From positions 192,001 through 256,000 of IMG/VR virus record IMGVR_UViG_3300043177_000122: a stretch of DNA of 64,000 bases; one strand, written 5' to 3'. Position 1 is the first letter of the stretch; every line of letters starts with the position of its first letter. Below, in pieces: positions 1 to 64,000 of this stretch. Origin of the DNA: a virus. Taxonomy: Duplodnaviria; Caudoviricetes. Below the pieces are notes generated by a model. That model saw only the letters and a program-made list of their open reading frames with translations. It was not told the origin of the DNA and did not search any database. Both the position numbers and the translations under genes were made by a program.

Positions 1-269
1 CACTATCAGCCGCTGACCAAGTAATTAAGGACAGCATTGACTTTGATGACCTGAAGCGCAGAGTCACTCCACCTACTCCTGAAAAAGTTCAGGCTAGATT
101 GGACAAAATCAATGGTGTAACGACCAGCGGTGCACCTGCAACTTCTGCTCCGGCTCCTGCCGCTGTAAAGAAGAGCACCAAGGCTGCCGCTCCAGCCGTC
201 AGCATGACTGATGATGAAGAACTAGACAAAACTTTCCCTGACTATGAAGGTGAAGACGCCCAGTCCTAA
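1..269 (+). CDS. 3' end of a gene running in from the left edge; possibly ssDNA-binding protein
   Basis: Frame 3 open to TAA at 267-269: ...DFDDLKRRVTPPTPE, Ala/Pro linker, acidic tail MTDDEELDKTFPDYEGEDAQS; next to resolvase and primase genes. Confidence 0.45.
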   Translation, partial: LSAADQVIKDSIDFDDLKRRVTPPTPEKVQARLDKINGVTTSGAPATSAPAPAAVKKSTKAAAPAVSMTDDEELDKTFPDYEGEDAQS

Positions 270-351
270 ATCTATCACTCCCTAGATAGTTGAAAGACCC
301 ATAACCAATTTGGTTATGGGTCTTTCTGTTTTATTGGATATATTACCAAGT

Positions 352-924
352 ATGGCTAAAACTATACTTGGCTTTGACGCCTCTTCTACTACTATTGGTT
401 ATTCTATATTAAGTTGGGATGAAACAACAAATAATATTTCTTTTGTAAAAGCTGGATATATCAAGCCCAAAAAGAAAGGTTCTATTATCGAAAGGATAGT
501 AGATACCAGAAATCAAGTTCAAAGGGTCATCGTAGCTGCTCAGCCAGATTATATCTCTATTGAAGAGATAATTCAGTTTATGAAAGGTAAGAGTACTGCT
601 AAGACTATTATCATGTTAACTACTTTTAATAGGATGATTTGTCTAACTGCTTATGATTATCTTGGTAAGGAACCTACTCTTTATAGTGTTATGACAATTC
701 GTCATGGGCTAAAGACGGGTAAAGATTTACCAAAAAAAGAAGAAATGCCGGCCCTTGTCGCCCAACATTTAGGAATTACGTTTCCCTATGAGTATAATAA
801 GAAGGGCAGTATTAAGGTCGAAAGCTACGATAAAGCTGACGGCATTGCAGTTGGCCTGTATCATACGCTTGCTTTAGCGGGCAAGGTAAAGACTAAAGGA
901 AAGCCTAAGGGTAAGAAAAAATGA
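352..924 (+). CDS. RuvC-like Holliday junction resolvase
   Basis: ILGFDASSTTIGYS, YISIEE and DKADGIAVG match RuvC acidic catalytic motifs; ATG at 352 preferred over TTG at 310. Confidence 0.75.
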   Translation: MAKTILGFDASSTTIGYSILSWDETTNNISFVKAGYIKPKKKGSIIERIVDTRNQVQRVIVAAQPDYISIEEIIQFMKGKSTAKTIIMLTTFNRMICLTAYDYLGKEPTLYSVMTIRHGLKTGKDLPKKEEMPALVAQHLGITFPYEYNKKGSIKVESYDKADGIAVGLYHTLALAGKVKTKGKPKGKKK

Positions 925-1844
925 AGCGTGCAGAAGCCTATTCAATCCTAGAAATATCAGAAGCCTCTTCGGTGGAGGACGCCAAAAAAGCGTTTCGTCA
1001 ACTTTCTAAAAAGTATCACCCAGATAATAAAGATACCGGCTCTGAAGAAAAATTTAAGAAGATTAATGAAGCTTATCAGTCTATTTCCAATAATAAGTTC
1101 GATGATACTCCACAACGCCAAAATGGTTTTGGTGGGTTTCATCGCCAACAAGTTGTTCATTTAGAGAATGTAGAAACAAATATTACTATTTCTTTTAAGG
1201 AGTCTGTTTTGGGCTGCAAGAAAGAACTTCAGTTTGATCGTCAAACCAAATGTCGTAACTGTAATGGACAGGGAGAAGTTAGGATAAACAACGGCTGTAA
1301 GAAGTGCGGTGGTCGTGGACAAGTAACTAGTCGACAGGGTAATATGATTGTTATGTCGACCTGTGATGAGTGCTATGGCCGCTCTAATGTAGAAGGATGT
1401 AATATTTGTAGTGGTTATGGTACCGTTCAGGCACGCGCATCTGTACACGTGACTGTGCCTGCGGGCACTACTAATGGTAGTACATTACGATTACCTGGTA
1501 TGGGGAATTTTGCAGGCTCTTTTATGGGGTTGGCAGATCAGCATACTGATGTATTTTTGCATGTTACTGTCACTCCAGACAGTGATTTAACGTTAAATGG
1601 TCAACATGTAATAAGTTATCTCACTATTTCGTTATTAGATGCTTTACAAGGATGCAGTCGTAAAGTAAAAACTATTCATGGAGAAAAAGAAATACAAGTT
1701 AAACCACAGTCCCGTAATCGTGATGAGGTAATTATACCCCATCATGGAGTAGCTAACGCAGGTGATCAAAAGGTCATTTTAGATGTTGAATATCCAAAGA
1801 ACACTGATAAATTGATTGGCGTTCTTCTAGATGAGGTAATATAA
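921..1844 (+). CDS. dnaJ: DnaJ (type I J-domain co-chaperone)
   Basis: J-domain with HPD, four CxxCxGxG-type zinc repeats, C-terminal substrate-binding domain. Confidence 0.9.
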   Translation: MKRAEAYSILEISEASSVEDAKKAFRQLSKKYHPDNKDTGSEEKFKKINEAYQSISNNKFDDTPQRQNGFGGFHRQQVVHLENVETNITISFKESVLGCKKELQFDRQTKCRNCNGQGEVRINNGCKKCGGRGQVTSRQGNMIVMSTCDECYGRSNVEGCNICSGYGTVQARASVHVTVPAGTTNGSTLRLPGMGNFAGSFMGLADQHTDVFLHVTVTPDSDLTLNGQHVISYLTISLLDALQGCSRKVKTIHGEKEIQVKPQSRNRDEVIIPHHGVANAGDQKVILDVEYPKNTDKLIGVLLDEVI

Positions 1845-2191
1845 TGCCATTCGCAATGTTTTGTCAACACAAGGGATGTAAAGGAACCGTGGATCAAATG
1901 GAGCCATATTTGGATCCTAAAACAGATAAGGTGTATTGCAATACGTGCGATCAAGAGCTACCAAATATTACGCACTTTGTCAAAGTTCAAATGAAAACTT
2001 TGAAACAATTTAGACAAAAACAAGCTATTGCATTCGGAGTTAAGTGTCAAAAATGTGAAAAAGAGGCGCAGCCAAAGGTGGTCAATGACGATATAGTGTG
2101 CCCAGGATGTGCTCAGCCTCATGACCATTTAAGTGATACTTTCAAAAGAATGTTGAAAGATAAGCTCCGTACTGCCAATAAAGAGTTGTAA
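1844..2191 (+). CDS. Double zinc-ribbon protein
   Basis: CQHKGC, CNTC, CQKC, CPGC Cys pairs; TAATG coupling to dnaJ. Confidence 0.6.
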   Translation: MPFAMFCQHKGCKGTVDQMEPYLDPKTDKVYCNTCDQELPNITHFVKVQMKTLKQFRQKQAIAFGVKCQKCEKEAQPKVVNDDIVCPGCAQPHDHLSDTFKRMLKDKLRTANKEL

Positions 2192-2956
2192 ATGCTAGAA
2201 AAGATAGTTGAATCATGTCGGTTTCTGTTGAATAACTATCCGGATGCTCGACCAAGTAAGTCCTATCTCGATTTGCGTTTAAACGATAAAAGTCAGGAAA
2301 TTTTCCAGTTTGGTTATTTCCCAGGCGTACAGAATATCTCTGTGTTGGCTGACTTAGTAGGGGAAGAAACTCTTACAAATGAAAAACTTCTCTTTACTAA
2401 AGAAATAGAAGATTCACTCTTCCCTCGCAAGGTACAGTCTTGTTATTTTGAAGATTATCCGCTAGTTATGCCATTTCGAGATCAGTATGGCAAAGTAGCT
2501 GGAATAGTAGGGCGCACTATTCTATCAGATAAAGAGCAAAAAGAAAAAGGAATATCTAAATACAAAAATACTAAGTTTGAGAAGGGCAATTTACTTTTTG
2601 GACTTTATGAGAATAAGCGTCATATTTTAGAGCGGAATTGTGTTTACATCGTAGAAGGTCAAATAGATGTAATTAAGGCGTCTGAGATAGGATTTAGAAA
2701 TATTGTTGCTTTAGGTAATTCTAATATGACTTCCTATCAATTTTCAGTCATTAACAGATACTCCAATAACATATTTTTGCTATTGGATAATGATGAAGCT
2801 GGCCAAAAGGGGAGGAAACGAATAGTTAATAAGTTTGGGCAGTTTGCCAACATTCATAATTTATACTTACCAGACGACTACAAAGATATAGATGAATACA
2901 TCACTAAGGGAGGAATTAGTGATTACGGAGAGCTATCTTTTGGCGTCAAAGATTGA
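2192..2956 (+). CDS. dnaG: DnaG-like primase catalytic core (TOPRIM), no N-terminal zinc domain
   Basis: FQFGYFP, VMPFRDQYGKVAGIVGR, KYKNT, LFGLYE, IVEGQID, LLDNDEAG, YKDIDE. Confidence 0.85.
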   Translation: MLEKIVESCRFLLNNYPDARPSKSYLDLRLNDKSQEIFQFGYFPGVQNISVLADLVGEETLTNEKLLFTKEIEDSLFPRKVQSCYFEDYPLVMPFRDQYGKVAGIVGRTILSDKEQKEKGISKYKNTKFEKGNLLFGLYENKRHILERNCVYIVEGQIDVIKASEIGFRNIVALGNSNMTSYQFSVINRYSNNIFLLLDNDEAGQKGRKRIVNKFGQFANIHNLYLPDDYKDIDEYITKGGISDYGELSFGVKD

Positions 2957-3032
2957 AATTTCTTAGGAAATTTTCATCTTTCCTCTATTGATATATTGTG
3001 ATTGTGTCTTTTACTATATCTAGGGGTCAAAG

Positions 3033-3473
3033 ATGGAACGTAGAAAGAATCGTAGCGACAAATACCAGTGGGTTTTATTAGAAACAGTTTGCTCAAATGA
3101 CATGATGGAAGCATTTTGTAATGAGGATAGTATCTCTGCAAGGTTGAATCCATTTGAGTACAACGAAGATTTAATTGAGTTGGAAGAGCAGCTCAAGAAA
3201 GAGTTTTGGAGAGTCGTAGATACGCTACTGACCCCAAGACAAAGAGAAGTAATTAGACTTTATGCAGATGGCTATACTCAAATGGAGATAGCTAAGATGC
3301 TAAATGTGAACCAAAGTTCAATAACGAAGTCGCTTAACGGGAACGTAGATTATAAGAATGGAAAGAAAATATACGGCGGTGCTCGCAAAAAGATTAGAAA
3401 GATAATCGAAAACGACGATAAGATAAAAGACATCTTACAGAAGATGGCGGAGTGTCGTGACGAAAAATGGTAA
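3033..3473 (+). CDS. Sigma70 region-4-like HTH transcription factor
   Basis: LTPRQREVIRLYADGYTQMEIAKMLNVNQSSITKSL; no region 2 recognisable. Confidence 0.7.
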   Translation: MERRKNRSDKYQWVLLETVCSNDMMEAFCNEDSISARLNPFEYNEDLIELEEQLKKEFWRVVDTLLTPRQREVIRLYADGYTQMEIAKMLNVNQSSITKSLNGNVDYKNGKKIYGGARKKIRKIIENDDKIKDILQKMAECRDEKW

Positions 3474-3648
3474 CCATGGAAAATTTACAGGCAAAACCTG
3501 AAAAATCATTGATAGAAAGAGGGTTTGGCTTGATAAATAGGGTAATATTCTGAAATCTACGTAGTAGGTATACCACTAATAAAGTGCAGAATTAGTATCA
3601 ATATTACTCTATTTAAGGTAGAGTACGTTCTGTTCAATGGGAGACACG

Positions 3649-4110
3649 ATGCCAAAATATTCGTTAGATTACTCAAAGTTGGCCAATCAGATTACAAAGA
3701 AGGCTTATCGTCTTTCTGATGTGAAAGATCAGCTAGAGACTGTGGCTTTTGATGTGGTTAGATTTAAGGATGGCGATAAGGGTGCTGACCTCTGGCAAAT
3801 CCAGAGCGCAGATGATGGTGATTACATTGTGGCTCTTTATGATGATGAAGTCGAAAAGACCGCTTCTACCAATCCTTGGGGCGTTTACGTTTCTAAGAAT
3901 GGACATGATGTGCAAATTTCTTACAAGGGCGATCCTCTTGTAAGATTTGCTGCATCTAAACTGGGAATTCCAAGCTCTGAGTTACATAAGGCTGAACAGT
4001 ACCTACCAGAGAAGCTTGCCACCAACAAGAAGCTCGTCAAAGCTCTTTTGAGTGAGCTAAGTGAGACGGCTAGACTAGAGGTATCCAAGAGATACCCAGA
4101 ACTGGTATAA
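3649..4110 (+). CDS. Hypothetical protein, first gene of head block
   Basis: ORF with GGGAG SD before ATG 3649; ITKKA/Y and EKTA/S motifs. Confidence 0.6.
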   Translation: MPKYSLDYSKLANQITKKAYRLSDVKDQLETVAFDVVRFKDGDKGADLWQIQSADDGDYIVALYDDEVEKTASTNPWGVYVSKNGHDVQISYKGDPLVRFAASKLGIPSSELHKAEQYLPEKLATNKKLVKALLSELSETARLEVSKRYPELV

Positions 4111-4125
4111 TAGAATAGGTGTTCA

Positions 4126-5724
4126 ATGAGCCTTGGTAAAATACATCAACTAGTAGGTACCTTAGCAAAAGCGGTAGATGGCAATCAAAAAATTGCCACT
4201 CCAATTTTGGCTGCCAAATTGGCAAGATACGTTGAAGCTTATCCTCAAGATAAAACTATCGGCGCTATGTCCCGAGTTATTAGCAAGATGGCTAGCAACA
4301 ATACAAATTTTATTCGTAAAGCTGAGCTAAATTCTCTTTACGGGAAATTGTATCAGCACGGCACTAAGTTTGCCGAGTTATTTACAGATGAGCTTGGAGA
4401 AACGGCCGAGCCAGAAATTACTACTTATCAGCGTGATGAAGCTGTAAAACCTGTTGATTATCGTGCTGGTGATCAGGTTTTGGCTAATGCTTTAGAGAGT
4501 GTTTTTGACAAGCATGCTCCGCTCAAAATGTACTCACAGCCAATTGCTGAAAAAGCAATGAAGTCGGTTGGCACTACTTTAGATGCTTGGAATTTGAAGC
4601 CATCTCGCCTTGCAATTAGTGATGGTAATGATAAATTCATTGTAATCAAAGCAGATTATGAGACTCCAAAAGGTGTTACTTCATTCTATGTTCCAGTAGA
4701 AGTTAATAAAAATGATGTTATTGAGCCGGAAGTTTTTATGGGTAATACTGGCCCAGAAGATTTGAATCACACCACAATTAAAGCTTATATTACTCAACAA
4801 GCAGGTTCTAAGACTAAAGTTGGTGCTACCGATATTCTAACTGCGTTAACTCATGCGGCTAGTGGCAAACGTGAAATTTCTGCTGCTGAATTAGCCGTTA
4901 TTCGCATGAATGCTGAGCGTGCTGGTCAATCTGAATTTTTCCAAGGACAAGTTGTTGGGCTAAAAGTTGAAGCCGCTCCAAAAAAAGATGTTTCTCTTCC
5001 TAAGTCTGATGAGTTTATGTCATTTGAAGACAAATTTACTACTCCGCAAGGGCTTGCATCTTGGAGATTTGGTGTAGAAAAAGTAAGCGCTGCTAGGGCT
5101 CATGTTTCTCGCGAACTACAGTCTATGGGATTTACTAATCACCAAGTGGTAATTGCTGGTAATGATGAAAGTACTATTCATGTTGGCGTTTCTCTAGAAA
5201 CTGGCAAAGTTGCTTTTATGGTGCCTGTTAAGGTTGCAAATGACAAGTTACAGAAACCAACAGTTATGTTATGCAATGGCTCTCTTGCCTCTTTTGATAA
5301 GAAAGGCATTAACAATTTAGTTTCAGAAAACAAGACTGATTCTAAAATGGCTGCAGTTGCATCTAATATGTCTACTCTAAAGCCAAGTGAAATTGTCAAT
5401 AATTTGCGTCAGGCGCTAGCAGAAGAAAATTACGCTAAGGCAGAAGATGCGCTTAACGTTCTTAAGAATGCAGGTGATGAGAAAGCATATGCTTTAGCAT
5501 TCAATCTTTATATGACTGGTTTGTCTGGTGTTAAAACTGCTGAGACACAATGTTCTAAGATGATTAAGAGCGCGAATAGTGAGCACCCAATTTGTTCTCA
5601 CACTGGTCTACCAGTTAATAAAGTATACCAAGATAAGAATGGATACTGTCGCCCACTATATCGTAAAGGTATGGATGAGACTTATGAAGGAGCTTCCTTT
5701 ATTAACGCCAAGATTTTTGGGTGA
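4126..5724 (+). CDS. Hypothetical 532-aa protein, putative virion component
   Basis: Long ORF, AGGTG SD, two similar V..D.ET.K....F.VPV.V segments, C-terminal Cys/His cluster. Confidence 0.6.
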   Translation: MSLGKIHQLVGTLAKAVDGNQKIATPILAAKLARYVEAYPQDKTIGAMSRVISKMASNNTNFIRKAELNSLYGKLYQHGTKFAELFTDELGETAEPEITTYQRDEAVKPVDYRAGDQVLANALESVFDKHAPLKMYSQPIAEKAMKSVGTTLDAWNLKPSRLAISDGNDKFIVIKADYETPKGVTSFYVPVEVNKNDVIEPEVFMGNTGPEDLNHTTIKAYITQQAGSKTKVGATDILTALTHAASGKREISAAELAVIRMNAERAGQSEFFQGQVVGLKVEAAPKKDVSLPKSDEFMSFEDKFTTPQGLASWRFGVEKVSAARAHVSRELQSMGFTNHQVVIAGNDESTIHVGVSLETGKVAFMVPVKVANDKLQKPTVMLCNGSLASFDKKGINNLVSENKTDSKMAAVASNMSTLKPSEIVNNLRQALAEENYAKAEDALNVLKNAGDEKAYALAFNLYMTGLSGVKTAETQCSKMIKSANSEHPICSHTGLPVNKVYQDKNGYCRPLYRKGMDETYEGASFINAKIFG

Positions 5725-5727
5725 GCA

Positions 5728-6558
5728 ATGAGAATATTTAGGTTGGCAGACCTCGTAGCGCATAAGTATGAGCTGGTGTCTGAGGGAGCCGCCTCATTGC
5801 AGACCGTCTTGCGTGATGTCGAGTCAAAAATAAAGGATGCCTTCAGAAACTATATTGACCTTAAGACGGTTACGTCTAAGGCGTATAATGCTATTCCAGT
5901 AATGGCTCATCATGGCGAACCGCACTGTCAAAAGATAGTGGGTCACATGCAGATTATTACTGCAAATATCAAAGAACTCATTGCGCATCCTACTCGCTTA
6001 TTCAAAGCGCTTAACAAAGTTTTGGCACTTATTTCTTCTCTAGATGAAGCAATTAAGAATACTAAAAAGAAGTCGCCTGAACATTTACCAACCCAACAAG
6101 TTCTTAATGCTACATTAAGTGATTTAAGTAGGTTAGAAAATTCATTGAAACGTTTTTCCTCACTAATAGTTAGTGCTGCTAAATTATTACAACCATTTGT
6201 TCCGCCCGATGAAGAGGGAAAAGGTGCAGAGCTTGAAGGAAACGTCGTTGTTCCTGAGGCTTTGCCGCTAACAAAGAATGAAAGAAGAAATTTCTTCTTA
6301 GAACATCCAAATGAGGCTGCCGCCTATGGATTTACGGGGCCGACCTTATTGGATAATCTAGATATTGTGCTTAAGATACTCGAAGAGCCTGGAATGTCTA
6401 GAGAATTCGATAAATTTGTTAGAGCTATAAAAGGTAAGGGAAATCCGGAAAATGGTAATGTGATTAGACAAATGGCTCAATCTATTTCTGAGTTAATTCA
6501 AAGACGTCAGTCAACTAATCTTCCCGCATTAGAGAGTAAACCAATTTTTGAGGAATAA
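5728..6558 (+). CDS. Hypothetical helical protein
   Basis: 276-aa ORF in operon; starts MRIFRLA/D. Confidence 0.55.
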   Translation: MRIFRLADLVAHKYELVSEGAASLQTVLRDVESKIKDAFRNYIDLKTVTSKAYNAIPVMAHHGEPHCQKIVGHMQIITANIKELIAHPTRLFKALNKVLALISSLDEAIKNTKKKSPEHLPTQQVLNATLSDLSRLENSLKRFSSLIVSAAKLLQPFVPPDEEGKGAELEGNVVVPEALPLTKNERRNFFLEHPNEAAAYGFTGPTLLDNLDIVLKILEEPGMSREFDKFVRAIKGKGNPENGNVIRQMAQSISELIQRRQSTNLPALESKPIFEE

Positions 6559-6569
6559 GAGGCTATACT

Positions 6570-7283
6570 ATGAGAATTTCTGAACTATTGAATGCAATGG
6601 CTTCCTGGCTAGAAAGTCCAAATAATGAAGCTATGTTGCTTGCAGAAGCTGATGAAAAGTGCATGCATATAGTAGCAGAGTCTTGTGTTCTGGCTGCCGC
6701 ATTGCTCAAGAAGGCCGCTGATGAAGTAGATGTTCTTGAGCCACCTACTGAATCTGTTCTTACTCCAGAAGCTATTGAAGAGACTGCTGCATTAGCTACG
6801 GCTCTTGATCAGAGTGGTGACCCGCAACTTAAGAGAATGGCCTCTGTATTGGACGAGCTTCTTTTAACTATTGCTGCTCCACCAAATGCCTATGCTGAAC
6901 GTAAAGATTTAGTAGATTCTAGGGCAGATGAAATCAGAAAAAAGTACGAAGAGCCACGTAAGGAATTGCATAAGGTAAATCACCTTGGACGTTCTGAAAA
7001 GGCTATTGAAAATAGTGGATTTACCAAAGAATATAAGATTCTAGAGGCTCCCCTAAGCTCTCGTTACTGTCCAGATCATCCTGGCGCTCAAATTGCACGT
7101 GTAGGCGAACACGTATGGCAGTGTGAACTTGATAAAAAAACTTATAATTTTGAAACTGGCTTCGAATTAATTAACGGATCTAAAGTTCCTGGTGGAGACG
7201 TATCTCAACAGACTAACGGATTAAACACTCCATTCCATGCTATTTTTGATACGCGTGAAGGTAGACTAGGTTACAACAAGTGA
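6570..7283 (+). CDS. Hypothetical protein with C-terminal zinc finger
   Basis: GAGG SD; LKKA/A motif; YCPDHPG...WQC. Confidence 0.6.
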   Translation: MRISELLNAMASWLESPNNEAMLLAEADEKCMHIVAESCVLAAALLKKAADEVDVLEPPTESVLTPEAIEETAALATALDQSGDPQLKRMASVLDELLLTIAAPPNAYAERKDLVDSRADEIRKKYEEPRKELHKVNHLGRSEKAIENSGFTKEYKILEAPLSSRYCPDHPGAQIARVGEHVWQCELDKKTYNFETGFELINGSKVPGGDVSQQTNGLNTPFHAIFDTREGRLGYNK

Positions 7284-7432
7284 TAGATGAGCACATCTCA
7301 AAATTTCAAGAGGCCATAAGAGAGGTTTTGTCACAGTTAGATCCGGAGGCGGCTCAGCTTTTCTTAGACCGTTTCATGGAGAAATTGAATGAACAAAAAC
7401 GCACTCAAGAAAATTCTGGAACATCCAGATAA
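7280..7432 (+). CDS. 50-aa micro-ORF paralogous to the C-terminus of 7389..8147 (not in ORF track)
   Basis: GTG overlaps upstream TGA (GTGA); MIDEHISKFQEAIREVLSQLDPEAAQLFLDRFMEKL aligns with VDQHISVFHDVIRDVLSQLDLESSMLFMELFQEKM. Confidence 0.55.
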   Translation: MIDEHISKFQEAIREVLSQLDPEAAQLFLDRFMEKLNEQKRTQENSGTSR

Positions 7433-8147
7433 AGATGAAATCATCGGTAAACTAGTCTTAGATTATCCACCAAAAGAAATTCATGAATGGCTTGCTGGCA
7501 AATATACTAATGTTAGTGAAGCTAAGTTTGTTATTGCTGAAAAATCTATTAAAGTATTCAAAGATAATTATTTAGATGTCTATTCTATGATCCGTGAGGA
7601 TATGATTAAGACCAAACAAGCTGTAGCTACCAGTACAGAAGAACAGTTAGAATTAGCTGTTAAGAATAATTCCACTTACAAAAGCAAAATGTTGGAATTA
7701 GCTGGTAAAGAAATAGATGTTCGTCAAATGGTGGCTCATTTGTGCATTGCTATTGAAACACGTTTAGGTCAAGTATTTGATGAAATTCAAGAAGACCCAC
7801 GTAATATCAATACTAAAATTGATCGTGTTTTGATTGAATACGGTGAATTGTTAGGTAGTTTATTAGAAAAATATTATAAATTCACCGAGAATCCAGCAGA
7901 CTTGGTCATTCAACACAACGTGACTTTGCAAGCAGTAGATCAGCATATTTCGGTATTTCATGATGTAATCCGAGATGTTTTGTCTCAGCTAGATTTAGAA
8001 AGCTCAATGCTATTTATGGAGCTTTTCCAAGAAAAAATGGCTAAATTAAAAGCGCCAGCTCACGAACAACCGCTTAACACAGATATGAAACTTGCTGAAG
8101 CAAAACTTCTCAACGAAACCATTAACAAAAAGTTGAATAATCAATAA
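7389..8147 (+). CDS. Hypothetical helical protein (possible terminase small subunit)
   Basis: GGAG SD; N-terminal HTH-like helices then coiled coil; TerS call is from architecture and location only. Confidence 0.45.
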   Translation: MNKNALKKILEHPDKDEIIGKLVLDYPPKEIHEWLAGKYTNVSEAKFVIAEKSIKVFKDNYLDVYSMIREDMIKTKQAVATSTEEQLELAVKNNSTYKSKMLELAGKEIDVRQMVAHLCIAIETRLGQVFDEIQEDPRNINTKIDRVLIEYGELLGSLLEKYYKFTENPADLVIQHNVTLQAVDQHISVFHDVIRDVLSQLDLESSMLFMELFQEKMAKLKAPAHEQPLNTDMKLAEAKLLNETINKKLNNQ

Positions 8148-9949
8148 TGCCAGAGAACAAACCTTCTAAAAAACCAATTATCGATATGCCTTCCAAAAAG
8201 CAATTGGCAAAGGTCGTTGGCCCATATTCTGATAAGGAGCTAGAGCTTACGCCAGAGATGGAAGAAAAGATGAAGAAGGACATGGAGTTTTTCGATCTCT
8301 ATGGTATTGATTATAGTAAATTTAAACCAGAGTTTCTTTCTTTTATCACTGATAAAAAAGCTTATCCTAACTATGACCAGTATCAGTATATTGCTGGCCA
8401 ACATGATCTAAAAAAGTGGATGTATGCTCTTAAAAACATTCACTATAAGCAAAAAGCAGGATTTCCATATCGTGAGGCCATTAAGACTGCAACTCAGGGT
8501 TGGAATAAAATGGAAATTTACGATTTCTTAAATTGGTTAAGGTTCTACGGAGAGGGGACTCACATGAAATATAAGTTTGCACAAGTCTGGTACACCAATG
8601 ATCAGCCAGGCTACTTCTTACATATCAAACCAGATCCTCCTAAAGAACCTGAGCCTCGCTATGATGCTAATGCTGTAAATGATGCTCGTGAAGAAGCTGA
8701 ACGCAAAGAAGAAAAAAGACAAATCATTGAAAAGCAACGTGCAAAAATTATTGGCCGCTTAGACTCTGCTGAGAAGTTGTTGCGCTCTCAAGATGGCCAA
8801 GAATTTGCTGGTAAAGAGTTAGAAAACTTGATGGAAGCAATTTATGCTCTCAAGAAAAAAGTTCAACTTGTTAACAAATTAAGCATTTCTACTCGTTTAT
8901 ATGAAGACATGATTGTGCGTGAAGGAAACGTACTCAAGCGTAACGGTTTTACTAAAGCTGCAGAAATATTGTATTCTCTCGCTCAAACTCCAGGCGCCTC
9001 TGCTGAAGTGGCACAAGAACAGTCAGCTGGAGATGCAGTTCCGCCACCAGTCCCACCTCCACCACCAACTGATCCATCTGGTGCCCCAGGAGGTCTACCA
9101 GCTACTCTGCCAACTACACCTAGTGTTCAAACAGAAAAGCCAACCTCAAAAGCTATAAATGAGTTCATTAGTAATATGAATGAAGGTAATAAAACTGATG
9201 CCACTAATTCTGAAGACGATCAATTAGAAGTAGAAGATTCAGAAGAGCCGTTGATGGTAACTGAGGCACAAATTACTCCTGCACCGCCTCCGCCACCTGC
9301 TGTTTTGGAAGATATTCCAACTACAGACACCCCAGCTCCTGATAGAAATCCTCCAGCATTCATTCCAGAAGCCACGCCTAAAGCTAAAAAACCTTTAAAA
9401 GAAGAACCACTAGAAGTAACCGAAGAAGATTTACCTCCACCAGGTGGTGAGGGACCATCTACAGAAGGTAAACCTTTGGGCGGTGTAAGTTTAGATAAAA
9501 TTGATAACGTATTCAAAGATGTTTCAATGGAAGAAATTGTAGCCGAATTAGAAGATATTTCTACTTACTATAAAGTACGTGAAATGCCAAGACGACTTGC
9601 TCGCCTAGATATGATGTTTGATGCTAAAGGAATTTCAGTATATTTTCCAAGTTTATCAGAAGCTCAGAATAGGGCGTTAGATGCTAATAATTATATTGCT
9701 ACTCGTATTGATGATATCTTGGCTAAGGTTCGTGGTGCTATGGTAACCAACGATATAGCCTCTAAATTGAAGACTGATCAAGATAAAGAGAAGCAGCGTA
9801 AGCAAATGAGAAAAGAACAAGAAAATGCTGAATTAGAAGGCGGTCCGACCCCTCCAGAAGGCAAAGAAACACCAAACGTTGAATTAGGAGAACTAGGAAC
9901 TCCAGCAACACCTCTACCAGCAGCTCCAGCAAGACCGTCAGCAGTTTAA
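8147..9949 (+). CDS. Hypothetical 600-aa protein with Pro/acidic linkers, putative inner-head protein
   Basis: DKKA/Y, YKFA/Q, SLA/Q, TEA/Q motifs precede Pro-rich segments. Confidence 0.6.
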   Translation: MPENKPSKKPIIDMPSKKQLAKVVGPYSDKELELTPEMEEKMKKDMEFFDLYGIDYSKFKPEFLSFITDKKAYPNYDQYQYIAGQHDLKKWMYALKNIHYKQKAGFPYREAIKTATQGWNKMEIYDFLNWLRFYGEGTHMKYKFAQVWYTNDQPGYFLHIKPDPPKEPEPRYDANAVNDAREEAERKEEKRQIIEKQRAKIIGRLDSAEKLLRSQDGQEFAGKELENLMEAIYALKKKVQLVNKLSISTRLYEDMIVREGNVLKRNGFTKAAEILYSLAQTPGASAEVAQEQSAGDAVPPPVPPPPPTDPSGAPGGLPATLPTTPSVQTEKPTSKAINEFISNMNEGNKTDATNSEDDQLEVEDSEEPLMVTEAQITPAPPPPPAVLEDIPTTDTPAPDRNPPAFIPEATPKAKKPLKEEPLEVTEEDLPPPGGEGPSTEGKPLGGVSLDKIDNVFKDVSMEEIVAELEDISTYYKVREMPRRLARLDMMFDAKGISVYFPSLSEAQNRALDANNYIATRIDDILAKVRGAMVTNDIASKLKTDQDKEKQRKQMRKEQENAELEGGPTPPEGKETPNVELGELGTPATPLPAAPARPSAV

Positions 9950-9957
9950 GGAGATAA

Positions 9958-10731
9958 ATGAAACTCCGTGAACTGCTTCAAGAGATGAAGAGAGTCCAAA
10001 CGAATATAGGCGCTTCAACGCCGTATATTTGCGGAGGTACGCCTAGAGATAAGTATATGGGCAAGCTAGAAAACATTGCAGATATAGATATTACTACTGG
10101 TGATAAAACAGTTGACTATTTATCACAAGAATTTTATCTTAATTTGCGAAAGAAATTTAATGTGACTCGTAAAACTATGGAAGATGGACATAGTACCATT
10201 TTTATTGGTAGTTTAAAAGTTGATTTCTCATCTAATTTTAATGCACCAAATATCGATCAAGAGCTTGCTAAAATAGGAATTGCCAATCCTACTAATATGC
10301 AGCGTGAAATGTTTAGTCGTGATTTTACTTGTAATACATTATTGCTTTCTACCGATCTTAAACAACTTGTAGATCCAACTAAAAGAGGGTTCAAAGATAT
10401 TAAAGAAAAGAAAATAAGAACCTGTTTGGCCCCAGAAATAACTTTAACATCCAATAGAAATAGAGTGGTTAGAGCAATCTATTTAGCTTGTAAGTTAGAT
10501 TTTGATCTAGATGAATCAATTATTGAATTTGTACGTAAACATCCTGATTCAGTTAAGATCTCTACCGAGAAAGCGATGAATGATAAGTTAAATGAAGCTT
10601 TCTCAAGAAACCCAGAAAAGGCTGCCGTTCTTATCACTCAAATGAATATATGGAGCTATATTCCAATTACAGAAAAAGTATATCCATACTATATGAAGCA
10701 GGTAAAAGGGAAAATCAATGTCAAGAAATAA
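9958..10731 (+). CDS. Class II (CCA/poly(A) polymerase family) nucleotidyltransferase, divergent
   Basis: ICGGTPRD, DIDITT, SRDFTCNTL, RVVRAIY; REMFSRD replaces EDxxRRD. Confidence 0.8.
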   Translation: MKLRELLQEMKRVQTNIGASTPYICGGTPRDKYMGKLENIADIDITTGDKTVDYLSQEFYLNLRKKFNVTRKTMEDGHSTIFIGSLKVDFSSNFNAPNIDQELAKIGIANPTNMQREMFSRDFTCNTLLLSTDLKQLVDPTKRGFKDIKEKKIRTCLAPEITLTSNRNRVVRAIYLACKLDFDLDESIIEFVRKHPDSVKISTEKAMNDKLNEAFSRNPEKAAVLITQMNIWSYIPITEKVYPYYMKQVKGKINVKK

Positions 10732-11554
10732 GCAAGCTTATTTCCAGGGTGGTGGCGGGGTAAATGAACCTGAGCCAAAGAAAAAGAAGTATAAGTCCGA
10801 GCCGGCTATTGTAGTTCAACCAAGGTTCAAGGAGCCGCTTTATCGCAATTACGATTTATACAATACTCCCGGCGAGCACGGCCCAGGTGCTGGTTGGCAT
10901 GATATGGAAAAGTATAAAAGCATCGACGAATTTTTAAAAGCCAAAAGAAAGAAGCTCAAGGATAAGTATAAGGCCAACGACTCTTGGATCCAGGACGATA
11001 ATTCTAAAATAAAGAAAAACCCAAACATTAAAGCTAGAGCAGCTATTTTTGAGGAAATCATTAAAACAGCTAGAATGCCGGGCATGGGAATTTACCATAC
11101 ACTTCGTAGAAAATTTGGTCCTACCAGAAGAGAAATTCTGGAGTATCTTGAATCAATGGATGAAAACAATATTGATTTTCCAATTGATGAACAAATTGAT
11201 AGTGAAATGATAGGCTCAAGCATTGATGATGTTAACAATAATCCAGTGGGTAATAGTAATTTAACTGGTGGTAAATTGGATGAATATCTTCCTAAAAATG
11301 ATTTTGAGGGCAAGCATCCTACTACTTTAAATTTTGGCAGAGATTATTCTGAGGAGTCTATTCCTAATAATGAGGTCCTTGAAAAACTTATTAATAAGTA
11401 TCTATCTTCATCGGAGCCAGACTTATTTGGTTTACCAAACGGCATTGATCCTAATTCTGATTTAGATGCTGAGAAGACTATGGATACGGAAGAACCATTC
11501 AAAGGGACATCCGATATTGGTACGGATATGTATAGAGATAATTGGGTTATCTAA
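10718..11554 (+). CDS. Hypothetical protein beginning with the KQAYFQGGGGVNEP module
   Basis: N-terminus shared with two internal repeats of 23039..26707. Confidence 0.65.
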   Translation: MSRNKQAYFQGGGGVNEPEPKKKKYKSEPAIVVQPRFKEPLYRNYDLYNTPGEHGPGAGWHDMEKYKSIDEFLKAKRKKLKDKYKANDSWIQDDNSKIKKNPNIKARAAIFEEIIKTARMPGMGIYHTLRRKFGPTRREILEYLESMDENNIDFPIDEQIDSEMIGSSIDDVNNNPVGNSNLTGGKLDEYLPKNDFEGKHPTTLNFGRDYSEESIPNNEVLEKLINKYLSSSEPDLFGLPNGIDPNSDLDAEKTMDTEEPFKGTSDIGTDMYRDNWVI

Positions 11555-11621
11555 AACCAACTATTATCATTGCATACAACCGCATATTATCATATAAAGA
11601 AAGCACTCTAGAGGTACCTAA

Positions 11622-12692
11622 ATGACTTTACAATCCACAGCACAACAGCTATACGTCATAGACCCGATCTCCCCGGCGTCACAGCTACCGGCCCATGACG
11701 AACATTCAGTAGTAGCTATTCCTGCGCATTTTGATCATGGTGGCGAAGAAGAGCTTATGAGTGGACCGCTTGAAGTAACAGAACCTGGCGAAATTGAAAT
11801 TGTCGTAGAAAAAATTCCAGGTGCTCCAGATGGCCCAGATCCAGTTATTGAAGTTGCTGATGAGTCAATTCATGTTGAGGATAATGAGCCAAAGAAAGAA
11901 TCTGAAAAAGATGAGAAGGGTAGCAAATGGAATTGGTCTAAACACGGTCCGCATGGATTTGTGGCTTGGGTTAAAGAAAGACTTGATTCCGTTCCAAAGC
12001 ATTCCGGGTATGATAGTGCTGGGCTAGAACGCGCTATGGCATATATGGAAAAACTTGATAGTGAAATTTCTAAGGCCATGAGAATGGATCTTGATTCTGA
12101 ATTGGATGCTAACCAAGTAGAAAAAATTCGTACTCAACTCGATGATGGCCTTGCTCGTTTACGTGATCGTCTAGAGAAGGTTAAGGATTCAAAAAAGTCT
12201 TCCAAGAAGCGCAAGAAGAGCGCACAAGAATTACAACCACAAATCGACAAAGTTCTTGAAAAGTATGCAGATGAAGATTTGCAAGCCTGGGTAGAAGATA
12301 CTGGTGTTCCAGGTGAAGAATGGGATGCAAAAAAAGTAATCATTCAATTAGCTAACGATGGTTTTGAGCCAGGTTTTGAAGGAACTAATATCATTAAAGA
12401 GGCACAAAAGATTACCGGAGTTCAAGGCGTTTATGTTACCGTTCCTCTTTTGATCTCTAGAGTGGCACGTGTTTGCATTAATGGTACTATTTCTGCTGGA
12501 CATGATATTGAAGATTTATACAAGCGTCAAGTGGCTAAGTATAAGTTAGACGATCGTGAACAAGCAGAAGTCAGACAGCTATTATGTGATATGGGCTATC
12601 CACTTCGTGAGGACCGCGGTTTCTTTCCAGATGATGATCTAGAGGTTTGGGACAGCGACAATATGGATTGGTCCGCAAACTACAAGGCATAA
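11622..12692 (+). CDS. Hypothetical acidic protein, putative inner-head
   Basis: GAGG SD; STA/Q and IIKEA/Q motifs. Confidence 0.6.
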   Translation: MTLQSTAQQLYVIDPISPASQLPAHDEHSVVAIPAHFDHGGEEELMSGPLEVTEPGEIEIVVEKIPGAPDGPDPVIEVADESIHVEDNEPKKESEKDEKGSKWNWSKHGPHGFVAWVKERLDSVPKHSGYDSAGLERAMAYMEKLDSEISKAMRMDLDSELDANQVEKIRTQLDDGLARLRDRLEKVKDSKKSSKKRKKSAQELQPQIDKVLEKYADEDLQAWVEDTGVPGEEWDAKKVIIQLANDGFEPGFEGTNIIKEAQKITGVQGVYVTVPLLISRVARVCINGTISAGHDIEDLYKRQVAKYKLDDREQAEVRQLLCDMGYPLREDRGFFPDDDLEVWDSDNMDWSANYKA

Positions 12693-12693
12693 A

Positions 12694-13353
12694 ATGACTA
12701 AAAATTACAGGCGCCAAGGTGTTGTTAATAGACAATCTGATGAGTCATATAGTGAGGATCATTGGTTAAAAGAGTTTGAAAATAAACTTCAAAAGACCAG
12801 TGTTCAGCCTCGTGGTCAGAGTCTGTATGATCAAATTAGTTCAATCATGAACTCTAAATCTAAATATCCATCAGTACAAGCTGCTGTTGATGATATGATG
12901 CACCGTAGTGGATTAACAGCCTATCTAGAAAATGTAAAAACTTCTACTGAAGAAGCCTCTGATAAACCAAAAAAGATTGCACAAGATAATCAACAGGCTA
13001 AGCACACGCATGAACATAAAAATAAGCCTTCCCTTAAAATTTTAGAGAAGATTCCTGGCCTCAAACGTACTCTTGAGAATATTATTAAAGAGACCAGAGG
13101 TAACATGCCAATCTCAGCGGTTGTAGCCCGCTTGCAATCATTGCATTCTAGAGATACATCTGATGAATCTATTTGGGATGATGATGAGTTGTTGCGTTTA
13201 ATTAGTCACTGTAATCTAGAAGCTAAAAAATCTAACCCTGGTGTGTTTGAAAATTTTGATAATCTTGGCCAAACAGATCATGGTAGCAATGAATCAGACA
13301 TTGATGCCTCAAATACTGATGCTTTCAACGCATTAATGCCTGCCAAAATTTAA
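12694..13353 (+). CDS. Hypothetical protein
   Basis: 219-aa ORF in operon; PKKIA/Q. Confidence 0.6.
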   Translation: MTKNYRRQGVVNRQSDESYSEDHWLKEFENKLQKTSVQPRGQSLYDQISSIMNSKSKYPSVQAAVDDMMHRSGLTAYLENVKTSTEEASDKPKKIAQDNQQAKHTHEHKNKPSLKILEKIPGLKRTLENIIKETRGNMPISAVVARLQSLHSRDTSDESIWDDDELLRLISHCNLEAKKSNPGVFENFDNLGQTDHGSNESDIDASNTDAFNALMPAKI

Positions 13354-13921
13354 GTTGCTTTGCACTTACCCGGCCTGTTTTTTCAGGTTCTGAAGGATAT
13401 TTTTCATTCCACAACTTACTATATTTACAGTTGTAACATAATAGCTTTTTGTCTTTAGTAATATTGAGGTGTTCAACCTTATCACTATTACATATTTGAC
13501 AACATCCACCATAGTATTTGACTAGTTTGTGTCTGTAGGATTCGGCATATTTGTTTTTGAAAACTTTACCATATCTGCAATTGTAACATAACACCTGATA
13601 TCCACTTTTTAATACGATATTGTTATACAGATAATTGATGTCTCCATTGATTGTTAACTTAGTATACTCATCTTCGCCACAATTTACGCAAGCATTACCA
13701 TAAGCAAAAATAACAGCACTTCGTTTCATACGATAGCGGCCGTTTTGTTTTTTAGAGTAGTTTGGATCTGATTGATGATATTTTTGATCCACGATTTTAC
13801 GACAAGGCTTGCAGATATAATATCCCTTCTTTTTGTCGCTATTGGCCCGGTTTTTAGGTGACAATGAAATGCCACATTTGAGGCATCCGCGTTTTCTTCG
13901 TTTTTTCGTGGAAGCAATCAT
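13325..13921 (-). mobile_element. HNH/zinc-finger homing endonuclease-like gene, free-standing upstream of terL
   Basis: CLKC, CKPC, CVNC...LCYNC, CQIC...LCYNC; antisense to operon. Confidence 0.6.
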
Positions 13922-13944
13922 ACTGAATATACGATCATTTTAGT

Positions 13945-15828
13945 ATGCCAAATTTAAATATAGAGAACAAAGAAATTTTTGAGAAGATGAAGAAACAACT
14001 TCTCATGATGGATCCGGTATCATTTTGCGAAGCCAACTTAACTTTAGATGGTGAACCATTCTCACTCACAAGCAATGGGTACAAGCCCTTCAGTGATATC
14101 TACAGATACATTGGGATCAAAGCATTAGAGAAAGATTCCAAACCAGTTATTCTAGTAAAGGGACGTCAGGTGGGAGCTACTACCATGGCAAGTGCTCTTG
14201 AGATGTATTTTATGGGATCTGGTTTGTTTGGAGATGGATTCCGTCCACCAATTCGTGTCATTCATGCATTTCCTCAGTTAGAACTGGCGGCAGCCTATTC
14301 AAAAACTAAACTTCAACAAATGATTGCTCAGGCTAAGATTCCTGAAGGTACGCCAGAAAACAAATCATCTCGTCCAAAGTCTTTCATGCAACAATTGCTT
14401 GATACTACAACTCCGACTAATGACTCCTTGCATTTTAAGCAGTTTATGGGAGGAAACCACTTGTGGATTGAGTCTACTGGTGTAGATGCTGACAGAATCA
14501 TGGGTCGTACTGCTGATATTCTTTTCTTTGATGAAGTGCAGAAAACAACAAGTGTAGCTATTGGAAATGCTCTTAAGATTTTAACCAACGCTAAGTATGG
14601 TAAGCCTACTAAGGGTGTACAGGTATTTTTCGGAACGCCTCGTCGTAAAGGTTCAGATTACCATAAGATGTGGCAATCTTCTTCCCAACAGTATTATTAT
14701 CTTGGATGTGGGAAATGTAAAGAGTATTTCCCACTTTATACTCCAGGCTCTGATGACTGGGAAAAAGTTTGGATTTATGGTATGACTGTTAAATGTACAC
14801 ACTGCGGTCATGAACAAAATAAACTAGAAGCTCAGGAGCGTGGTAAGTGGGTTGCACTTAAGGATCCTAATGATCCAGATTGTGCTATGGTTGGATTTCA
14901 TATCAATCAGCTTTACATGCCTAAATTTACTAGAGAGGATATTGAAAAAGAAAAACCAGGTAAACATCCAATCAATACAGAGCGCGTATTTCAAAATGAA
15001 GTTTTGGGAGAGTTTTATCAAGGCGATGCGACACCAATGTCTCCAGAAGATATTCGTGTTAACTGTGCCGATTTTGAAAGAAAATTTAGTCCTCGCATCA
15101 TGTCTCCAAAAGGTATGACACAGTATTTAACTGTTCTTGGAATAGACTATGGCGCCCGTTCAGATTTAGAACAATTAGCTGATCCAGAAAAAGTTAGACC
15201 AGCAGGGCAGTCATATAGTACTGCCGTTGTTTTGCAAACCAAAGGTCCAAGTATATTGTCAATTGAGTTTGCAACTAAATTCAAACGTAATGATATTGAG
15301 GGCAAGAAAGGCCTCATTGATCAGCTAATGAGACAATACAGCATTCAATTAGCTATTGGAGATATTGGTTATTCTAATGACTTTTCTGCGCTACTTCATA
15401 ATACATATGGAGATAGATACTTAGTATCACGTGCCCATAATAAGGTAAATGAGCATGTTAAGTTTAATCACGAAGCATTTCCAAAAGAAATCATTTTTGA
15501 AAGAGACTTTTATATTAGCGAACTCTACGATCAGATGAAAAAAGGATTGATTAGATTTCCTTATGGAGATTATGAAAAAGTTGCGTGGTTAATTGATCAT
15601 TGTTGTAGTATGGAATTAAAGCCTTCTATTTCTAAATATGGTGATCATACTGTACATTATGTTAAAGGCGGCACACCAAATGACGGATTTATGGCACTAT
15701 TGAACGCTTATTTGGCATTTAAATTCCTAGTAAGTAGAGGATTTACAAATAATAACCCTACATTGCATAATACTAAAAACCTGACCAAACCCATGGTAAT
15801 GACTGGATATGTTCCTAGGAAATTCTAA
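13945..15828 (+). CDS. terL: Terminase large subunit (lambda GpA-like with zinc insert)
   Basis: VKGRQVGATT (Walker A), LFFDE (Walker B), FFGTP, CGKC/CTHC, VLGIDYG nuclease motif. Confidence 0.9.
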   Translation: MPNLNIENKEIFEKMKKQLLMMDPVSFCEANLTLDGEPFSLTSNGYKPFSDIYRYIGIKALEKDSKPVILVKGRQVGATTMASALEMYFMGSGLFGDGFRPPIRVIHAFPQLELAAAYSKTKLQQMIAQAKIPEGTPENKSSRPKSFMQQLLDTTTPTNDSLHFKQFMGGNHLWIESTGVDADRIMGRTADILFFDEVQKTTSVAIGNALKILTNAKYGKPTKGVQVFFGTPRRKGSDYHKMWQSSSQQYYYLGCGKCKEYFPLYTPGSDDWEKVWIYGMTVKCTHCGHEQNKLEAQERGKWVALKDPNDPDCAMVGFHINQLYMPKFTREDIEKEKPGKHPINTERVFQNEVLGEFYQGDATPMSPEDIRVNCADFERKFSPRIMSPKGMTQYLTVLGIDYGARSDLEQLADPEKVRPAGQSYSTAVVLQTKGPSILSIEFATKFKRNDIEGKKGLIDQLMRQYSIQLAIGDIGYSNDFSALLHNTYGDRYLVSRAHNKVNEHVKFNHEAFPKEIIFERDFYISELYDQMKKGLIRFPYGDYEKVAWLIDHCCSMELKPSISKYGDHTVHYVKGGTPNDGFMALLNAYLAFKFLVSRGFTNNNPTLHNTKNLTKPMVMTGYVPRKF

Positions 15829-15906
15829 AGCTACCTAAATATTGAGCTTTACTGATATATCATATTTAGTGTATTCTAGTAGAGGGTATAGTGGAACAGA
15901 GGTTAC

Positions 15907-17790
15907 ATGGCTGGCATTAAAAAATCAGGATTAGGAGAACATCCGTCCTTTTCAGCGAAGTTCTTACAGGGTAGATCCACAATTCCTCAAGTAAGTGCTA
16001 TTATGGCACAAGGTGTTTCTGGTGAAAGAAGAATAATTCTTTCAGATGAAGTAGATCAAGGTTATTTTAGAGATGGCTCAGGACCAAATATTAATAAGAT
16101 GTCTGCTAATATGCCGACCAATGCTTCTAACGTAGCATTTTCTGTTGGTATGAAGAAAAATGCTCAAGCTGTTAGCAGTTCTGGCGGCATGTTTCGTGGC
16201 ATTCATGGAGATTCTGTTAAACAAACTCCTGAAGTTTATTCTCCTCTTTGGCTAAATTCTAATTTAAATCTACCTCGTGATAGAGCTACCATTAACGCGT
16301 GGTGCCGCAGCTTTTTTGCTTTGAATCCATTTGTGCATAATGCTATTAGTTTGCATAGCACATACCCTATTAGTAAGCTATCTATCAAATGCCCCAACAA
16401 GGATATTGAAAAATTCTTCGATGACATGATCGAAGAAATTGATTTAATGAATATCTGTGTACAAATAGCTCAAGAATATTGGCTTTTAGGAGAAGCATTC
16501 GTTTATGCAGAACTGGATGAAGGTAAAGGTAAGTGGAGTCGCCTACACATTCAAAATCCAGATTTCATGATCGTTAAGCGTACCGTCGTAGCTAGCGAAC
16601 CAATCATCATGTTGCGCCCCGATGAGAATCTCAAAAAAATCATTTTTTCTAATCGTCCAACCGACATTGAGCAACGTAAGCAGCTTAACCAGCATATTAT
16701 TGACTCAGTTAGACGTGGTGAAAATATTCAACTAGATAATTTCCATGTATCACACTTGGCTCGTAGAATCAGTCCTTATGAAATTAGAGGTACTGGACTT
16801 CCAGTTTGTATTTTTCGTCAGTTGATGCTTTTCGATAAGCTACGTGAATCTAAATATGCTCAATCTGATAATATGATTAATCCATTGACTTTGGTTAAGA
16901 TTGGTTCGGCAGATTATAAACCAACTTTTGCCGATCTTGAAGCTTGGAGAAGTGTATTTGAAGAAGCACAATATGACAAAGACTTCAAAATTTTTACCCA
17001 TGAGGGTGTAGCAGTTGAAAGAGTGGGTTGGGGTCAGGGCATCTATGATATCTCTGGTGATATTACCCAAATACTTAAAGAAGTATTTATTGGTTTATTC
17101 GTTCCACCAGTTATGATGGATGGTGGTGATACAACCACTTATGCTAATGCAGGTGTTGCTTTGGACATTCTACGTCAAAGATATATGCAATTCCGTAATA
17201 TGATGTCTATTTGGCTAAAGAATAAGATTTTTGCACCAATTTCTAAAATCCAAGGATTTTATGATTACTCTGGCGGTGAGAAACAACTTATTGTTCCAGA
17301 AATTGACTGGAATCACATGTCTCTATTTGATGCAGGTGATTACATCAATAGCTTAATTACATTATCTCAAGGACAAGCTGACCAAAAGAGAGTTTCTATT
17401 CATACTCTTTACCGTTCATTGGGTCTTGAATATGAAGATGAAGTACGCAAGATGCGTAAAGAAAATATTCAGAATGCAATTGCTAAGAAAGAAATTGCAG
17501 CTCTAGATCAATTAGATCTTAATGCTCTTCGTGCGCTGGATGATGAGGATGAAATCCCAGAACCAAAACAACCGGGTGCAGGACAAGAGCAGCCAGTGCC
17601 AGGAGAATCTTCAGGCGGAGCACCAGGCGGATTACCAGATTTGGGTCTACCAGGAGGCGCCCCACCTCCCCCACCACCTCCAGGCGGTGGCCCACCTCCT
17701 CCACCACCTCCAGCAAGCCCTCCAGCAAGCCCTCCAGCAGGCGGTCCTCCAGCAGGTGGCGAAGCTCCCCCACCCCCGCCTCCAGCATAA
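15907..17790 (+). CDS. Portal protein with polyproline C-terminal tail
   Basis: Directly after terL; HLARRISPYEIRGTGLP clip-like motif; size; GAGG SD. Confidence 0.8.
   Translation: MAGIKKSGLGEHPSFSAKFLQGRSTIPQVSAIMAQGVSGERRIILSDEVDQGYFRDGSGPNINKMSANMPTNASNVAFSVGMKKNAQAVSSSGGMFRGIHGDSVKQTPEVYSPLWLNSNLNLPRDRATINAWCRSFFALNPFVHNAISLHSTYPISKLSIKCPNKDIEKFFDDMIEEIDLMNICVQIAQEYWLLGEAFVYAELDEGKGKWSRLHIQNPDFMIVKRTVVASEPIIMLRPDENLKKIIFSNRPTDIEQRKQLNQHIIDSVRRGENIQLDNFHVSHLARRISPYEIRGTGLPVCIFRQLMLFDKLRESKYAQSDNMINPLTLVKIGSADYKPTFADLEAWRSVFEEAQYDKDFKIFTHEGVAVERVGWGQGIYDISGDITQILKEVFIGLFVPPVMMDGGDTTTYANAGVALDILRQRYMQFRNMMSIWLKNKIFAPISKIQGFYDYSGGEKQLIVPEIDWNHMSLFDAGDYINSLITLSQGQADQKRVSIHTLYRSLGLEYEDEVRKMRKENIQNAIAKKEIAALDQLDLNALRALDDEDEIPEPKQPGAGQEQPVPGESSGGAPGGLPDLGLPGGAPPPPPPPGGGPPPPPPPASPPASPPAGGPPAGGEAPPPPPPA
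17707..17757 (+). repeat. 12-bp tandem coding repeat (CCTCCAGCAAGC x2, then two variants)
   Basis: Encodes PPAS/PPAG units in portal tail. Confidence 0.85.
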
Positions 17791-17869
17791 TCTAATTCAA
17801 TTGAATAACCCTCTATTTGTGAATAATCTAGCATTGTTTTAGTTATTGCGCACAAGTAGAGGGTTTTCC

Positions 17870-19171
17870 ATGGATAAATTAGCTCAAAGCAAAAGACAAA
17901 CAGGTCGAGGCTTCTTCAACAAAGTACGTGAAGTTGCTAATAAACCTACTGGTTTTTTGGAAGGCATTTTTAAGCCTGAATTAGACCGAGTAATGACCGC
18001 TCTCAATGATCTAGATGATCGTATTCGTTCTGAAATTACAGGTACAAAAATTGGTAGAGCTGAAGAGCCAGCTATTAAAATGTCCGGCAAAGACCTATTA
18101 AAAGAATCTCGTAAGGCTTTTAATAGAAGAGAGTACATCACTGGCGTTTCTGATTTAGCCATGTTCCATAAAAAGATACAAAACATGGTAAATGAGATTG
18201 ATAAGTTTTTTGTCGATGTAAATAAAATACATCACAAATTTTTATTCCAAGGTGTTAATGAAGATAAGATAAAGCAACTTCGTGAACACATGGAGCCGAA
18301 GGCTGCATCTCTTATTGCCGATCAATTACTCAAAGAGGCTGGTCTTATTGATGATATTGTAAACATTGTTTCTAAGCGTGGTCGTGGATTGGCTGCTTAT
18401 GAGAAAACTTATCCAAAAGAGACTAAAGATCTTCGTGATATTGGTCTCAATGTATTAAGCCAAGCTGATACACTATTAGAAACTGTTATTGCTTCTCTTA
18501 AAGAAATGGCCACCGCACGCGCCACTCGTAGTCCAGATGATTATATGAATGCTGGTCATAAAATTAAATCAGCTTTTGCTAAGTTTGACAAATCATTTAA
18601 AATGTACTACCAAGAGGCAGTATTACCTTGGATGAAAATTAAGGATGATGTTGAAAAGCAAATTGCTCAACAGAAACAGCAATCAACTAATGTATCAAAT
18701 ATTGGCAAGACTGAATTAGGCGTTGATATGCCAGGGCCACCTCCAACAACTCCTGGCGGAGGATCTCCTGTTGCACAGCCGGTTCCTGTTCCGAATGCCA
18801 CCCCTACTCCAGTAGCAAATCCAAATGATCAGGCACCAGATACTCAAAGAACTCCATTTGTACCGCCAACAGATCCTAAAACTAACCCATTTCTAACACC
18901 AGCAGATTCTCAACATGATCCATTTGCGAAGGCTGAGCAGTCAAAGATTCGTATTGCTCCTATTGAGCCTCCTAAAGTTAGAGCGTCCCCCGTTAATCCG
19001 CCAAAAGTTAGGGTGGCCCACGCTAATTTCTATAAATCATTAGAATCAATGAGTAATGAGGACCCTCGCATTTTGTGCGCTTATATTGCTAAGTATGCAA
19101 GGTCTATTCAAGGAGATGACCCAGAAACAGCGATTAAGTTATTTTCTGTTGTTAAGCAATTGAAAGGCTAA
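17870..19171 (+). CDS. Hypothetical protein, putative inner-head
   Basis: GAGG SD before ATG 17870; MDKLA/Q, LLKEA/G; Pro-rich linker. Confidence 0.65.
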   Translation: MDKLAQSKRQTGRGFFNKVREVANKPTGFLEGIFKPELDRVMTALNDLDDRIRSEITGTKIGRAEEPAIKMSGKDLLKESRKAFNRREYITGVSDLAMFHKKIQNMVNEIDKFFVDVNKIHHKFLFQGVNEDKIKQLREHMEPKAASLIADQLLKEAGLIDDIVNIVSKRGRGLAAYEKTYPKETKDLRDIGLNVLSQADTLLETVIASLKEMATARATRSPDDYMNAGHKIKSAFAKFDKSFKMYYQEAVLPWMKIKDDVEKQIAQQKQQSTNVSNIGKTELGVDMPGPPPTTPGGGSPVAQPVPVPNATPTPVANPNDQAPDTQRTPFVPPTDPKTNPFLTPADSQHDPFAKAEQSKIRIAPIEPPKVRASPVNPPKVRVAHANFYKSLESMSNEDPRILCAYIAKYARSIQGDDPETAIKLFSVVKQLKG

Positions 19172-19180
19172 GGGAGAGTT

Positions 19181-20197
19181 ATGGGAAAACAAGTACCTAA
19201 GACTAGTACACCAGTCTCAGATACGCAAATGGCACAGGCAATCATTAATGTCTGGAAGCGTTTGTTTGGTACAGCTCCGTCTAAAGAACAGGTGTATATT
19301 ATTATGGCTCAAAACGCTATTGAAACTGGTCGTAATAGAAAGGCTATGCATAACTATAATGTTGGTAATATTATAGTTGGTAATACAGATCATGATTATT
19401 TTGTAGGTGGTGATTGGATGTATGCTGATAAATCGCAAACCACCAAAAAGAAAATTACTCAGAAATTCAGAGCATATAATACTCTAGAAGAGGGTGTGGC
19501 AGATTATCTTAATTTACTAAGTAAGAGTAAACGTTATGCTACATCTTGGCAACATATTCTTCATCCAGATATTCGCGCTTATTCAAAAGCCCTCCATGAC
19601 GCTGGGTATTATGGAGCTAAAGAAGAAGAATATACTAAAGGGTTATTAGGGCAATTTAGTAGTTTTAATAAAGGAACCTCATATTCTTCTGCAATGTCCG
19701 GTGATAAGACCCAACCACCGGCAATGATTGCGAAACAAGATACAAGTGATACAGGCTTTATGAACTTGCTAAATCAATTTCTCGCTCAATTTAGGAAAGC
19801 TGCAACCAATTACAATCTAAAAAAATTGTATAAAGCGGCAATGCCAACCCATGATATTTTAATCAAGATATCAGCGCCAGATCGCGTTAGTGCAGTGGAA
19901 TTCTCTCAAATTCTTTGTACCGCTTTAGAAGAAGACTTACTTGCAACTACATATCCATATACTGATGGTCGTGAAGTAGAAGTTGAATGTTCCATCTCTG
20001 GCCCAGAGAAAGAATGTTTTGCGGCAGTAAAGCAAATGTCAGAGGCTATCTCTGAAGCATTTAAGGATGCTACATCTAAAATTGGTGGAATTACTATTGA
20101 AACTAAACCGATTATGAATAAAAAGTCATCTTATCAACCTATTAGCCCAAGAAGCGCTGATACCAACCACAGGAACTTCCTGCTTAAATTTATTTAA
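19181..20197 (+). CDS. GH73/FlgJ-like glucosaminidase (peptidoglycan hydrolase) with C-terminal extension
   Basis: MAQNAIETG, HNYNVGNI, KFRAYNTLEEGVADY, GYYGA. Confidence 0.75.
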   Translation: MGKQVPKTSTPVSDTQMAQAIINVWKRLFGTAPSKEQVYIIMAQNAIETGRNRKAMHNYNVGNIIVGNTDHDYFVGGDWMYADKSQTTKKKITQKFRAYNTLEEGVADYLNLLSKSKRYATSWQHILHPDIRAYSKALHDAGYYGAKEEEYTKGLLGQFSSFNKGTSYSSAMSGDKTQPPAMIAKQDTSDTGFMNLLNQFLAQFRKAATNYNLKKLYKAAMPTHDILIKISAPDRVSAVEFSQILCTALEEDLLATTYPYTDGREVEVECSISGPEKECFAAVKQMSEAISEAFKDATSKIGGITIETKPIMNKKSSYQPISPRSADTNHRNFLLKFI

Positions 20198-20205
20198 GGA
20201 ACAAG

Positions 20206-20595
20206 ATGCCAACTGAAAAAGAAATTGTGGATGCCGTAAAAACTCATCAAGGTTCCGGAAAAACTTTTGCTGAATTTTTAGCAGAAGTTTTTAAGGACAA
20301 GTTTATTGAAATTTATGTTGGCGACTCTTATGAGGACGTAAGTACCGAACAGGTATCCACTACTTATCCCGCTGTATTTTGTGGTAAAGTTGTATCAGCT
20401 TATCGTGAATGTCTTATTGTTAACTGTGCATTCGTAACTAGAAATAAAACTTTAACGCTTGGTAATATTATGTTTATTAATGAAAGAGCCATAAGAGCGC
20501 TTAATGAAATTGATGGCAATGGTACCTTAGAAGAAATGATGCTTAGAAGTAAAGAATCTTTAGAAATCAGAGAAAGATTTATCCTTAACAAATGA
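20206..20595 (+). CDS. Hypothetical protein, possible Sm-like fold
   Basis: FIEIYVG...FCGKVVSAYRECLIV...MFINERAIRAL beta pattern. Confidence 0.45.
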   Translation: MPTEKEIVDAVKTHQGSGKTFAEFLAEVFKDKFIEIYVGDSYEDVSTEQVSTTYPAVFCGKVVSAYRECLIVNCAFVTRNKTLTLGNIMFINERAIRALNEIDGNGTLEEMMLRSKESLEIRERFILNK

Positions 20596-20603
20596 AGTGA
20601 AAA

Positions 20604-21356
20604 ATGACTAACTTGGACGATATCCTACAGCTTGCCAGCACTTATGAAGAACAGTGCTTACAGGGTCTGGTGAAGTTGGCAAAGATTCGCCAACTACCAG
20701 ATGGTAGTTATCGTGTACTTTCTCAAAAAGGCAAAGATTTAGGTACGTATAAATCTAGAAAGGCCGCCGAGAAACGTTTGCGTCAAGTAGAATTTTTTAA
20801 ACATCTTGATAAATCTAAAGCAGATGATCAAGGAAACGCTATTGCGGCTATTGATTTAACTAAGGCTGATGAGTTTAGTTATTCTGCTATTATGCGCAAG
20901 CTACGTCAAAAAGCTAGTCCTGAGCAAGTAAAAACATTCCTTACTTTGTTTAAATCTCAATTTGATAGAGCTGTGAAAAACAAAGTTCACAAACCAGAGA
21001 GAATAGCACTACAAAATGCTATCATCAAGTTTCATAAAATCCATCCCATCAAACTTGACAAGAAAATGGTTAAATGTGCAGCTATTGCCGAATTGGGCAG
21101 CCCTGATAGTGTGGGCAAGTACTTATCTGACATTGTTAAGTTTATGTTGTTTAGATTGCCAGTTCAAAAACGTCCAAGAGCAGCACAGATATTGAAACAA
21201 AAATTCTTAGTACTCAGTGAGAATGCTATTGCTGGCAAGAAAATGCCAGCAGCTTCTGTGTATGGTCAAGCTATTACGTTTATTAAGCATGTACTATTTA
21301 ATCAAGATGCTACTTATATTAGAAACGTACTAAATAGTTTATCGAGGAACTTATGA
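20604..21356 (+). CDS. Hypothetical basic protein
   Basis: LVKLA/K then basic domain YRVLSQKGKDLGTYKSRKAAEKRLRQVEFFKH. Confidence 0.6.
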   Translation: MTNLDDILQLASTYEEQCLQGLVKLAKIRQLPDGSYRVLSQKGKDLGTYKSRKAAEKRLRQVEFFKHLDKSKADDQGNAIAAIDLTKADEFSYSAIMRKLRQKASPEQVKTFLTLFKSQFDRAVKNKVHKPERIALQNAIIKFHKIHPIKLDKKMVKCAAIAELGSPDSVGKYLSDIVKFMLFRLPVQKRPRAAQILKQKFLVLSENAIAGKKMPAASVYGQAITFIKHVLFNQDATYIRNVLNSLSRNL

Positions 21357-22123
21357 TCATAAGATTTCGTCCAGTTATTCCTGGCATTTTATATCGTGGT
21401 TCAGCTCCAACACCAAGAGATGTATTAGAGTTAAAAGATAAACTAGGAATCAAAAAAATCATCAGCCTTGACAAAAATGCAGGCGAGAAAATCTCTCGCA
21501 CATGTAAGATGTTAGGTATTAATCAGGTCAAATTATATATAGATCATAATAGAAAGAGCTTATATCATTTTTTATCACAAGATATAAAAAAACTATTTCT
21601 ACAAGATGGCCCTACTTTTATTCACTGTCAACAGGGTAAAGATAGAACTGGATTAGCATCTGCATTAGTTAAATGTAAATTTCTAGGAGTAGATCCGGAA
21701 AAAGCAATTCAAGAAGCAAAATCATTAGGATTTGGTATTGGTTTACCAGAAAAAACAGTAAAAACTTTCGAGAAGATCATTAGACACTGTAAGCCAGAGA
21801 AAGATATTAATAACGCTGATATAGTGTCTTTAGAGAGGGAATATAAGAGCGATCCTCGTGATTCTTTCTTAGATGAAGCACATCAAGGATCATTCGCCCC
21901 GCACTTGGATCCTACCAAACAATATCCAATGGATGCGGTTTATCCATATATAAATGACCAATCACCTACTCGCCAAAATTATCCAGATACATCATTATTC
22001 TGGCATGATCCTGAGAAGGGTAATGTAATTCCTAATGTTGGTGAATTCGATAATGATGCTGGTCAAAGGGGTTTCGGTCCAACAGAAAACTACAACGGTT
22101 TCTTTTCAGAGGTAGGCCACTGA
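21353..22123 (+). CDS. Cys-based (PTP/dual-specificity) phosphatase with C-terminal extension
   Basis: ILYRGSAP and P-loop IHCQQGKDRTG (CX5R). Confidence 0.85.
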   Translation: MIIRFRPVIPGILYRGSAPTPRDVLELKDKLGIKKIISLDKNAGEKISRTCKMLGINQVKLYIDHNRKSLYHFLSQDIKKLFLQDGPTFIHCQQGKDRTGLASALVKCKFLGVDPEKAIQEAKSLGFGIGLPEKTVKTFEKIIRHCKPEKDINNADIVSLEREYKSDPRDSFLDEAHQGSFAPHLDPTKQYPMDAVYPYINDQSPTRQNYPDTSLFWHDPEKGNVIPNVGEFDNDAGQRGFGPTENYNGFFSEVGH

Positions 22124-22774
22124 ATGATTAAAAAATCTTATTCTGTACAAATGAGTTATGACGTGTCTGATAGCGAAAAGCATCAGGCAGAAAAGGCTCT
22201 TGTGTATTTTAAGGCTGCCAAAAAGTATCTTGTACAAGCCTCAGATCATCTAAACATCATGAAAACTCCATTTAAGGATAATCAGGATGTAACGCCAGAA
22301 GAGATTATTAAATCACGTGCTGTTATTAGGCGCTTCCGTGATAAGGCTATTGAAAATTTTGATAAGTTTAAAAAGGCGGCATTTGATTGTGTTAATCTAA
22401 TGCAAACATTCTCTAGTGATACTCAAACTCTTAAATTAATGAAATCATTCATTTCATCAGTTGACGATCTAGAAGTTAGTGTTAATCAGTTTGCTGAACT
22501 ATTTGATGATTTACAGTCTAAAGAGTTCTCAAAAGATGTAGTTACGGCAATAGAAGGCATTCAAAAGCAATGTGATGAGATTGATGAAATTATTGATGAA
22601 AGAATCAAATCTCATATTCAAACGAATATTCTAGCTACTAGTTGGGTAGATGCTATTAGCAATGATTTGCAGATGAAAATAGAGAAGAAAACACCATTAA
22701 TTGTAGATCTTTATAATCAAAGACAAGAACAATTAAATGATGCAGTAGAGGAAAGGAATACCACCAGAGAGTAA
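22124..22774 (+). CDS. Hypothetical coiled-coil protein
   Basis: 216-aa ORF abutting previous stop. Confidence 0.6.
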   Translation: MIKKSYSVQMSYDVSDSEKHQAEKALVYFKAAKKYLVQASDHLNIMKTPFKDNQDVTPEEIIKSRAVIRRFRDKAIENFDKFKKAAFDCVNLMQTFSSDTQTLKLMKSFISSVDDLEVSVNQFAELFDDLQSKEFSKDVVTAIEGIQKQCDEIDEIIDERIKSHIQTNILATSWVDAISNDLQMKIEKKTPLIVDLYNQRQEQLNDAVEERNTTRE

Positions 22775-22781
22775 GAGATGG

Positions 22782-22796
22782 TAATATCGCTGTATA
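22782..22796 (+). promoter_or_regulatory. Putative phage late promoter TAATA-N5-GTATA
   Basis: TAATATCGCTGTATA; near-identical copy at 30760; related copies at 40803, 63940, 37252, 11562, 17821, all intergenic. Confidence 0.5.
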
Positions 22797-22877
22797 ATAG
22801 ATGAAGTTTTCGGGTTCAAACCGGAAATTTGTAGCAATATTATATTATACCTGTGTGGCCTCCCATTTGGAGAGTTT

Positions 22878-23033
22878 ATGTTTATTAAACACGGTGATGG
22901 AAAAATATTAAACGTCGTAGACGGTGAAGAGCTGACTGAAGAGCAGAAGAAAGCTGTCAAAAACGTGTCTAAAGAGTTCGTCAAACAATCTGATGAGTCG
23001 ACTGATTCTGTAAAAAAGAAGTCAGGGAGCTAA
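22878..23033 (+). CDS. 51-aa protein (below ORF-track cutoff)
   Basis: GGAG SD; MFIKHGDGKILNVVDGEELTEEQKKAVKNVSKEF...KKKSGS; ends 5 nt before protease start. Confidence 0.6.
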   Translation: MFIKHGDGKILNVVDGEELTEEQKKAVKNVSKEFVKQSDESTDSVKKKSGS

Positions 23034-23038
23034 TATAC

Positions 23039-26000
23039 ATGGTTATTGTTAAATTAGGCGAAGCCCACGAGATTAAATTGGAGAGTGTAGAGTCATGTCT
23101 TCCAGAAGTAAGCGCTGAGGTTTTAGAAAACTTCAAGAAGTTTGCAACTAATCTAAAGAAGATTGCCCCTAAAGCTGAAGACTTTCTATATTTCTCCGCT
23201 GTCATGATGCATGCAGCCGAAGCATCTGCATTAAATGAAGACGGTACACCTAGATTAACACTTAAAGGCGAACCAGTACAAGTAGGTTGGGACACTAGTG
23301 GTGGTACATGGAAATGGGCCAGTAATGATCCAAATGTTCGCCCATATAAGAATTCTAATGGCGATATATTTCCAGAAGCCGAACTAATTAAAGCTTACAA
23401 GAAATGGAAGCACAAGCCTCTTTGCGTGGATCATAAATCAAGTTCCGTAGAACACGTAAGAGGATTTATTGTTGATACCTATTATGATCGCAATCTCAAG
23501 AGAGTAATTGCATTATGCGCCTTAGATAAGGCAGGATTCCCTCAATTAGCTAGACAAATTTCAACAGGCGTTTCTAACTGTGTATCCATGGGCACCGCAG
23601 TAGGAAGAGCTATTTGTTATGATTGTGGTAGAGTCGCTCGTGCAGAGGCAGACTTCTGTAATCATATGAAAAACAAGACTTGCTACGGTGAAATTAACGT
23701 AGACCTCAACCCGATTGAGTTATCTATCGTTGTAAATGGTGCTGATCCTAGAGCCAACATCAAAAACATTATCGCCGCAGCTAATACCATGAACACTTAT
23801 CTAGAAAACCGTGCTAAGGAACTAGAAAAGGTGGCATCATCCTATCAAGCTACTATTATCAAGAGTAACGAGACAGGTGGTGCAGAGGTATCTGACACTA
23901 ATTCCATTACTGTCAGGGGTGAATCATTAGAGTCTTTCAAGCAAGATTTTGAACGAGGACTAGAAGAATTAGAGTCTCTTAATTCAAAATTTTCTCAAAA
24001 AGGTACTAATTCTTCAGCATCTAATCAATCGTCGGGGTCGATTGCCACGGATGACGGCGCACCCACGGATTCAGGATTGGCTCTCCAAACTCCGCAAACT
24101 AACAGGTTTGCATCCGCAGATGTAGAGGCGGAATCATTAGCTGAGCTTCAGCAAGTAACTGCGTCAATCGAAGCAACGCTAAGTCAAATGAAAAAGAGCT
24201 TGGATAAGTTAGCTAAAACTACTTCTACAAAAACACAAGAGGAAAATATGTCTGGATCAAAAGAAATTAATAAGCAAGCTTATTTCCAGGGTGGTGGTGG
24301 CGTTAATGAGCCAACTCCAGGTCAAGTTAAGTATCCAAAAGACGGGCTCAATGAGCAGCTTCGTGAGAACGAGGACAAGCACATGTTGGGTCAGCCTCCT
24401 TTCCCTGAGGTAGGTCCAGTCAATGGAATGCACCCTTCACCAGCTTCGGCTGATCCTTCTGGAGAGTTAGAGCGTAAGAAAATGCTTGCTCGTGCAGAAG
24501 CAGAAGAGCGTGCTCTCAAGCGTAACTCTATTGTAAATATGGTTAAGGATACCTTGAAGAACAAAGAGGCTTACTGGCAAGGCGCTGGTGGTGTTAACGA
24601 GCCAACACCAGGTAAAGTTAAGTATCCAAAGGATAAGCTAAACGAAGAGCTTCGTGATTACGAAGATAAGCAGATGGTTGGCCAATCACCATTCCCAGGT
24701 GTTGGACCAGTTGATGGTATGCATCCATCTCCAGCTTCTGCCGATCCTAAGGATGAACTAAAGCGTAAGCAGATGCTTGCTCGTGCTCAATTAAGAGCAA
24801 GATTTGTTAAAGCTGCCAATGGCGATGGTACTCAGAACAAAGCAAAAAGTGCTTGGGAAGTATTCCTAGGCGATAAGCTATTGCTTACTGCTTCTGTTGA
24901 TGAATTAGCTGGTGGAAATACTGCTGTCCTATATGACTCAATTGCAACTAAAGAATTTGGTGCCAAATTGATCGAAAAGGTTAAGGTACAAGGCGCTGAT
25001 GCAGTATCTAAGCTAATTAAGAAGGCACAGGCAACTCCTCCAGCTCCTCCAGCCGGCCCACCAGGTGATCCATCTAGCGCTACTCCAGGTGATATGGGTG
25101 GTGGCGATGCAGGCGGGCCTCCAGTAGAAGATGCTGGTAACTCTGGCGATCCAAAGCAACAAGCTTTAGATTTGGCTGAGAAAAATGTACAGATCAGCTC
25201 TGATTTGCAAGAGGCCGTTCGCGCTCTAACTGGCGAAAAAGCTGAAATGGGTAACTCAGATGCTGGCGGCGCAGCCCCAATGGCCGCTGATGACAGCAAA
25301 GAGTCTACTGCTTCTGATAAGTTTAGTTCAGCTACTCTGAACACTTTAAGAAGAGAACTTAATGGCGCACTAACTCATGCTATGAAGGAATCTATTGCAG
25401 AACTTGCAGAACACAAGCAAGAACTAGATATGATTGTTGGTATGTATGATAAGGGTGCTGTAACTCCGAACAACCAGGAATTTGTAGGAGCTATTGTAGA
25501 AGATGCTTTTAATGAGGCCAAGACTGCTATGGCAGATGGTTTCAAGTTAATGGCAGCTTTCGTTAAGTATGCTCGTGGTACTAAGGCCATTGTCAAGCGT
25601 GCTGAAATTGAATCAGAATTGCAAGCACTAGCCGAAGGAGATACCGAAATGAGCGACGAAAAAGATAGTCACTCCGCAGACGGCGGTGACTTGATGGATC
25701 TAATCAACGATACCAACGCAGATTTGGATGCCGTTCAAGAGATGATGGGTGATGATCAAGATCATGAATATCATGAAGGTGGCCTAGATTCACTTCTAGA
25801 AACCGATCCAATGGTCACTGATGAGCCACTAGCTATTGAAAATGAAGACCCTCTTACAGGTTTGGCTGACGACAATGATATCATCTTTGAACAAGGTGAG
25901 AAAATTCCACCAGAGTTGGCCGGAAAGAAGTTGACTATGGCATCTTATGATGATAGAGCAGGCCGCGCTGCCCTCAGGGCCAAGTTAGCTGCCGATGCTC

Positions 26001-26707
26001 TTGGTAAGGAAGAAGACGGAGAAATCCAGGATATGTCCAAGCAGAAGTTTAGTGACATGTTAGATGCTTCCCAGAAGCACACTGATGGTCAAACTGAATT
26101 GGACGTTAAGCCATCCGATAATCTCGGATTGGTAGAAACTGTTCAAGAAGTGAACAAGGCCATGATGGAAGTTGCAAAGGTTCCACCAAAGGTTCGTAAA
26201 GAAGCAGAAGTCATTCAGAAGTTAGTTTCTGAAGGCAAGCTTGATCCAAAAGACGTAGATGCTCTAGCATCCTACGGATTGGATGGTGAAGCAGTTGCTT
26301 ACTGGAAGAAGTACTTTGGTGAGGTTGAAGGCGGAAGCGAATTTGCCAGTGAAATGGTAAAGGAGCATGTCAAGTCTGCAATGGAAGAAGAACTTAACCA
26401 GTTCCGTGTCAAGTTAGCTCGTGCATACGAATTAGCTTATGATATGGCTGACCGTGGTCTCTGCTCTCACAATAGAGCAACCATCTCTGATCAGGTTGAT
26501 CAAATTATGAAGTTCAATGATGATGCATTCGAATCTCTAAAGAAGGTTGTTGCTCGTCATGAACCAGGTGTTCTCCGTAAGACAGTAGGTACCATTCCAC
26601 AAGTTGGTCTCAGAGTTGATGGAGAATTCTCTCCAGCTCAAGCAGTAGAGGATGACTCTTACGCCCAGTTGTCAGCCCTCTTTGGTAACAAAAAGGGTGT
26701 GTTCTAA
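23039..26707 (+). CDS. Prohead (maturation) protease fused to long scaffold/core region
   Basis: KPLCVDH, VSMG, PIELSIVVNGADP (HK97/assemblin-type motifs) with CxxC...CxH insert; long acidic helical C-terminal part. Confidence 0.75.
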   Translation: MVIVKLGEAHEIKLESVESCLPEVSAEVLENFKKFATNLKKIAPKAEDFLYFSAVMMHAAEASALNEDGTPRLTLKGEPVQVGWDTSGGTWKWASNDPNVRPYKNSNGDIFPEAELIKAYKKWKHKPLCVDHKSSSVEHVRGFIVDTYYDRNLKRVIALCALDKAGFPQLARQISTGVSNCVSMGTAVGRAICYDCGRVARAEADFCNHMKNKTCYGEINVDLNPIELSIVVNGADPRANIKNIIAAANTMNTYLENRAKELEKVASSYQATIIKSNETGGAEVSDTNSITVRGESLESFKQDFERGLEELESLNSKFSQKGTNSSASNQSSGSIATDDGAPTDSGLALQTPQTNRFASADVEAESLAELQQVTASIEATLSQMKKSLDKLAKTTSTKTQEENMSGSKEINKQAYFQGGGGVNEPTPGQVKYPKDGLNEQLRENEDKHMLGQPPFPEVGPVNGMHPSPASADPSGELERKKMLARAEAEERALKRNSIVNMVKDTLKNKEAYWQGAGGVNEPTPGKVKYPKDKLNEELRDYEDKQMVGQSPFPGVGPVDGMHPSPASADPKDELKRKQMLARAQLRARFVKAANGDGTQNKAKSAWEVFLGDKLLLTASVDELAGGNTAVLYDSIATKEFGAKLIEKVKVQGADAVSKLIKKAQATPPAPPAGPPGDPSSATPGDMGGGDAGGPPVEDAGNSGDPKQQALDLAEKNVQISSDLQEAVRALTGEKAEMGNSDAGGAAPMAADDSKESTASDKFSSATLNTLRRELNGALTHAMKESIAELAEHKQELDMIVGMYDKGAVTPNNQEFVGAIVEDAFNEAKTAMADGFKLMAAFVKYARGTKAIVKRAEIESELQALAEGDTEMSDEKDSHSADGGDLMDLINDTNADLDAVQEMMGDDQDHEYHEGGLDSLLETDPMVTDEPLAIENEDPLTGLADDNDIIFEQGEKIPPELAGKKLTMASYDDRAGRAALRAKLAADALGKEEDGEIQDMSKQKFSDMLDASQKHTDGQTELDVKPSDNLGLVETVQEVNKAMMEVAKVPPKVRKEAEVIQKLVSEGKLDPKDVDALASYGLDGEAVAYWKKYFGEVEGGSEFASEMVKEHVKSAMEEELNQFRVKLARAYELAYDMADRGLCSHNRATISDQVDQIMKFNDDAFESLKKVVARHEPGVLRKTVGTIPQVGLRVDGEFSPAQAVEDDSYAQLSALFGNKKGVF

Positions 26708-26730
26708 AGCAACATAGAACGGGGATACAA

Positions 26731-27336
26731 ATGAAAAACCAAAGCGTATCAGATTTTGTAGCTGCAACAATGGATGCAGTTCTAAACAGCAAAGAACACA
26801 AGTCTCTATTTGATGTTCAGTACAAGTATGCCCAAGACATGAATGCTGCAAAGGATTCATGCAAGAAGTGTGGTAGTGGCCATTCTGACAAGGATTCTTG
26901 TATGGCAGATGATAACGATGCACGTAAATCTAAGAAAGATGACGAGGACGAGTCTTCAGCTTGGGACGATAACGATGCTCGCAAGAAGAAGGATGATGAG
27001 GATGATAAGAAGGATGACAGTGATGCATCTGATAGCCTTGAACCTTCTGTTGCTTTCGATGTCGCTATCGATAGTCTATTAACTGCCTCCGCAGCTCTTG
27101 ACCAAGTCGGCCTTGAACGTGGTTCTGCTCTTGTTCTAAAGATTGCTTCTTTGACTGTTGAAGCTAAGAAGAAGGATAAGAAGGATTCTCAGTCTGCTAA
27201 AGACAAGAAATCCGACAAGAAGGATTCCAAGAAGTCTGATAAGAAGGACTCTCAGTCTGCTAAAGACAAGAAGTCTGACAAGAAAGACTCTAAGAAAGAC
27301 TCTAAGAAAGACGATAAGAAATCTTCTAAGAAGTAA
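26731..27336 (+). CDS. Lys/Asp/Ser low-complexity protein, possible DNA-condensing core protein
   Basis: YKYA/Q; C-terminal KKDSKKSDKK repeats. Confidence 0.6.
   Translation: MKNQSVSDFVAATMDAVLNSKEHKSLFDVQYKYAQDMNAAKDSCKKCGSGHSDKDSCMADDNDARKSKKDDEDESSAWDDNDARKKKDDEDDKKDDSDASDSLEPSVAFDVAIDSLLTASAALDQVGLERGSALVLKIASLTVEAKKKDKKDSQSAKDKKSDKKDSKKSDKKDSQSAKDKKSDKKDSKKDSKKDDKKSSKK
27181..27306 (+). repeat. 63-bp tandem coding repeat
   Basis: AAGGA(T/C)TCTCAGTCTGCTAAAGACAAGAA at 27181 and 27244. Confidence 0.85.
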
Positions 27337-27350
27337 ATTGGATTTAAACA

Positions 27351-27581
27351 ATGTTCAAACAAGGCAGCTTTGAGGACGAACTCTATCGTTCGATGGAGAA
27401 GACTTTAGTCAAAAACCAAACCGAAAATAGACACGGATTCAATAAGTTAGCTAAAGCTGCTGATCTTTTGAATACTGCGGCTGATATTTTTGACCGCGCA
27501 GGTATGCACAAAGAAGCAGAAGAGGTTGTAAAATTGTTACAAGCTCTGGCCATTGATATTAAAGAAGGTCAAAATGGCTAA
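27351..27581 (+). CDS. 76-aa helical protein paralogous to N-terminus of next gene
   Basis: SFEDELYRSME...KAADLLNTAADIFDRAG vs LFENELIAGME...KAADCLHAALEILEEQG. Confidence 0.65.
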   Translation: MFKQGSFEDELYRSMEKTLVKNQTENRHGFNKLAKAADLLNTAADIFDRAGMHKEAEEVVKLLQALAIDIKEGQNG

Positions 27582-28491
27582 GTCGCTTTTCGAAAATGAA
27601 CTAATTGCAGGAATGGAGCAGCAATTGCGCAAGCAAGCCTTGGCTGAGAAGCCGAGCCTTACTAAGGCCGCTGATTGCCTCCATGCCGCTTTAGAAATTC
27701 TTGAAGAACAAGGATTGACTGCCAGGGCCGACCAGCTTTTGCAAATTCTACAAAAGATTGGACAAGCTAATGAAGCCCGTGATGTGCAGGAAATGCCATC
27801 GCTACCAGCATTAATGGAAGCCGGAATGACTCAACGTGATTTCCATGAGTTTTCGAAAGGTAATCCAATAGCAAAAGCGAAGTTCAATCTAGTATTGCGC
27901 AGTTTAGGATACTCTGATCATCAAATTGGTAATTTCATTGGTAAAACCAATGTTATGTCTGAAGATGATGCTAAAGCTGTGTTAGATCCAAATCGTTCTT
28001 TTAGTAAAATTTATGATTGGATGAAAGATCCAACTCAACCAGTAGATCCTACAAGCCCTCAGCCAGGGGAAACTATTTCTATGAAGAGTTTGCCAATCAC
28101 TGTTCCAGGAGACACTATTTCTTTTAAGAGCATGAAAGAACCAACTGTTCCAAACAAAGATGATTTAGTGTTCAAAAGTATTGCCGCTAAAAAACCAGGC
28201 AGGCCAGATAAGCATACTAAAAGATTAACTCCTGAAAAAATGCTTAAGAATTTAGAAGGTCATGGCTTTGTATTTAACTTAGCTGATGATGGTATGTTAG
28301 ATGTACCACCACCATTAGATATGAATAATCTGAAAGAATCGGATTTTGAGCCAGAATTTGGCGAATTTGCGACTTTATTAAAATCCGATATAGATGATTC
28401 TGATGATCTGTTTGCAACAGACATCAACGACACTCTAGAGGTATCAGAAAATGATATTCCAATAGATGATTTCGAGGACGAAAGAGATTAA
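27574..28491 (+). CDS. Hypothetical protein, putative inner-head
   Basis: GAAGG before ATG 27574; LRKQA/L; acidic tail. Confidence 0.6.
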   Translation: MAKSLFENELIAGMEQQLRKQALAEKPSLTKAADCLHAALEILEEQGLTARADQLLQILQKIGQANEARDVQEMPSLPALMEAGMTQRDFHEFSKGNPIAKAKFNLVLRSLGYSDHQIGNFIGKTNVMSEDDAKAVLDPNRSFSKIYDWMKDPTQPVDPTSPQPGETISMKSLPITVPGDTISFKSMKEPTVPNKDDLVFKSIAAKKPGRPDKHTKRLTPEKMLKNLEGHGFVFNLADDGMLDVPPPLDMNNLKESDFEPEFGEFATLLKSDIDDSDDLFATDINDTLEVSENDIPIDDFEDERD

Positions 28492-29327
28492 CTTTTTATA
28501 AATTCTAAATACTTTTTGTATTTTCTCGGTAGATAAATGGTAGCATCTTGATATAACCAATCAAGAATTTTTCTGACTTGAAGATTGCCGCTGACTGATA
28601 ATGTAGTGGTTATTTGATTGGTTTTAGGTCTTGATAATGATTGAGAGCAACTTATATTAAGTTGCTCTTTTAATATTTTGGCCGCTTGCTGACAAAATTG
28701 TTTGGTAGATACAATTTTCCAAATAGTATTAATGGCCTTTTTATTTTTAAATTTGTTTTGATAAATACAACCATTTCCATCACTATAGCCACGTAGAAAA
28801 TGTCTAATTAACTCATTAGGAACTGTTGTAGGAAAATTTAGAATAAGAGATTTATTGGGAACACAGCCATGCGAGATAAGTTGTTCACATATTTCTTTTT
28901 GGTTAATTCGAAAGTACGAGTAGCTATATGGAACTGCCCCAGGAGACTCAACTTTTGATATTTTGATAGGTGAAGATGGAGACATTATATCTCTGAACTT
29001 TTCTAAAATATATTGATCAGTAGATTTGAGTTTAAGAGATATTGTATAAGCATTATTTTTATTTTGGACACACCCATCAGAATAAAGAAATCCTAAGAAG
29101 TATGCCGCCTTCTCATTATTGATATCTTGAAAAAATGATTTATTGATGTCATTGTATATAATCTTTTTACCAATTTTTGTTTTAATTCCATTACGTTTTA
29201 GAATGCCAGAAATGCTTGTTTGAGCACAATTTAGTTGTGCAGCTATTTCCCATTGTTGTTTTCCACTGTTATATAAATTGATAATGGAGCTAATTTCGGA
29301 TTGTGTGAATTTTCTTCGCATAACCAA
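28488..29327 (-). mobile_element. LAGLIDADG homing endonuclease, double motif, N-terminal HTH
   Basis: AYFLGFLYSDG and HFLRGYSDGNG; YLPRKY. Confidence 0.85.
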
Positions 29328-29418
29328 GTATATAACTAATAGTGGTATAGTTGTGATAAGGATAGTTCATGAAAAATAAAAATCTTTGCACGCATTTTGA
29401 AATCTGTAATGATTTCGG

Positions 29419-30117
29419 GTGGATACCATTTTAAGGCTGGTCCAGGTGGGCAACACTTTGCCCGTCAGTTTCATTGTTGATCCATCCGCGGAATTTCAGC
29501 CGGGCCAAATTGCAGAATTAACAGTTATTGGTAATCAAGTTATGGCTACCGTTAGTAACGGAACGGCTCCTATTGGCGTTATCGATGATATTAAAACCAA
29601 GGCATTTACCAATGTTTCATGGAACGAAACAGTTATTGTTCCTGCTGTTGGTGTTCCTGGACCAAACAACACTTTAGTTACACCAGTTGATATAAAAGCC
29701 GAATTAAGAAAACCAAATATTGTTCCATCCAGTTTTAATTCTACTGTTAATGTAGTATTAAATCCTGTGAATGGAATTATTACTTTTGTGGCCGGCACTC
29801 TATTAAATTTTGATTTATCAGGTACAGGGCAGCCAAATGCCATCAAAGCAATTGTTAATTATACTTATCAAGTAGCTAATATTCCAGGAGATGATAGTAC
29901 TGCCGGTTCTGGTAGAATGACTGTTTGGTATGAAAGAATGTTTTTTCAAACTGACCAGTATGAAACCAATCAACAATATCCAGTTCGTGCTAATTTATAT
30001 GTTAGTGAAAATGGATTTTTGACTACTCGTAGACCAAGCCCAATTCATCCGGCCGTAGGTATGGTTACTGCGCCCCCTACTCCAATGAATCCCATGATTG
30101 AGGTTTTGTGGTTTTGA
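29419..30117 (+). CDS. Capsid cement/decoration-like protein, paralog of 37343..38095
   Basis: ILRLVQVG vs ALKLLQPG; GSGRMTVW vs GSGKTTCW; GFLT vs GLLT; start uncertain. Confidence 0.55.
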   Translation: MDTILRLVQVGNTLPVSFIVDPSAEFQPGQIAELTVIGNQVMATVSNGTAPIGVIDDIKTKAFTNVSWNETVIVPAVGVPGPNNTLVTPVDIKAELRKPNIVPSSFNSTVNVVLNPVNGIITFVAGTLLNFDLSGTGQPNAIKAIVNYTYQVANIPGDDSTAGSGRMTVWYERMFFQTDQYETNQQYPVRANLYVSENGFLTTRRPSPIHPAVGMVTAPPTPMNPMIEVLWF

Positions 30118-30762
30118 CTTGACGCGTCATTGTTTGACGCAGTTATACAAATACTTTGCAAGATATCCAGAGCAAACTGTACAATATATTCATTATGCAA
30201 TGTCAAAATACGGTGTTGATAATTTTGTTTTTGAGCCGATAGCCACTTGTAAAACTCAAGAAGATACGGATGAAGTAGAGTCTCTTTTAATTATCCAGTA
30301 TGATAGTAGAAATAAAAACAAAGGGTACAATTCAAGAATTGGTGGAATAGAGGGCGGCCGTGGCGCAATTTCTGATGAAACTAAAGAGAAAATACGCCAA
30401 GCCACTATTCGACAAATTGCTGAAAAGGACATCCTGCTGCTGGTCGTATAGTTTATCAAGAGACCCGTGAATTGATGCGTAAAATCAGACTTGAAAACCC
30501 AATTGAATACACTGAAGAAATTCGACAACACATGTCAGAAGTTCACATTGGAATCAAAGACTCCGAAGAAACCAAAGCAAAGAAATCCGAAAGTGCCAAA
30601 GAAGCTTGGGATAAACGAATTGATTATTCTCGAAAATGCGATGCTCCTGGTTGCGAGGTCTCAGGCAAAGCAAAATACAAGATAATCAATGGAATTCGTT
30701 ATTGTAACAAGCATGGTTTGCGACTACTGCGCTATAATAGATTAGATTGTTTAAGCGACTAA
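30098..30762 (+). pseudogene. Degenerate GIY-YIG homing endonuclease (N-terminus missing, frameshift near 30423-30426)
   Basis: IHYAMSKYGVDNFVFE...GYNSRIGG core without GIY-YIG motif; adding one A joins 30098..30451 to 30472..30762 (EKGHPAAGRIV...). Confidence 0.7.
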
Positions 30763-30774
30763 TATCGCAGTATA
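30760..30774 (+). promoter_or_regulatory. Putative phage late promoter
   Basis: TAATATCGCAGTATA, 14/15 identical to 22782. Confidence 0.5.
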
Positions 30775-30805
30775 TTATAGACAATCTACTCATTTGAGGA
30801 CCACA

Positions 30806-32080
30806 ATGACTTTTAAACACATGAAATTTGAGGATTCTCCAACAATGCGTGCCTTGGAAAAGGTTGCTAAGGAGAGAGGTTTGGTTAAGCCAGAAACTCT
30901 TCAAAAGAAGGCGTCTATTGCTAAAAAGGCAGATTATACACCAACTTCTGATCTAATGGAAAATATTTTTAAGCTATGTTCTGGTTTAAGAGCATCTGGT
31001 CTGGAAAAAGAAGCACTTGAGATTGAGACCAGTTATTTTAACTACAAACGTGCTCAGACTCTTTATGAAACTTCAAAAGAAAAAGGCGAAGACCTAGTTC
31101 AATCAGCTCACCCAAAAGGTAGTCATAAATTAGAAGGTGTTGAAGGCGACGAGGCAACTATTGAAGATATTCTTGATCAACATCTTAAAATGATGAAGTC
31201 TGTTGAAAAGAAACCTACTGGTAAATTATCTTCTTCTCGTGCCATTCTTAATGCAGTTAAGGTAGTTTTAGCTCAAGAAGTGGCTCCAGAAGAAACCGAA
31301 GAAGAATTAAGTCGACAGCTTATTGCACAAGCCACTAAAATTATCCCTATGATCAATAGTTTGATTAGTAGACTTAAAGAATATGGAGGCAACGGTTTTG
31401 ATAAAGCTAAGGCTGAAGTATTTGGTAACACTATTACTAGTAATTTAGCTAAGACTCCAATTGGTAGAGAGCAACTAAATATTATTTCAGACAACTGGAG
31501 AAAATTAATCACATGGGCCAGAGGCGCTGGTAAGTTTGGTGGAGATTTTGGTAGTAAACTTGTTCCATGGGAAACGGATTCTGAAAGGGCGGGTGCTCAA
31601 AATTGGAATGCCAATATATCAGGCTATGCTAATAGGGTTGTTGCTGAGATTAATAAACTAGCACCGCTTGTTAATAAGAAGGCAACCATTCAATTTATGA
31701 AAGACAGTGGATCTTATCAAGGTCCAGGCCAGCCAGCTATGGGAGAGGGCGAGGATGATGCTAAACCAAGACAAGGCGTTGTAGTAGTTTTAAATCGTGA
31801 GGCTGCGAATATTGCCTCTATAGCTAATAATGCTTTATCTGATCTTACTAGATGGCAAGGCTGGATCACCATGAAGAGAGATTCTATGAAAAAAGCAGAT
31901 TTCGATACTGCAATGGCATGGCTTAAATCTCAATATACTAAGATTGATAATATCAAAAAGCAGTTCATGGAAATGAGTAATGATCCAGAAAGACAAAATC
32001 GTGAAGCTAAAGAGTTTACTAGTATGTTAAACGCACTGATTGCTGAAAATAAAGAGTTCAGAGAGGCATGGTTTCAATAA
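30806..32080 (+). CDS. Hypothetical protein, putative ejection/inner-head; N-terminus paralogous to 35929..37194
   Basis: GAGG SD; EKVAKERGLV vs VKIAQERGLV; QSAHP vs ENAHP; KKA/S, KRA/Q, VLA/Q. Confidence 0.6.
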   Translation: MTFKHMKFEDSPTMRALEKVAKERGLVKPETLQKKASIAKKADYTPTSDLMENIFKLCSGLRASGLEKEALEIETSYFNYKRAQTLYETSKEKGEDLVQSAHPKGSHKLEGVEGDEATIEDILDQHLKMMKSVEKKPTGKLSSSRAILNAVKVVLAQEVAPEETEEELSRQLIAQATKIIPMINSLISRLKEYGGNGFDKAKAEVFGNTITSNLAKTPIGREQLNIISDNWRKLITWARGAGKFGGDFGSKLVPWETDSERAGAQNWNANISGYANRVVAEINKLAPLVNKKATIQFMKDSGSYQGPGQPAMGEGEDDAKPRQGVVVVLNREAANIASIANNALSDLTRWQGWITMKRDSMKKADFDTAMAWLKSQYTKIDNIKKQFMEMSNDPERQNREAKEFTSMLNALIAENKEFREAWFQ

Positions 32081-33231
32081 TGAGTAACACTATATTTAAG
32101 AAGGGGGCAGTACCAAAACCATCTGGTGGACCAATTGCCGCCCCAAAAACTGATACTCCTCCTCCAAAAACTGATGGAGATGCTACTACTCCACCTACTA
32201 CCGCTGTACCAAAACCAGGCCAGTCTTCACAGTCAGCTAAGCCTACCGGTGGAGGAGGATATTACATTAATCCAGCTATCAAAGCAATGCAAGATGCAAT
32301 GCAACGATTTGCTGCCGGTGTAACTAAGTATTCTTTCAAGAAAACTAAACCAGGTGAAAAGCCAGTTGTAGATGACTCAAAAAAGCCATTTAATGATTTC
32401 ATTACCGAACAGTATATGGCAGATTCTCCTATCAAAGGCCAAGAGTACTCTACTGACCCAAATCGTCAAAAGTTACAAGAAAAACAGCCAACTGATTTAA
32501 TTGAGATGAATAATGTTATTGATGGTCTCAAAAGAATTGGCTCTCCTGGCACACCACCAGGTAGTGAATTAAAGGCTGATAGTATTTGGGATTTTAGAAC
32601 TAACAACGCACTCAAAAACATTTATGCCTTTGCTTATGCTTTAGTTAATCTATCTAAAGATTTTGGAAGGACTAATATACAATCTTTTAATGATGATGAT
32701 TTAACAAAAATGTCGGAGCTTATTCCAAAAGAAGATAATCCTGCCAACTTACCTGCGGCTGAAAAAACTGCTAAAGCAAAAGAACTAACTACATTAATCA
32801 ATAAACTATCTAATTTTTATTCTTACTATGTAGATGCTATTGCTCAACATCCAGCTTATGTAAGACATATTATTGGAGAAGAACCCCTAATTACTATCAA
32901 GCCGGGTGGTGGAGACCCTATTGCATTTACGCCTGAAGAGCAGAAGATGATGCAAAATGTAGATCAATTGACAGTAAATTTTGGACAAGGTCCATTGCCG
33001 TTAAGCGCTCTCAAAAATCTCAATTTTTTTAGAGAATTTTTGACTGAGAATATGAAGTATCAACCAAATCAAACTAGCAATCCAAAAATACTATTAGCTT
33101 TTCTAAAATCATTTTCCGATTTTGCAGATCAAGCTATTCAAAAAGCTCAATTAAAGGCCACGCCACAACCTAAGCAGCAACTTGATGCAGGTACGCCACT
33201 TAGTGGTACCGGTCCAGTCAGACAAGTATAA
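32080..33231 (+). CDS. Hypothetical protein, putative ejection/inner-head
   Basis: TAATG coupling; FKKGA/V then Pro/Thr-rich segment. Confidence 0.6.
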   Translation: MSNTIFKKGAVPKPSGGPIAAPKTDTPPPKTDGDATTPPTTAVPKPGQSSQSAKPTGGGGYYINPAIKAMQDAMQRFAAGVTKYSFKKTKPGEKPVVDDSKKPFNDFITEQYMADSPIKGQEYSTDPNRQKLQEKQPTDLIEMNNVIDGLKRIGSPGTPPGSELKADSIWDFRTNNALKNIYAFAYALVNLSKDFGRTNIQSFNDDDLTKMSELIPKEDNPANLPAAEKTAKAKELTTLINKLSNFYSYYVDAIAQHPAYVRHIIGEEPLITIKPGGGDPIAFTPEEQKMMQNVDQLTVNFGQGPLPLSALKNLNFFREFLTENMKYQPNQTSNPKILLAFLKSFSDFADQAIQKAQLKATPQPKQQLDAGTPLSGTGPVRQV

Positions 33232-33239
33232 GGATACCA

Positions 33240-34778
33240 ATGTCTTTTATTTATGACGATCTAAAATTACTAAAATCTCTAATAGTTGCTGGGGAGAAGT
33301 CTATCCAAAAGCGTGGTCAACAAACCGATCCACAACAACTAGCTACTCTTGTATTAGCTAAGAAGATGGCTCAGCAATTGATGCGTCAAGTAGATCCTAA
33401 TTCTGTACCAAAAGCTACGGCACCTATTGGAAGTGAGTTAGGTGAAGGAGCGACACCCGAATTAGATCGTAAAAATTTAGAAAGTCTTGGAGACTTTCTA
33501 AAATGGGCCTCTGATAATGCCATTACTTGGGATGGTAAGAGAGTTGCTTACGTTTATAACGATCCAAACCAACAAGGCCCGGTTGGTTATTGGAAATTCC
33601 TTACTTATAAAATTGATCGAGAGAGGGACCCTTATGATAGAACGGCCATTCAGGTTCCAGCTTATGCTGACAAAGATGCTCTTATCAAGCTTATTACTTA
33701 TTTAAGAGACTCTCAAGAGGCTAAGACTGAAAAAGTATTTGCTGTTATGTTGGGACGCCTTATTAATCAAACAAATCAGTTTTTGGAAAAGACTGAGCAA
33801 ATTGGTCCACGTACTGAACAAAAGCCAGCCGAAGCATTCAATGCAAATGATGTAGTTGATGGTTTTAAAGATACGACCATTAACATCAAAGATCCATATG
33901 CTGGAATTCAAGAATTTATGAAAGCAACTGACCCAAATATGATTCTCAATAGAATGACTTGGAGAGATGTTAGCTCTAAAGCTGGCTTAATAGATTGGCT
34001 TCGTGGTATGAAATTTATTGGAGAAGATGGTAAACCATATGATCCAACGGCCCCAGGAGTAGACCCATGTGGAGCAATTCATGTTCTTTACTTACGTGCT
34101 AAATATCTATCTCAGTATGCTACCGATAGACTACGTCCAGGTTTTTCTAAGCTTGAGCAAGCATACTTAAAACAGATTCAAACTCTGGGCCCACAGTTTG
34201 ATTTTAATGATCAAGCTTGTGCAGTAACCAAACCAGGAACTATTACTCCTCAACAGCCGGGTCAGCCGGGTCAGCCAGGCCAGCAAGGACAAAGTGGACA
34301 GCCTGGAAAGATTAGTCCGCAAGCACTTCAGCAATTAGCTGCGCTACGACCATTCCACACAAACAATATTGATTTTAGAGAAATTAAACTATTCTTAGAT
34401 CGATACAATCAACTAGCTAACAAGCCAGGTATTGATGCTATGATTGGTCAAATTAAGCACTCTATGGACATGGCTAATCGATTAATGGGAACTGCTGACG
34501 CTCCAATTCAGATTGATAACTTAACTGGCGATCAAGTGAAGGATTGGTCAAATCAACCAATTCCATTGTTGAATATTCTAAATACCATTATTTCATACTC
34601 TGGAAGAGTATACCAGGATTTCTTTAATGAGTTCAATACTATTCTTGGAGAAGATGTCGCGAGACCAGTTGAGCAACAACTTACTGTCCAACAAACTAAT
34701 CTTGGCACAATTTTACGTGTTAGAGATAATCTTATAAGAGAAATACCAACAAGCACTACCCCTAGAGGCAAACGATGA
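33240..34778 (+). CDS. Hypothetical 512-aa protein, putative ejection/inner-head
   Basis: AGGA SD; IQKRG/Q; QPG repeats at 34251-34307. Confidence 0.6.
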   Translation: MSFIYDDLKLLKSLIVAGEKSIQKRGQQTDPQQLATLVLAKKMAQQLMRQVDPNSVPKATAPIGSELGEGATPELDRKNLESLGDFLKWASDNAITWDGKRVAYVYNDPNQQGPVGYWKFLTYKIDRERDPYDRTAIQVPAYADKDALIKLITYLRDSQEAKTEKVFAVMLGRLINQTNQFLEKTEQIGPRTEQKPAEAFNANDVVDGFKDTTINIKDPYAGIQEFMKATDPNMILNRMTWRDVSSKAGLIDWLRGMKFIGEDGKPYDPTAPGVDPCGAIHVLYLRAKYLSQYATDRLRPGFSKLEQAYLKQIQTLGPQFDFNDQACAVTKPGTITPQQPGQPGQPGQQGQSGQPGKISPQALQQLAALRPFHTNNIDFREIKLFLDRYNQLANKPGIDAMIGQIKHSMDMANRLMGTADAPIQIDNLTGDQVKDWSNQPIPLLNILNTIISYSGRVYQDFFNEFNTILGEDVARPVEQQLTVQQTNLGTILRVRDNLIREIPTSTTPRGKR

Positions 34779-35878
34779 TATCCAATAGTGAAGTTAGCTT
34801 TTGTGTTGACACACTACTTGTAGAGACCGTATTAGCGGAACCAAAACTCTACAAAAAGGCTGGCTTCGTCCAAGATCTGCTTGGCAAAGTAAAAGACTAT
34901 TTTAGTCGTCAGATTGATCCTAATAATCCAGTCAAAAGTGTAATTGACATTTTGGCACCTGGCGCATTATGGTTATTATTTCAATCTATTGGAATTGGTA
35001 AGTGGGGTTTTCTACTTGCTACACTTATGGATGTATTCCATGTTGACGTAAGTGGTATGTTAACATCTCTTTGGAACAAAGTCAAAGAAATGATCGGTGG
35101 AGGACAGAAGACTTCGTCAGCAGCAGTTGATGCAGCTACTGAGTCTACTGTACAACAATTTAATGATCCCGCCACTCCACAAGAAGAGCAGCAAGGTATG
35201 ACTATCTTAAAGCAGAAACAAAATCCTACTGAAAATTCAGCAAGTGATCATAAAGTCTATAGTTCACTTGAGCTATTAAAAGATGCTAGAATGTTTAGAC
35301 TAGCTATTATAAACTATGAAGCTCAAACACTTAGACTTACTTCAGAAGGTTTTGATAAAACTGCTGGATTTTTTGGTAGTACTAAATCTAAAGGTGTTAG
35401 TTTACTAGGTAAAATTTTTGGTTGGATTATCAAGTTGGCCTTAGCTTCTGCGGGTTTAATGGTAGCTGGTGATGTTGCCAATGAAGTATTGGGTCGACCA
35501 AGCGCGTTAAGCGGCACATATCAGCGAGGCCAAGAGTCTCAAAATGAAGGAACTAGATCATCTACTCCTCCTAGAGCTACACAAACTAAATTTCCTTTCA
35601 AAGGAGATAGTCCGTTACCACAATCTTTTCCTCTAGTAAATAATGATAGTAATATTGAAAATATGCTAGTTCAATTTACTAAAGACACATACTCTGGTCT
35701 AGATGGTAAAGAAATCTTCATCCGAAACAGTCCGGCTTTTCAGGCTGTTAAAGATGATATTTCTTTCTTTAATGTACATAATCCCAATAGTGCAGCTATC
35801 TTTTTACCAAAGCATTATAGAACTAGAAGAGCTTTAGTAGATTACTATATAGATGATGTGGCTAAAAGCGCCTCATAA
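34775..35878 (+). CDS. Putative membrane-inserting ejection protein
   Basis: Hydrophobic segments LAPGALWLLF...WGFLLATLM and LLGKIFGWIIKLALASAGLMVAG; LYKKA/G, FDKTA/G. Confidence 0.55.
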   Translation: MISNSEVSFCVDTLLVETVLAEPKLYKKAGFVQDLLGKVKDYFSRQIDPNNPVKSVIDILAPGALWLLFQSIGIGKWGFLLATLMDVFHVDVSGMLTSLWNKVKEMIGGGQKTSSAAVDAATESTVQQFNDPATPQEEQQGMTILKQKQNPTENSASDHKVYSSLELLKDARMFRLAIINYEAQTLRLTSEGFDKTAGFFGSTKSKGVSLLGKIFGWIIKLALASAGLMVAGDVANEVLGRPSALSGTYQRGQESQNEGTRSSTPPRATQTKFPFKGDSPLPQSFPLVNNDSNIENMLVQFTKDTYSGLDGKEIFIRNSPAFQAVKDDISFFNVHNPNSAAIFLPKHYRTRRALVDYYIDDVAKSAS

Positions 35879-35928
35879 TTAAGGCATAACATGACATATC
35901 AATACAATTTCTTTTTAGGTGAAACCAC

Positions 35929-37194
35929 ATGAGAAAAAGCGAGATATTTGAAAGTTTTGTTAAGATTGCCCAAGAGAGGGGACTTGTGTCTCAAGCCGAT
36001 GAAAAATCAACTCGTGCTGAGCATACCGAAAAATCTTTTTCTGAGACCAATCCAAGAATGGACTCATTGAGTATTGAACAGATTAGTAAACTATATAATA
36101 CCAAACCACCAGCTCCAAAAGAGATGGAATACAAGCGCAATATTATCGAAAATGCGCATCCAGAGTCAGTTGTTGTTTCACCATCTTATGATAAATTAAA
36201 TGGTCTAGTTGAAAATGAAAATGAAGGTCAAGCTATCCGCGCCCGCATCGTCATGAAATATCCGGACGGTCATTTGACACAGCGTAAATATGCCAAGAAG
36301 AATTTGTTACTTTCTTTGGTTCGAGTTGGCAATGAGCTAGACGCTCGTGATAGTGAAGAACTTCGTAAATTAGCCGATGTTTGTTTAATGCAAGCTAGCG
36401 AAACTTGTTTTCATAAAAAAGCAGTTCCAGTAGTACCGATTGTTATTGGAATTGTGGGTTTAATAGGCGCAGTTTATGCTTATGAGCATATTACAGTGAG
36501 AGAAGGTTTGCAGTTTGATTATAAGGAATTGACAGATAAAATTGTGGCGCTACAAAAAGAAACTATGGAATATGGATTTGGTTATAAGTTTTCTGAAGAG
36601 TTCAATAGATTCTTAGCAGATCTTTCTAGTAAAGTTGTTATGCTTCATGATGCCGTTGTCAATTTTCAAAATGCTATGGCCAAAACATCGTTGCCAAAGA
36701 CTAGTGAAGAGCTTACTGGTCAAAATTTAATTAGTAATGCTTCTTCACCAGAAGGTAAAGCGGTGGAAGTTGCTTATGACAACCTTAAAAAGGTTATTGC
36801 AAATCTAGATCCATACTTTATAAAGGTACATCAAAATCTTAATGACCCAGGTTTTCGTGAAAGAGTGATTCAAGACCGTGGTTTTGTTACTGAATTGATT
36901 GATAGAATCCCAGGATTACGTGGCCAACAGAGAAATGAAGCACTTTTGGGCAATTTATTTAAGGATTTGAATGATTTGGTAGAGAATTACCAAAAAGATG
37001 TGGCTACGATTAAAGAAGGTACCGATAAAGCAACACAACAAGAGCAAAAAGCACAAGCTTTTATGAGTAGAACTCTAACAAATACGCCAGCTCCGACTCA
37101 ACAAGCCCCAGAAAAGTCTGTTCCTGAGAAAAAACCTGAAGATAAGGACGCATTTGATGCTTTAGAGGATGAGTTTAACAAGTTAGTCTCATAA
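35929..37194 (+). CDS. Putative membrane-inserting ejection protein
   Basis: FHKKA/VPVVPIVIGIVGLIGAVYAY followed by coiled coil. Confidence 0.55.
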   Translation: MRKSEIFESFVKIAQERGLVSQADEKSTRAEHTEKSFSETNPRMDSLSIEQISKLYNTKPPAPKEMEYKRNIIENAHPESVVVSPSYDKLNGLVENENEGQAIRARIVMKYPDGHLTQRKYAKKNLLLSLVRVGNELDARDSEELRKLADVCLMQASETCFHKKAVPVVPIVIGIVGLIGAVYAYEHITVREGLQFDYKELTDKIVALQKETMEYGFGYKFSEEFNRFLADLSSKVVMLHDAVVNFQNAMAKTSLPKTSEELTGQNLISNASSPEGKAVEVAYDNLKKVIANLDPYFIKVHQNLNDPGFRERVIQDRGFVTELIDRIPGLRGQQRNEALLGNLFKDLNDLVENYQKDVATIKEGTDKATQQEQKAQAFMSRTLTNTPAPTQQAPEKSVPEKKPEDKDAFDALEDEFNKLVS

Positions 37195-37342
37195 TTCTAG
37201 GCATAGGACTGTATTTTTAAGACTTAAGCTCTTTTTTATCGAAAAACATATCAATAAAGAAGTATGCTTTACAGATTTTGTAAGTAATAGGTGTAAGTAA
37301 CCATGCCCCTTGAGGCATTTGAAGATTAAATAGGAAAATACA

Positions 37343-38095
37343 ATGGCTCTAAAACTTTTACAACCAGGCATTCAGCCTTTAGGTCAGTTTGACGGTCTTG
37401 ACGCAGATGTTCTACAAACCAAGGGTGGCGAAATCGTTACTTTCACTTATGTGAACACTTCTGGTCAACCAGGCGTCTTTACCGCAGGTCAAGATCAGGC
37501 CGCATATGACCAATTTGACGGTTACGTCAACGTCTCTGGTACTTTTAAGCGTCCAGCAGTAACCAAGACCCATGCAGGCACTAACTTTGCCGCTCGTCCA
37601 TTAATGCTATCTGATGATGGTATTCAGGGATATGGCACTCTCTTCGGAGCAGTCGTTGGTGGTGCTGTTGGTCAACAGGTAAACGGTCCAAACAGCTACA
37701 CTGGTGCTGTACTTGGCCCTCACACTGCAACCGGCTCTGGCAAGACCACTTGCTGGGATAAGCCAGGTCTCTATGCAGTATCCTTGGACGCAACTCACTC
37801 CAGCCTGCAGCCAACCAACACTACCCTAACCGGCGGTGATGCTCTAGGCTTTACAACTGGTGGTCTTTTGACTCAGGCAACTAACGCTGCCACTGTTTCT
37901 TCCAACGGTTCTGCTGTTGGCTCTGGTGGTGTCGCTGTTGTTGTTGGTCGTCTAGTAGAGTTCAACACCAACCAGTCCTTGGTAACCACTCCAAATTACT
38001 TGGTTGCTGCTTTGAACAGCCCATCTGGAAACGTCTCCTCTGTACAACCAAGAGCATTCCAGTTCGCAACCATCTACTTTGCTCCACCAGCATAA
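37343..38095 (+). CDS. Capsid cement/head decoration protein
   Basis: Immediately upstream of MCP, Gly/Thr-rich beta protein, high-expression-like codon usage, AGGA SD. Confidence 0.65.
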   Translation: MALKLLQPGIQPLGQFDGLDADVLQTKGGEIVTFTYVNTSGQPGVFTAGQDQAAYDQFDGYVNVSGTFKRPAVTKTHAGTNFAARPLMLSDDGIQGYGTLFGAVVGGAVGQQVNGPNSYTGAVLGPHTATGSGKTTCWDKPGLYAVSLDATHSSLQPTNTTLTGGDALGFTTGGLLTQATNAATVSSNGSAVGSGGVAVVVGRLVEFNTNQSLVTTPNYLVAALNSPSGNVSSVQPRAFQFATIYFAPPA

Positions 38096-38110
38096 GTAAC
38101 TGAATAAACT

Positions 38111-38161
38111 TCTCTAGCCGAGAGGCTGGGGGAGACGTAAGTCTCAAAGTCCTCACGGACT
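38111..38161 (+). promoter_or_regulatory. Three-hairpin RNA structure in the MCP leader
   Basis: TCTCTAGCC-GAGA-GGCTGGGGG, GAGAC-GTAA-GTCTC, AGTCC-TCAC-GGACT. Confidence 0.6.
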
Positions 38162-38224
38162 CCTCTCACCCTTTTAACTGTAAGATAAAGCTGGTAAGAC
38201 TGGCAAATTTTTCTAGGAGAACCT

Positions 38225-39238
38225 ATGAATATGTTTAGTGGTAAAGGCGAATTGAACGCCTCATCTTTAAAAGATGCATTGCAGGCATTGGTAAAGTATG
38301 CAGCCATTCTCGAAGAGAATGTTCCTGCCAACCAAGGTCTCGCCGGCCAACCAGCATTGAGCGATGAGAAACGCGATGAGTTAATCACTCGTGCTATCAT
38401 GACTCAGGACGGAAAGATTGCTTTAGCTCAGGCTATGGCAAACCCAATCCGTAGAAACCTAGACTACCACGGTATCGCTCGTCGTGCCTTGGTTGTTGAC
38501 CCACTACCACAGGGAGCAATTCCAACTTACGATAGAGATATCGATGTTGCCGCAGTTGTTATCTCTTCCAACGGTACAGGTCCAGAGTCCCGTGTATTCG
38601 GTGACCGTGTAGTTGTTCCTGAGTTTGAAATCTACGCCAACCCAACGGTTCGTATCGCTGAGGTAAAGCGTCGTAGATTCAACGTCATTGACCGTGCCGT
38701 TCAGAAGGCTCGTCAAGAGATTATGGCCCAAGAAGATGCTAACATCTTTGCCGCTCTTGATGCAGCTTCCTCTGTCGAGAACACTCTCACTGATATCGCC
38801 GATGCAGGTTTGATAAAGCGTGACTTGGTTGAAATCAAGTCACAGATTGAACGTTGGGACTTGGTAACCACCAAGTACTTTATGAACATCAACGAGTTCA
38901 CTGACATGCTCAAGTGGGGTTCTGGTGGTGGACAAGGTGTTGGCGGAGGAGACTTCGATCCAGTAACCATGCGTGAAGTTCTACAGACCGGTCTATATGC
39001 CCACATCTGGGGTACTGATATTATGGTATCCAAGATTGTACCTCCTGGTACGATATATGGCGTGGCAGATCCCGAATTCGTAGGAGTCATGCCAATCCGT
39101 CAGGACATTGAAGTGCTTCCTGCCGACGAACCAAAACAACTAAAATTGGGTTGGGTAGTTAGCGAAATCATCGGAATTGCTATAGTTAATCCAAGAGGCT
39201 GTGCCGCCGGAAGAAAAAGCGTAGTTATCGGGGCTTGA
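38225..39238 (+). CDS. Major capsid protein (HK97 fold)
   Basis: 337 aa after cement gene, AGGAG SD, strong terminator after; PEFEIYANP, AQEDANIF, LGWVVSEIIGIAIVNP. Confidence 0.8.
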   Translation: MNMFSGKGELNASSLKDALQALVKYAAILEENVPANQGLAGQPALSDEKRDELITRAIMTQDGKIALAQAMANPIRRNLDYHGIARRALVVDPLPQGAIPTYDRDIDVAAVVISSNGTGPESRVFGDRVVVPEFEIYANPTVRIAEVKRRRFNVIDRAVQKARQEIMAQEDANIFAALDAASSVENTLTDIADAGLIKRDLVEIKSQIERWDLVTTKYFMNINEFTDMLKWGSGGGQGVGGGDFDPVTMREVLQTGLYAHIWGTDIMVSKIVPPGTIYGVADPEFVGVMPIRQDIEVLPADEPKQLKLGWVVSEIIGIAIVNPRGCAAGRKSVVIGA

Positions 39239-39278
39239 TCAATAATATCAAGTAGTTAGATAGCTAAAATGAGTTAAG

Positions 39279-39302
39279 AAAAAGCCGCTTTCGCGGCTTT
39301 TT
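39279..39302. terminator. Bidirectional intrinsic terminator
   Basis: AAAAAGCCGC-TTTC-GCGGCTTTTT. Confidence 0.9.
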
Positions 39303-39346
39303 CGTTGATATATAGCAGGTGTATATACATAATTTGGACTATAACT

Positions 39347-39490
39347 ATGAGTCTAACACCTATCAAACAACGAAACACTAAAAATAATGTTCTTATCGAC
39401 GCCAAAATTGATGAAATTAACCGTCTCTATCAGGAAGGTATTTCCCTAACAAAAATTGGTCAGCAACTTGGCATACACCATTTGGCCTGA
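39347..39490 (+). pseudogene. Truncated N-terminal HTH of a homing endonuclease
   Basis: EINRLYQEGISLTKIGQQLGI resembles N-terminus of 28488..29327 (IINLYNSGKQQWEIAAQLNC); ends abruptly. Confidence 0.55.
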
Positions 39491-39518
39491 TCAATATTTT
39501 TTGTTGCTGTCTTTTTCA

Positions 39519-40754
39519 TTAAAATCGACGTGCCATTTCTAGTAAACGATATTTTGTGTTCCGCTCTGGATTGCGTAGAATTTCCAGATAACACTCTTCT
39601 AGTATTTTTTTGATACGTGGGCCGGCGGGAATTCCCGCCGTCAATAGATCGTTACCATTAATTGCCATTTCTTTACGAGTTAAGACAACCAATCCTTTGT
39701 ATTCCTCCAACAATGCTCCAGCCGCCAAACCCATAGGCTCAGTCAACTGTAGAAATTGTTCTAGAGTCTCTTCCCAAGGGTCGGGGCTATGGTTCTTCAC
39801 GACCGCCATAAAGCTCTTATAAGCAAGAGCCGTATTCTTCTCTTGAAAAACCATAAATTTCTCGATAAGCTGAATTAAGAAGATAACTCGTTTGATTTCC
39901 TTATTAGAGAACTTCAAACCAATTAATTCTTCTTGCACCTGCTCAATCGGCAACTTGTTATACAAGAATGCTAATCTGACTTCCAAAGATCCTTGAACAT
40001 AATCTTGATGAGATAACAGTGGAAGTTGCTTGCCAGCAAGAAGCGGACAAGCAATATCCAAAGCGCCAGATTCTTTTAGAATTTGGAGACCATAAGAAGG
40101 GTATGCAGACAATAAAGTTTTTGACAATTCATCACTAATACGCTCCTTGGATACCTTTTTCAAAGTTTCAAGACTGCTTCTCATTCCTTGAAAAGTATTA
40201 TTATCAACTGGATAACCAAATCTGGCAGCAAATCGAGCCACTCGCATAATACGCAATCCGTCTTCTTGGAAGCGCACCAAAGGATTACCTACCGCTTTGA
40301 TCAAACCATTTTTAAGGTCTTCTACTCCTCCAAAAGGGTCTTCAAAACGATAGCTAATTGGATCATAAGCAATAGCATTGATGGTTAAATCTCGTCTAGC
40401 CAAATCTTTATTAACATCCATGATAAAGAAGACTTCATTGGGCCTACGGCCGTCAGAATATTCTCCTTCAATTCTAAATGTAGTAACTTCGAAATGGTTT
40501 TCAATACCTTCACCCATGCAAACCATCACGGTTCCATATTGTAGTCCAGAAGGAATGGTTTTTGAGAAAAGCTCCATAACTCTTTTGGGGCTAGCGTCAG
40601 TGGTAATATCCCAGTCCTTGGGCTTCTGCCCTAGAAGTAGGTCTCGCACACAACCGCCTACGATAAAAGCTTGGTAATTATGTTCTTGTAGTATTTTACA
40701 AATCTCAATTGCACGAGGGTGAATTAGATGTGTGGAAATAGGTTGATGTTCCAT
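39519..40754 (-). CDS. cca: CCA-adding tRNA nucleotidyltransferase
   Basis: VGGCVRDLLLG, DWDITT, EVTTFR.E..YSDGRRP, DLARRDLTINA, EDGLRIMRVARF, VSKERISDEL; ATG 40754 fits promoter spacing. Confidence 0.85.
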   Translation of the reverse strand: MEHQPISTHLIHPRAIEICKILQEHNYQAFIVGGCVRDLLLGQKPKDWDITTDASPKRVMELFSKTIPSGLQYGTVMVCMGEGIENHFEVTTFRIEGEYSDGRRPNEVFFIMDVNKDLARRDLTINAIAYDPISYRFEDPFGGVEDLKNGLIKAVGNPLVRFQEDGLRIMRVARFAARFGYPVDNNTFQGMRSSLETLKKVSKERISDELSKTLLSAYPSYGLQILKESGALDIACPLLAGKQLPLLSHQDYVQGSLEVRLAFLYNKLPIEQVQEELIGLKFSNKEIKRVIFLIQLIEKFMVFQEKNTALAYKSFMAVVKNHSPDPWEETLEQFLQLTEPMGLAAGALLEEYKGLVVLTRKEMAINGNDLLTAGIPAGPRIKKILEECYLEILRNPERNTKYRLLEMARRF

Positions 40755-40761
40755 GAAAGGC

Positions 40762-40789
40762 ATTCTAAAACTTAAAAATTACGTGTCAA
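40762..40789 (-). promoter_or_regulatory. Host sigma70-type promoter for cca
   Basis: Minus strand TTGACA-N16-TAGAAT; 7 nt between -10 box and ATG. Confidence 0.75.
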
Positions 40790-40802
40790 GCGGGCCGGCG
40801 TG

Positions 40803-40817
40803 TAATAAGTAGGCATA
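40803..40817 (+). promoter_or_regulatory. Putative phage late promoter
   Basis: TAATA-AGTAG-GCATA upstream of 40849. Confidence 0.45.
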
Positions 40818-40848
40818 TTAGAAGAGTTCTATCAAAAGACAGAGGCAA

Positions 40849-41559
40849 ATGAGTTTGTTAGGGGTTACCGAGCTTTACAATTTGATTTCCAGGGGTTCAC
40901 AAGATGTGTCAACCAGGAAACAATCCAGATTGCTACGTAAAGTGGCTTTGGAAACAGTAACGGCTGGTCAAGGGTTTACCAAAATGGCCTTTGATACTCG
41001 TCGTATTGATCAAGAAACAGAATACAATCCTCGTAGAGGTCTTCAGAATTATCAGCGTAGCGAACAGTTTATTTCCGAAGGTCTTGCTCAAAGAATTAAA
41101 AATTTTGCTAAACTTCGTAAAGTTCTTAATGGAATAAAAGAGGTTTATGGTAAAGATAATGATTGGCAAGATAGTAATGCCCGTATTCTTTTGACAGCTA
41201 TTGATAAAGGACTTCGCACTGGTCTGGATGATGGTGATTTTGGAGCACAGAATCAACCAGGTGTTGGTAGTTTTGACTACTTAGAAGAACTTATGAATGT
41301 TAGATATCGTTTAACTTATGACGATCTAATTAGAATGGGTGAATCCGAACTCAAGAATGTTATATTATCAAAGGATGAGGAGCTTGTGCGCAAAGATGTG
41401 AAACAAGCTTTGGAAATTACTAAAAACGATGTCGCCACTAAGGGTTATGACTCATTGATTGAAAAGCTTTTAGAAGGATGTAAGGCAAGTGCCGAGAATC
41501 CTGATGTTGAAAGAACAATCACCATAACTATTAGAGACAAATTTCATAAAGAGGGCTAA
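40849..41559 (+). CDS. Hypothetical protein
   Basis: GAGG SD; LRKVA/L. Confidence 0.6.
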   Translation: MSLLGVTELYNLISRGSQDVSTRKQSRLLRKVALETVTAGQGFTKMAFDTRRIDQETEYNPRRGLQNYQRSEQFISEGLAQRIKNFAKLRKVLNGIKEVYGKDNDWQDSNARILLTAIDKGLRTGLDDGDFGAQNQPGVGSFDYLEELMNVRYRLTYDDLIRMGESELKNVILSKDEELVRKDVKQALEITKNDVATKGYDSLIEKLLEGCKASAENPDVERTITITIRDKFHKEG

Positions 41560-41562
41560 GTC

Positions 41563-42252
41563 ATGGGAATGAATGTTTTCGCCCCGCATCAGCCTCAATG
41601 TGGACAATTCATAGTAAGAAATGTCTCGCCTCAGCGCAAGACTATTTTTATTTTCAATTATCCAATCAATCTAAACGAAACTAGAGATCTACTTAAAATA
41701 CCTGGAATATTTGAAGCAGAAATCAAATCATCTTTGATGAAAGGAACGCTCAGAAGAAAGTTTCTTAACAAAGATATTGAGCTAGTTATTAGTAATATTG
41801 ATTTGTTGCAATTTACTGATTGTGGCATTCAATACCTAGAAGGTTATGGGTTTACTACTGGTGTAAGAATTGGATTTGATCAATTAGATGGTTATGTTCA
41901 GAATTTGATTACTAGTAGTGGAGGGGGTGGACTTACTCCAAATGAGCATCGCACTTTAAGACACTTAATTCATTTTATTGATGAAGGCCCAGGTGATGGT
42001 TTTGCATCAGGAGCTTTCAAAGAGGTACTACCCCCTGGAAGTCCATTTCCAACATCTATCACTTGGTACTTAGATGTAGCGAAAACTAAAAAGTTAGTAG
42101 AAAAGTTTATTACTTATACCAATGTAGCATTTCCAACAACTATACATTGGAATATGTATGATTATGATGGTGTGACTATTGTACATACAGTCATTGATAC
42201 TATCACATATAATACTGCTTTTGAAGGCACAAGAACAAGGACGATACTCTAA
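41563..42252 (+). CDS. Hypothetical virion-like protein
   Basis: 229-aa ORF heading beta-rich structural cluster. Confidence 0.55.
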   Translation: MGMNVFAPHQPQCGQFIVRNVSPQRKTIFIFNYPINLNETRDLLKIPGIFEAEIKSSLMKGTLRRKFLNKDIELVISNIDLLQFTDCGIQYLEGYGFTTGVRIGFDQLDGYVQNLITSSGGGGLTPNEHRTLRHLIHFIDEGPGDGFASGAFKEVLPPGSPFPTSITWYLDVAKTKKLVEKFITYTNVAFPTTIHWNMYDYDGVTIVHTVIDTITYNTAFEGTRTRTIL

Positions 42253-42749
42253 TGTCTAATGAGTCACCAGCAGCGATTCTGTTTAATGACCTTGGGTTTC
42301 CGATTGGAGTCCTGTACGATGGATATGTTTATCGTCTTCAAACAGAAAGTGTATTAAATGACCCAGCCGGTCATGGTCCGGTAACTGTTAAGCCAAGCAA
42401 TCAAGCTGCCGTCTCGTCCGACCGAGCTTTGGTTGTTGCTATTTCACCAAATAACTCTTTTACTGTTTCTCAAGCCAAACCGGCTACTACGGCAACTTCC
42501 AGTGTTCCAGCCGCCATAACTGACACCACACTTTTATCAGCCAATAGTATACGATTAGGAGCGACAATATATAATAACTCCATGCATTTTTTGTATCTCA
42601 AACTTGGTTCATCAGTCTCGTTAGCTGATTTTACTATTAAGTTATTTCCTTTAAGTTACTATGAAGTACCTTACGGATACACTGGTCAAATAAATGGAAT
42701 TTGGTCTCAAGCAAATGGGTCAGCAAAAATAACCGAATTGACTCCATAA
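42252..42749 (+). CDS. Fibre/decoration-like protein
   Basis: N-terminal SPAAILF motif and C-terminal domain shared with 42811..43869. Confidence 0.55.
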   Translation: MSNESPAAILFNDLGFPIGVLYDGYVYRLQTESVLNDPAGHGPVTVKPSNQAAVSSDRALVVAISPNNSFTVSQAKPATTATSSVPAAITDTTLLSANSIRLGATIYNNSMHFLYLKLGSSVSLADFTIKLFPLSYYEVPYGYTGQINGIWSQANGSAKITELTP

Positions 42750-42810
42750 ATATACTACTAAACCCATATTTAAAGTAGTAAGTTAAATTATATTAACTTA
42801 AGGAACAACT

Positions 42811-43869
42811 ATGTCAGGAATATCTCCATCATCAGTTTTGTTTAGTTCAGACGGCTATGAATTAGCAGTAGTTCATAACGATCCATTTGTACCTGGTACT
42901 CGTAGTATTCTATTTGCAGGTAATGATGGCACCAATACTCGTACAATTCTAATTGACTCTTCAGCACGTCAGATAGTGGCTGGTGCAGGCACTGCAGGAT
43001 CTCCTGCTGGCGGCGTAATCACCATCCAGGGTGATCCGTCAATGACTCCAGTCATTGTTAATCAGGGAACTAATCCTTGGACTGTTAGCGGTACAGTAGC
43101 TGTAAGCTCCGTATCTGGTACAGTAGCTGTTACCCAGTCTACCTCTCCTTGGGTAGTAAGCGGAACAGTTACCTCTAACCAGGGTACACCAAACTCTCTA
43201 GCCAACGCTTGGCCAATTACTATTACAGATGGTTATGGTAATATTCAAGGCTCTGCTGTAAACCCAGTATATGTAGCTGGTACTATCAGTGCAACTAACC
43301 CATCTGTAGGTTCTAACAATGCAGCCGCTCTTGGATTCGATACTCAAGTAGGTGGTATTGTAGCTACAGCCGCTCCTACATTAACCAACGGTAACTTGAG
43401 CGCACTATCTCTTACTACTCTTGGTGGTTTGAGAATTGACGGTGTTTATGCTGGTGCAACAGCAACTTCCACTGCAACTGATATGATGGTTAACGGTGGT
43501 TATGTAACAACTGCTGCCCCATCTTACACTAACAATACTCTAAATGCGCTATCTCTTGATACTGCTGGTAGTTTGAGAGTAGTTAGCAAGAAAGCAGGAG
43601 CATCTACTGTAACTGCTGTTAATGCTGTAGCAAACTCTAGCTATACTGCATTGGCTGCCAATGCTAGCAGACTAGGAGCTTTCATCTTTAATGACACTAA
43701 TAAAACTTTGTACGTTAAACTTGGAGCTACTGCAAGTACAACTAGTTTTACTACTGTACTTTTCAGCAAAGCTTACTGGGAAACTCCAGCAGATTATACC
43801 GGTATCATCGATGTATTCTCCCCAAGTGGTACCTCTGGAAATGTTTTGGTTACCGAAATCACTCCATAA
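42811..43869 (+). CDS. Fibre/decoration-like protein
   Basis: Thr/Gly/Ser-rich repeats (VTQSTSPWVVSGTV), modules shared with both neighbours. Confidence 0.6.
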   Translation: MSGISPSSVLFSSDGYELAVVHNDPFVPGTRSILFAGNDGTNTRTILIDSSARQIVAGAGTAGSPAGGVITIQGDPSMTPVIVNQGTNPWTVSGTVAVSSVSGTVAVTQSTSPWVVSGTVTSNQGTPNSLANAWPITITDGYGNIQGSAVNPVYVAGTISATNPSVGSNNAAALGFDTQVGGIVATAAPTLTNGNLSALSLTTLGGLRIDGVYAGATATSTATDMMVNGGYVTTAAPSYTNNTLNALSLDTAGSLRVVSKKAGASTVTAVNAVANSSYTALAANASRLGAFIFNDTNKTLYVKLGATASTTSFTTVLFSKAYWETPADYTGIIDVFSPSGTSGNVLVTEITP

Positions 43870-43908
43870 TTTAAGTAATTGATAGTTAGTCAATATAAAT
43901 AAATTCTG

Positions 43909-43936
43909 AAAAGCTCGTTAGTGATGGCGGGCTTTT
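43909..43936 (+). terminator. Intrinsic terminator
   Basis: AAAAGCTCGTTA-GTGA-TGGCGGGCTTTT with G-U pairs. Confidence 0.7.
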
Positions 43937-43976
43937 CTATTTTGTTCATAATAGTGCATAAGTAAGAAGAGGAAAT

Positions 43977-45443
43977 ATGTCATCAGGCTCAGAAGCAGTA
44001 TTATATGATATTTTTGGCGACCCAATGGCTGTGGAAGTTGACACTGCCATACCGGCAGGGACAGCTTTGCTTATTGGGGGAGGTTCTGATGGTACCAATG
44101 CTAGATACATTAAAGTAGATTCTTCCGGAAATCAAGTAATGATTGGTCTTGGTGCTGCAGGATCACCTGCTGGTGGTGTTCTTTCTATTCAAGGAGTAGG
44201 AGGAGGAACACCTGTTCCTGTTTCAGGGACCGTAACAGCAAATGCAGGATCTGGAAATTTTTCAGTAGTACAGGCTACGGCTGCAAACTTAAATGCAACA
44301 GTAATTGGAACTGTAACTTCTAATATAGGTACAACTGGTGGTTTAGCTCTTGAAACAACATTATCTAAACTAACTATTACCCCAGGAGCTGCAATTGGCT
44401 CAAATACATTAGCTATGATTGGTGGACATGTTACTACTACCTCCCCAACATATACTAATGGAAATATCAATCCATTATCTTTAACTACAGCAGGAGCTTT
44501 AAGAGTTGATGCTTCAAATGTAGTACATCCAGTTTCGCAAAGTGGAACTTGGACAGTTCAGCAAGGAACTCCACCTTGGTCAGTTATTGGCCCTGCTGCT
44601 AATGGCGACGCATTATCAGGTAATCCTGTTAGAGTTGCAGGATCAGACGGAGCAAATACTAGAAATATATTAACAGATACTTCTGGGCGAATAGTTATTA
44701 TAGGGGCGGGTGCAGCTAATGCTGCATTAACAGGCAATCCAGTTTTAATTGGGGAATCAGATGGTACTAATTTACAAATTCCAAGAGTATTTGATTTAGA
44801 TACTGGTGCCGGCTCACAATATGTTAGTGGAGTAAATTTGAGATTCTCTGCCTCAGGAGGATCTGTAGAGGCTGGAACATCTTTAAATCCAATTAACATT
44901 ACTGGAACTGTAATTACATCAGAAACTGGCGGAACATCACCAACTTTTTATGTAATATTTGATAGAATAATACCTGGAAATAATAAATACATGGCTACTC
45001 TTTTTAATACTAGTTCCACTAAGAAAATTGTCGTGTATAAAATAAGTCGTTATAATTGGCAAGTTGCTGCTGTAAACGGGCAAACATTAGAGCAATATTT
45101 AACTAAAATATCTGCAAGAACTGCAGGGACTGCTGCTACTATTTATCCTTCTGATAGTTCTGATATATTGCCTGCTGGAATTACAGCCCATACTAATTCT
45201 ACAGGTGTTACAGAAACTAATTTAATTAGAAGATTTTTTGCTTCATCTGAAGAAGCTAATTTATCTAACTCTAATTTTTATAATGCTTTAAGCTTAGATT
45301 ATTCTGTAGCCATCTATGAAAGAGTTGTTGGTACAAGAGGGTTAGTTTTAAGACAAAATGAAGGTATTGCTATAAGAAATGTAACTAATTCAACAGTTGG
45401 AACAGTATCATATGCTTTTGAATTTGTTGTTGAGGACGTATAA
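43977..45443 (+). CDS. Fibre/decoration-like protein
   Basis: GAGG SD; three G.DG.N modules; GSPAGG shared with 42811. Confidence 0.6.
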   Translation: MSSGSEAVLYDIFGDPMAVEVDTAIPAGTALLIGGGSDGTNARYIKVDSSGNQVMIGLGAAGSPAGGVLSIQGVGGGTPVPVSGTVTANAGSGNFSVVQATAANLNATVIGTVTSNIGTTGGLALETTLSKLTITPGAAIGSNTLAMIGGHVTTTSPTYTNGNINPLSLTTAGALRVDASNVVHPVSQSGTWTVQQGTPPWSVIGPAANGDALSGNPVRVAGSDGANTRNILTDTSGRIVIIGAGAANAALTGNPVLIGESDGTNLQIPRVFDLDTGAGSQYVSGVNLRFSASGGSVEAGTSLNPINITGTVITSETGGTSPTFYVIFDRIIPGNNKYMATLFNTSSTKKIVVYKISRYNWQVAAVNGQTLEQYLTKISARTAGTAATIYPSDSSDILPAGITAHTNSTGVTETNLIRRFFASSEEANLSNSNFYNALSLDYSVAIYERVVGTRGLVLRQNEGIAIRNVTNSTVGTVSYAFEFVVEDV

Positions 45444-46411
45444 TGCATTTAACAATTGGTAGTGGATTAATTTCTGTATATAAAACATGGAGTGATATGA
45501 AAGCCATTATTTCTCAGAAGAGGCTTTCTTTGCAATATGATGAAGATAATGAATTATATAAGCTATTTTTATTGGATGACAAAATAGTTTATTTATGTAT
45601 AATATACAAGGGAACCGTTCCAGTAGAATCTGGTATTACACAAGTAGATAATGATAATGATAAAACTGATTTTGAAACAAATTACAAAAATTATTGTAAT
45701 TATCCAATCAATTTTAATCCTCTTTTAGATCCTAGGATTATTCACAAATTTGGTAATATCACTACAACAGCAGTTACTGAGGTATTATGCTCAACTAGAA
45801 CATACAATGAGCAAGCAGCGCAAGCTCAACGTTCCGTTAAATCAAGCAGTGCTCAAGATGCAGACGCAGGATCTGGCGCCAAAGCTGTTCGTTTAGTATA
45901 TTTAGATTCTAACTATGTGAAAAAATCAGAAATAATAACATTAAATGGTACAACCGCCGTTGCGACGGTAGCAACGGATATAAGATTTGTTGAGTCATTT
46001 GATGTTGTTCAGGGCGCTGCTGCTGCTGGAGCTATAGAATTATGGACAAATACTAATGGTACTGGTACTGCTATTTGCGGAATTGCCTCTGCAACTACTA
46101 GTGCATTTTTATGTCATCATTATGTTCCTGCTGGAATGATATGTATTGTGTATAACTGGGGAGGCACCTGTAGTGATGATGTTAGTTTTAAACTATGGGG
46201 ACAGCAGATTGTAAATAATAACAGAACAAATCAGATTATTGATTTAGATAATTTGACCGGTTTAACTGCAGGCACAAGATCATCATTTAATAGAAATCTA
46301 GGAGGTGTTGTTATAGGAGAGAAATGTTATATAAGAGTAACAATTGTTCCAGGACAAACGGGAAGCACAATTACTAGAGCTACTTTAGACTTATATGAAG
46401 ATAAAGCTTAA
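45443..46411 (+). CDS. Hypothetical virion-like protein
   Basis: TAATG coupling; beta-rich C-terminal domain. Confidence 0.55.
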   Translation: MHLTIGSGLISVYKTWSDMKAIISQKRLSLQYDEDNELYKLFLLDDKIVYLCIIYKGTVPVESGITQVDNDNDKTDFETNYKNYCNYPINFNPLLDPRIIHKFGNITTTAVTEVLCSTRTYNEQAAQAQRSVKSSSAQDADAGSGAKAVRLVYLDSNYVKKSEIITLNGTTAVATVATDIRFVESFDVVQGAAAAGAIELWTNTNGTGTAICGIASATTSAFLCHHYVPAGMICIVYNWGGTCSDDVSFKLWGQQIVNNNRTNQIIDLDNLTGLTAGTRSSFNRNLGGVVIGEKCYIRVTIVPGQTGSTITRATLDLYEDKA

Positions 46412-46423
46412 TTAGGAGATTGC

Positions 46424-47626
46424 ATGAAGAATATTTTAATTTTATTAGGTTGTTTGTTAGCTGTTTTAGTATCAAGTTGCGCAGCATCTAATACAGAATC
46501 ATGCATTGAATCATCAAATGTTTTAGAATCTCAGACATCTAATATTTCAGTATGTTTAACTCCTTCGCAATTAGTAACAGATTTAACAAATGCAAGCCAA
46601 TCTAATGTAATAAGTTTAAGCGGCGTAAATCCACTTAACTGTCCAGAGGTTTCTATGACTGAAACTTGGACGGGTGGCAAATTAGTTTTCTCTGATTCTC
46701 CAGAAAGCCCATCTGTTAGGGCAAAACTATATGAAGATCCGAATTTGCCAGCAACTTCTGGAACAAATTATCATAGATTATTTGTTTATCATGTCAATGG
46801 CAAATCATCAGGCAATATGAGATTTACTGTTTTAGTAAAAAACACCAGCGCTTCTAGTGCAACTTTAACTGTACAAAAGAAAGGTACTGCAGGACCTTCT
46901 ACAAGTTATTTATATACTGGTAAACTTGGATTTAATAGATGGACAACATCAACTGCAAGCTCTCCAGTTACTGTTAATCCAGGATCAACTGTTAGATTAG
47001 ATACTACATTTGATAGTACTAATGTTGGACCAGGTAACTTACTACATGGAATTTGGGATTATTCTATGACTCAATCTCATCAGGTAACAATTTGTGCATT
47101 AAATCAAAATGATAATCCATTAAGTGTTTGTCCGGGCTTATCTGTGACTGCAAGAGACACTCATAATCGTGGAACTTTTCCATTTGCAGACAAAGTCTAT
47201 GACACTTCTGTTGGTGTCACTGTAGATACTGCTGATGGTATTCAGCAATTTGCCTTAGCAAGTGGCATGGTTTATGATACATGGGCAGTAGGAACTGATG
47301 TAACTGACGGATCTACGCAAACTCTAAATGGTAATTATGGCGTTTTGTATCGTATGCATCTTAATACTTCTAATTCAGATGGCCAAAAATTTGGGTTCTT
47401 ACTTAATCCAAGAGGTGGTCAATGGGGCGGGGCTGTATGGGCAGCACCGGGAATTACACCAGGTGGTAAATTCTTAATTCCGGCAGCTAGCGGATCAACT
47501 GGTGATAATACTAAAGGCGCTGTAGAGGGGAAATATAATCCTACTAGTGTTCCATCACCATGGCTTCAGTTTATGCCAACTGGTGGAGCTTCTTTCCCAT
47601 TAAGATTTGTTATGGTTCCTCACTAA
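46424..47626 (+). CDS. Predicted lipoprotein (accessory gene)
   Basis: MKNILILLGCLLAVLVSS/C signal peptide with lipobox; AGGAG SD. Confidence 0.7.
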   Translation: MKNILILLGCLLAVLVSSCAASNTESCIESSNVLESQTSNISVCLTPSQLVTDLTNASQSNVISLSGVNPLNCPEVSMTETWTGGKLVFSDSPESPSVRAKLYEDPNLPATSGTNYHRLFVYHVNGKSSGNMRFTVLVKNTSASSATLTVQKKGTAGPSTSYLYTGKLGFNRWTTSTASSPVTVNPGSTVRLDTTFDSTNVGPGNLLHGIWDYSMTQSHQVTICALNQNDNPLSVCPGLSVTARDTHNRGTFPFADKVYDTSVGVTVDTADGIQQFALASGMVYDTWAVGTDVTDGSTQTLNGNYGVLYRMHLNTSNSDGQKFGFLLNPRGGQWGGAVWAAPGITPGGKFLIPAASGSTGDNTKGAVEGKYNPTSVPSPWLQFMPTGGASFPLRFVMVPH

Positions 47627-47647
47627 AAATATCTTAATTTAATAATG

Positions 47648-47685
47648 AAAGCTCGGTGATAATATCACCGAGCTTTTCTTTTTTT
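47648..47685 (+). terminator. Intrinsic terminator
   Basis: AAAGCTCGGTGAT-AAT-ATCACCGAGCTTT plus T tract. Confidence 0.9.
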
Positions 47686-47701
47686 CATCTGGTTAATTTG
47701 A

Positions 47702-48262
47702 TATATCCTTCAAACACTTGATCCAACCAGAAATTTTGATGGCGTTATGTTGGATGTTGAGTACTGGACTGATGGTGGTTTGGACGTTAAAGATAACTGC
47801 TCTGGTCTTTGTGATTTAATGAGACTATTTAGAACTACCCTAAATATTCCAGTTGGCTGTTTCGCGGGATTCTTCCTTAAAGATAATACCGCCACTCGCG
47901 CCTCCTTTACTTATAATGGTAAGTCTGCTCAAGATGGTGAGCACTTGATGGACAACTCTGACTTAACTGTCGTAGGCGCTTATCGTGATCATGCAAATGA
48001 TAACAGTACTGATGGTCATGGACAAATTACTTTGTTCCAACCATGGTATGACTATGCTAGCCAGCATGGTAAGAACCTTCCTCTAATGTGTGGCTCTGAG
48101 ACTATTGATGTTTCTCCAGCATACATTACTTACTTCGGTGCTTCTAAGGCTTCTATGGAAACCGAACACACTACTATCTCTAACACTTTCAGAGTTGCAA
48201 CTAACTCTTGTTTTGTTGGTCAAGCCGTTCACAGCTATGACGGCTGGAAGGCTATGTCCTAA
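47702..48262 (+). pseudogene. 5'-truncated glycoside-hydrolase-like (TIM-barrel) gene
   Basis: Frame opens after TGA 47699-47701 almost directly into RNFDGVMLDVEYW (GH18-like FDGxxxDxE); no SD or plausible start before the motif. Confidence 0.5.
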
Positions 48263-48287
48263 TTAAGATATCAATTTAATTAAGCAA

Positions 48288-48315
48288 GAAAACGGCGTCA
48301 AAAGACGCCGTTTTC
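48288..48315. terminator. Intrinsic terminator
   Basis: GAAAACGGCGTC-AAAA-GACGCCGTTTTC. Confidence 0.9.
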
Positions 48316-48375
48316 ATTTGTATCTTACTAATCTGATATATCTTTTAAGAGGACTAATCAGAGAAGTGAGGCGAT

Positions 48376-49120
48376 ATGAGCAAGTATTACGTTTACCTGA
48401 TTACTAACTTTGTAAACGGAAAAGTTTATATTGGCAAAAGTAACAATCCTCAAGTTCGATGGGGAGATCATAGAAAAGTCGCACTCGGGGGAAAAGAAAA
48501 GTATCCATTAGAGTTTTTTGCTATACATGCCGCTATTCACAAGTACGGATTGAATAATTTCAAATTTGAAATTATCGATGAGTTTGATAACGAAAATGAG
48601 GCCTATAAAGCTGAAACTCAATATATTTTGTTAGCTTGTTCTAATTTGAAAGATTTTGGATATAACTGCAATCTTGGTGGTGAAGGTGGTATTAAACCTA
48701 CTGAAGAAACCAGGCAAAAATTGATTGCTGCTGCTAATAGGCCAGAAAAGATTAAACTGTCTTCAGATATGATGAAGAAGAGGCATCTAGAAAATCCAGG
48801 ATTTTTATCTGTTGTCCATAAAGGCAATCAATATACTAAAGGTAGGAAATTGTCACAACAAGAAAAAGATCACCTGTCCGAAGTATTTGCTGGGCGTGCG
48901 GTATCAGAAGAAACTAAGCAAAAAAATGTCTAAAGCCCAGTCCGGTGAAAAACATTCACAAGCCAGACTGACTGAAAAAGATGTATTACAAATAAGATCA
49001 GATTTCGCCCTATTAACATCTGGTAAGAAGCAGTTCATGCAAACGATGGGTATCAAATACGGTGTGGGACCCAAGACTATTGAGAATGTAGTTTATAGAT
49101 TATCTTGGAGCCATATATGA
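48376..49120 (+). pseudogene. GIY-YIG homing endonuclease split by a frameshift in an A7 run (48920-48926)
   Basis: YYVYLITNFVNGKVYIGKS; removing one A gives ETKQKMSKAQSGEKHSQARLTE... to TGA 49118-49120. Confidence 0.75.
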
Positions 49121-49977
49121 GAGCCTTAGTGCTCAGTGGAGGAGGATCGAAAGGTGCTTACCGGTGTGGCGCCTTACAATATATACTTGGAGAACTAGAA
49201 GTTCAGTATGATGCTTTATGTGGGGTATCAGTTGGTGCTATTAATGTTGCTTTTCTTGCAATGTATAAACATGGAGAAGAAAAGCGGTCAGCAAGCGTGC
49301 TCAAAAGTATGTGGAGGAGCTTAGACAACAGTAAAATATACAAGAGACACTTTCCGTTTGGCAGGTGGCACGCTATCTGGAAGAAGAGTTTTTTTGATAG
49401 TTCACCATTACACAACCTGTTAAAAACTAATATCTCTCTCGAAAAAATTAGAGCAAGTGGCAAACAGGTTAATGTTGGAACTGTTTCTTTGAGTTCTGGT
49501 AAGTATACCACTTTTGATCAAACATCAGATCATTTTATAGATGCAGTTATTGCCTCTGCTTCATTCCCTGGTATGCTGACGCCAGTTGAATTTCTAGGAC
49601 AGTTATGGACTGATGGTGGAATTAAAGAAATATCTCCAATCAAAAAGGCCGTTGAGCTTGGAGCAGATATCATTGATGTTATTATTTGTAATCCTAAAAC
49701 AAGAATCAAAAAATTTATCCCTAATCCAACCACCGTAGATGTTTTAAAGCGTAGTATGGATCTATCTACTGATAAAATCATGGCAAATGATATTGAAAAA
49801 GTAGAAATGTACAATTTATTAGCTAAAAATGGATTAACCGAAAAGAAATACGTTCAACTTAATATTGTGCGCCCGGACCTTAATTTGATTGAAGATTTAC
49901 TTGATTTTAGACCAGAAAAGATAAAGGAAATGATGGAGAAGGGTTATTTAGACGCTAAAAAATCATACACCTATTGA
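49117..49977 (+). CDS. Patatin-like phospholipase
   Basis: LVLSGGGSKG, GVSVG, ASASFP, DGG; ATGA overlap at 49117. Confidence 0.9.
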   Translation: MRALVLSGGGSKGAYRCGALQYILGELEVQYDALCGVSVGAINVAFLAMYKHGEEKRSASVLKSMWRSLDNSKIYKRHFPFGRWHAIWKKSFFDSSPLHNLLKTNISLEKIRASGKQVNVGTVSLSSGKYTTFDQTSDHFIDAVIASASFPGMLTPVEFLGQLWTDGGIKEISPIKKAVELGADIIDVIICNPKTRIKKFIPNPTTVDVLKRSMDLSTDKIMANDIEKVEMYNLLAKNGLTEKKYVQLNIVRPDLNLIEDLLDFRPEKIKEMMEKGYLDAKKSYTY

Positions 49978-50712
49978 TTGTTGGCGTTGTTTTCTACTGG
50001 ATTCATATTTATTATAGCATTCTTTACAATACGTATCTAATCCTGATGTAGTTTTCTTATTTGGTTTAAATAGGGTTCCATTTTTGATTTGATGACAAAT
50101 ACCACACTCTTTGGTGTTTGCTTCAGAATCATAAAATAGATCTTTTCTTACAGGAGCTTTGGGTCTTGTTTTGTAATGTTTATTATCTTCAGATAAAGAC
50201 TTTTTTCGATGACATATCGAACACAGCACCTGACATTTTTTCAATTCTTCTAGCAAGATACTAAGTTTACGATTTTTTAGCCTACATATATCATATAATT
50301 TTGTTTGCGGATCAATATGATCAGCTTGCATATTGAATAAATCATATTGCTTACCACATATAGCACAAGGTTTATTTTTAAACTCATTAATTATATTGAT
50401 ATTACGCCGTTGATTTGGTTCATACTTACGTTTATCTCCTAGTTTTTCCGTAATACGAATATGTGTTCTTTTTTGATGACATAAAATACAAACCAGATCA
50501 CATTTAGCAATCTCTTCTATAATTTTTGCCTTAGGAGAATTAGTTATTACCATTGCACTTACATTCTTGATTTTATCGCCACGACTAACTATATGATCAT
50601 AATCCATACAGTATGACTCATAAATTTGACCACAATCAGTGCATGGTTTATTAGATTTTAACTCTTGAAACCATTTAATACGCGCATCGCGCCATTCTTT
50701 TTTAAATGCCAT
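49963..50712 (-). mobile_element. Tandem HNH-type endonuclease
   Basis: Two copies of KPCxxC...DHI...KCxVxCxxCH plus C-terminal CxxC...CKEC. Confidence 0.7.
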
Positions 50713-50803
50713 GCATAAAATATATCGCGCATCCGCAACTCATTCTCTTTCTCCAAATGAAAACATTAATGTAATAATTCTACATAGTAGTAGAGGTATT
50801 TCA

Positions 50804-51136
50804 ATGGCTTTTCCTTATGACCGCACTAATAATCCAAGAGGCCCAATTCAATACGGTAAAGACTTCAATTTCTACAGGAAATTGACTGTTGCCAACAGTA
50901 ATTTCAATACAGATGCTGATGTTTGGATTACTTTTCCAACATACACGGTAAATTTCTCGCTTGAGAGCACTGGTGTAGTTCAATATTCTTTCAATGGAAC
51001 GGATATTCATGGAGAAATGGACTCTACCAAATCTAGCAAAGATTTAAGCTTTGTAAATAGATCAGTTTGTAAAATTTGGTTCAAATTAATTTCGGGAGCC
51101 GGAACCGTTCGTATTGAAGCTTGGGGAACCCGCTAA
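50804..51136 (+). CDS. Hypothetical beta-rich protein
   Basis: GAGG SD before ATG 50804 (MAFPYDR). Confidence 0.55.
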   Translation: MAFPYDRTNNPRGPIQYGKDFNFYRKLTVANSNFNTDADVWITFPTYTVNFSLESTGVVQYSFNGTDIHGEMDSTKSSKDLSFVNRSVCKIWFKLISGAGTVRIEAWGTR

Positions 51137-51154
51137 TCTGATATAAGTAAGTGC

Positions 51155-51481
51155 ATGAGTAAGCTGATTAAAAATAAATGCGAAATAGAATCATGTAATG
51201 TCACGGATCCTAAGCTACTAGAACTGCATCACATTATAGAAAGAACAGAGATTAACACGACCAATCATGATTTTAACCTAGCAATTCTATGCGCTAATTG
51301 TCACGCTATGACGCATACAGGTCGCCTTAAAATTATCGGCATCTATCCCTCTACATTGCCTCCAAACGGAAGAACTCTTATCTACGAATTGGATGGAAAG
51401 CAAAACATCGAGGGTATCGATAAACCTTATATAGAGTTTAAAAACAAGTCTTTCAAAATCGGGAGAAAGTTACATGAGTAA
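51155..51481 (+). CDS. Small HNH endonuclease
   Basis: CEIESC...ELHHII...NLAILCANCHAMTH. Confidence 0.7.
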   Translation: MSKLIKNKCEIESCNVTDPKLLELHHIIERTEINTTNHDFNLAILCANCHAMTHTGRLKIIGIYPSTLPPNGRTLIYELDGKQNIEGIDKPYIEFKNKSFKIGRKLHE

Positions 51482-51833
51482 GTTAATTGGTTCATCTGGT
51501 TTTCATATGGATAGCACAAATCCAGATGATGTCAGCAATAAAGTCACTGATGAGAAAGAAACTCGTAGAAAATTTTTAACAGTTTCTAGGTGGGCTGGGC
51601 GAGAGCGAGATATGTTAATACTCTTTGCAAAATTTGACAAGCTTCAAAAAGGGACTAATGATCCGGAGAAACAAAAGGATATTGCTAAGGTTGGAGCAAT
51701 AGAAGTGTACAAACTATTGGGCGAATGTTTTGCTTCTTTGAAGTCAAGCGGCGCTCTTGCTATTCCAGGTTTGGACTCTCATATGGGAGAACTTTGGGTG
51801 GATGGTGAGTTAGTATATAAGGATAAGAAATGA
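51474..51833 (+). CDS. Hypothetical protein
   Basis: 119-aa ORF with GGAG SD. Confidence 0.5.
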   Translation: MSKLIGSSGFHMDSTNPDDVSNKVTDEKETRRKFLTVSRWAGRERDMLILFAKFDKLQKGTNDPEKQKDIAKVGAIEVYKLLGECFASLKSSGALAIPGLDSHMGELWVDGELVYKDKK

Positions 51834-52063
51834 CCGACGAAAAGTTTTATGGTGAAGTATTATGGTTCGATCCTAAAAGAGGATTTGGATTTATTGGCTG
51901 GGAAAAAGAAGGCGTTAAACAAAAAGACATGTTTGTACACTTCTCTGACGTTGCCTGTGAAGGTTTCAAAACACTCTACAAACATCAGAAGGTATCTTTT
52001 GGAATTGGCGCTAATAAACATGGCACACCAAAAGCTATTAATGTAGAAGTGATGAAGAACTAA
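51830..52063 (+). CDS. csp: Cold-shock domain protein
   Basis: GEVLWFDPKRGFGFI (RNP1), MFVHFSD (RNP2), GFKTL. Confidence 0.9.
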   Translation: MTDEKFYGEVLWFDPKRGFGFIGWEKEGVKQKDMFVHFSDVACEGFKTLYKHQKVSFGIGANKHGTPKAINVEVMKN

Positions 52064-52064
52064 T

Positions 52065-52373
52065 TTACTTCTTGATGAAAATTTGAATAATCTGAGCAAC
52101 TAAAGCTAGTAGCCCAGTGACGAATAGCACTTGAATTTTAAAAAGATCTTTGGATGCTTCTTCGGATTTCTCTAAGATTTTATTAAGCTTTTCTTCGATT
52201 TGTTCTTGGGATCTTTGGTTATCATTAAGTAGACTAATAATCTCTTCATTTTGATCAGCAACAGCAGTTTCAATCTCAACAACTTTTCTGTTTACTTCTA
52301 AAATGATCTGTAGATCCCTCTTGTTTATTTGACTAGTAAGAGGTACTGTTTTGTCCTTGTCTCTATCAGGCAT
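52065..52373 (-). CDS. Coiled-coil protein with C-terminal transmembrane helix
   Basis: Heptads then LFKIQVLFVTGLLALVAQIIQIFIKK. Confidence 0.6.
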   Translation of the reverse strand: MPDRDKDKTVPLTSQINKRDLQIILEVNRKVVEIETAVADQNEEIISLLNDNQRSQEQIEEKLNKILEKSEEASKDLFKIQVLFVTGLLALVAQIIQIFIKK

Positions 52374-52555
52374 TATTCCCCAGATTTTTGAGTTTTGTTA
52401 CGCTTCTTCCTCTTCCGAAATTTGCTCATAACTTCATCTTGTTTGTCACTGAGTTTTTTATACTCTTCTACAATAACTGGCTCAATATCCGCTTCAATTG
52501 TTGGATCAGTATCTATAATTTGATTAATGACTATAGCAAGTTGTTTGCGTGACAT
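52373..52555 (-). CDS. Small protein with basic C-terminus
   Basis: Coupled between two minus-strand genes. Confidence 0.45.
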   Translation of the reverse strand: MSRKQLAIVINQIIDTDPTIEADIEPVIVEEYKKLSDKQDEVMSKFRKRKKRNKTQKSGE

Positions 52556-52557
52556 GA

Positions 52558-52986
52558 TTATACCTTTTTAGGTGGATTAATGACGCTTCTTTGAAGATCA
52601 ATTTCAACAAGATCGGCATTTTCTTTTGCAAAAAGTTCATCTTGCTTCTTTTGGTCTTCATCAGAAACTTTTAACTCGTCATATTCTTGTTCCTCGATTT
52701 GAAAGAGTGAACGAGTTCTGTCTGGGATAATAGTGCCATATACAACTGGTACCTTATTTTTCTCCGGATCAGGAGGTGGTACATGTCTTACTATAATTCT
52801 ATCTCTTTTTTTAAATAAAGAGCCAGATTCTTTAGATTTTAATAGTTCTTCTAATGTATATTTGTAGTGTCTTTTATCCAATAGATTAACAGTGGAGAAT
52901 GCTTTAATATTCAAAGCCAAATCTGCCAATGTTACATTCATTGGTGATACATTAGTGACCCAAAAGGTTTGTTCTTTGGTTTTCAT
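52558..52986 (-). CDS. Hypothetical protein
   Basis: 142-aa ORF; weak resemblance to N-terminus of 41563 (WVTNVSP vs IVRNVSP). Confidence 0.55.
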   Translation of the reverse strand: MKTKEQTFWVTNVSPMNVTLADLALNIKAFSTVNLLDKRHYKYTLEELLKSKESGSLFKKRDRIIVRHVPPPDPEKNKVPVVYGTIIPDRTRSLFQIEEQEYDELKVSDEDQKKQDELFAKENADLVEIDLQRSVINPPKKV

Positions 52987-53075
52987 GGTTTACCCTTTAA
53001 TGCTTTCATATTGATAAATTGGACTCATACTACTATTTGAGTATTTATATAGCGTTAGCAAATTAGGGAGAAAAT

Positions 53076-53531
53076 ATGAGTAAAACCAATGTTTGGGAGA
53101 GCGACCTGTTAAAGCTTGTATTTAACAATACTACTGCGTCTTTAATTGGTGACGCTACTGGATTGGTTGGATCAAGCACTACTGGTGTTCTTTACGTAAG
53201 TTTACATACTGCCGATCCTACAGAAGGTGGCAGTCAAACTAGCTCTGAGGCAACTTATACTGGATATGCCAGAGTTGCAGTTGCGCGTACAACAGGAGGA
53301 TGGACAGTTGTTGAAGTAGATTCTGGACCATCCACAGTAACCAATGCAGCACAAGTAAATTTTCCACAATGTACTGCTGGTTCTAGCACTATTACACATG
53401 TGGGCGTAGGTACAAACTCAACAGGTGCCGGTAAATTGTTATACAAAGGAGCTTTAGCATCTTCTTTGGCTGTATCTCAAAATATCACTCCAAGTTTTGC
53501 GGTAGGTACTTTGGTAATTACCGAACAATAA
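53076..53531 (+). CDS. Small virion structural protein (tail/baseplate-associated type)
   Basis: GGGAG SD; LYVSLHTADP...EATYTGYARVAV...FPQCT...ITHVG pattern. Confidence 0.6.
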   Translation: MSKTNVWESDLLKLVFNNTTASLIGDATGLVGSSTTGVLYVSLHTADPTEGGSQTSSEATYTGYARVAVARTTGGWTVVEVDSGPSTVTNAAQVNFPQCTAGSSTITHVGVGTNSTGAGKLLYKGALASSLAVSQNITPSFAVGTLVITEQ

Positions 53532-53551
53532 TAAATTAGTGTGGAGATGAG

Positions 53552-55048
53552 ATGGCTGAACAGTTTGCAAATAATGCAGCCTCCACATTAAATGGAGCAA
53601 TTAATAATTCTACAACCACCATTGTCGTAGCTACTGGTGAAGGGTCTCGCTTTCCTTCTGTTGGTAACTTTAGACTAATGATTGGTCTTGATCCATTTAC
53701 TGCGGAAATAGTTTTAGCTACTGCTCGTACTGGTGATACTATAACCGTTACTCGTGGGCAAGAAGGTACCACAGCTCAATCTTGGGGTAATGGAACTTCA
53801 GTTACTCATATATTAACAGCAGGGGCCATCAATGCTATCACGTTTTCGCCAGGTGGTGATCTTGCTGGCACACAAACTTCTCAACAAGTTATTTCTATAA
53901 CTGGAGATTCAGGTACACTTAATATCTCATCAACTGGCGCATCAATTGTTTGGAATGCGTCTGCTAGTGCTCCAACGTTAAGACAAGCTAATCAAACTGC
54001 TAGCTCAACTAATGGCCAACTATTAACGATTCAAGCTCAGAATGCTGTTGGCGGAACCAGCGCAGGCGGCCATATATCTATTACCTCTGGAACAGGAACC
54101 ACTATTCCAGGAGAAGTTAGATTTAATGTTGGCTCTAATCTATCAGGATATTTTGATTCAAATAGAATATTTAGATTTGGAACAAATCCGGCTACAACAG
54201 CATCTGCATTTGCAACTTCTTATCCACTATCATCATCCGATATAGGATTTGGACATAATTCATCTGGTAGTGCTTGGTTTAATATTTTTTCTGGCGGAAC
54301 AACCACTAGGGCTGCCGTTAGCGCCTGGAATACTTCTGGAGGCGCTTCAAATACTGCCGGTATTAGTATTCAAGGGGCAGGCTCATCTCACGCAACTGCC
54401 GGCTATGCTCTAAATGGTATTATTGAGCATAGTGGTTCCTCTAACTCTGCCATAGTTTTTTCTAGTACTGATGGCGCAGGAGAAAACACTCAAATAAAAG
54501 GTAGAATTTGGAGATCTGGGGCCTGGAGTATTGGAGATAGTACTCAAAATGACACCTCTTCAGAAGCTCAAGCCGGACTAACTGGCCCTCTTATCAATTT
54601 GACACAAATTACTGGAGGAACACTTACATCTACTTCTAATCAGTCATTATTGTATAATAATGCCGGTACGACAACCCTGCAAGGCCATGTCGGTCATACA
54701 TTAATTGCAAATACTACTACTATTGCCTCAACTTCAACTAGTAAATTTATTACAAATGTAGGTAGGCGTATTGCTACTAACGTCAAAACAGCAAATTATA
54801 CCGTAACAACTTCTGATGAGGTAATTATTGTTGGAACCTTAACAGGAAGCATTACTATCACTCTCCCTACAAGTCCAACCGCGGGGGACACTTATACAAT
54901 AAAAGATCAGGCAGGAGGCTCAGCCACCAACAATATTATTGTATCAGGTAACGGAAATGATATTGATGGCGCCGGTTCTTATACTATAAATACTAATTAT
55001 GAAAGCATAACTGTAGTGTTTGCTAATGGTTCTTGGAGTATAATCTAA
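53552..55048 (+). CDS. Tail fibre/spike-like protein
   Basis: N-terminal ASTLNGAINNSTTTIVVATG; GGDLAG motif; C-terminal KTANYTV...ITLPTSP domain. Confidence 0.6.
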   Translation: MAEQFANNAASTLNGAINNSTTTIVVATGEGSRFPSVGNFRLMIGLDPFTAEIVLATARTGDTITVTRGQEGTTAQSWGNGTSVTHILTAGAINAITFSPGGDLAGTQTSQQVISITGDSGTLNISSTGASIVWNASASAPTLRQANQTASSTNGQLLTIQAQNAVGGTSAGGHISITSGTGTTIPGEVRFNVGSNLSGYFDSNRIFRFGTNPATTASAFATSYPLSSSDIGFGHNSSGSAWFNIFSGGTTTRAAVSAWNTSGGASNTAGISIQGAGSSHATAGYALNGIIEHSGSSNSAIVFSSTDGAGENTQIKGRIWRSGAWSIGDSTQNDTSSEAQAGLTGPLINLTQITGGTLTSTSNQSLLYNNAGTTTLQGHVGHTLIANTTTIASTSTSKFITNVGRRIATNVKTANYTVTTSDEVIIVGTLTGSITITLPTSPTAGDTYTIKDQAGGSATNNIIVSGNGNDIDGAGSYTINTNYESITVVFANGSWSII

Positions 55049-57090
55049 TGTCTCACCAATCTTTTCCTAAAGCTGTAGGATCAATAACAGATGGATATGT
55101 TCTAACTTATGTTGGTTCTGATGGATATTGGAAACCTAAAGCTCCGCCAACTGGCGGCTGGCAAACTGTCTACGAAGTAGATTTTTCTGCACTTACAACT
55201 CAATCTTTTGTAGGAAATGGTACTGTTACTATTGATGGCAAATCTTGGACTGTGGAAAATTTCGCAGCCGCAACTTCGTTTGGAATAGTAAATGGTACAG
55301 GATTACAATTTGTATGTAATACTTCTAATACCGATTATAATAATTCCACAAGAAATGGCCTTTTAATTGGAACAAAGATTACTAATTTATATCCACAATT
55401 TTCTCTTACTAATCATAAAGTTAGAGTAACGGGACGTGTAGCATCTTCAAACGCAGATCAGAACTCTGAATTTCTTGTTTTTGGTTTAGAGGATAGCGAT
55501 TCTCCAACTAGCTTGAATTATACTTTATTTAAAGGCTACCAAAACGGTGCTATGTTAGCTCAAAAAGCAACTATAGCGGCATCTTCAAATGCTTTTTTGG
55601 ATACTACTAATACCTCTGATGATGTATTACAAGTCACATTAGATTTGCCAACAAATGCATTCATGAATACTGGCGTTTATTCTTCTGGTTTTCCTACTCA
55701 GGATAATATGAGACCACGTAGAGTTTTCATGCGTTCTGGAGATTTTACTCCCAGCGTTTCCAATTCCCAAGACGTAAATATTGTTATTAGTGCAATCACC
55801 AATAATACTAATGGCAACTTGACTGTTGTAGTTGATAAAGTTAAAGTTGAAATTTTTATTCCTTCAAGCGCCTCTACATTAGTAGTTGGTGGAGATTTAT
55901 CTGGAACGCTACCTAACCCAACTGTAGCTAAAATTCAAGGTAGAAATATTAGTACCACTCCACCTACTGACGGATATGTATTAACTTGGGATAATTTGAA
56001 TAGTCAGTGGAAACCTAAAGAGCCGGTAGGAGCAGTAGACCCTGCTAAGAGTAGTTGGCAGACAGCTTTAGATCTTGATTTAACCGCTCAAGGTACACAA
56101 ACTTTATCTTCGGATACTTCATATTCTATTGGCGGTATTAGTTTTACCAAAATAAATTCTGCCAATGAAGCAACTGCCGCTACATTAGATAGTAATGGGC
56201 TAACCTTTCAACCTAACTCATCTACTGATTATAATGGCGCTACAAGAACTTTACCTAGTGTTTTTGCTTTGTTAAAAAATATAATTCCTAATTTTGATTT
56301 AGGAATGGATGTCAGACTAACTGTTTATAATTCTTCATTAAATAATACAGCAAACTATGATAACTCAGTTATTGCTATTGATACTAATAGTACTACTTTT
56401 GGTGTTGTCTTAAAAAGAGGGCATGGAACAACAGGGCAAGTATTTCAAAGTTTTCTCAATAGATCGGCAACAAACGTTTCAGGATTTATTAGCAGTGGCT
56501 CAGCGCCATCATCAACAAATGATACTATGATTATTGAAATTCCAGCCATAGGATCATTTTCTGGATACAAAACATATGATGGTGACTATAATAATGGATT
56601 CCCTCTTGCTACGGCTTTTAATCCACACAAAAGTTATTTGGTAAGTGCAGGCACTCAAAATACTGATAATTTAACCGTGAACAATTTAGGAATCCTCTTA
56701 GGCGCTCAAAGAGCTGGAAGTGGAACTGCACTAGTTGTTAGATACGCACGACTTAAGGTTGAATATAGAGGAGGCTCTGCAACCGTACCAGATATCACGG
56801 CTGTTAGTTGGTTGTCAACTAAAACATCTAACTATACTGTCACAGATTTAGATACATATATTCCGGTAGATACAACTAGTAATGCAGTTACTATTACATT
56901 ACCAGCATCACCTAAAAATGGCCAACGTTATGTTATTGCAGACGTTGGAGGTGTTACTGCTACTAACAATATTATAGTTGATGGAAATGGTCATAATATA
57001 GTAGGATTATCTACTTATATAATAACTGGTCCTTATAATGTTTTAGAGGTTGCATATCATACTGGAAAAGCAATTTGGGTGGTCATATGA
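55048..57090 (+). CDS. Tail fibre-like protein with internal duplication
   Basis: Two DGYVLT...WKPK...WQT modules; GGDLSGTLPNPTV; C-terminal domain shared with 53552. Confidence 0.6.
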   Translation: MSHQSFPKAVGSITDGYVLTYVGSDGYWKPKAPPTGGWQTVYEVDFSALTTQSFVGNGTVTIDGKSWTVENFAAATSFGIVNGTGLQFVCNTSNTDYNNSTRNGLLIGTKITNLYPQFSLTNHKVRVTGRVASSNADQNSEFLVFGLEDSDSPTSLNYTLFKGYQNGAMLAQKATIAASSNAFLDTTNTSDDVLQVTLDLPTNAFMNTGVYSSGFPTQDNMRPRRVFMRSGDFTPSVSNSQDVNIVISAITNNTNGNLTVVVDKVKVEIFIPSSASTLVVGGDLSGTLPNPTVAKIQGRNISTTPPTDGYVLTWDNLNSQWKPKEPVGAVDPAKSSWQTALDLDLTAQGTQTLSSDTSYSIGGISFTKINSANEATAATLDSNGLTFQPNSSTDYNGATRTLPSVFALLKNIIPNFDLGMDVRLTVYNSSLNNTANYDNSVIAIDTNSTTFGVVLKRGHGTTGQVFQSFLNRSATNVSGFISSGSAPSSTNDTMIIEIPAIGSFSGYKTYDGDYNNGFPLATAFNPHKSYLVSAGTQNTDNLTVNNLGILLGAQRAGSGTALVVRYARLKVEYRGGSATVPDITAVSWLSTKTSNYTVTDLDTYIPVDTTSNAVTITLPASPKNGQRYVIADVGGVTATNNIIVDGNGHNIVGLSTYIITGPYNVLEVAYHTGKAIWVVI

Positions 57091-57860
57091 GTTATCTTAC
57101 AGATTCAATACGTAGAGGAACTTTTGCTAATAGGCCATCTAATGCGCCGGATGGCACAGTTTACGTATGTACAGACGGCCCTCTCCAATTTGTTAGAAAA
57201 AATGGTACATGGAATCCTTATTTGGGGTCGACCCCACTTAAAACTCCACCAGCAGCAAATACTTGGTCTTTGATTAATGCAACTTCCGGATCTGATTTTT
57301 CAGACTATAGAGGCGGATTATTGTTTAATGGATCATACGCTGCCGGAGTTATGCATGTAGCTAAGGTAACAGCACCAGCAACTCCATATTCAATAACTGC
57401 CCATTATATACCTCTTTGGACCGGTGTAGATAATGCGGCGACCTTTAATTTCGCAACTACTGGTATTTGTTGGAGACAAACATCAAATGGTAACTTACAT
57501 GTTTTTGGGCCAACATATGCTACTACTGTTTCTGGTATTTACACTCATTGTTATCGTTTGCTTTCAGCTAGTGGAGCCGGATCTACAGATATTACTTATA
57601 CAAACAGTACAGACTCATTAAATTTTTCAGCAATTTTACACAATCTTTCATCGCATGGCATTTGGATAAGAGGCACAGATGATGGCACTAATAGATCAAT
57701 TTGGTATTCAAGTGATGGTAATAATTTCCAGAGAATTCACTCTGTCACCCGCACTACCTCAATAACACCAAACGAAGTTGGAATTTATACTGGAAATTTT
57801 GCAACATCTGGACAGACAGTAAATTCATCAGCTTTTTTCACTAGCATAGAGATAGCCTAA
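57087..57860 (+). CDS. Fibre-associated beta-sandwich (lectin-like) protein
   Basis: RRGTFANRP N-terminus; Trp/Tyr-rich beta pattern. Confidence 0.5.
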   Translation: MSYLTDSIRRGTFANRPSNAPDGTVYVCTDGPLQFVRKNGTWNPYLGSTPLKTPPAANTWSLINATSGSDFSDYRGGLLFNGSYAAGVMHVAKVTAPATPYSITAHYIPLWTGVDNAATFNFATTGICWRQTSNGNLHVFGPTYATTVSGIYTHCYRLLSASGAGSTDITYTNSTDSLNFSAILHNLSSHGIWIRGTDDGTNRSIWYSSDGNNFQRIHSVTRTTSITPNEVGIYTGNFATSGQTVNSSAFFTSIEIA

Positions 57861-59137
57861 TGTCGTTTGTTGGTCAACTAGGTTTACCAGAGAGTCGACC
57901 AGGTAATATTGAATTAGGTGTCGTATCCTCTGTATCACAGATTAGTGCAACTATTAATTGCGTATCTGCGGTTACAGCGTCTTTATTAGGGGCTGGTACC
58001 ATGGCCGCTCAATCAGATGGTATAGCAGCTATTATTGCGCCTATTATCGGATATATTCCTGCTAGTTCTATAATTGATGGAGCATCAACTGTTTCTGGTG
58101 CTATTTTAGGTACAGCTCCAATTTCTAGTTCAATAAATGGTGAGTCAACCTTTTCTTCTAATATTGTTGCTAGTGGTTTATTATCTTCTACAATAGATGG
58201 CTTATCTACTTATACAGCCGCCATTGCTGGTCTTGTTTTAATATCAAGCTCTATTGATAGTACATCTACTTTTAATGGAACATTGGTAGCTAGTGGGTCA
58301 CTAACTAGTACTATTATTGGAATTGCTAATTTGACGGCTTCCATTTTAGCGGCCGGCGATTTATCATCTTCACAAATTGATGGCGTATCGAACATAAATG
58401 CCAATGTAAATGGTATTGGCGAAATTTTTTCTACCACCAATAGTATTTCAACTGTTTCTGGCTCAATAGTTGCAACTGGCAATTTGCAGTCTACATCAAG
58501 TGGTATATCGACCATAACTGCTGCTATTTTAGCGGCAGGCGATTTATCATCAGCACAAATTAATGGCGTAGCAAATATAATTGCCCCTATAAATGGAATT
58601 GCATCAGCATCATCATCTATTTCTGGAGATTCGGCATTAATATCTAGTGTGGTGGGGTTGGCACCAATAATTTCAAATATCAATGGTACGTCTACAATCA
58701 ATGCATTGCTGGCAGGATTTGCACCAATATCTGCTCAAATTGATGGTACATCTAACTTTACTGCTGGATATCTGTATGGCGCTGCACTAGTTACAGGAAC
58801 ATCTACAGTATTTGCTAGATTAGTTAATTTCTTACAGGACAAAACAATACTTGATCCTATTGATTTAACAAAAAGTAATGAACATCAAAATCCATTTTGT
58901 CCACCAGTAACAGTTACTTTATGTCCGACTCAGCCATTTCCATTAGTAAAAGAAATACCACTACCATCTCTTCCACAAGAACCAGAAGAGCCTACCATAC
59001 TCATTCCGTCACCTCTGGTTGATTCGAATGTTCCAGCGACAGCAGCAACAATACAAGCTTTTCCTTTGGTCAAAGTAAAGCCGCTGCCGCCATCCCCCAG
59101 CACCAGAAGATGTTCCTATAGTAAGTTCCGGCATTAA
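57860..59137 (+). CDS. Repetitive Ser/Ile/Gly-rich structural protein
   Basis: About 14 imperfect ~20-aa repeats (G.I.SxIDGxSTxxA.I); Pro-rich tail. Confidence 0.6.
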   Translation: MSFVGQLGLPESRPGNIELGVVSSVSQISATINCVSAVTASLLGAGTMAAQSDGIAAIIAPIIGYIPASSIIDGASTVSGAILGTAPISSSINGESTFSSNIVASGLLSSTIDGLSTYTAAIAGLVLISSSIDSTSTFNGTLVASGSLTSTIIGIANLTASILAAGDLSSSQIDGVSNINANVNGIGEIFSTTNSISTVSGSIVATGNLQSTSSGISTITAAILAAGDLSSAQINGVANIIAPINGIASASSSISGDSALISSVVGLAPIISNINGTSTINALLAGFAPISAQIDGTSNFTAGYLYGAALVTGTSTVFARLVNFLQDKTILDPIDLTKSNEHQNPFCPPVTVTLCPTQPFPLVKEIPLPSLPQEPEEPTILIPSPLVDSNVPATAATIQAFPLVKVKPLPPSPSTRRCSYSKFRH

Positions 59138-59173
59138 ACTTCTGCATTAAATTGTATAGGATTAAGGAATACT

Positions 59174-59542
59174 ATGTCAACTCTACTCTATTATTTCCCA
59201 GGACAAAAAGCTACTATTTTCCTTGAGACCAAGGATGGTTATGGTCAGCGTGGAGATAACAATACATCATTTGATGGATATTTAACTCCTGTTATTACAA
59301 GAGTAATATTCCCCGACTTATCTTTGGCAGCCGGTTTCCCACAACCTATGATTAAATTAGATACTGGTCTTTATTTCTTCCAATTTACTGTTCCAGTAGG
59401 CGGTAAATCAGTTGGTAGTTTCTTGATAGATGTAACATATAATAATCCTGGTAATCCTCTTGATTTGACACAAACATATCAATTGGTGGTAACTGCTCCA
59501 TTTGGTAATTATGGAGTTACAACCTTTGGGAGCGCAACGTGA
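59174..59542 (+). CDS. Ig-like/BppU-like small structural protein
   Basis: AGGA SD; LDTGLYFFQFTVP resembles VSTGKYSFIFTVP of next gene. Confidence 0.5.
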   Translation: MSTLLYYFPGQKATIFLETKDGYGQRGDNNTSFDGYLTPVITRVIFPDLSLAAGFPQPMIKLDTGLYFFQFTVPVGGKSVGSFLIDVTYNNPGNPLDLTQTYQLVVTAPFGNYGVTTFGSAT

Positions 59543-60438
59543 CCATTAAGGCCCGTGGTGAGTTAATTGACGTTACCGATCAAGTTAATCTAACCGTACA
59601 ATTTAAAGATCAGTTTGGGAACCCCATCGACACAGATTCGTTTCCAACAATTTCTATTGTTCAGCCAAGCGGTTTGGTGGCACTAGCTCCAACCTCTGCT
59701 GGAGTTACGCGCGTCTCAACTGGCAAATATTCTTTTATCTTTACGGTCCCCATCAATGGTCCATATGGAGTTTTTAATGATATTTGGGTTGGGTTCATCA
59801 ATGGATTTCGTATTGAAACTACCTTTAGTTTTGTCGTAGATCATACACAACTTCCAAGTATCAACTCTGATGGTTATGTTCATTTAGGAGATGATCCTGG
59901 GTTTAGCTATTCTCAATGTGCCACGATCAACATTAACAAGCTTATCAAATCTTTAAAAGCAAGACTTAACAGTGCTGGCAAAGCTAAAGCAGCCGATGCT
60001 TATGGAAACACGATCTATGTCGATTGCGATATTTTCTCTATTGCTATGCTCACAACTTTTCTCGCTACTGCTCTATGGGATTTCAACCAAGTACCTTACT
60101 TCACATTCTTTAAATTCGACGATGATGATTTCGTTGATCAGTTTGGTGAAATTCTAGTAGAAGGTGCAACCTTATATGCTTTATCATCAAAAGCACTAAT
60201 CGAGCGAGGCCGCGAATTTCAAATTACAGATAATGGGTTGAGTTTTAACCCTCCAACTGTGTCAGAGCTATTACAAACTCAATATAGTACTTTACTTTCT
60301 CATTATTGGGAAAAGTTAAAGTATATTAAGAATAGCTTACGTCCATCTCCAAGAGGATTAGGCGTATTCAGTATGAATAGTGGCCTTAATCCGGCTTTTG
60401 CTAGAATGCGACATTTAAGAGCGAGGCGCATCATTTAA
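59539..60438 (+). CDS. Putative neck/head-tail adaptor with N-terminal Ig-like domain
   Basis: Beta N-domain then helical domain ending ITDNGLSF...KLKYIKNSLRPSPRGLG. Confidence 0.5.
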   Translation: MTIKARGELIDVTDQVNLTVQFKDQFGNPIDTDSFPTISIVQPSGLVALAPTSAGVTRVSTGKYSFIFTVPINGPYGVFNDIWVGFINGFRIETTFSFVVDHTQLPSINSDGYVHLGDDPGFSYSQCATININKLIKSLKARLNSAGKAKAADAYGNTIYVDCDIFSIAMLTTFLATALWDFNQVPYFTFFKFDDDDFVDQFGEILVEGATLYALSSKALIERGREFQITDNGLSFNPPTVSELLQTQYSTLLSHYWEKLKYIKNSLRPSPRGLGVFSMNSGLNPAFARMRHLRARRII

Positions 60439-60491
60439 GGGCACGAAGAATAATCTACAGCTCGTGTTATATGTTCTTTAGGAGAACAAAT

Positions 60492-60731
60492 ATGAGTCGC
60501 CCTGAATATTTAGACAAAATTTTAACCAAAGAAATTTTAAAGCAATCATACGATAAATTAGGTAGTCTTAATGCGGTCGCCCGCCAATTCGGCGTTGATC
60601 CTGGCTCTATTAAAAAATACATGACACGCTATGGTCTTGATTTCAAGAAACAGATCATTTACAATTGTGATCATAAATTATTTTCAAGAGATGATGAGGT
60701 TACCTTATTAATTGAGACTAAAAATGGATGA
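60492..60731 (+). pseudogene. Truncated LAGLIDADG endonuclease N-terminus
   Basis: HTH then YNCDHKLFSRDDE, matching YYYDQKFFEKDTE of 60913..61758, breaking off just before the first LAGLIDADG helix. Confidence 0.65.
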
Positions 60732-60913
60732 TACTTAGCAACAATATCATATGTTGCTTCAATAGATTTAGTTAATTCAGAGATCGGCCACTCATTTTTG
60801 AAGTGTAAAAGAGTAATATGCATCTCAGATGTGCTAATTTTATCGCCAGGAACGTCAATTTGATTTAGTAAACGTCCCGTTTCATGGGGGATGCGAATTC
60901 CAAGGAAGGCCAT
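60671..60913 (-). pseudogene. Truncated 2H phosphoesterase (2'-5' RNA ligase-like)
   Basis: MAFLGIRIP...MHITLLHF first HxT only; second HxT absent. Confidence 0.6.
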
Positions 60914-61758
60914 TATATCGCTCCTGTTAAATGAAGTTTCTTCATATATTTAGCAATTGTGCTTTTGGCACATCCAAATTCTTTTGCCATTAACTGATAC
61001 GATTTTAATCTACTATAAGATTCAATCAATTGTTCTTTGGTTAAATTAAGAATGATAGTATTTTCATTAAATTGATTTGATAACTTCGCTAATTCATATT
61101 TTCTGTCTAGAAAAATTGTGGAGTTACTATACAGATAATCCGATATTCTATGAACATCATATTGATTTTGGAATTCAAATTTGAAAATGTTTTTCTGGCT
61201 ATATATAGAAGGTAAACTTTCTATTTGGCACTGTTTTTGTAAAAATTTTTGTATGTTTTGTAGTACTGATTGATTTCCACAAAGCCCCCAACATAGTCTT
61301 TGTTTTTGGCGTCTATTCTTAATTGAAAACCATCCATCACCATCAAAATATCCACGAATGAAGTGTTTAAAGTTTATATTACTGATTATTTCTTCTGGTA
61401 TACTATAGGTAGCAGTTTTATTGGGCACGATTCCAAATCTTTGAAGAGAATTTATCCAATATTTTGCTCTAAATCTAATTATAGCACTTCCAGATGTTTT
61501 AGTTGTAATACCATTTATTGTTTTCTCTTTTGGTGGTAGTAAAACTATATTAGCATTAGATAATATAGCTGTTTTAAACTTCTCTATATGATGTAAGTCG
61601 CTAGATTTTAGAGATAGAGTAAAATCGCCTTTCTGGCTAATATTGCCATCTGCCGCAATAAAACCTGCCCAATAGAAACTTTCTTCAGTATCTTTTTCAA
61701 AAAACTTTTGATCGTAATAATATTTCTGTTTCATGATTTCACTATAAGCATACAACAC
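60913..61758 (-). mobile_element. LAGLIDADG homing endonuclease, double motif, C-terminal HTH
   Basis: FYWAGFIAADG and FIRGYFDGDG; FLDRKY. Confidence 0.85.
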
Positions 61759-61786
61759 TGCTATATCGATTTATTGGTATGTCTGT

Positions 61787-62305
61787 ATGTCTTCCGATGA
61801 AAAAATACCTTTGAAAGTTGTTAAGAAAATGCCATACCGTACACTTATGCGCATGATTAATAAGGCGAAAAAGTATCTCAAAAATAATGAAGTTATGCAA
61901 GGCGTATTCAAAGAATATAATGTAGACATTAATGAGATCGACCTTATTCCTACTTACTTTAAAGACTTGGATGTTTCTGCAAAAACAGATCATGGTATTG
62001 TGTATTTGAATTACAAACTTCTTTGTGATGGAGACTTTTTTAAGGACTATTCTTACCTAATACATGAGTATTCTCATTGGCTACAGCAAACAACTGGCAC
62101 CAAAGCTACCAAAAGCTCTGATGATGGCAGTTATTTAGATAACCCATATGAACAAGAAGGCTTTCAGAATCAAGTTGAATACATTGCAGACCAATTTGGC
62201 GATGAAGAGGCAGAACAATACGTTGATGACTTACTAGAACATCACGAAGTTGAAGATAAAAAGGAAATCAAGGATAAAAAAGAGACCTTGATGGCAAAAG
62301 TTTAA
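61787..62305 (+). CDS. Putative zinc metallopeptidase
   Basis: LIHEYSHWLQ (HExxH) and downstream NPYEQEG. Confidence 0.65.
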   Translation: MSSDEKIPLKVVKKMPYRTLMRMINKAKKYLKNNEVMQGVFKEYNVDINEIDLIPTYFKDLDVSAKTDHGIVYLNYKLLCDGDFFKDYSYLIHEYSHWLQQTTGTKATKSSDDGSYLDNPYEQEGFQNQVEYIADQFGDEEAEQYVDDLLEHHEVEDKKEIKDKKETLMAKV

Positions 62306-62359
62306 TCATTCCGTTATTGCTTGTCTAGCCCGCAGCTAATAAAATTGAATTAGAGTATC

Positions 62360-63937
62360 ATGGTTCATTACTCTAATCCTATCATGTCTGGTTTGGATGC
62401 CGTTACCTCTTTGGGTGACGGTTATACCATTAATATGGCTTGGTTCCCAGCTCAGCCAGATTCTCCAGCTAACAGGATTGCTTATCATCTTTATTTTTCC
62501 ACAGATAGGCGAACTGTCTTTTCTGAAGGAGTTAAATTTGTTATTATTGATGGTTCAACCTCGGCGAACATTATTGATTTAACTCCGGGGCAGGATTATT
62601 GGTTCTCTATGAGACCAGTTGAATATAATCCTTTATCTATGGGATTCTTGCAAAATCTTCCTATTGCGCATGATAATGTTAGATTTTATCCAAGCAGCAT
62701 GTTACGTAGTAACATTAGCGCTACTGATTTAGTTATTCCTTTAATTGATGTTGACGGCTTCCCTAATAGTGGAATTATTAAAATCGGAGTAGAACTAATT
62801 CAATATTTAGCAGTTGATCCTGTTAACAGAAATTTGATTGCAGCATCTACTGGAAGGGGGTACAATTTAACACCAGTAACCTTGCACACTGTTTCTGGTT
62901 TTGATGGATATGCAACATGGAACCCAATCGTAAGTATGTTTGCTATTGAAGAAGATAGTGGTTGGGATGCTATTTTTGCATGTCAATCTCGTTTTGAATA
63001 TCCTAATTTTCCATTTACTATCATTGATGGATATCATCAAGTAGCCAAAGATCTTTTATCAACTGATTTAAGTGCCGCAGATGCAGCTAATGTTCAATTC
63101 CCAGCTTACGATTATGCAGGGTATCATAGAACGGACCCCGTTCAGCTTCTAAATGGAACTTGTGTTGGAAGTTACATTGGAGGAGAAATGGGCTGTATTG
63201 ATGCATACGGTAATTTTAACATCTTCCGTGGCATGTCACTACAAGATCAAAATACACAACGTCAAGATATTTTATTATCAGTAACTGGACGTCCAGCGGT
63301 TGTGATTAAAAGAGTTCATACTGGAATTACTTGTACTTGTTACTTAGCATCTAGCGAATATCCAGATGATAGATGCCCATTCTGTTATGGTACCAAATTT
63401 GTTTTTGGTTATGAGCAATATTTCAATCCACGCAGATCAGATGGAAGAATTTTGGTTCGTCCAGGTCCAACCGCTGAAAATCTAAAAATGCATGAAGCTG
63501 GTTTAGAATCAGAATTCCCTCTTGATCTATGGACGCTTACTGTTCCGACTATCAAGACTAGAGACATTATTATCCTATTTGATCAAGATGATAATGAAGA
63601 GTTTAGATATGAAGTTTCAGATGTTACCCGCAATAATACAATCAATGGTTTAAATGGAGGTCAACACTTGAAGACTTTCAGAATCCGTAAGTTCGATCCG
63701 GCTTACCAGATTAGAATCTTTAGAAATACGTCAGAATTTCCTTCAAAACTCAATACCAGCCTTGGATTTACACCAGGAATTCCTCCTCACAGCCATGAAA
63801 TCGTTATAAATGAAAAAGTTTTGTCTGTTTCTCAGATAAACCAGACTACAGGAATATCTCAAGGACATAATCACCCAATTGTAAATGGTCAAATAATAGA
63901 AGTTTTAGGCCACACCCACACAATCATCTTGCCATAA
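62360..63937 (+). CDS. Putative neck/head-closure-like protein with FN3-like N-terminus and zinc finger
   Basis: DGYTINMAW...YHLYFS; CTCY...CPFCYGT; DEEFRYEV..VTRN; His-rich end. Confidence 0.5.
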   Translation: MVHYSNPIMSGLDAVTSLGDGYTINMAWFPAQPDSPANRIAYHLYFSTDRRTVFSEGVKFVIIDGSTSANIIDLTPGQDYWFSMRPVEYNPLSMGFLQNLPIAHDNVRFYPSSMLRSNISATDLVIPLIDVDGFPNSGIIKIGVELIQYLAVDPVNRNLIAASTGRGYNLTPVTLHTVSGFDGYATWNPIVSMFAIEEDSGWDAIFACQSRFEYPNFPFTIIDGYHQVAKDLLSTDLSAADAANVQFPAYDYAGYHRTDPVQLLNGTCVGSYIGGEMGCIDAYGNFNIFRGMSLQDQNTQRQDILLSVTGRPAVVIKRVHTGITCTCYLASSEYPDDRCPFCYGTKFVFGYEQYFNPRRSDGRILVRPGPTAENLKMHEAGLESEFPLDLWTLTVPTIKTRDIIILFDQDDNEEFRYEVSDVTRNNTINGLNGGQHLKTFRIRKFDPAYQIRIFRNTSEFPSKLNTSLGFTPGIPPHSHEIVINEKVLSVSQINQTTGISQGHNHPIVNGQIIEVLGHTHTIILP

Positions 63938-63939
63938 TG

Positions 63940-63954
63940 CAATAAGTCGGCATA
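63940..63954 (+). promoter_or_regulatory. Putative phage late promoter
   Basis: CAATA-AGTCG-GCATA upstream of a gene starting near 63978. Confidence 0.45.
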
Positions 63955-64000
63955 ATATAGAAATTTAAGGGAAATGCATGAGTCCAATAAACCCTAACTT

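Follow-up and report, generated by a model that had tools for sequence, protein, structure and literature searches.

A conserved candidate cut-site motif near membrane-type helices in two head-module proteins of megaphages related to phage G

Two orphan head-module proteins of an uncultured phage, g34775 and g35929, carry a short motif of the form hydrophobic-x-Lys-x-Ala/Gly/Ser (h-x-K-x-A/G/S) before membrane-type helices. This motif is a conserved and statistically enriched signal of the head module. Comparisons of homologues support the view that it marks pro-domain boundaries as a candidate site, and it is probably a target of the head-maturation protease of the phage. Cutting at the candidate sites could arm both proteins for entry into the host membrane. 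An earlier note on this DNA had proposed a protease-armed ejectosome, whose pro-domains keep pore-formers soluble until they are encapsidated. The underlying observation, the motif before membrane-type helices, is confirmed as real and above chance, and it withstood the refuting condition that the note had set. The interpretation is partly supported: the motif, the pro-domain boundaries, the helices and the protease stand, whereas neither sequence nor fold was found to connect the two proteins with T7 gp14-16 or with fusion proteins.

The head module and its prohead protease

The window, i.e. the whole stretch of 64,000 nucleotides that was analysed, is part of a 359-kb record of an uncultured phage, whose major capsid protein is 53% identical to its counterpart in Bacillus phage G (the gene matches phrog_2522, E 5e-80). 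The head-module genes are arranged in the order terminase, portal, protease-scaffold, five orphans, decoration and capsid. The five-gene run (30794-37194) that the earlier note had pointed out, directly 5' of the decoration-like and major capsid genes, encodes proteins of 367-512 aa that belong to no Pfam or PHROG family, searches against both having returned nothing above noise. In 17/17 related loci, g34775 and g35929 lie between the protease-scaffold ORF and decoration/capsid, and no non-structural genes are interposed; in every related locus, both belong to the strictly syntenic core of the head block. The capsid protein is 90-98% and the portal 91-96% identical. Both orphans are core head-module proteins of a large uncultured clade of phage-G-related megaphages. 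A search of phage G itself gave no homologue of either protein. Just upstream of decoration/capsid, phage G encodes an amidase-like protein and two small transmembrane (TM) proteins, which resemble a lysis cassette. A nucleotide search of the region against 50,697 phage records returned no match, and a promoter and terminator scan gave no signal above shuffled background.

Judged by profile match and identity to phage G gp19 (36%), the phage encodes a serine prohead protease of the T4 gp21/HK97 type:

23039 to 23836, plus strand: prohead serine protease domain of the 1222-aa protease-scaffold ORF (phrog_18299, E 1.9e-12)

Residues 32-36 and 39-43 hold copies of the motif, and LEKVA↓S is found at 262-266. 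The protease domain begins with a conserved PK-x-EDFLY, which the tandem motifs precede, and LEKVA↓S comes after the domain; this arrangement is common to the window's phage and phage G, and the flanking positions are those that would be expected for self-processing. Similarly, T4 gp21 recognizes a short motif of three to five residues and is a self-processing protease of the same fold class (PMC9026906); its motif, however, is L/I-x-Glu and not h-x-Lys-x-Ala/Gly/Ser. Herpesvirus assemblin resembles the 1222-aa ORF in being a protease fused to a scaffold. Its cuts follow an Ala where the protease domain ends (PrV YLQA↓T, VQA↓S; PMC4498786), which is also the position of LEKVA↓S in the 1222-aa ORF. 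The herpes consensus lacks Lys at P3, and the kinship is at the level of fold class only. A literature search found no known phage protease with Lys-x-Ala specificity, nor does the proteomics study of phage G list any processing sites.

The motif and its neighbouring helices in g35929 and g34775

Counted as [LIVMFY]-x-K-x-A, the motif is over-represented in g34775 (5 observed vs 0.57 expected), g35929 (3 vs 0.78), g30794 (6 vs 1.18) and the protease-scaffold ORF (11 vs 3.15). It lies within the first 50 residues of 16/44 head-block ORFs, where 3.6 would be expected (Fisher p 1e-5), and of 39/403 ORFs outside the head block (26.8 expected). Genome-wide, h-x-K-x-A is in modest excess (211 vs 153 expected). 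Amphipathic helices would give such an excess, which counts against a reading of the motif as a cleavage signal. Among 73 hydrophobic segments in the genome, the helix of g35929 is the only one that a motif abuts. The features of this protein are:

35929 to 37194, plus strand: g35929, orphan protein of the head module (421 aa), preceded at 7 nt by the ribosome-binding site AGGTGA
35929 to 36408, plus strand: conserved N-terminal pro-domain candidate, residues 1-160, pLDDT <50
36409 to 36423, plus strand: FHKKA, residues 161-165, candidate protease site at the pro-domain boundary
36424 to 36486, plus strand: Ala/Gly-rich hydrophobic helix, residues 166-186, beginning at P1' (V166, nt 36424), KD 2.36
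36487 to 37083, plus strand: helical-bundle domain, residues 187-385, pLDDT about 70-90

All 366 homologues of g35929 are devoid of a Pfam domain or functional name, and PHROG scans of 14 of them gave nothing above noise. The pro-domain candidate, which contains two more motif copies (FVKIA, 10-14; LRKLA, 145-149), is the better conserved part, with a mean pairwise identity of 66% for the N-domain vs 44% for the C-terminal bundle. This pattern matches that of T4, where capsid-targeting sequences are fused to divergent cargo (PMC9026906). N-domains of this type are carried by 513 representative clusters. Conservation was assessed in 120 homologues per protein and, for g35929, in 116 diverged representatives of <=50% identity. 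In the 120 homologues, the FHKKA site has Lys at P3 throughout (120/120), L/I/F/M at P5 in 119/120 and a small residue at P1 (A96/G21/S3), with variable flanks. Among the diverged representatives, the motif is <=22 aa from the end of the N-domain in 106/116, compared with a background of 15.6%, and this bears out the earlier suggestion that it marks prodomain boundaries. A hydrophobic 15-mer follows in 100/106 motif-bearing representatives. The helix abuts the motif in approximately 60% and is 10-60 residues away in approximately 40% of them; exact N-terminal unmasking is therefore not a conserved feature, and strict adjacency is limited to the subfamily that includes the window's g35929. In diverged relatives the hydrophobic region becomes a Gly-zipper-like stretch. 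The helix is unusual in its family composition, since Ala (25%) and Gly (10%) make up 35% vs 14.6% A+G in other TM-like segments of the genome.

In g34775, the motif occurs at two sites:

34775 to 35878, plus strand: g34775, 367-aa orphan head-module protein, with a start codon that shares nucleotides with the stop codon of the preceding gene (ATGA)
34847 to 34861, plus strand: site 1, LYKKA, residues 25-29, candidate protease site
34862 to 34915, plus strand: amphipathic helix, residues 30-47, directly after site 1
34940 to 35038, plus strand: conserved hydrophobic helical hairpin, residues 56-88, KD19 1.72
35351 to 35365, plus strand: site 2, FDKTA, residues 193-197, candidate protease site in a predicted disordered linker (G198 at nt 35366)
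35399 to 35470, plus strand: conserved hydrophobic/amphipathic helix, residues 209-232, with a small-residue face S-A-G-L-M-V-A-G, KD19 1.80
35585 to 35875, plus strand: C-terminal alpha/beta domain, residues 271-367, confidently modelled (pLDDT 80-92)

The 153 homologues of this protein are all unnamed. At site 1, 120 homologues have K27 without exception, residue 29 is Ala in 112 and Gly in 8, and G30 is found in 113. The two most amphipathic windows of g34775 begin right after sites 1 and 2, with the highest hydrophobic moment (0.52-0.54) in windows starting at residues 31-32 and a moment of 0.51 at windows 205-206, toward the helix at 209-232. In that helix and just beyond, G216, S225, G227, M229, V230, G232 and D233 are invariant. 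The hairpin region, with predicted helices at 52-60, 62-71 and 76-87, falls in a segment (residues 51-110) of 59% pairwise identity. At site 2, the motif is <=35 aa upstream of the helix in 106/109 homologues, with a spacing of 10-23 residues. Most homologues have RLTK-x-A at this site; in a close subgroup its P1 residue is lost and h-x-K-[TMV]-A is present five residues later, so that one motif copy is kept in the linker despite the turnover.

All strings quoted in the earlier note (FHKKA, LYKKA, FDKTA, and LLKEA with GLIDDIVNIV) are present in the DNA at the coordinates that it gives. The claim that the sites adjoin hydrophobic or amphipathic segments is borne out for g35929 and for site 1 of g34775 but not for site 2, and this adjacency does not extend to the approximately 40% of diverged g35929 relatives. 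In both proteins, hydrophobic or amphipathic helices come after the motif in hundreds of homologues.

In the models of both proteins, the candidate sites lie in low-confidence, non-helical linkers. A Foldseek search of the g35929 model against the PDB gave no hit of E <0.001, a wide VIA search peaked at Z 10 with generic helical proteins (within noise for helical proteins), a viral structure library returned only an uncharacterised homologue, and the ESM Atlas gave no usable match. The ClyA-family matches listed were AhlC (Z 8.9), AhlB (8.2), SmhA (7.6), HblL1 and NheA (7.3) and XaxA (7.2), all below approximately 13 and thus at chance level for helical models, and the Foldseek E of ClyA was 0.13. 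For g34775, the VIA search reached a top Z of 6.7 and AlphaFold DB clusters gave no match. Taken together, the PHROG, Pfam and structure searches connected neither protein, by sequence or by fold, with a known ejection or pore-forming protein. A four-copy homo-oligomer prediction for g35929 residues 166-390 scored 0.00, which says nothing for or against oligomerization. T4 Inh, a gp21 inhibitor and minor head protein, was considered and rejected: tblastn of residues 183-322 matched the Inh of Klebsiella T4-like phages at E 3e-5, but the profile comparison gave a probability of 2.7%.

Possible entry into the host membrane and competing explanations

As a tentative reading, which we prefer to the others but regard as short of probable, g34775 and g35929 would be head cargo that is trimmed by the protease and inserts into the host membrane after ejection. 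The conserved N-terminal pro-region would carry each protein into the assembling prohead. There, the T4-gp21/HK97-type serine protease would cut after hydrophobic-x-Lys-x-Ala/Gly/Ser at the pro-region boundary, i.e. after A165 of g35929 and, in g34775, after A29 and A197. The retained fragments would then have an Ala/Gly-rich hydrophobic or strongly amphipathic helix at their very start or a few residues further on; on infection, they may leave the head with the DNA and enter the host membrane, where they might aid genome entry or act otherwise. Cleavage, virion location, ejection and membrane activity are inferred here for both proteins. Against this reading, a 21-residue helix with a KD of 2.4, like that of g35929, would normally insert into the inner membrane upon synthesis in the cytoplasm, so packaging would require shielding. 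The lack of a counterpart of either protein in phage G and of any link to known ejection or pore-forming proteins also counts against it.

Several known systems offer parallels. The T4 internal proteins and Alt, which bear a capsid-targeting sequence and are processed by gp21, are cargo of the head module whose N-terminal pro-region is conserved while the retained part diverges, and they are ejected with the DNA, as would be the case here (PMC9026906). They lack membrane-type helices, however, and share no sequence homology with g34775 or g35929. The giant phages SPN3US and phiKZ, whose ejection and inner-body proteins are processed by gp245/gp175, have several paralogous head proteins, a portal that also bears a site, proheads that are membrane-bound until proteolysis, and long N-terminal propeptides (111-254 residues, within a range of 20-254 residues in SPN3US) with several motif copies (PMC10052503). 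In contrast to Lys-x-Ala, their proteases cut after Glu (A/S/G-x-E), their lineage is unrelated and has another capsid protein family, and no hydrophobic helix by the cut is reported (PMC10052503). In adenovirus protein VI, which is internal to the capsid, the maturation protease cuts after residue 33, directly upstream of a membrane-lytic amphipathic helix (34-54) that stays hidden in the uncut form (bioRxiv 10.1101/857581). The geometry of g34775 site 1, with a candidate cut after residue 29 and a helix at 30-47, is nearly equal. Adenovirus infects eukaryotes, and neither its cysteine protease nor its capsid is related to those of the phage; the analogy is one of mechanism only. The head-internal proteins gp14, gp15 and gp16 of T7 are proposed to cross the envelope after ejection; to our knowledge, the T7 core proteins are not processed by a protease. 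The orphans have no PHROG or Pfam match to them, and no such chain was among the structural matches. In g35929, the motif, a candidate cut site, abuts the Ala/Gly-rich helix, a geometry that would resemble the priming cut of class I fusion proteins if cleavage takes place there. Class I fusion proteins are secreted envelope glycoproteins with a signal peptide and a C-terminal membrane anchor; in g34775 and g35929, both an N-terminal signal sequence and a C-terminal anchor are missing, and the hydrophobic segments are internal.

More doubtful is the wider proposal that, throughout a widespread freshwater clade of megaphages (350-510 kb), a prohead protease of an undescribed Lys-x-Ala specificity arms packaged membrane-inserting proteins by cutting right before hydrophobic or amphipathic helices. 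If true, this would be a counterpart in tailed phages of adenovirus protein VI or of fusion-peptide priming, and it would open a first way to study the passage of megaphage DNA through the host membrane. It bears on how giant phages move half a megabase of DNA through the cell envelope and on the roles of the many orphan proteins in their heads. A conserved cut-site motif would also allow the processed head proteome to be predicted from sequence for hundreds of metagenomic megaphages. It would likewise point to two core proteins that may serve in the membrane step of infection, or that may be the tether by which giant-phage proheads stay on the membrane until proteolysis.

Such a tether is the main rival to ejected cargo, and we consider it unlikely. 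Here, g35929 and perhaps g34775 would reside in the inner membrane, with the N-domain bound to portal, scaffold or capsid, and proheads would assemble there; the protease would then cut the juxtamembrane motif and free the matured prohead, while the helix and C-terminal domain stay behind. Proheads of T4 and SPN3US indeed assemble on the inner membrane, are freed only after proteolysis and stay membrane-bound in protease mutants (PMC9026906, PMC10052503). The g35929 helix has true TM hydrophobicity (KD 2.36), its Lys-rich N-flank fits an N-in topology, the candidate cut site is on the N-domain side, and the N-domain is the most conserved part of the protein, like its presumed partners, the capsid protein and the portal. 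However, the protease acts inside the prohead, and its reach to a membrane-proximal linker is unexplained. The conserved 200-residue C-terminal bundle would need export and has no assigned role. Moreover, the gap of up to 60 residues between motif and helix in diverged relatives and their Gly-zipper-like stretch are unlike a simple anchor, and in g34775 there is no single anchor but three regions of hydrophobic or amphipathic character.

No better are the chances that both are ordinary, unprocessed late membrane proteins, whose helices are plain anchors and which have a role in the infected cell, such as the timing of lysis, superinfection exclusion or the remodelling of the envelope, with the motif as a structural juxtamembrane element. 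The lysis-cassette-like genes near decoration/capsid in phage G, an amidase-like gene and two for small TM proteins, show that head modules can hold membrane proteins. Positive residues commonly precede TM helices (the positive-inside rule), and the invariant juxtamembrane Lys could act in topology instead of recognition. Topology would, however, tolerate Arg or shifted positions, whereas Lys, in 120/120 homologues, keeps an exact spacing to a hydrophobic P5 and a small P1. Soluble head proteins have the same motif at their N-termini, it also flanks the protease domain, its turnover in g34775 keeps one copy in a linker that has no adjacent helix, and both genes are strictly syntenic core members of the head block in all loci.

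Least probable, and quite improbable in our view, is that the motif is a docking or capsid-targeting element, such as a short helix bound by scaffold or capsid protein, of proteins that are packaged uncut: its N-terminal position in many head-block proteins would suit a targeting signal as well as a cut site and several copies lie in predicted helices (e.g., LRKLA at 145-149 of g35929), but the internal boundary copies (g35929 165, g34775 197, protease 266) are hard to square with N-terminal targeting tags, and protease sites typically have a small P1 and a free P1'. Docking and cleavage need not exclude each other, as in T4 one sequence is used both for targeting and as the cut site (PMC9026906).

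Other motif-bearing proteins

Further copies of the motif were found elsewhere in the window:

18326 to 18340, plus strand: LLKEA in g17846 (ORF 17846/17870-19171), followed by GLIDDIVNIV
30806 to 34778, plus strand: g30794, g32068 and g33240, the remaining three orphans of the run, each with a conserved N-terminal h-x-K-x-A/G and an otherwise fast-evolving sequence
38288 to 38302, plus strand: LVKYA, residues 22-26 of the major capsid protein, within its N-terminal extension

Phage G lacks the capsid extension that contains LVKYA, and Lu11 and Rctr197k, whose capsid proteins are distant, do not preserve this motif; neither result has a bearing on cleavage. In g17846, LLKEA is conserved in 7 homologues, but within a generally conserved region. 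The segment that follows, which the earlier note had counted among the membrane-active ones, turned out to be moderately amphipathic (moment at the 90th percentile) and not membrane-like. Homologues of g32068 contain a peptidoglycan-binding-like D-G-x-W-G-P-R-T, an assignment that was dropped as Pfam did not confirm it (best PG_binding_3, E 0.1, one member). The N-domains of g35929 and g30794 align in hhalign over 64 columns, the shared AHP included, with a probability of 27% and an E of 7e-4, which is only suggestive of paralogy.

Head module and candidate maturation protease

The window covers bases 192001-256000 of an IMG/VR virus record that comprises 358,993 bp. Its major capsid protein (38225-39238) matches phrog_2522 (E 5e-80) and shares 53% identity with gp27 of Bacillus phage G (497 kb).

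Genes upstream of the capsid gene (window positions)
13945, GpA-type large terminase
15907, portal
17846/17870, 441-aa protein (g17846)
19181-20197, glucosaminidase, between portal and protease
21353-22123, tyrosine/dual-specificity phosphatase, between portal and protease
23039-26707, 1222-aa protease-scaffold ORF; residues 105-213 match head-maturation protease phrog_18299 (E 1.9e-12)
30794-37194, five tightly packed orphans, between the 1222-aa ORF and the decoration-like and capsid genes

In the 1222-aa ORF the protease domain takes up about residues 44-266. The protease part shares 36% identity with phage G gp19 (E 6e-30), and its V-D-H-K and S-M-G strings would represent the His/Ser pair expected in T4 gp21/HK97-type proteases. 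The candidate cut site is h-x-K-x-A/G/S (h, hydrophobic). In both the window phage and phage G, the conserved start of the protease domain, P-K-x-E/D-D-F-L-Y, comes after two tandem copies, and the domain end is followed by L-E-K-V-A|S. Proteases of the gp21 type and of herpesviruses process themselves at corresponding flanking positions (PMC9026906, PMC4498786). The motif copy in the portal varies among relatives as h-x-K-x-A/G/S, and small residues thus seem to be tolerated at P1.

The motif was counted as [LIVMFY]-x-K-x-A, with expectations from shuffles of each protein. Genome-wide enrichment is mild (211 observed, 153 expected). The protease-scaffold ORF holds 11 copies (3.15 expected), and the orphans g30794, g34775 and g35929 hold 6 (1.18), 5 (0.57) and 3 (0.78), respectively. 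Copies within the first 50 residues occur in 16 of 44 head-block ORFs (3.6 expected) and in 39 of 403 other ORFs (26.8 expected), a concentration with a Fisher odds ratio of 5.3 (p 1e-5); motif density in head-block proteins is 10.5 per 1000 residues within the first 50 and 2.5-5.5 beyond.

Motifs and hydrophobic segments in two orphan families

No family was found in Pfam or PHROG for any of the five orphans. The last two, g34775 (34775-35878, plus strand, 367 aa) and g35929 (35929-37194, plus strand, 421 aa), are the main concern here. Across 17 related viral contigs that were recovered, the capsid proteins are 90-98% identical, g34775 39-76% and g35929 37-48%. In a database search g35929 had 366 homologues and g34775 had 153, many of them on 480-510-kb contigs and none with a functional name. 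All strings quoted in the earlier note were found where it had placed them, among them FHKKA (residues 161-165) directly before the helix 166-186 of g35929. This helix is fully hydrophobic (KD 2.36); across the family it contains 25% A and 10% G, compared with 14.6% A+G in the genome's other TM-like segments. In 120 homologues the five positions preceding the helix are L/I/F/M (119), variable, K (120), variable and A (96), G (21) or S (3), and both the linker before the motif and the residues after it are variable. A profile of the g35929 N-domain only, searched against 1.84 billion representatives, matched 513 clusters. Among 116 full-length representatives with a domain-end anchor, 106 carry the motif within 22 residues of the N-domain end (background 15.6% per window), and in 100 of these 106 a hydrophobic 15-mer follows, at a distance of up to 10 residues in 63 and of 20-29 residues in 23. 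By these counts, the strictly conserved arrangement is a motif at the N-domain end and then a hydrophobic segment, and direct abutment is a property of the subfamily that contains the window protein. In a diverged subfamily (for example P0277, P0280, P0323 and P0367) the hydrophobic part forms an extended Gly-zipper-like stretch, with the N-domain-end motif on one side and, on the other, a second conserved motif, h-x-K-T-S/G/A, and then P-Q-A-K-N-V; two cuts would free the stretch as a separate peptide.

The g34775 family has two sites. At site 1 (LYKKA, residues 25-29 in the window), K27 is found in 120 of 120 homologues, A29 in 112 (G in the other 8) and G30 in 113. Site 2 (FDKTA, residues 193-197 in the window) reads R-L-T-K-x-A in most homologues. 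In the close subgroup including the window protein, P1 of this string is replaced by G, P, D or N and h-x-K-[TMV]-A|G occurs five residues further on, so that the linker keeps a motif in 106 of 109 sequences. Of all 18-residue windows in g34775, the two with the highest amphipathicity begin at residues 31-32 (moment 0.52-0.54) and 205-206 (0.51), each right after a motif site. By the refuting test that the earlier note had named, the adjacency of site and hydrophobic segment is thus conserved among homologues, with two qualifications: the linker motif at site 2 lies 10-23 (mostly 13-20) residues upstream of its helix, and immediate contact in g35929 is restricted to one subfamily. The segment after LLKEA in g17846, which had been counted among the putatively unmasked N-termini, is unremarkable in amphipathicity (90th percentile).

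Hydrophobic segments in the head block (window 3000-48000) are limited to residues 56-88 and 209-232 of g34775, residues 166-186 of g35929 and a signal peptide of the lipoprotein type at 46424. In AlphaFold models built from 14-sequence alignments, the candidate cut sites of both proteins fall in linkers that are non-helical and of low confidence. The g35929 N-domain (residues 1-160), although 66% identical in pairwise comparison, has a poor model (pLDDT below 50). The helical bundle of g35929 (residues 187-385) and an alpha/beta domain in the last 100 residues of g34775 are modelled with confidence. No hit in the fold searches with both models rose above noise; pore formers of the ClyA family turn up repeatedly among the weak helical hits, at Z 7-9, which is below the chance level for helical models. 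A homologue of either protein was looked for in phage G and none was found.

Proposed processed cargo and alternative readings

The pattern matches that of the protease-processed head cargo of T4 and phiKZ/SPN3US (PMC9026906, PMC10052503): a conserved pro-region with a short boundary motif, several motif copies within the pro-region, a retained part that evolves faster, and a co-encoded gp21-type protease that is itself bounded by copies of the motif. Two features are new: a motif whose P3 is Lys and whose P1 is a small residue rather than Glu, and two core substrates whose processed forms would begin with a membrane-type helix or slightly ahead of one. The nearest mechanistic precedent is adenovirus protein VI, in which the cut falls immediately before the lytic amphipathic helix (bioRxiv 10.1101/857581). 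Class I fusion proteins, to which the earlier note had likened the two proteins, are a more remote analogy, since both orphans lack a signal peptide and a C-terminal anchor. We infer cleavage, virion location and membrane activity for both proteins of this uncultured clade, and tentatively favor protease-trimmed, membrane-inserting ejected cargo, a reading that falls somewhat short of an even chance. Its strongest rival, itself rather unlikely, is a membrane tether, in which the same cut severs, at the membrane, the conserved cytoplasmic domain of an inner-membrane protein; T4 and SPN3US proheads indeed remain on the inner membrane until proteolysis. That both are plain, unprocessed membrane proteins is similarly doubtful, and a motif serving docking only is more improbable still.

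Neighboring orphans and further observations

Many g35929 homologues (L002, L003, L005, L013, L018 and others) terminate in G-L-F-G-G-L-F-G-K, with an acidic L-E-E-E stretch before it; this terminus is missing from the window protein. In g30794 (window 30806-32080 and relatives, alignment A3) the first ~155 residues are highly conserved and the remainder is unalignable among relatives with capsid proteins 90-98% identical, the picture expected when hypervariable cargo is joined to a conserved targeting region. The N-region of g30794 and the g35929 N-domain may be distant paralogues; they share F/L-x-K-x-A-x-E-R-G-L-V and A-H-P (hhalign probability 27%). In all g32068 members (window 32068-33231 and relatives, alignment A5) the N-terminus is a short leader that ends in h-x-K-x-A/G, followed by a Pro/Gly-rich linker. 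Most homologues contain D-G-x-W-G-P-R-T-N-A-A-L, a string similar to the peptidoglycan-binding domain 1 core; in the window copy it is degenerate (D-S-I-W-D-F-R-T). Pfam makes no call for it.

The glucosaminidase carries FRKAA and LYKAA (residues 204-220) and the phosphatase LDKNA (residues 39-43), and both enzymes are candidates for packaging. A 76-aa ORF (27351-27581) has three motif copies (0.23 expected); its K-A-A-D-x-L helical module is also present at the N-terminus of the protein that follows (27553-28491). A LAGLIDADG-type endonuclease gene (28488-29327, minus strand) and a small GIY-YIG-looking ORF (30098-30451, plus strand) within the head module are absent at the same places in relatives, which suggests selfish insertions. 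The major capsid gene of one relative (L008, 5205-7992) is interrupted by a ~1.8-kb insertion, probably an intron since it encodes a 424-aa LAGLIDADG_2 homing endonuclease with HTH domains (E 2e-39). A CCA-adding tRNA nucleotidyltransferase (39519-40763, minus strand) lies directly 3' of the window's capsid gene, on the opposite strand. In phage G (L019, 16568-19171), just before decoration/capsid, an amidase-like protein annotated with a programmed frameshift and two small proteins with an N-terminal TM together look like a lysis cassette, in the slot occupied by the five orphans in the window phage.
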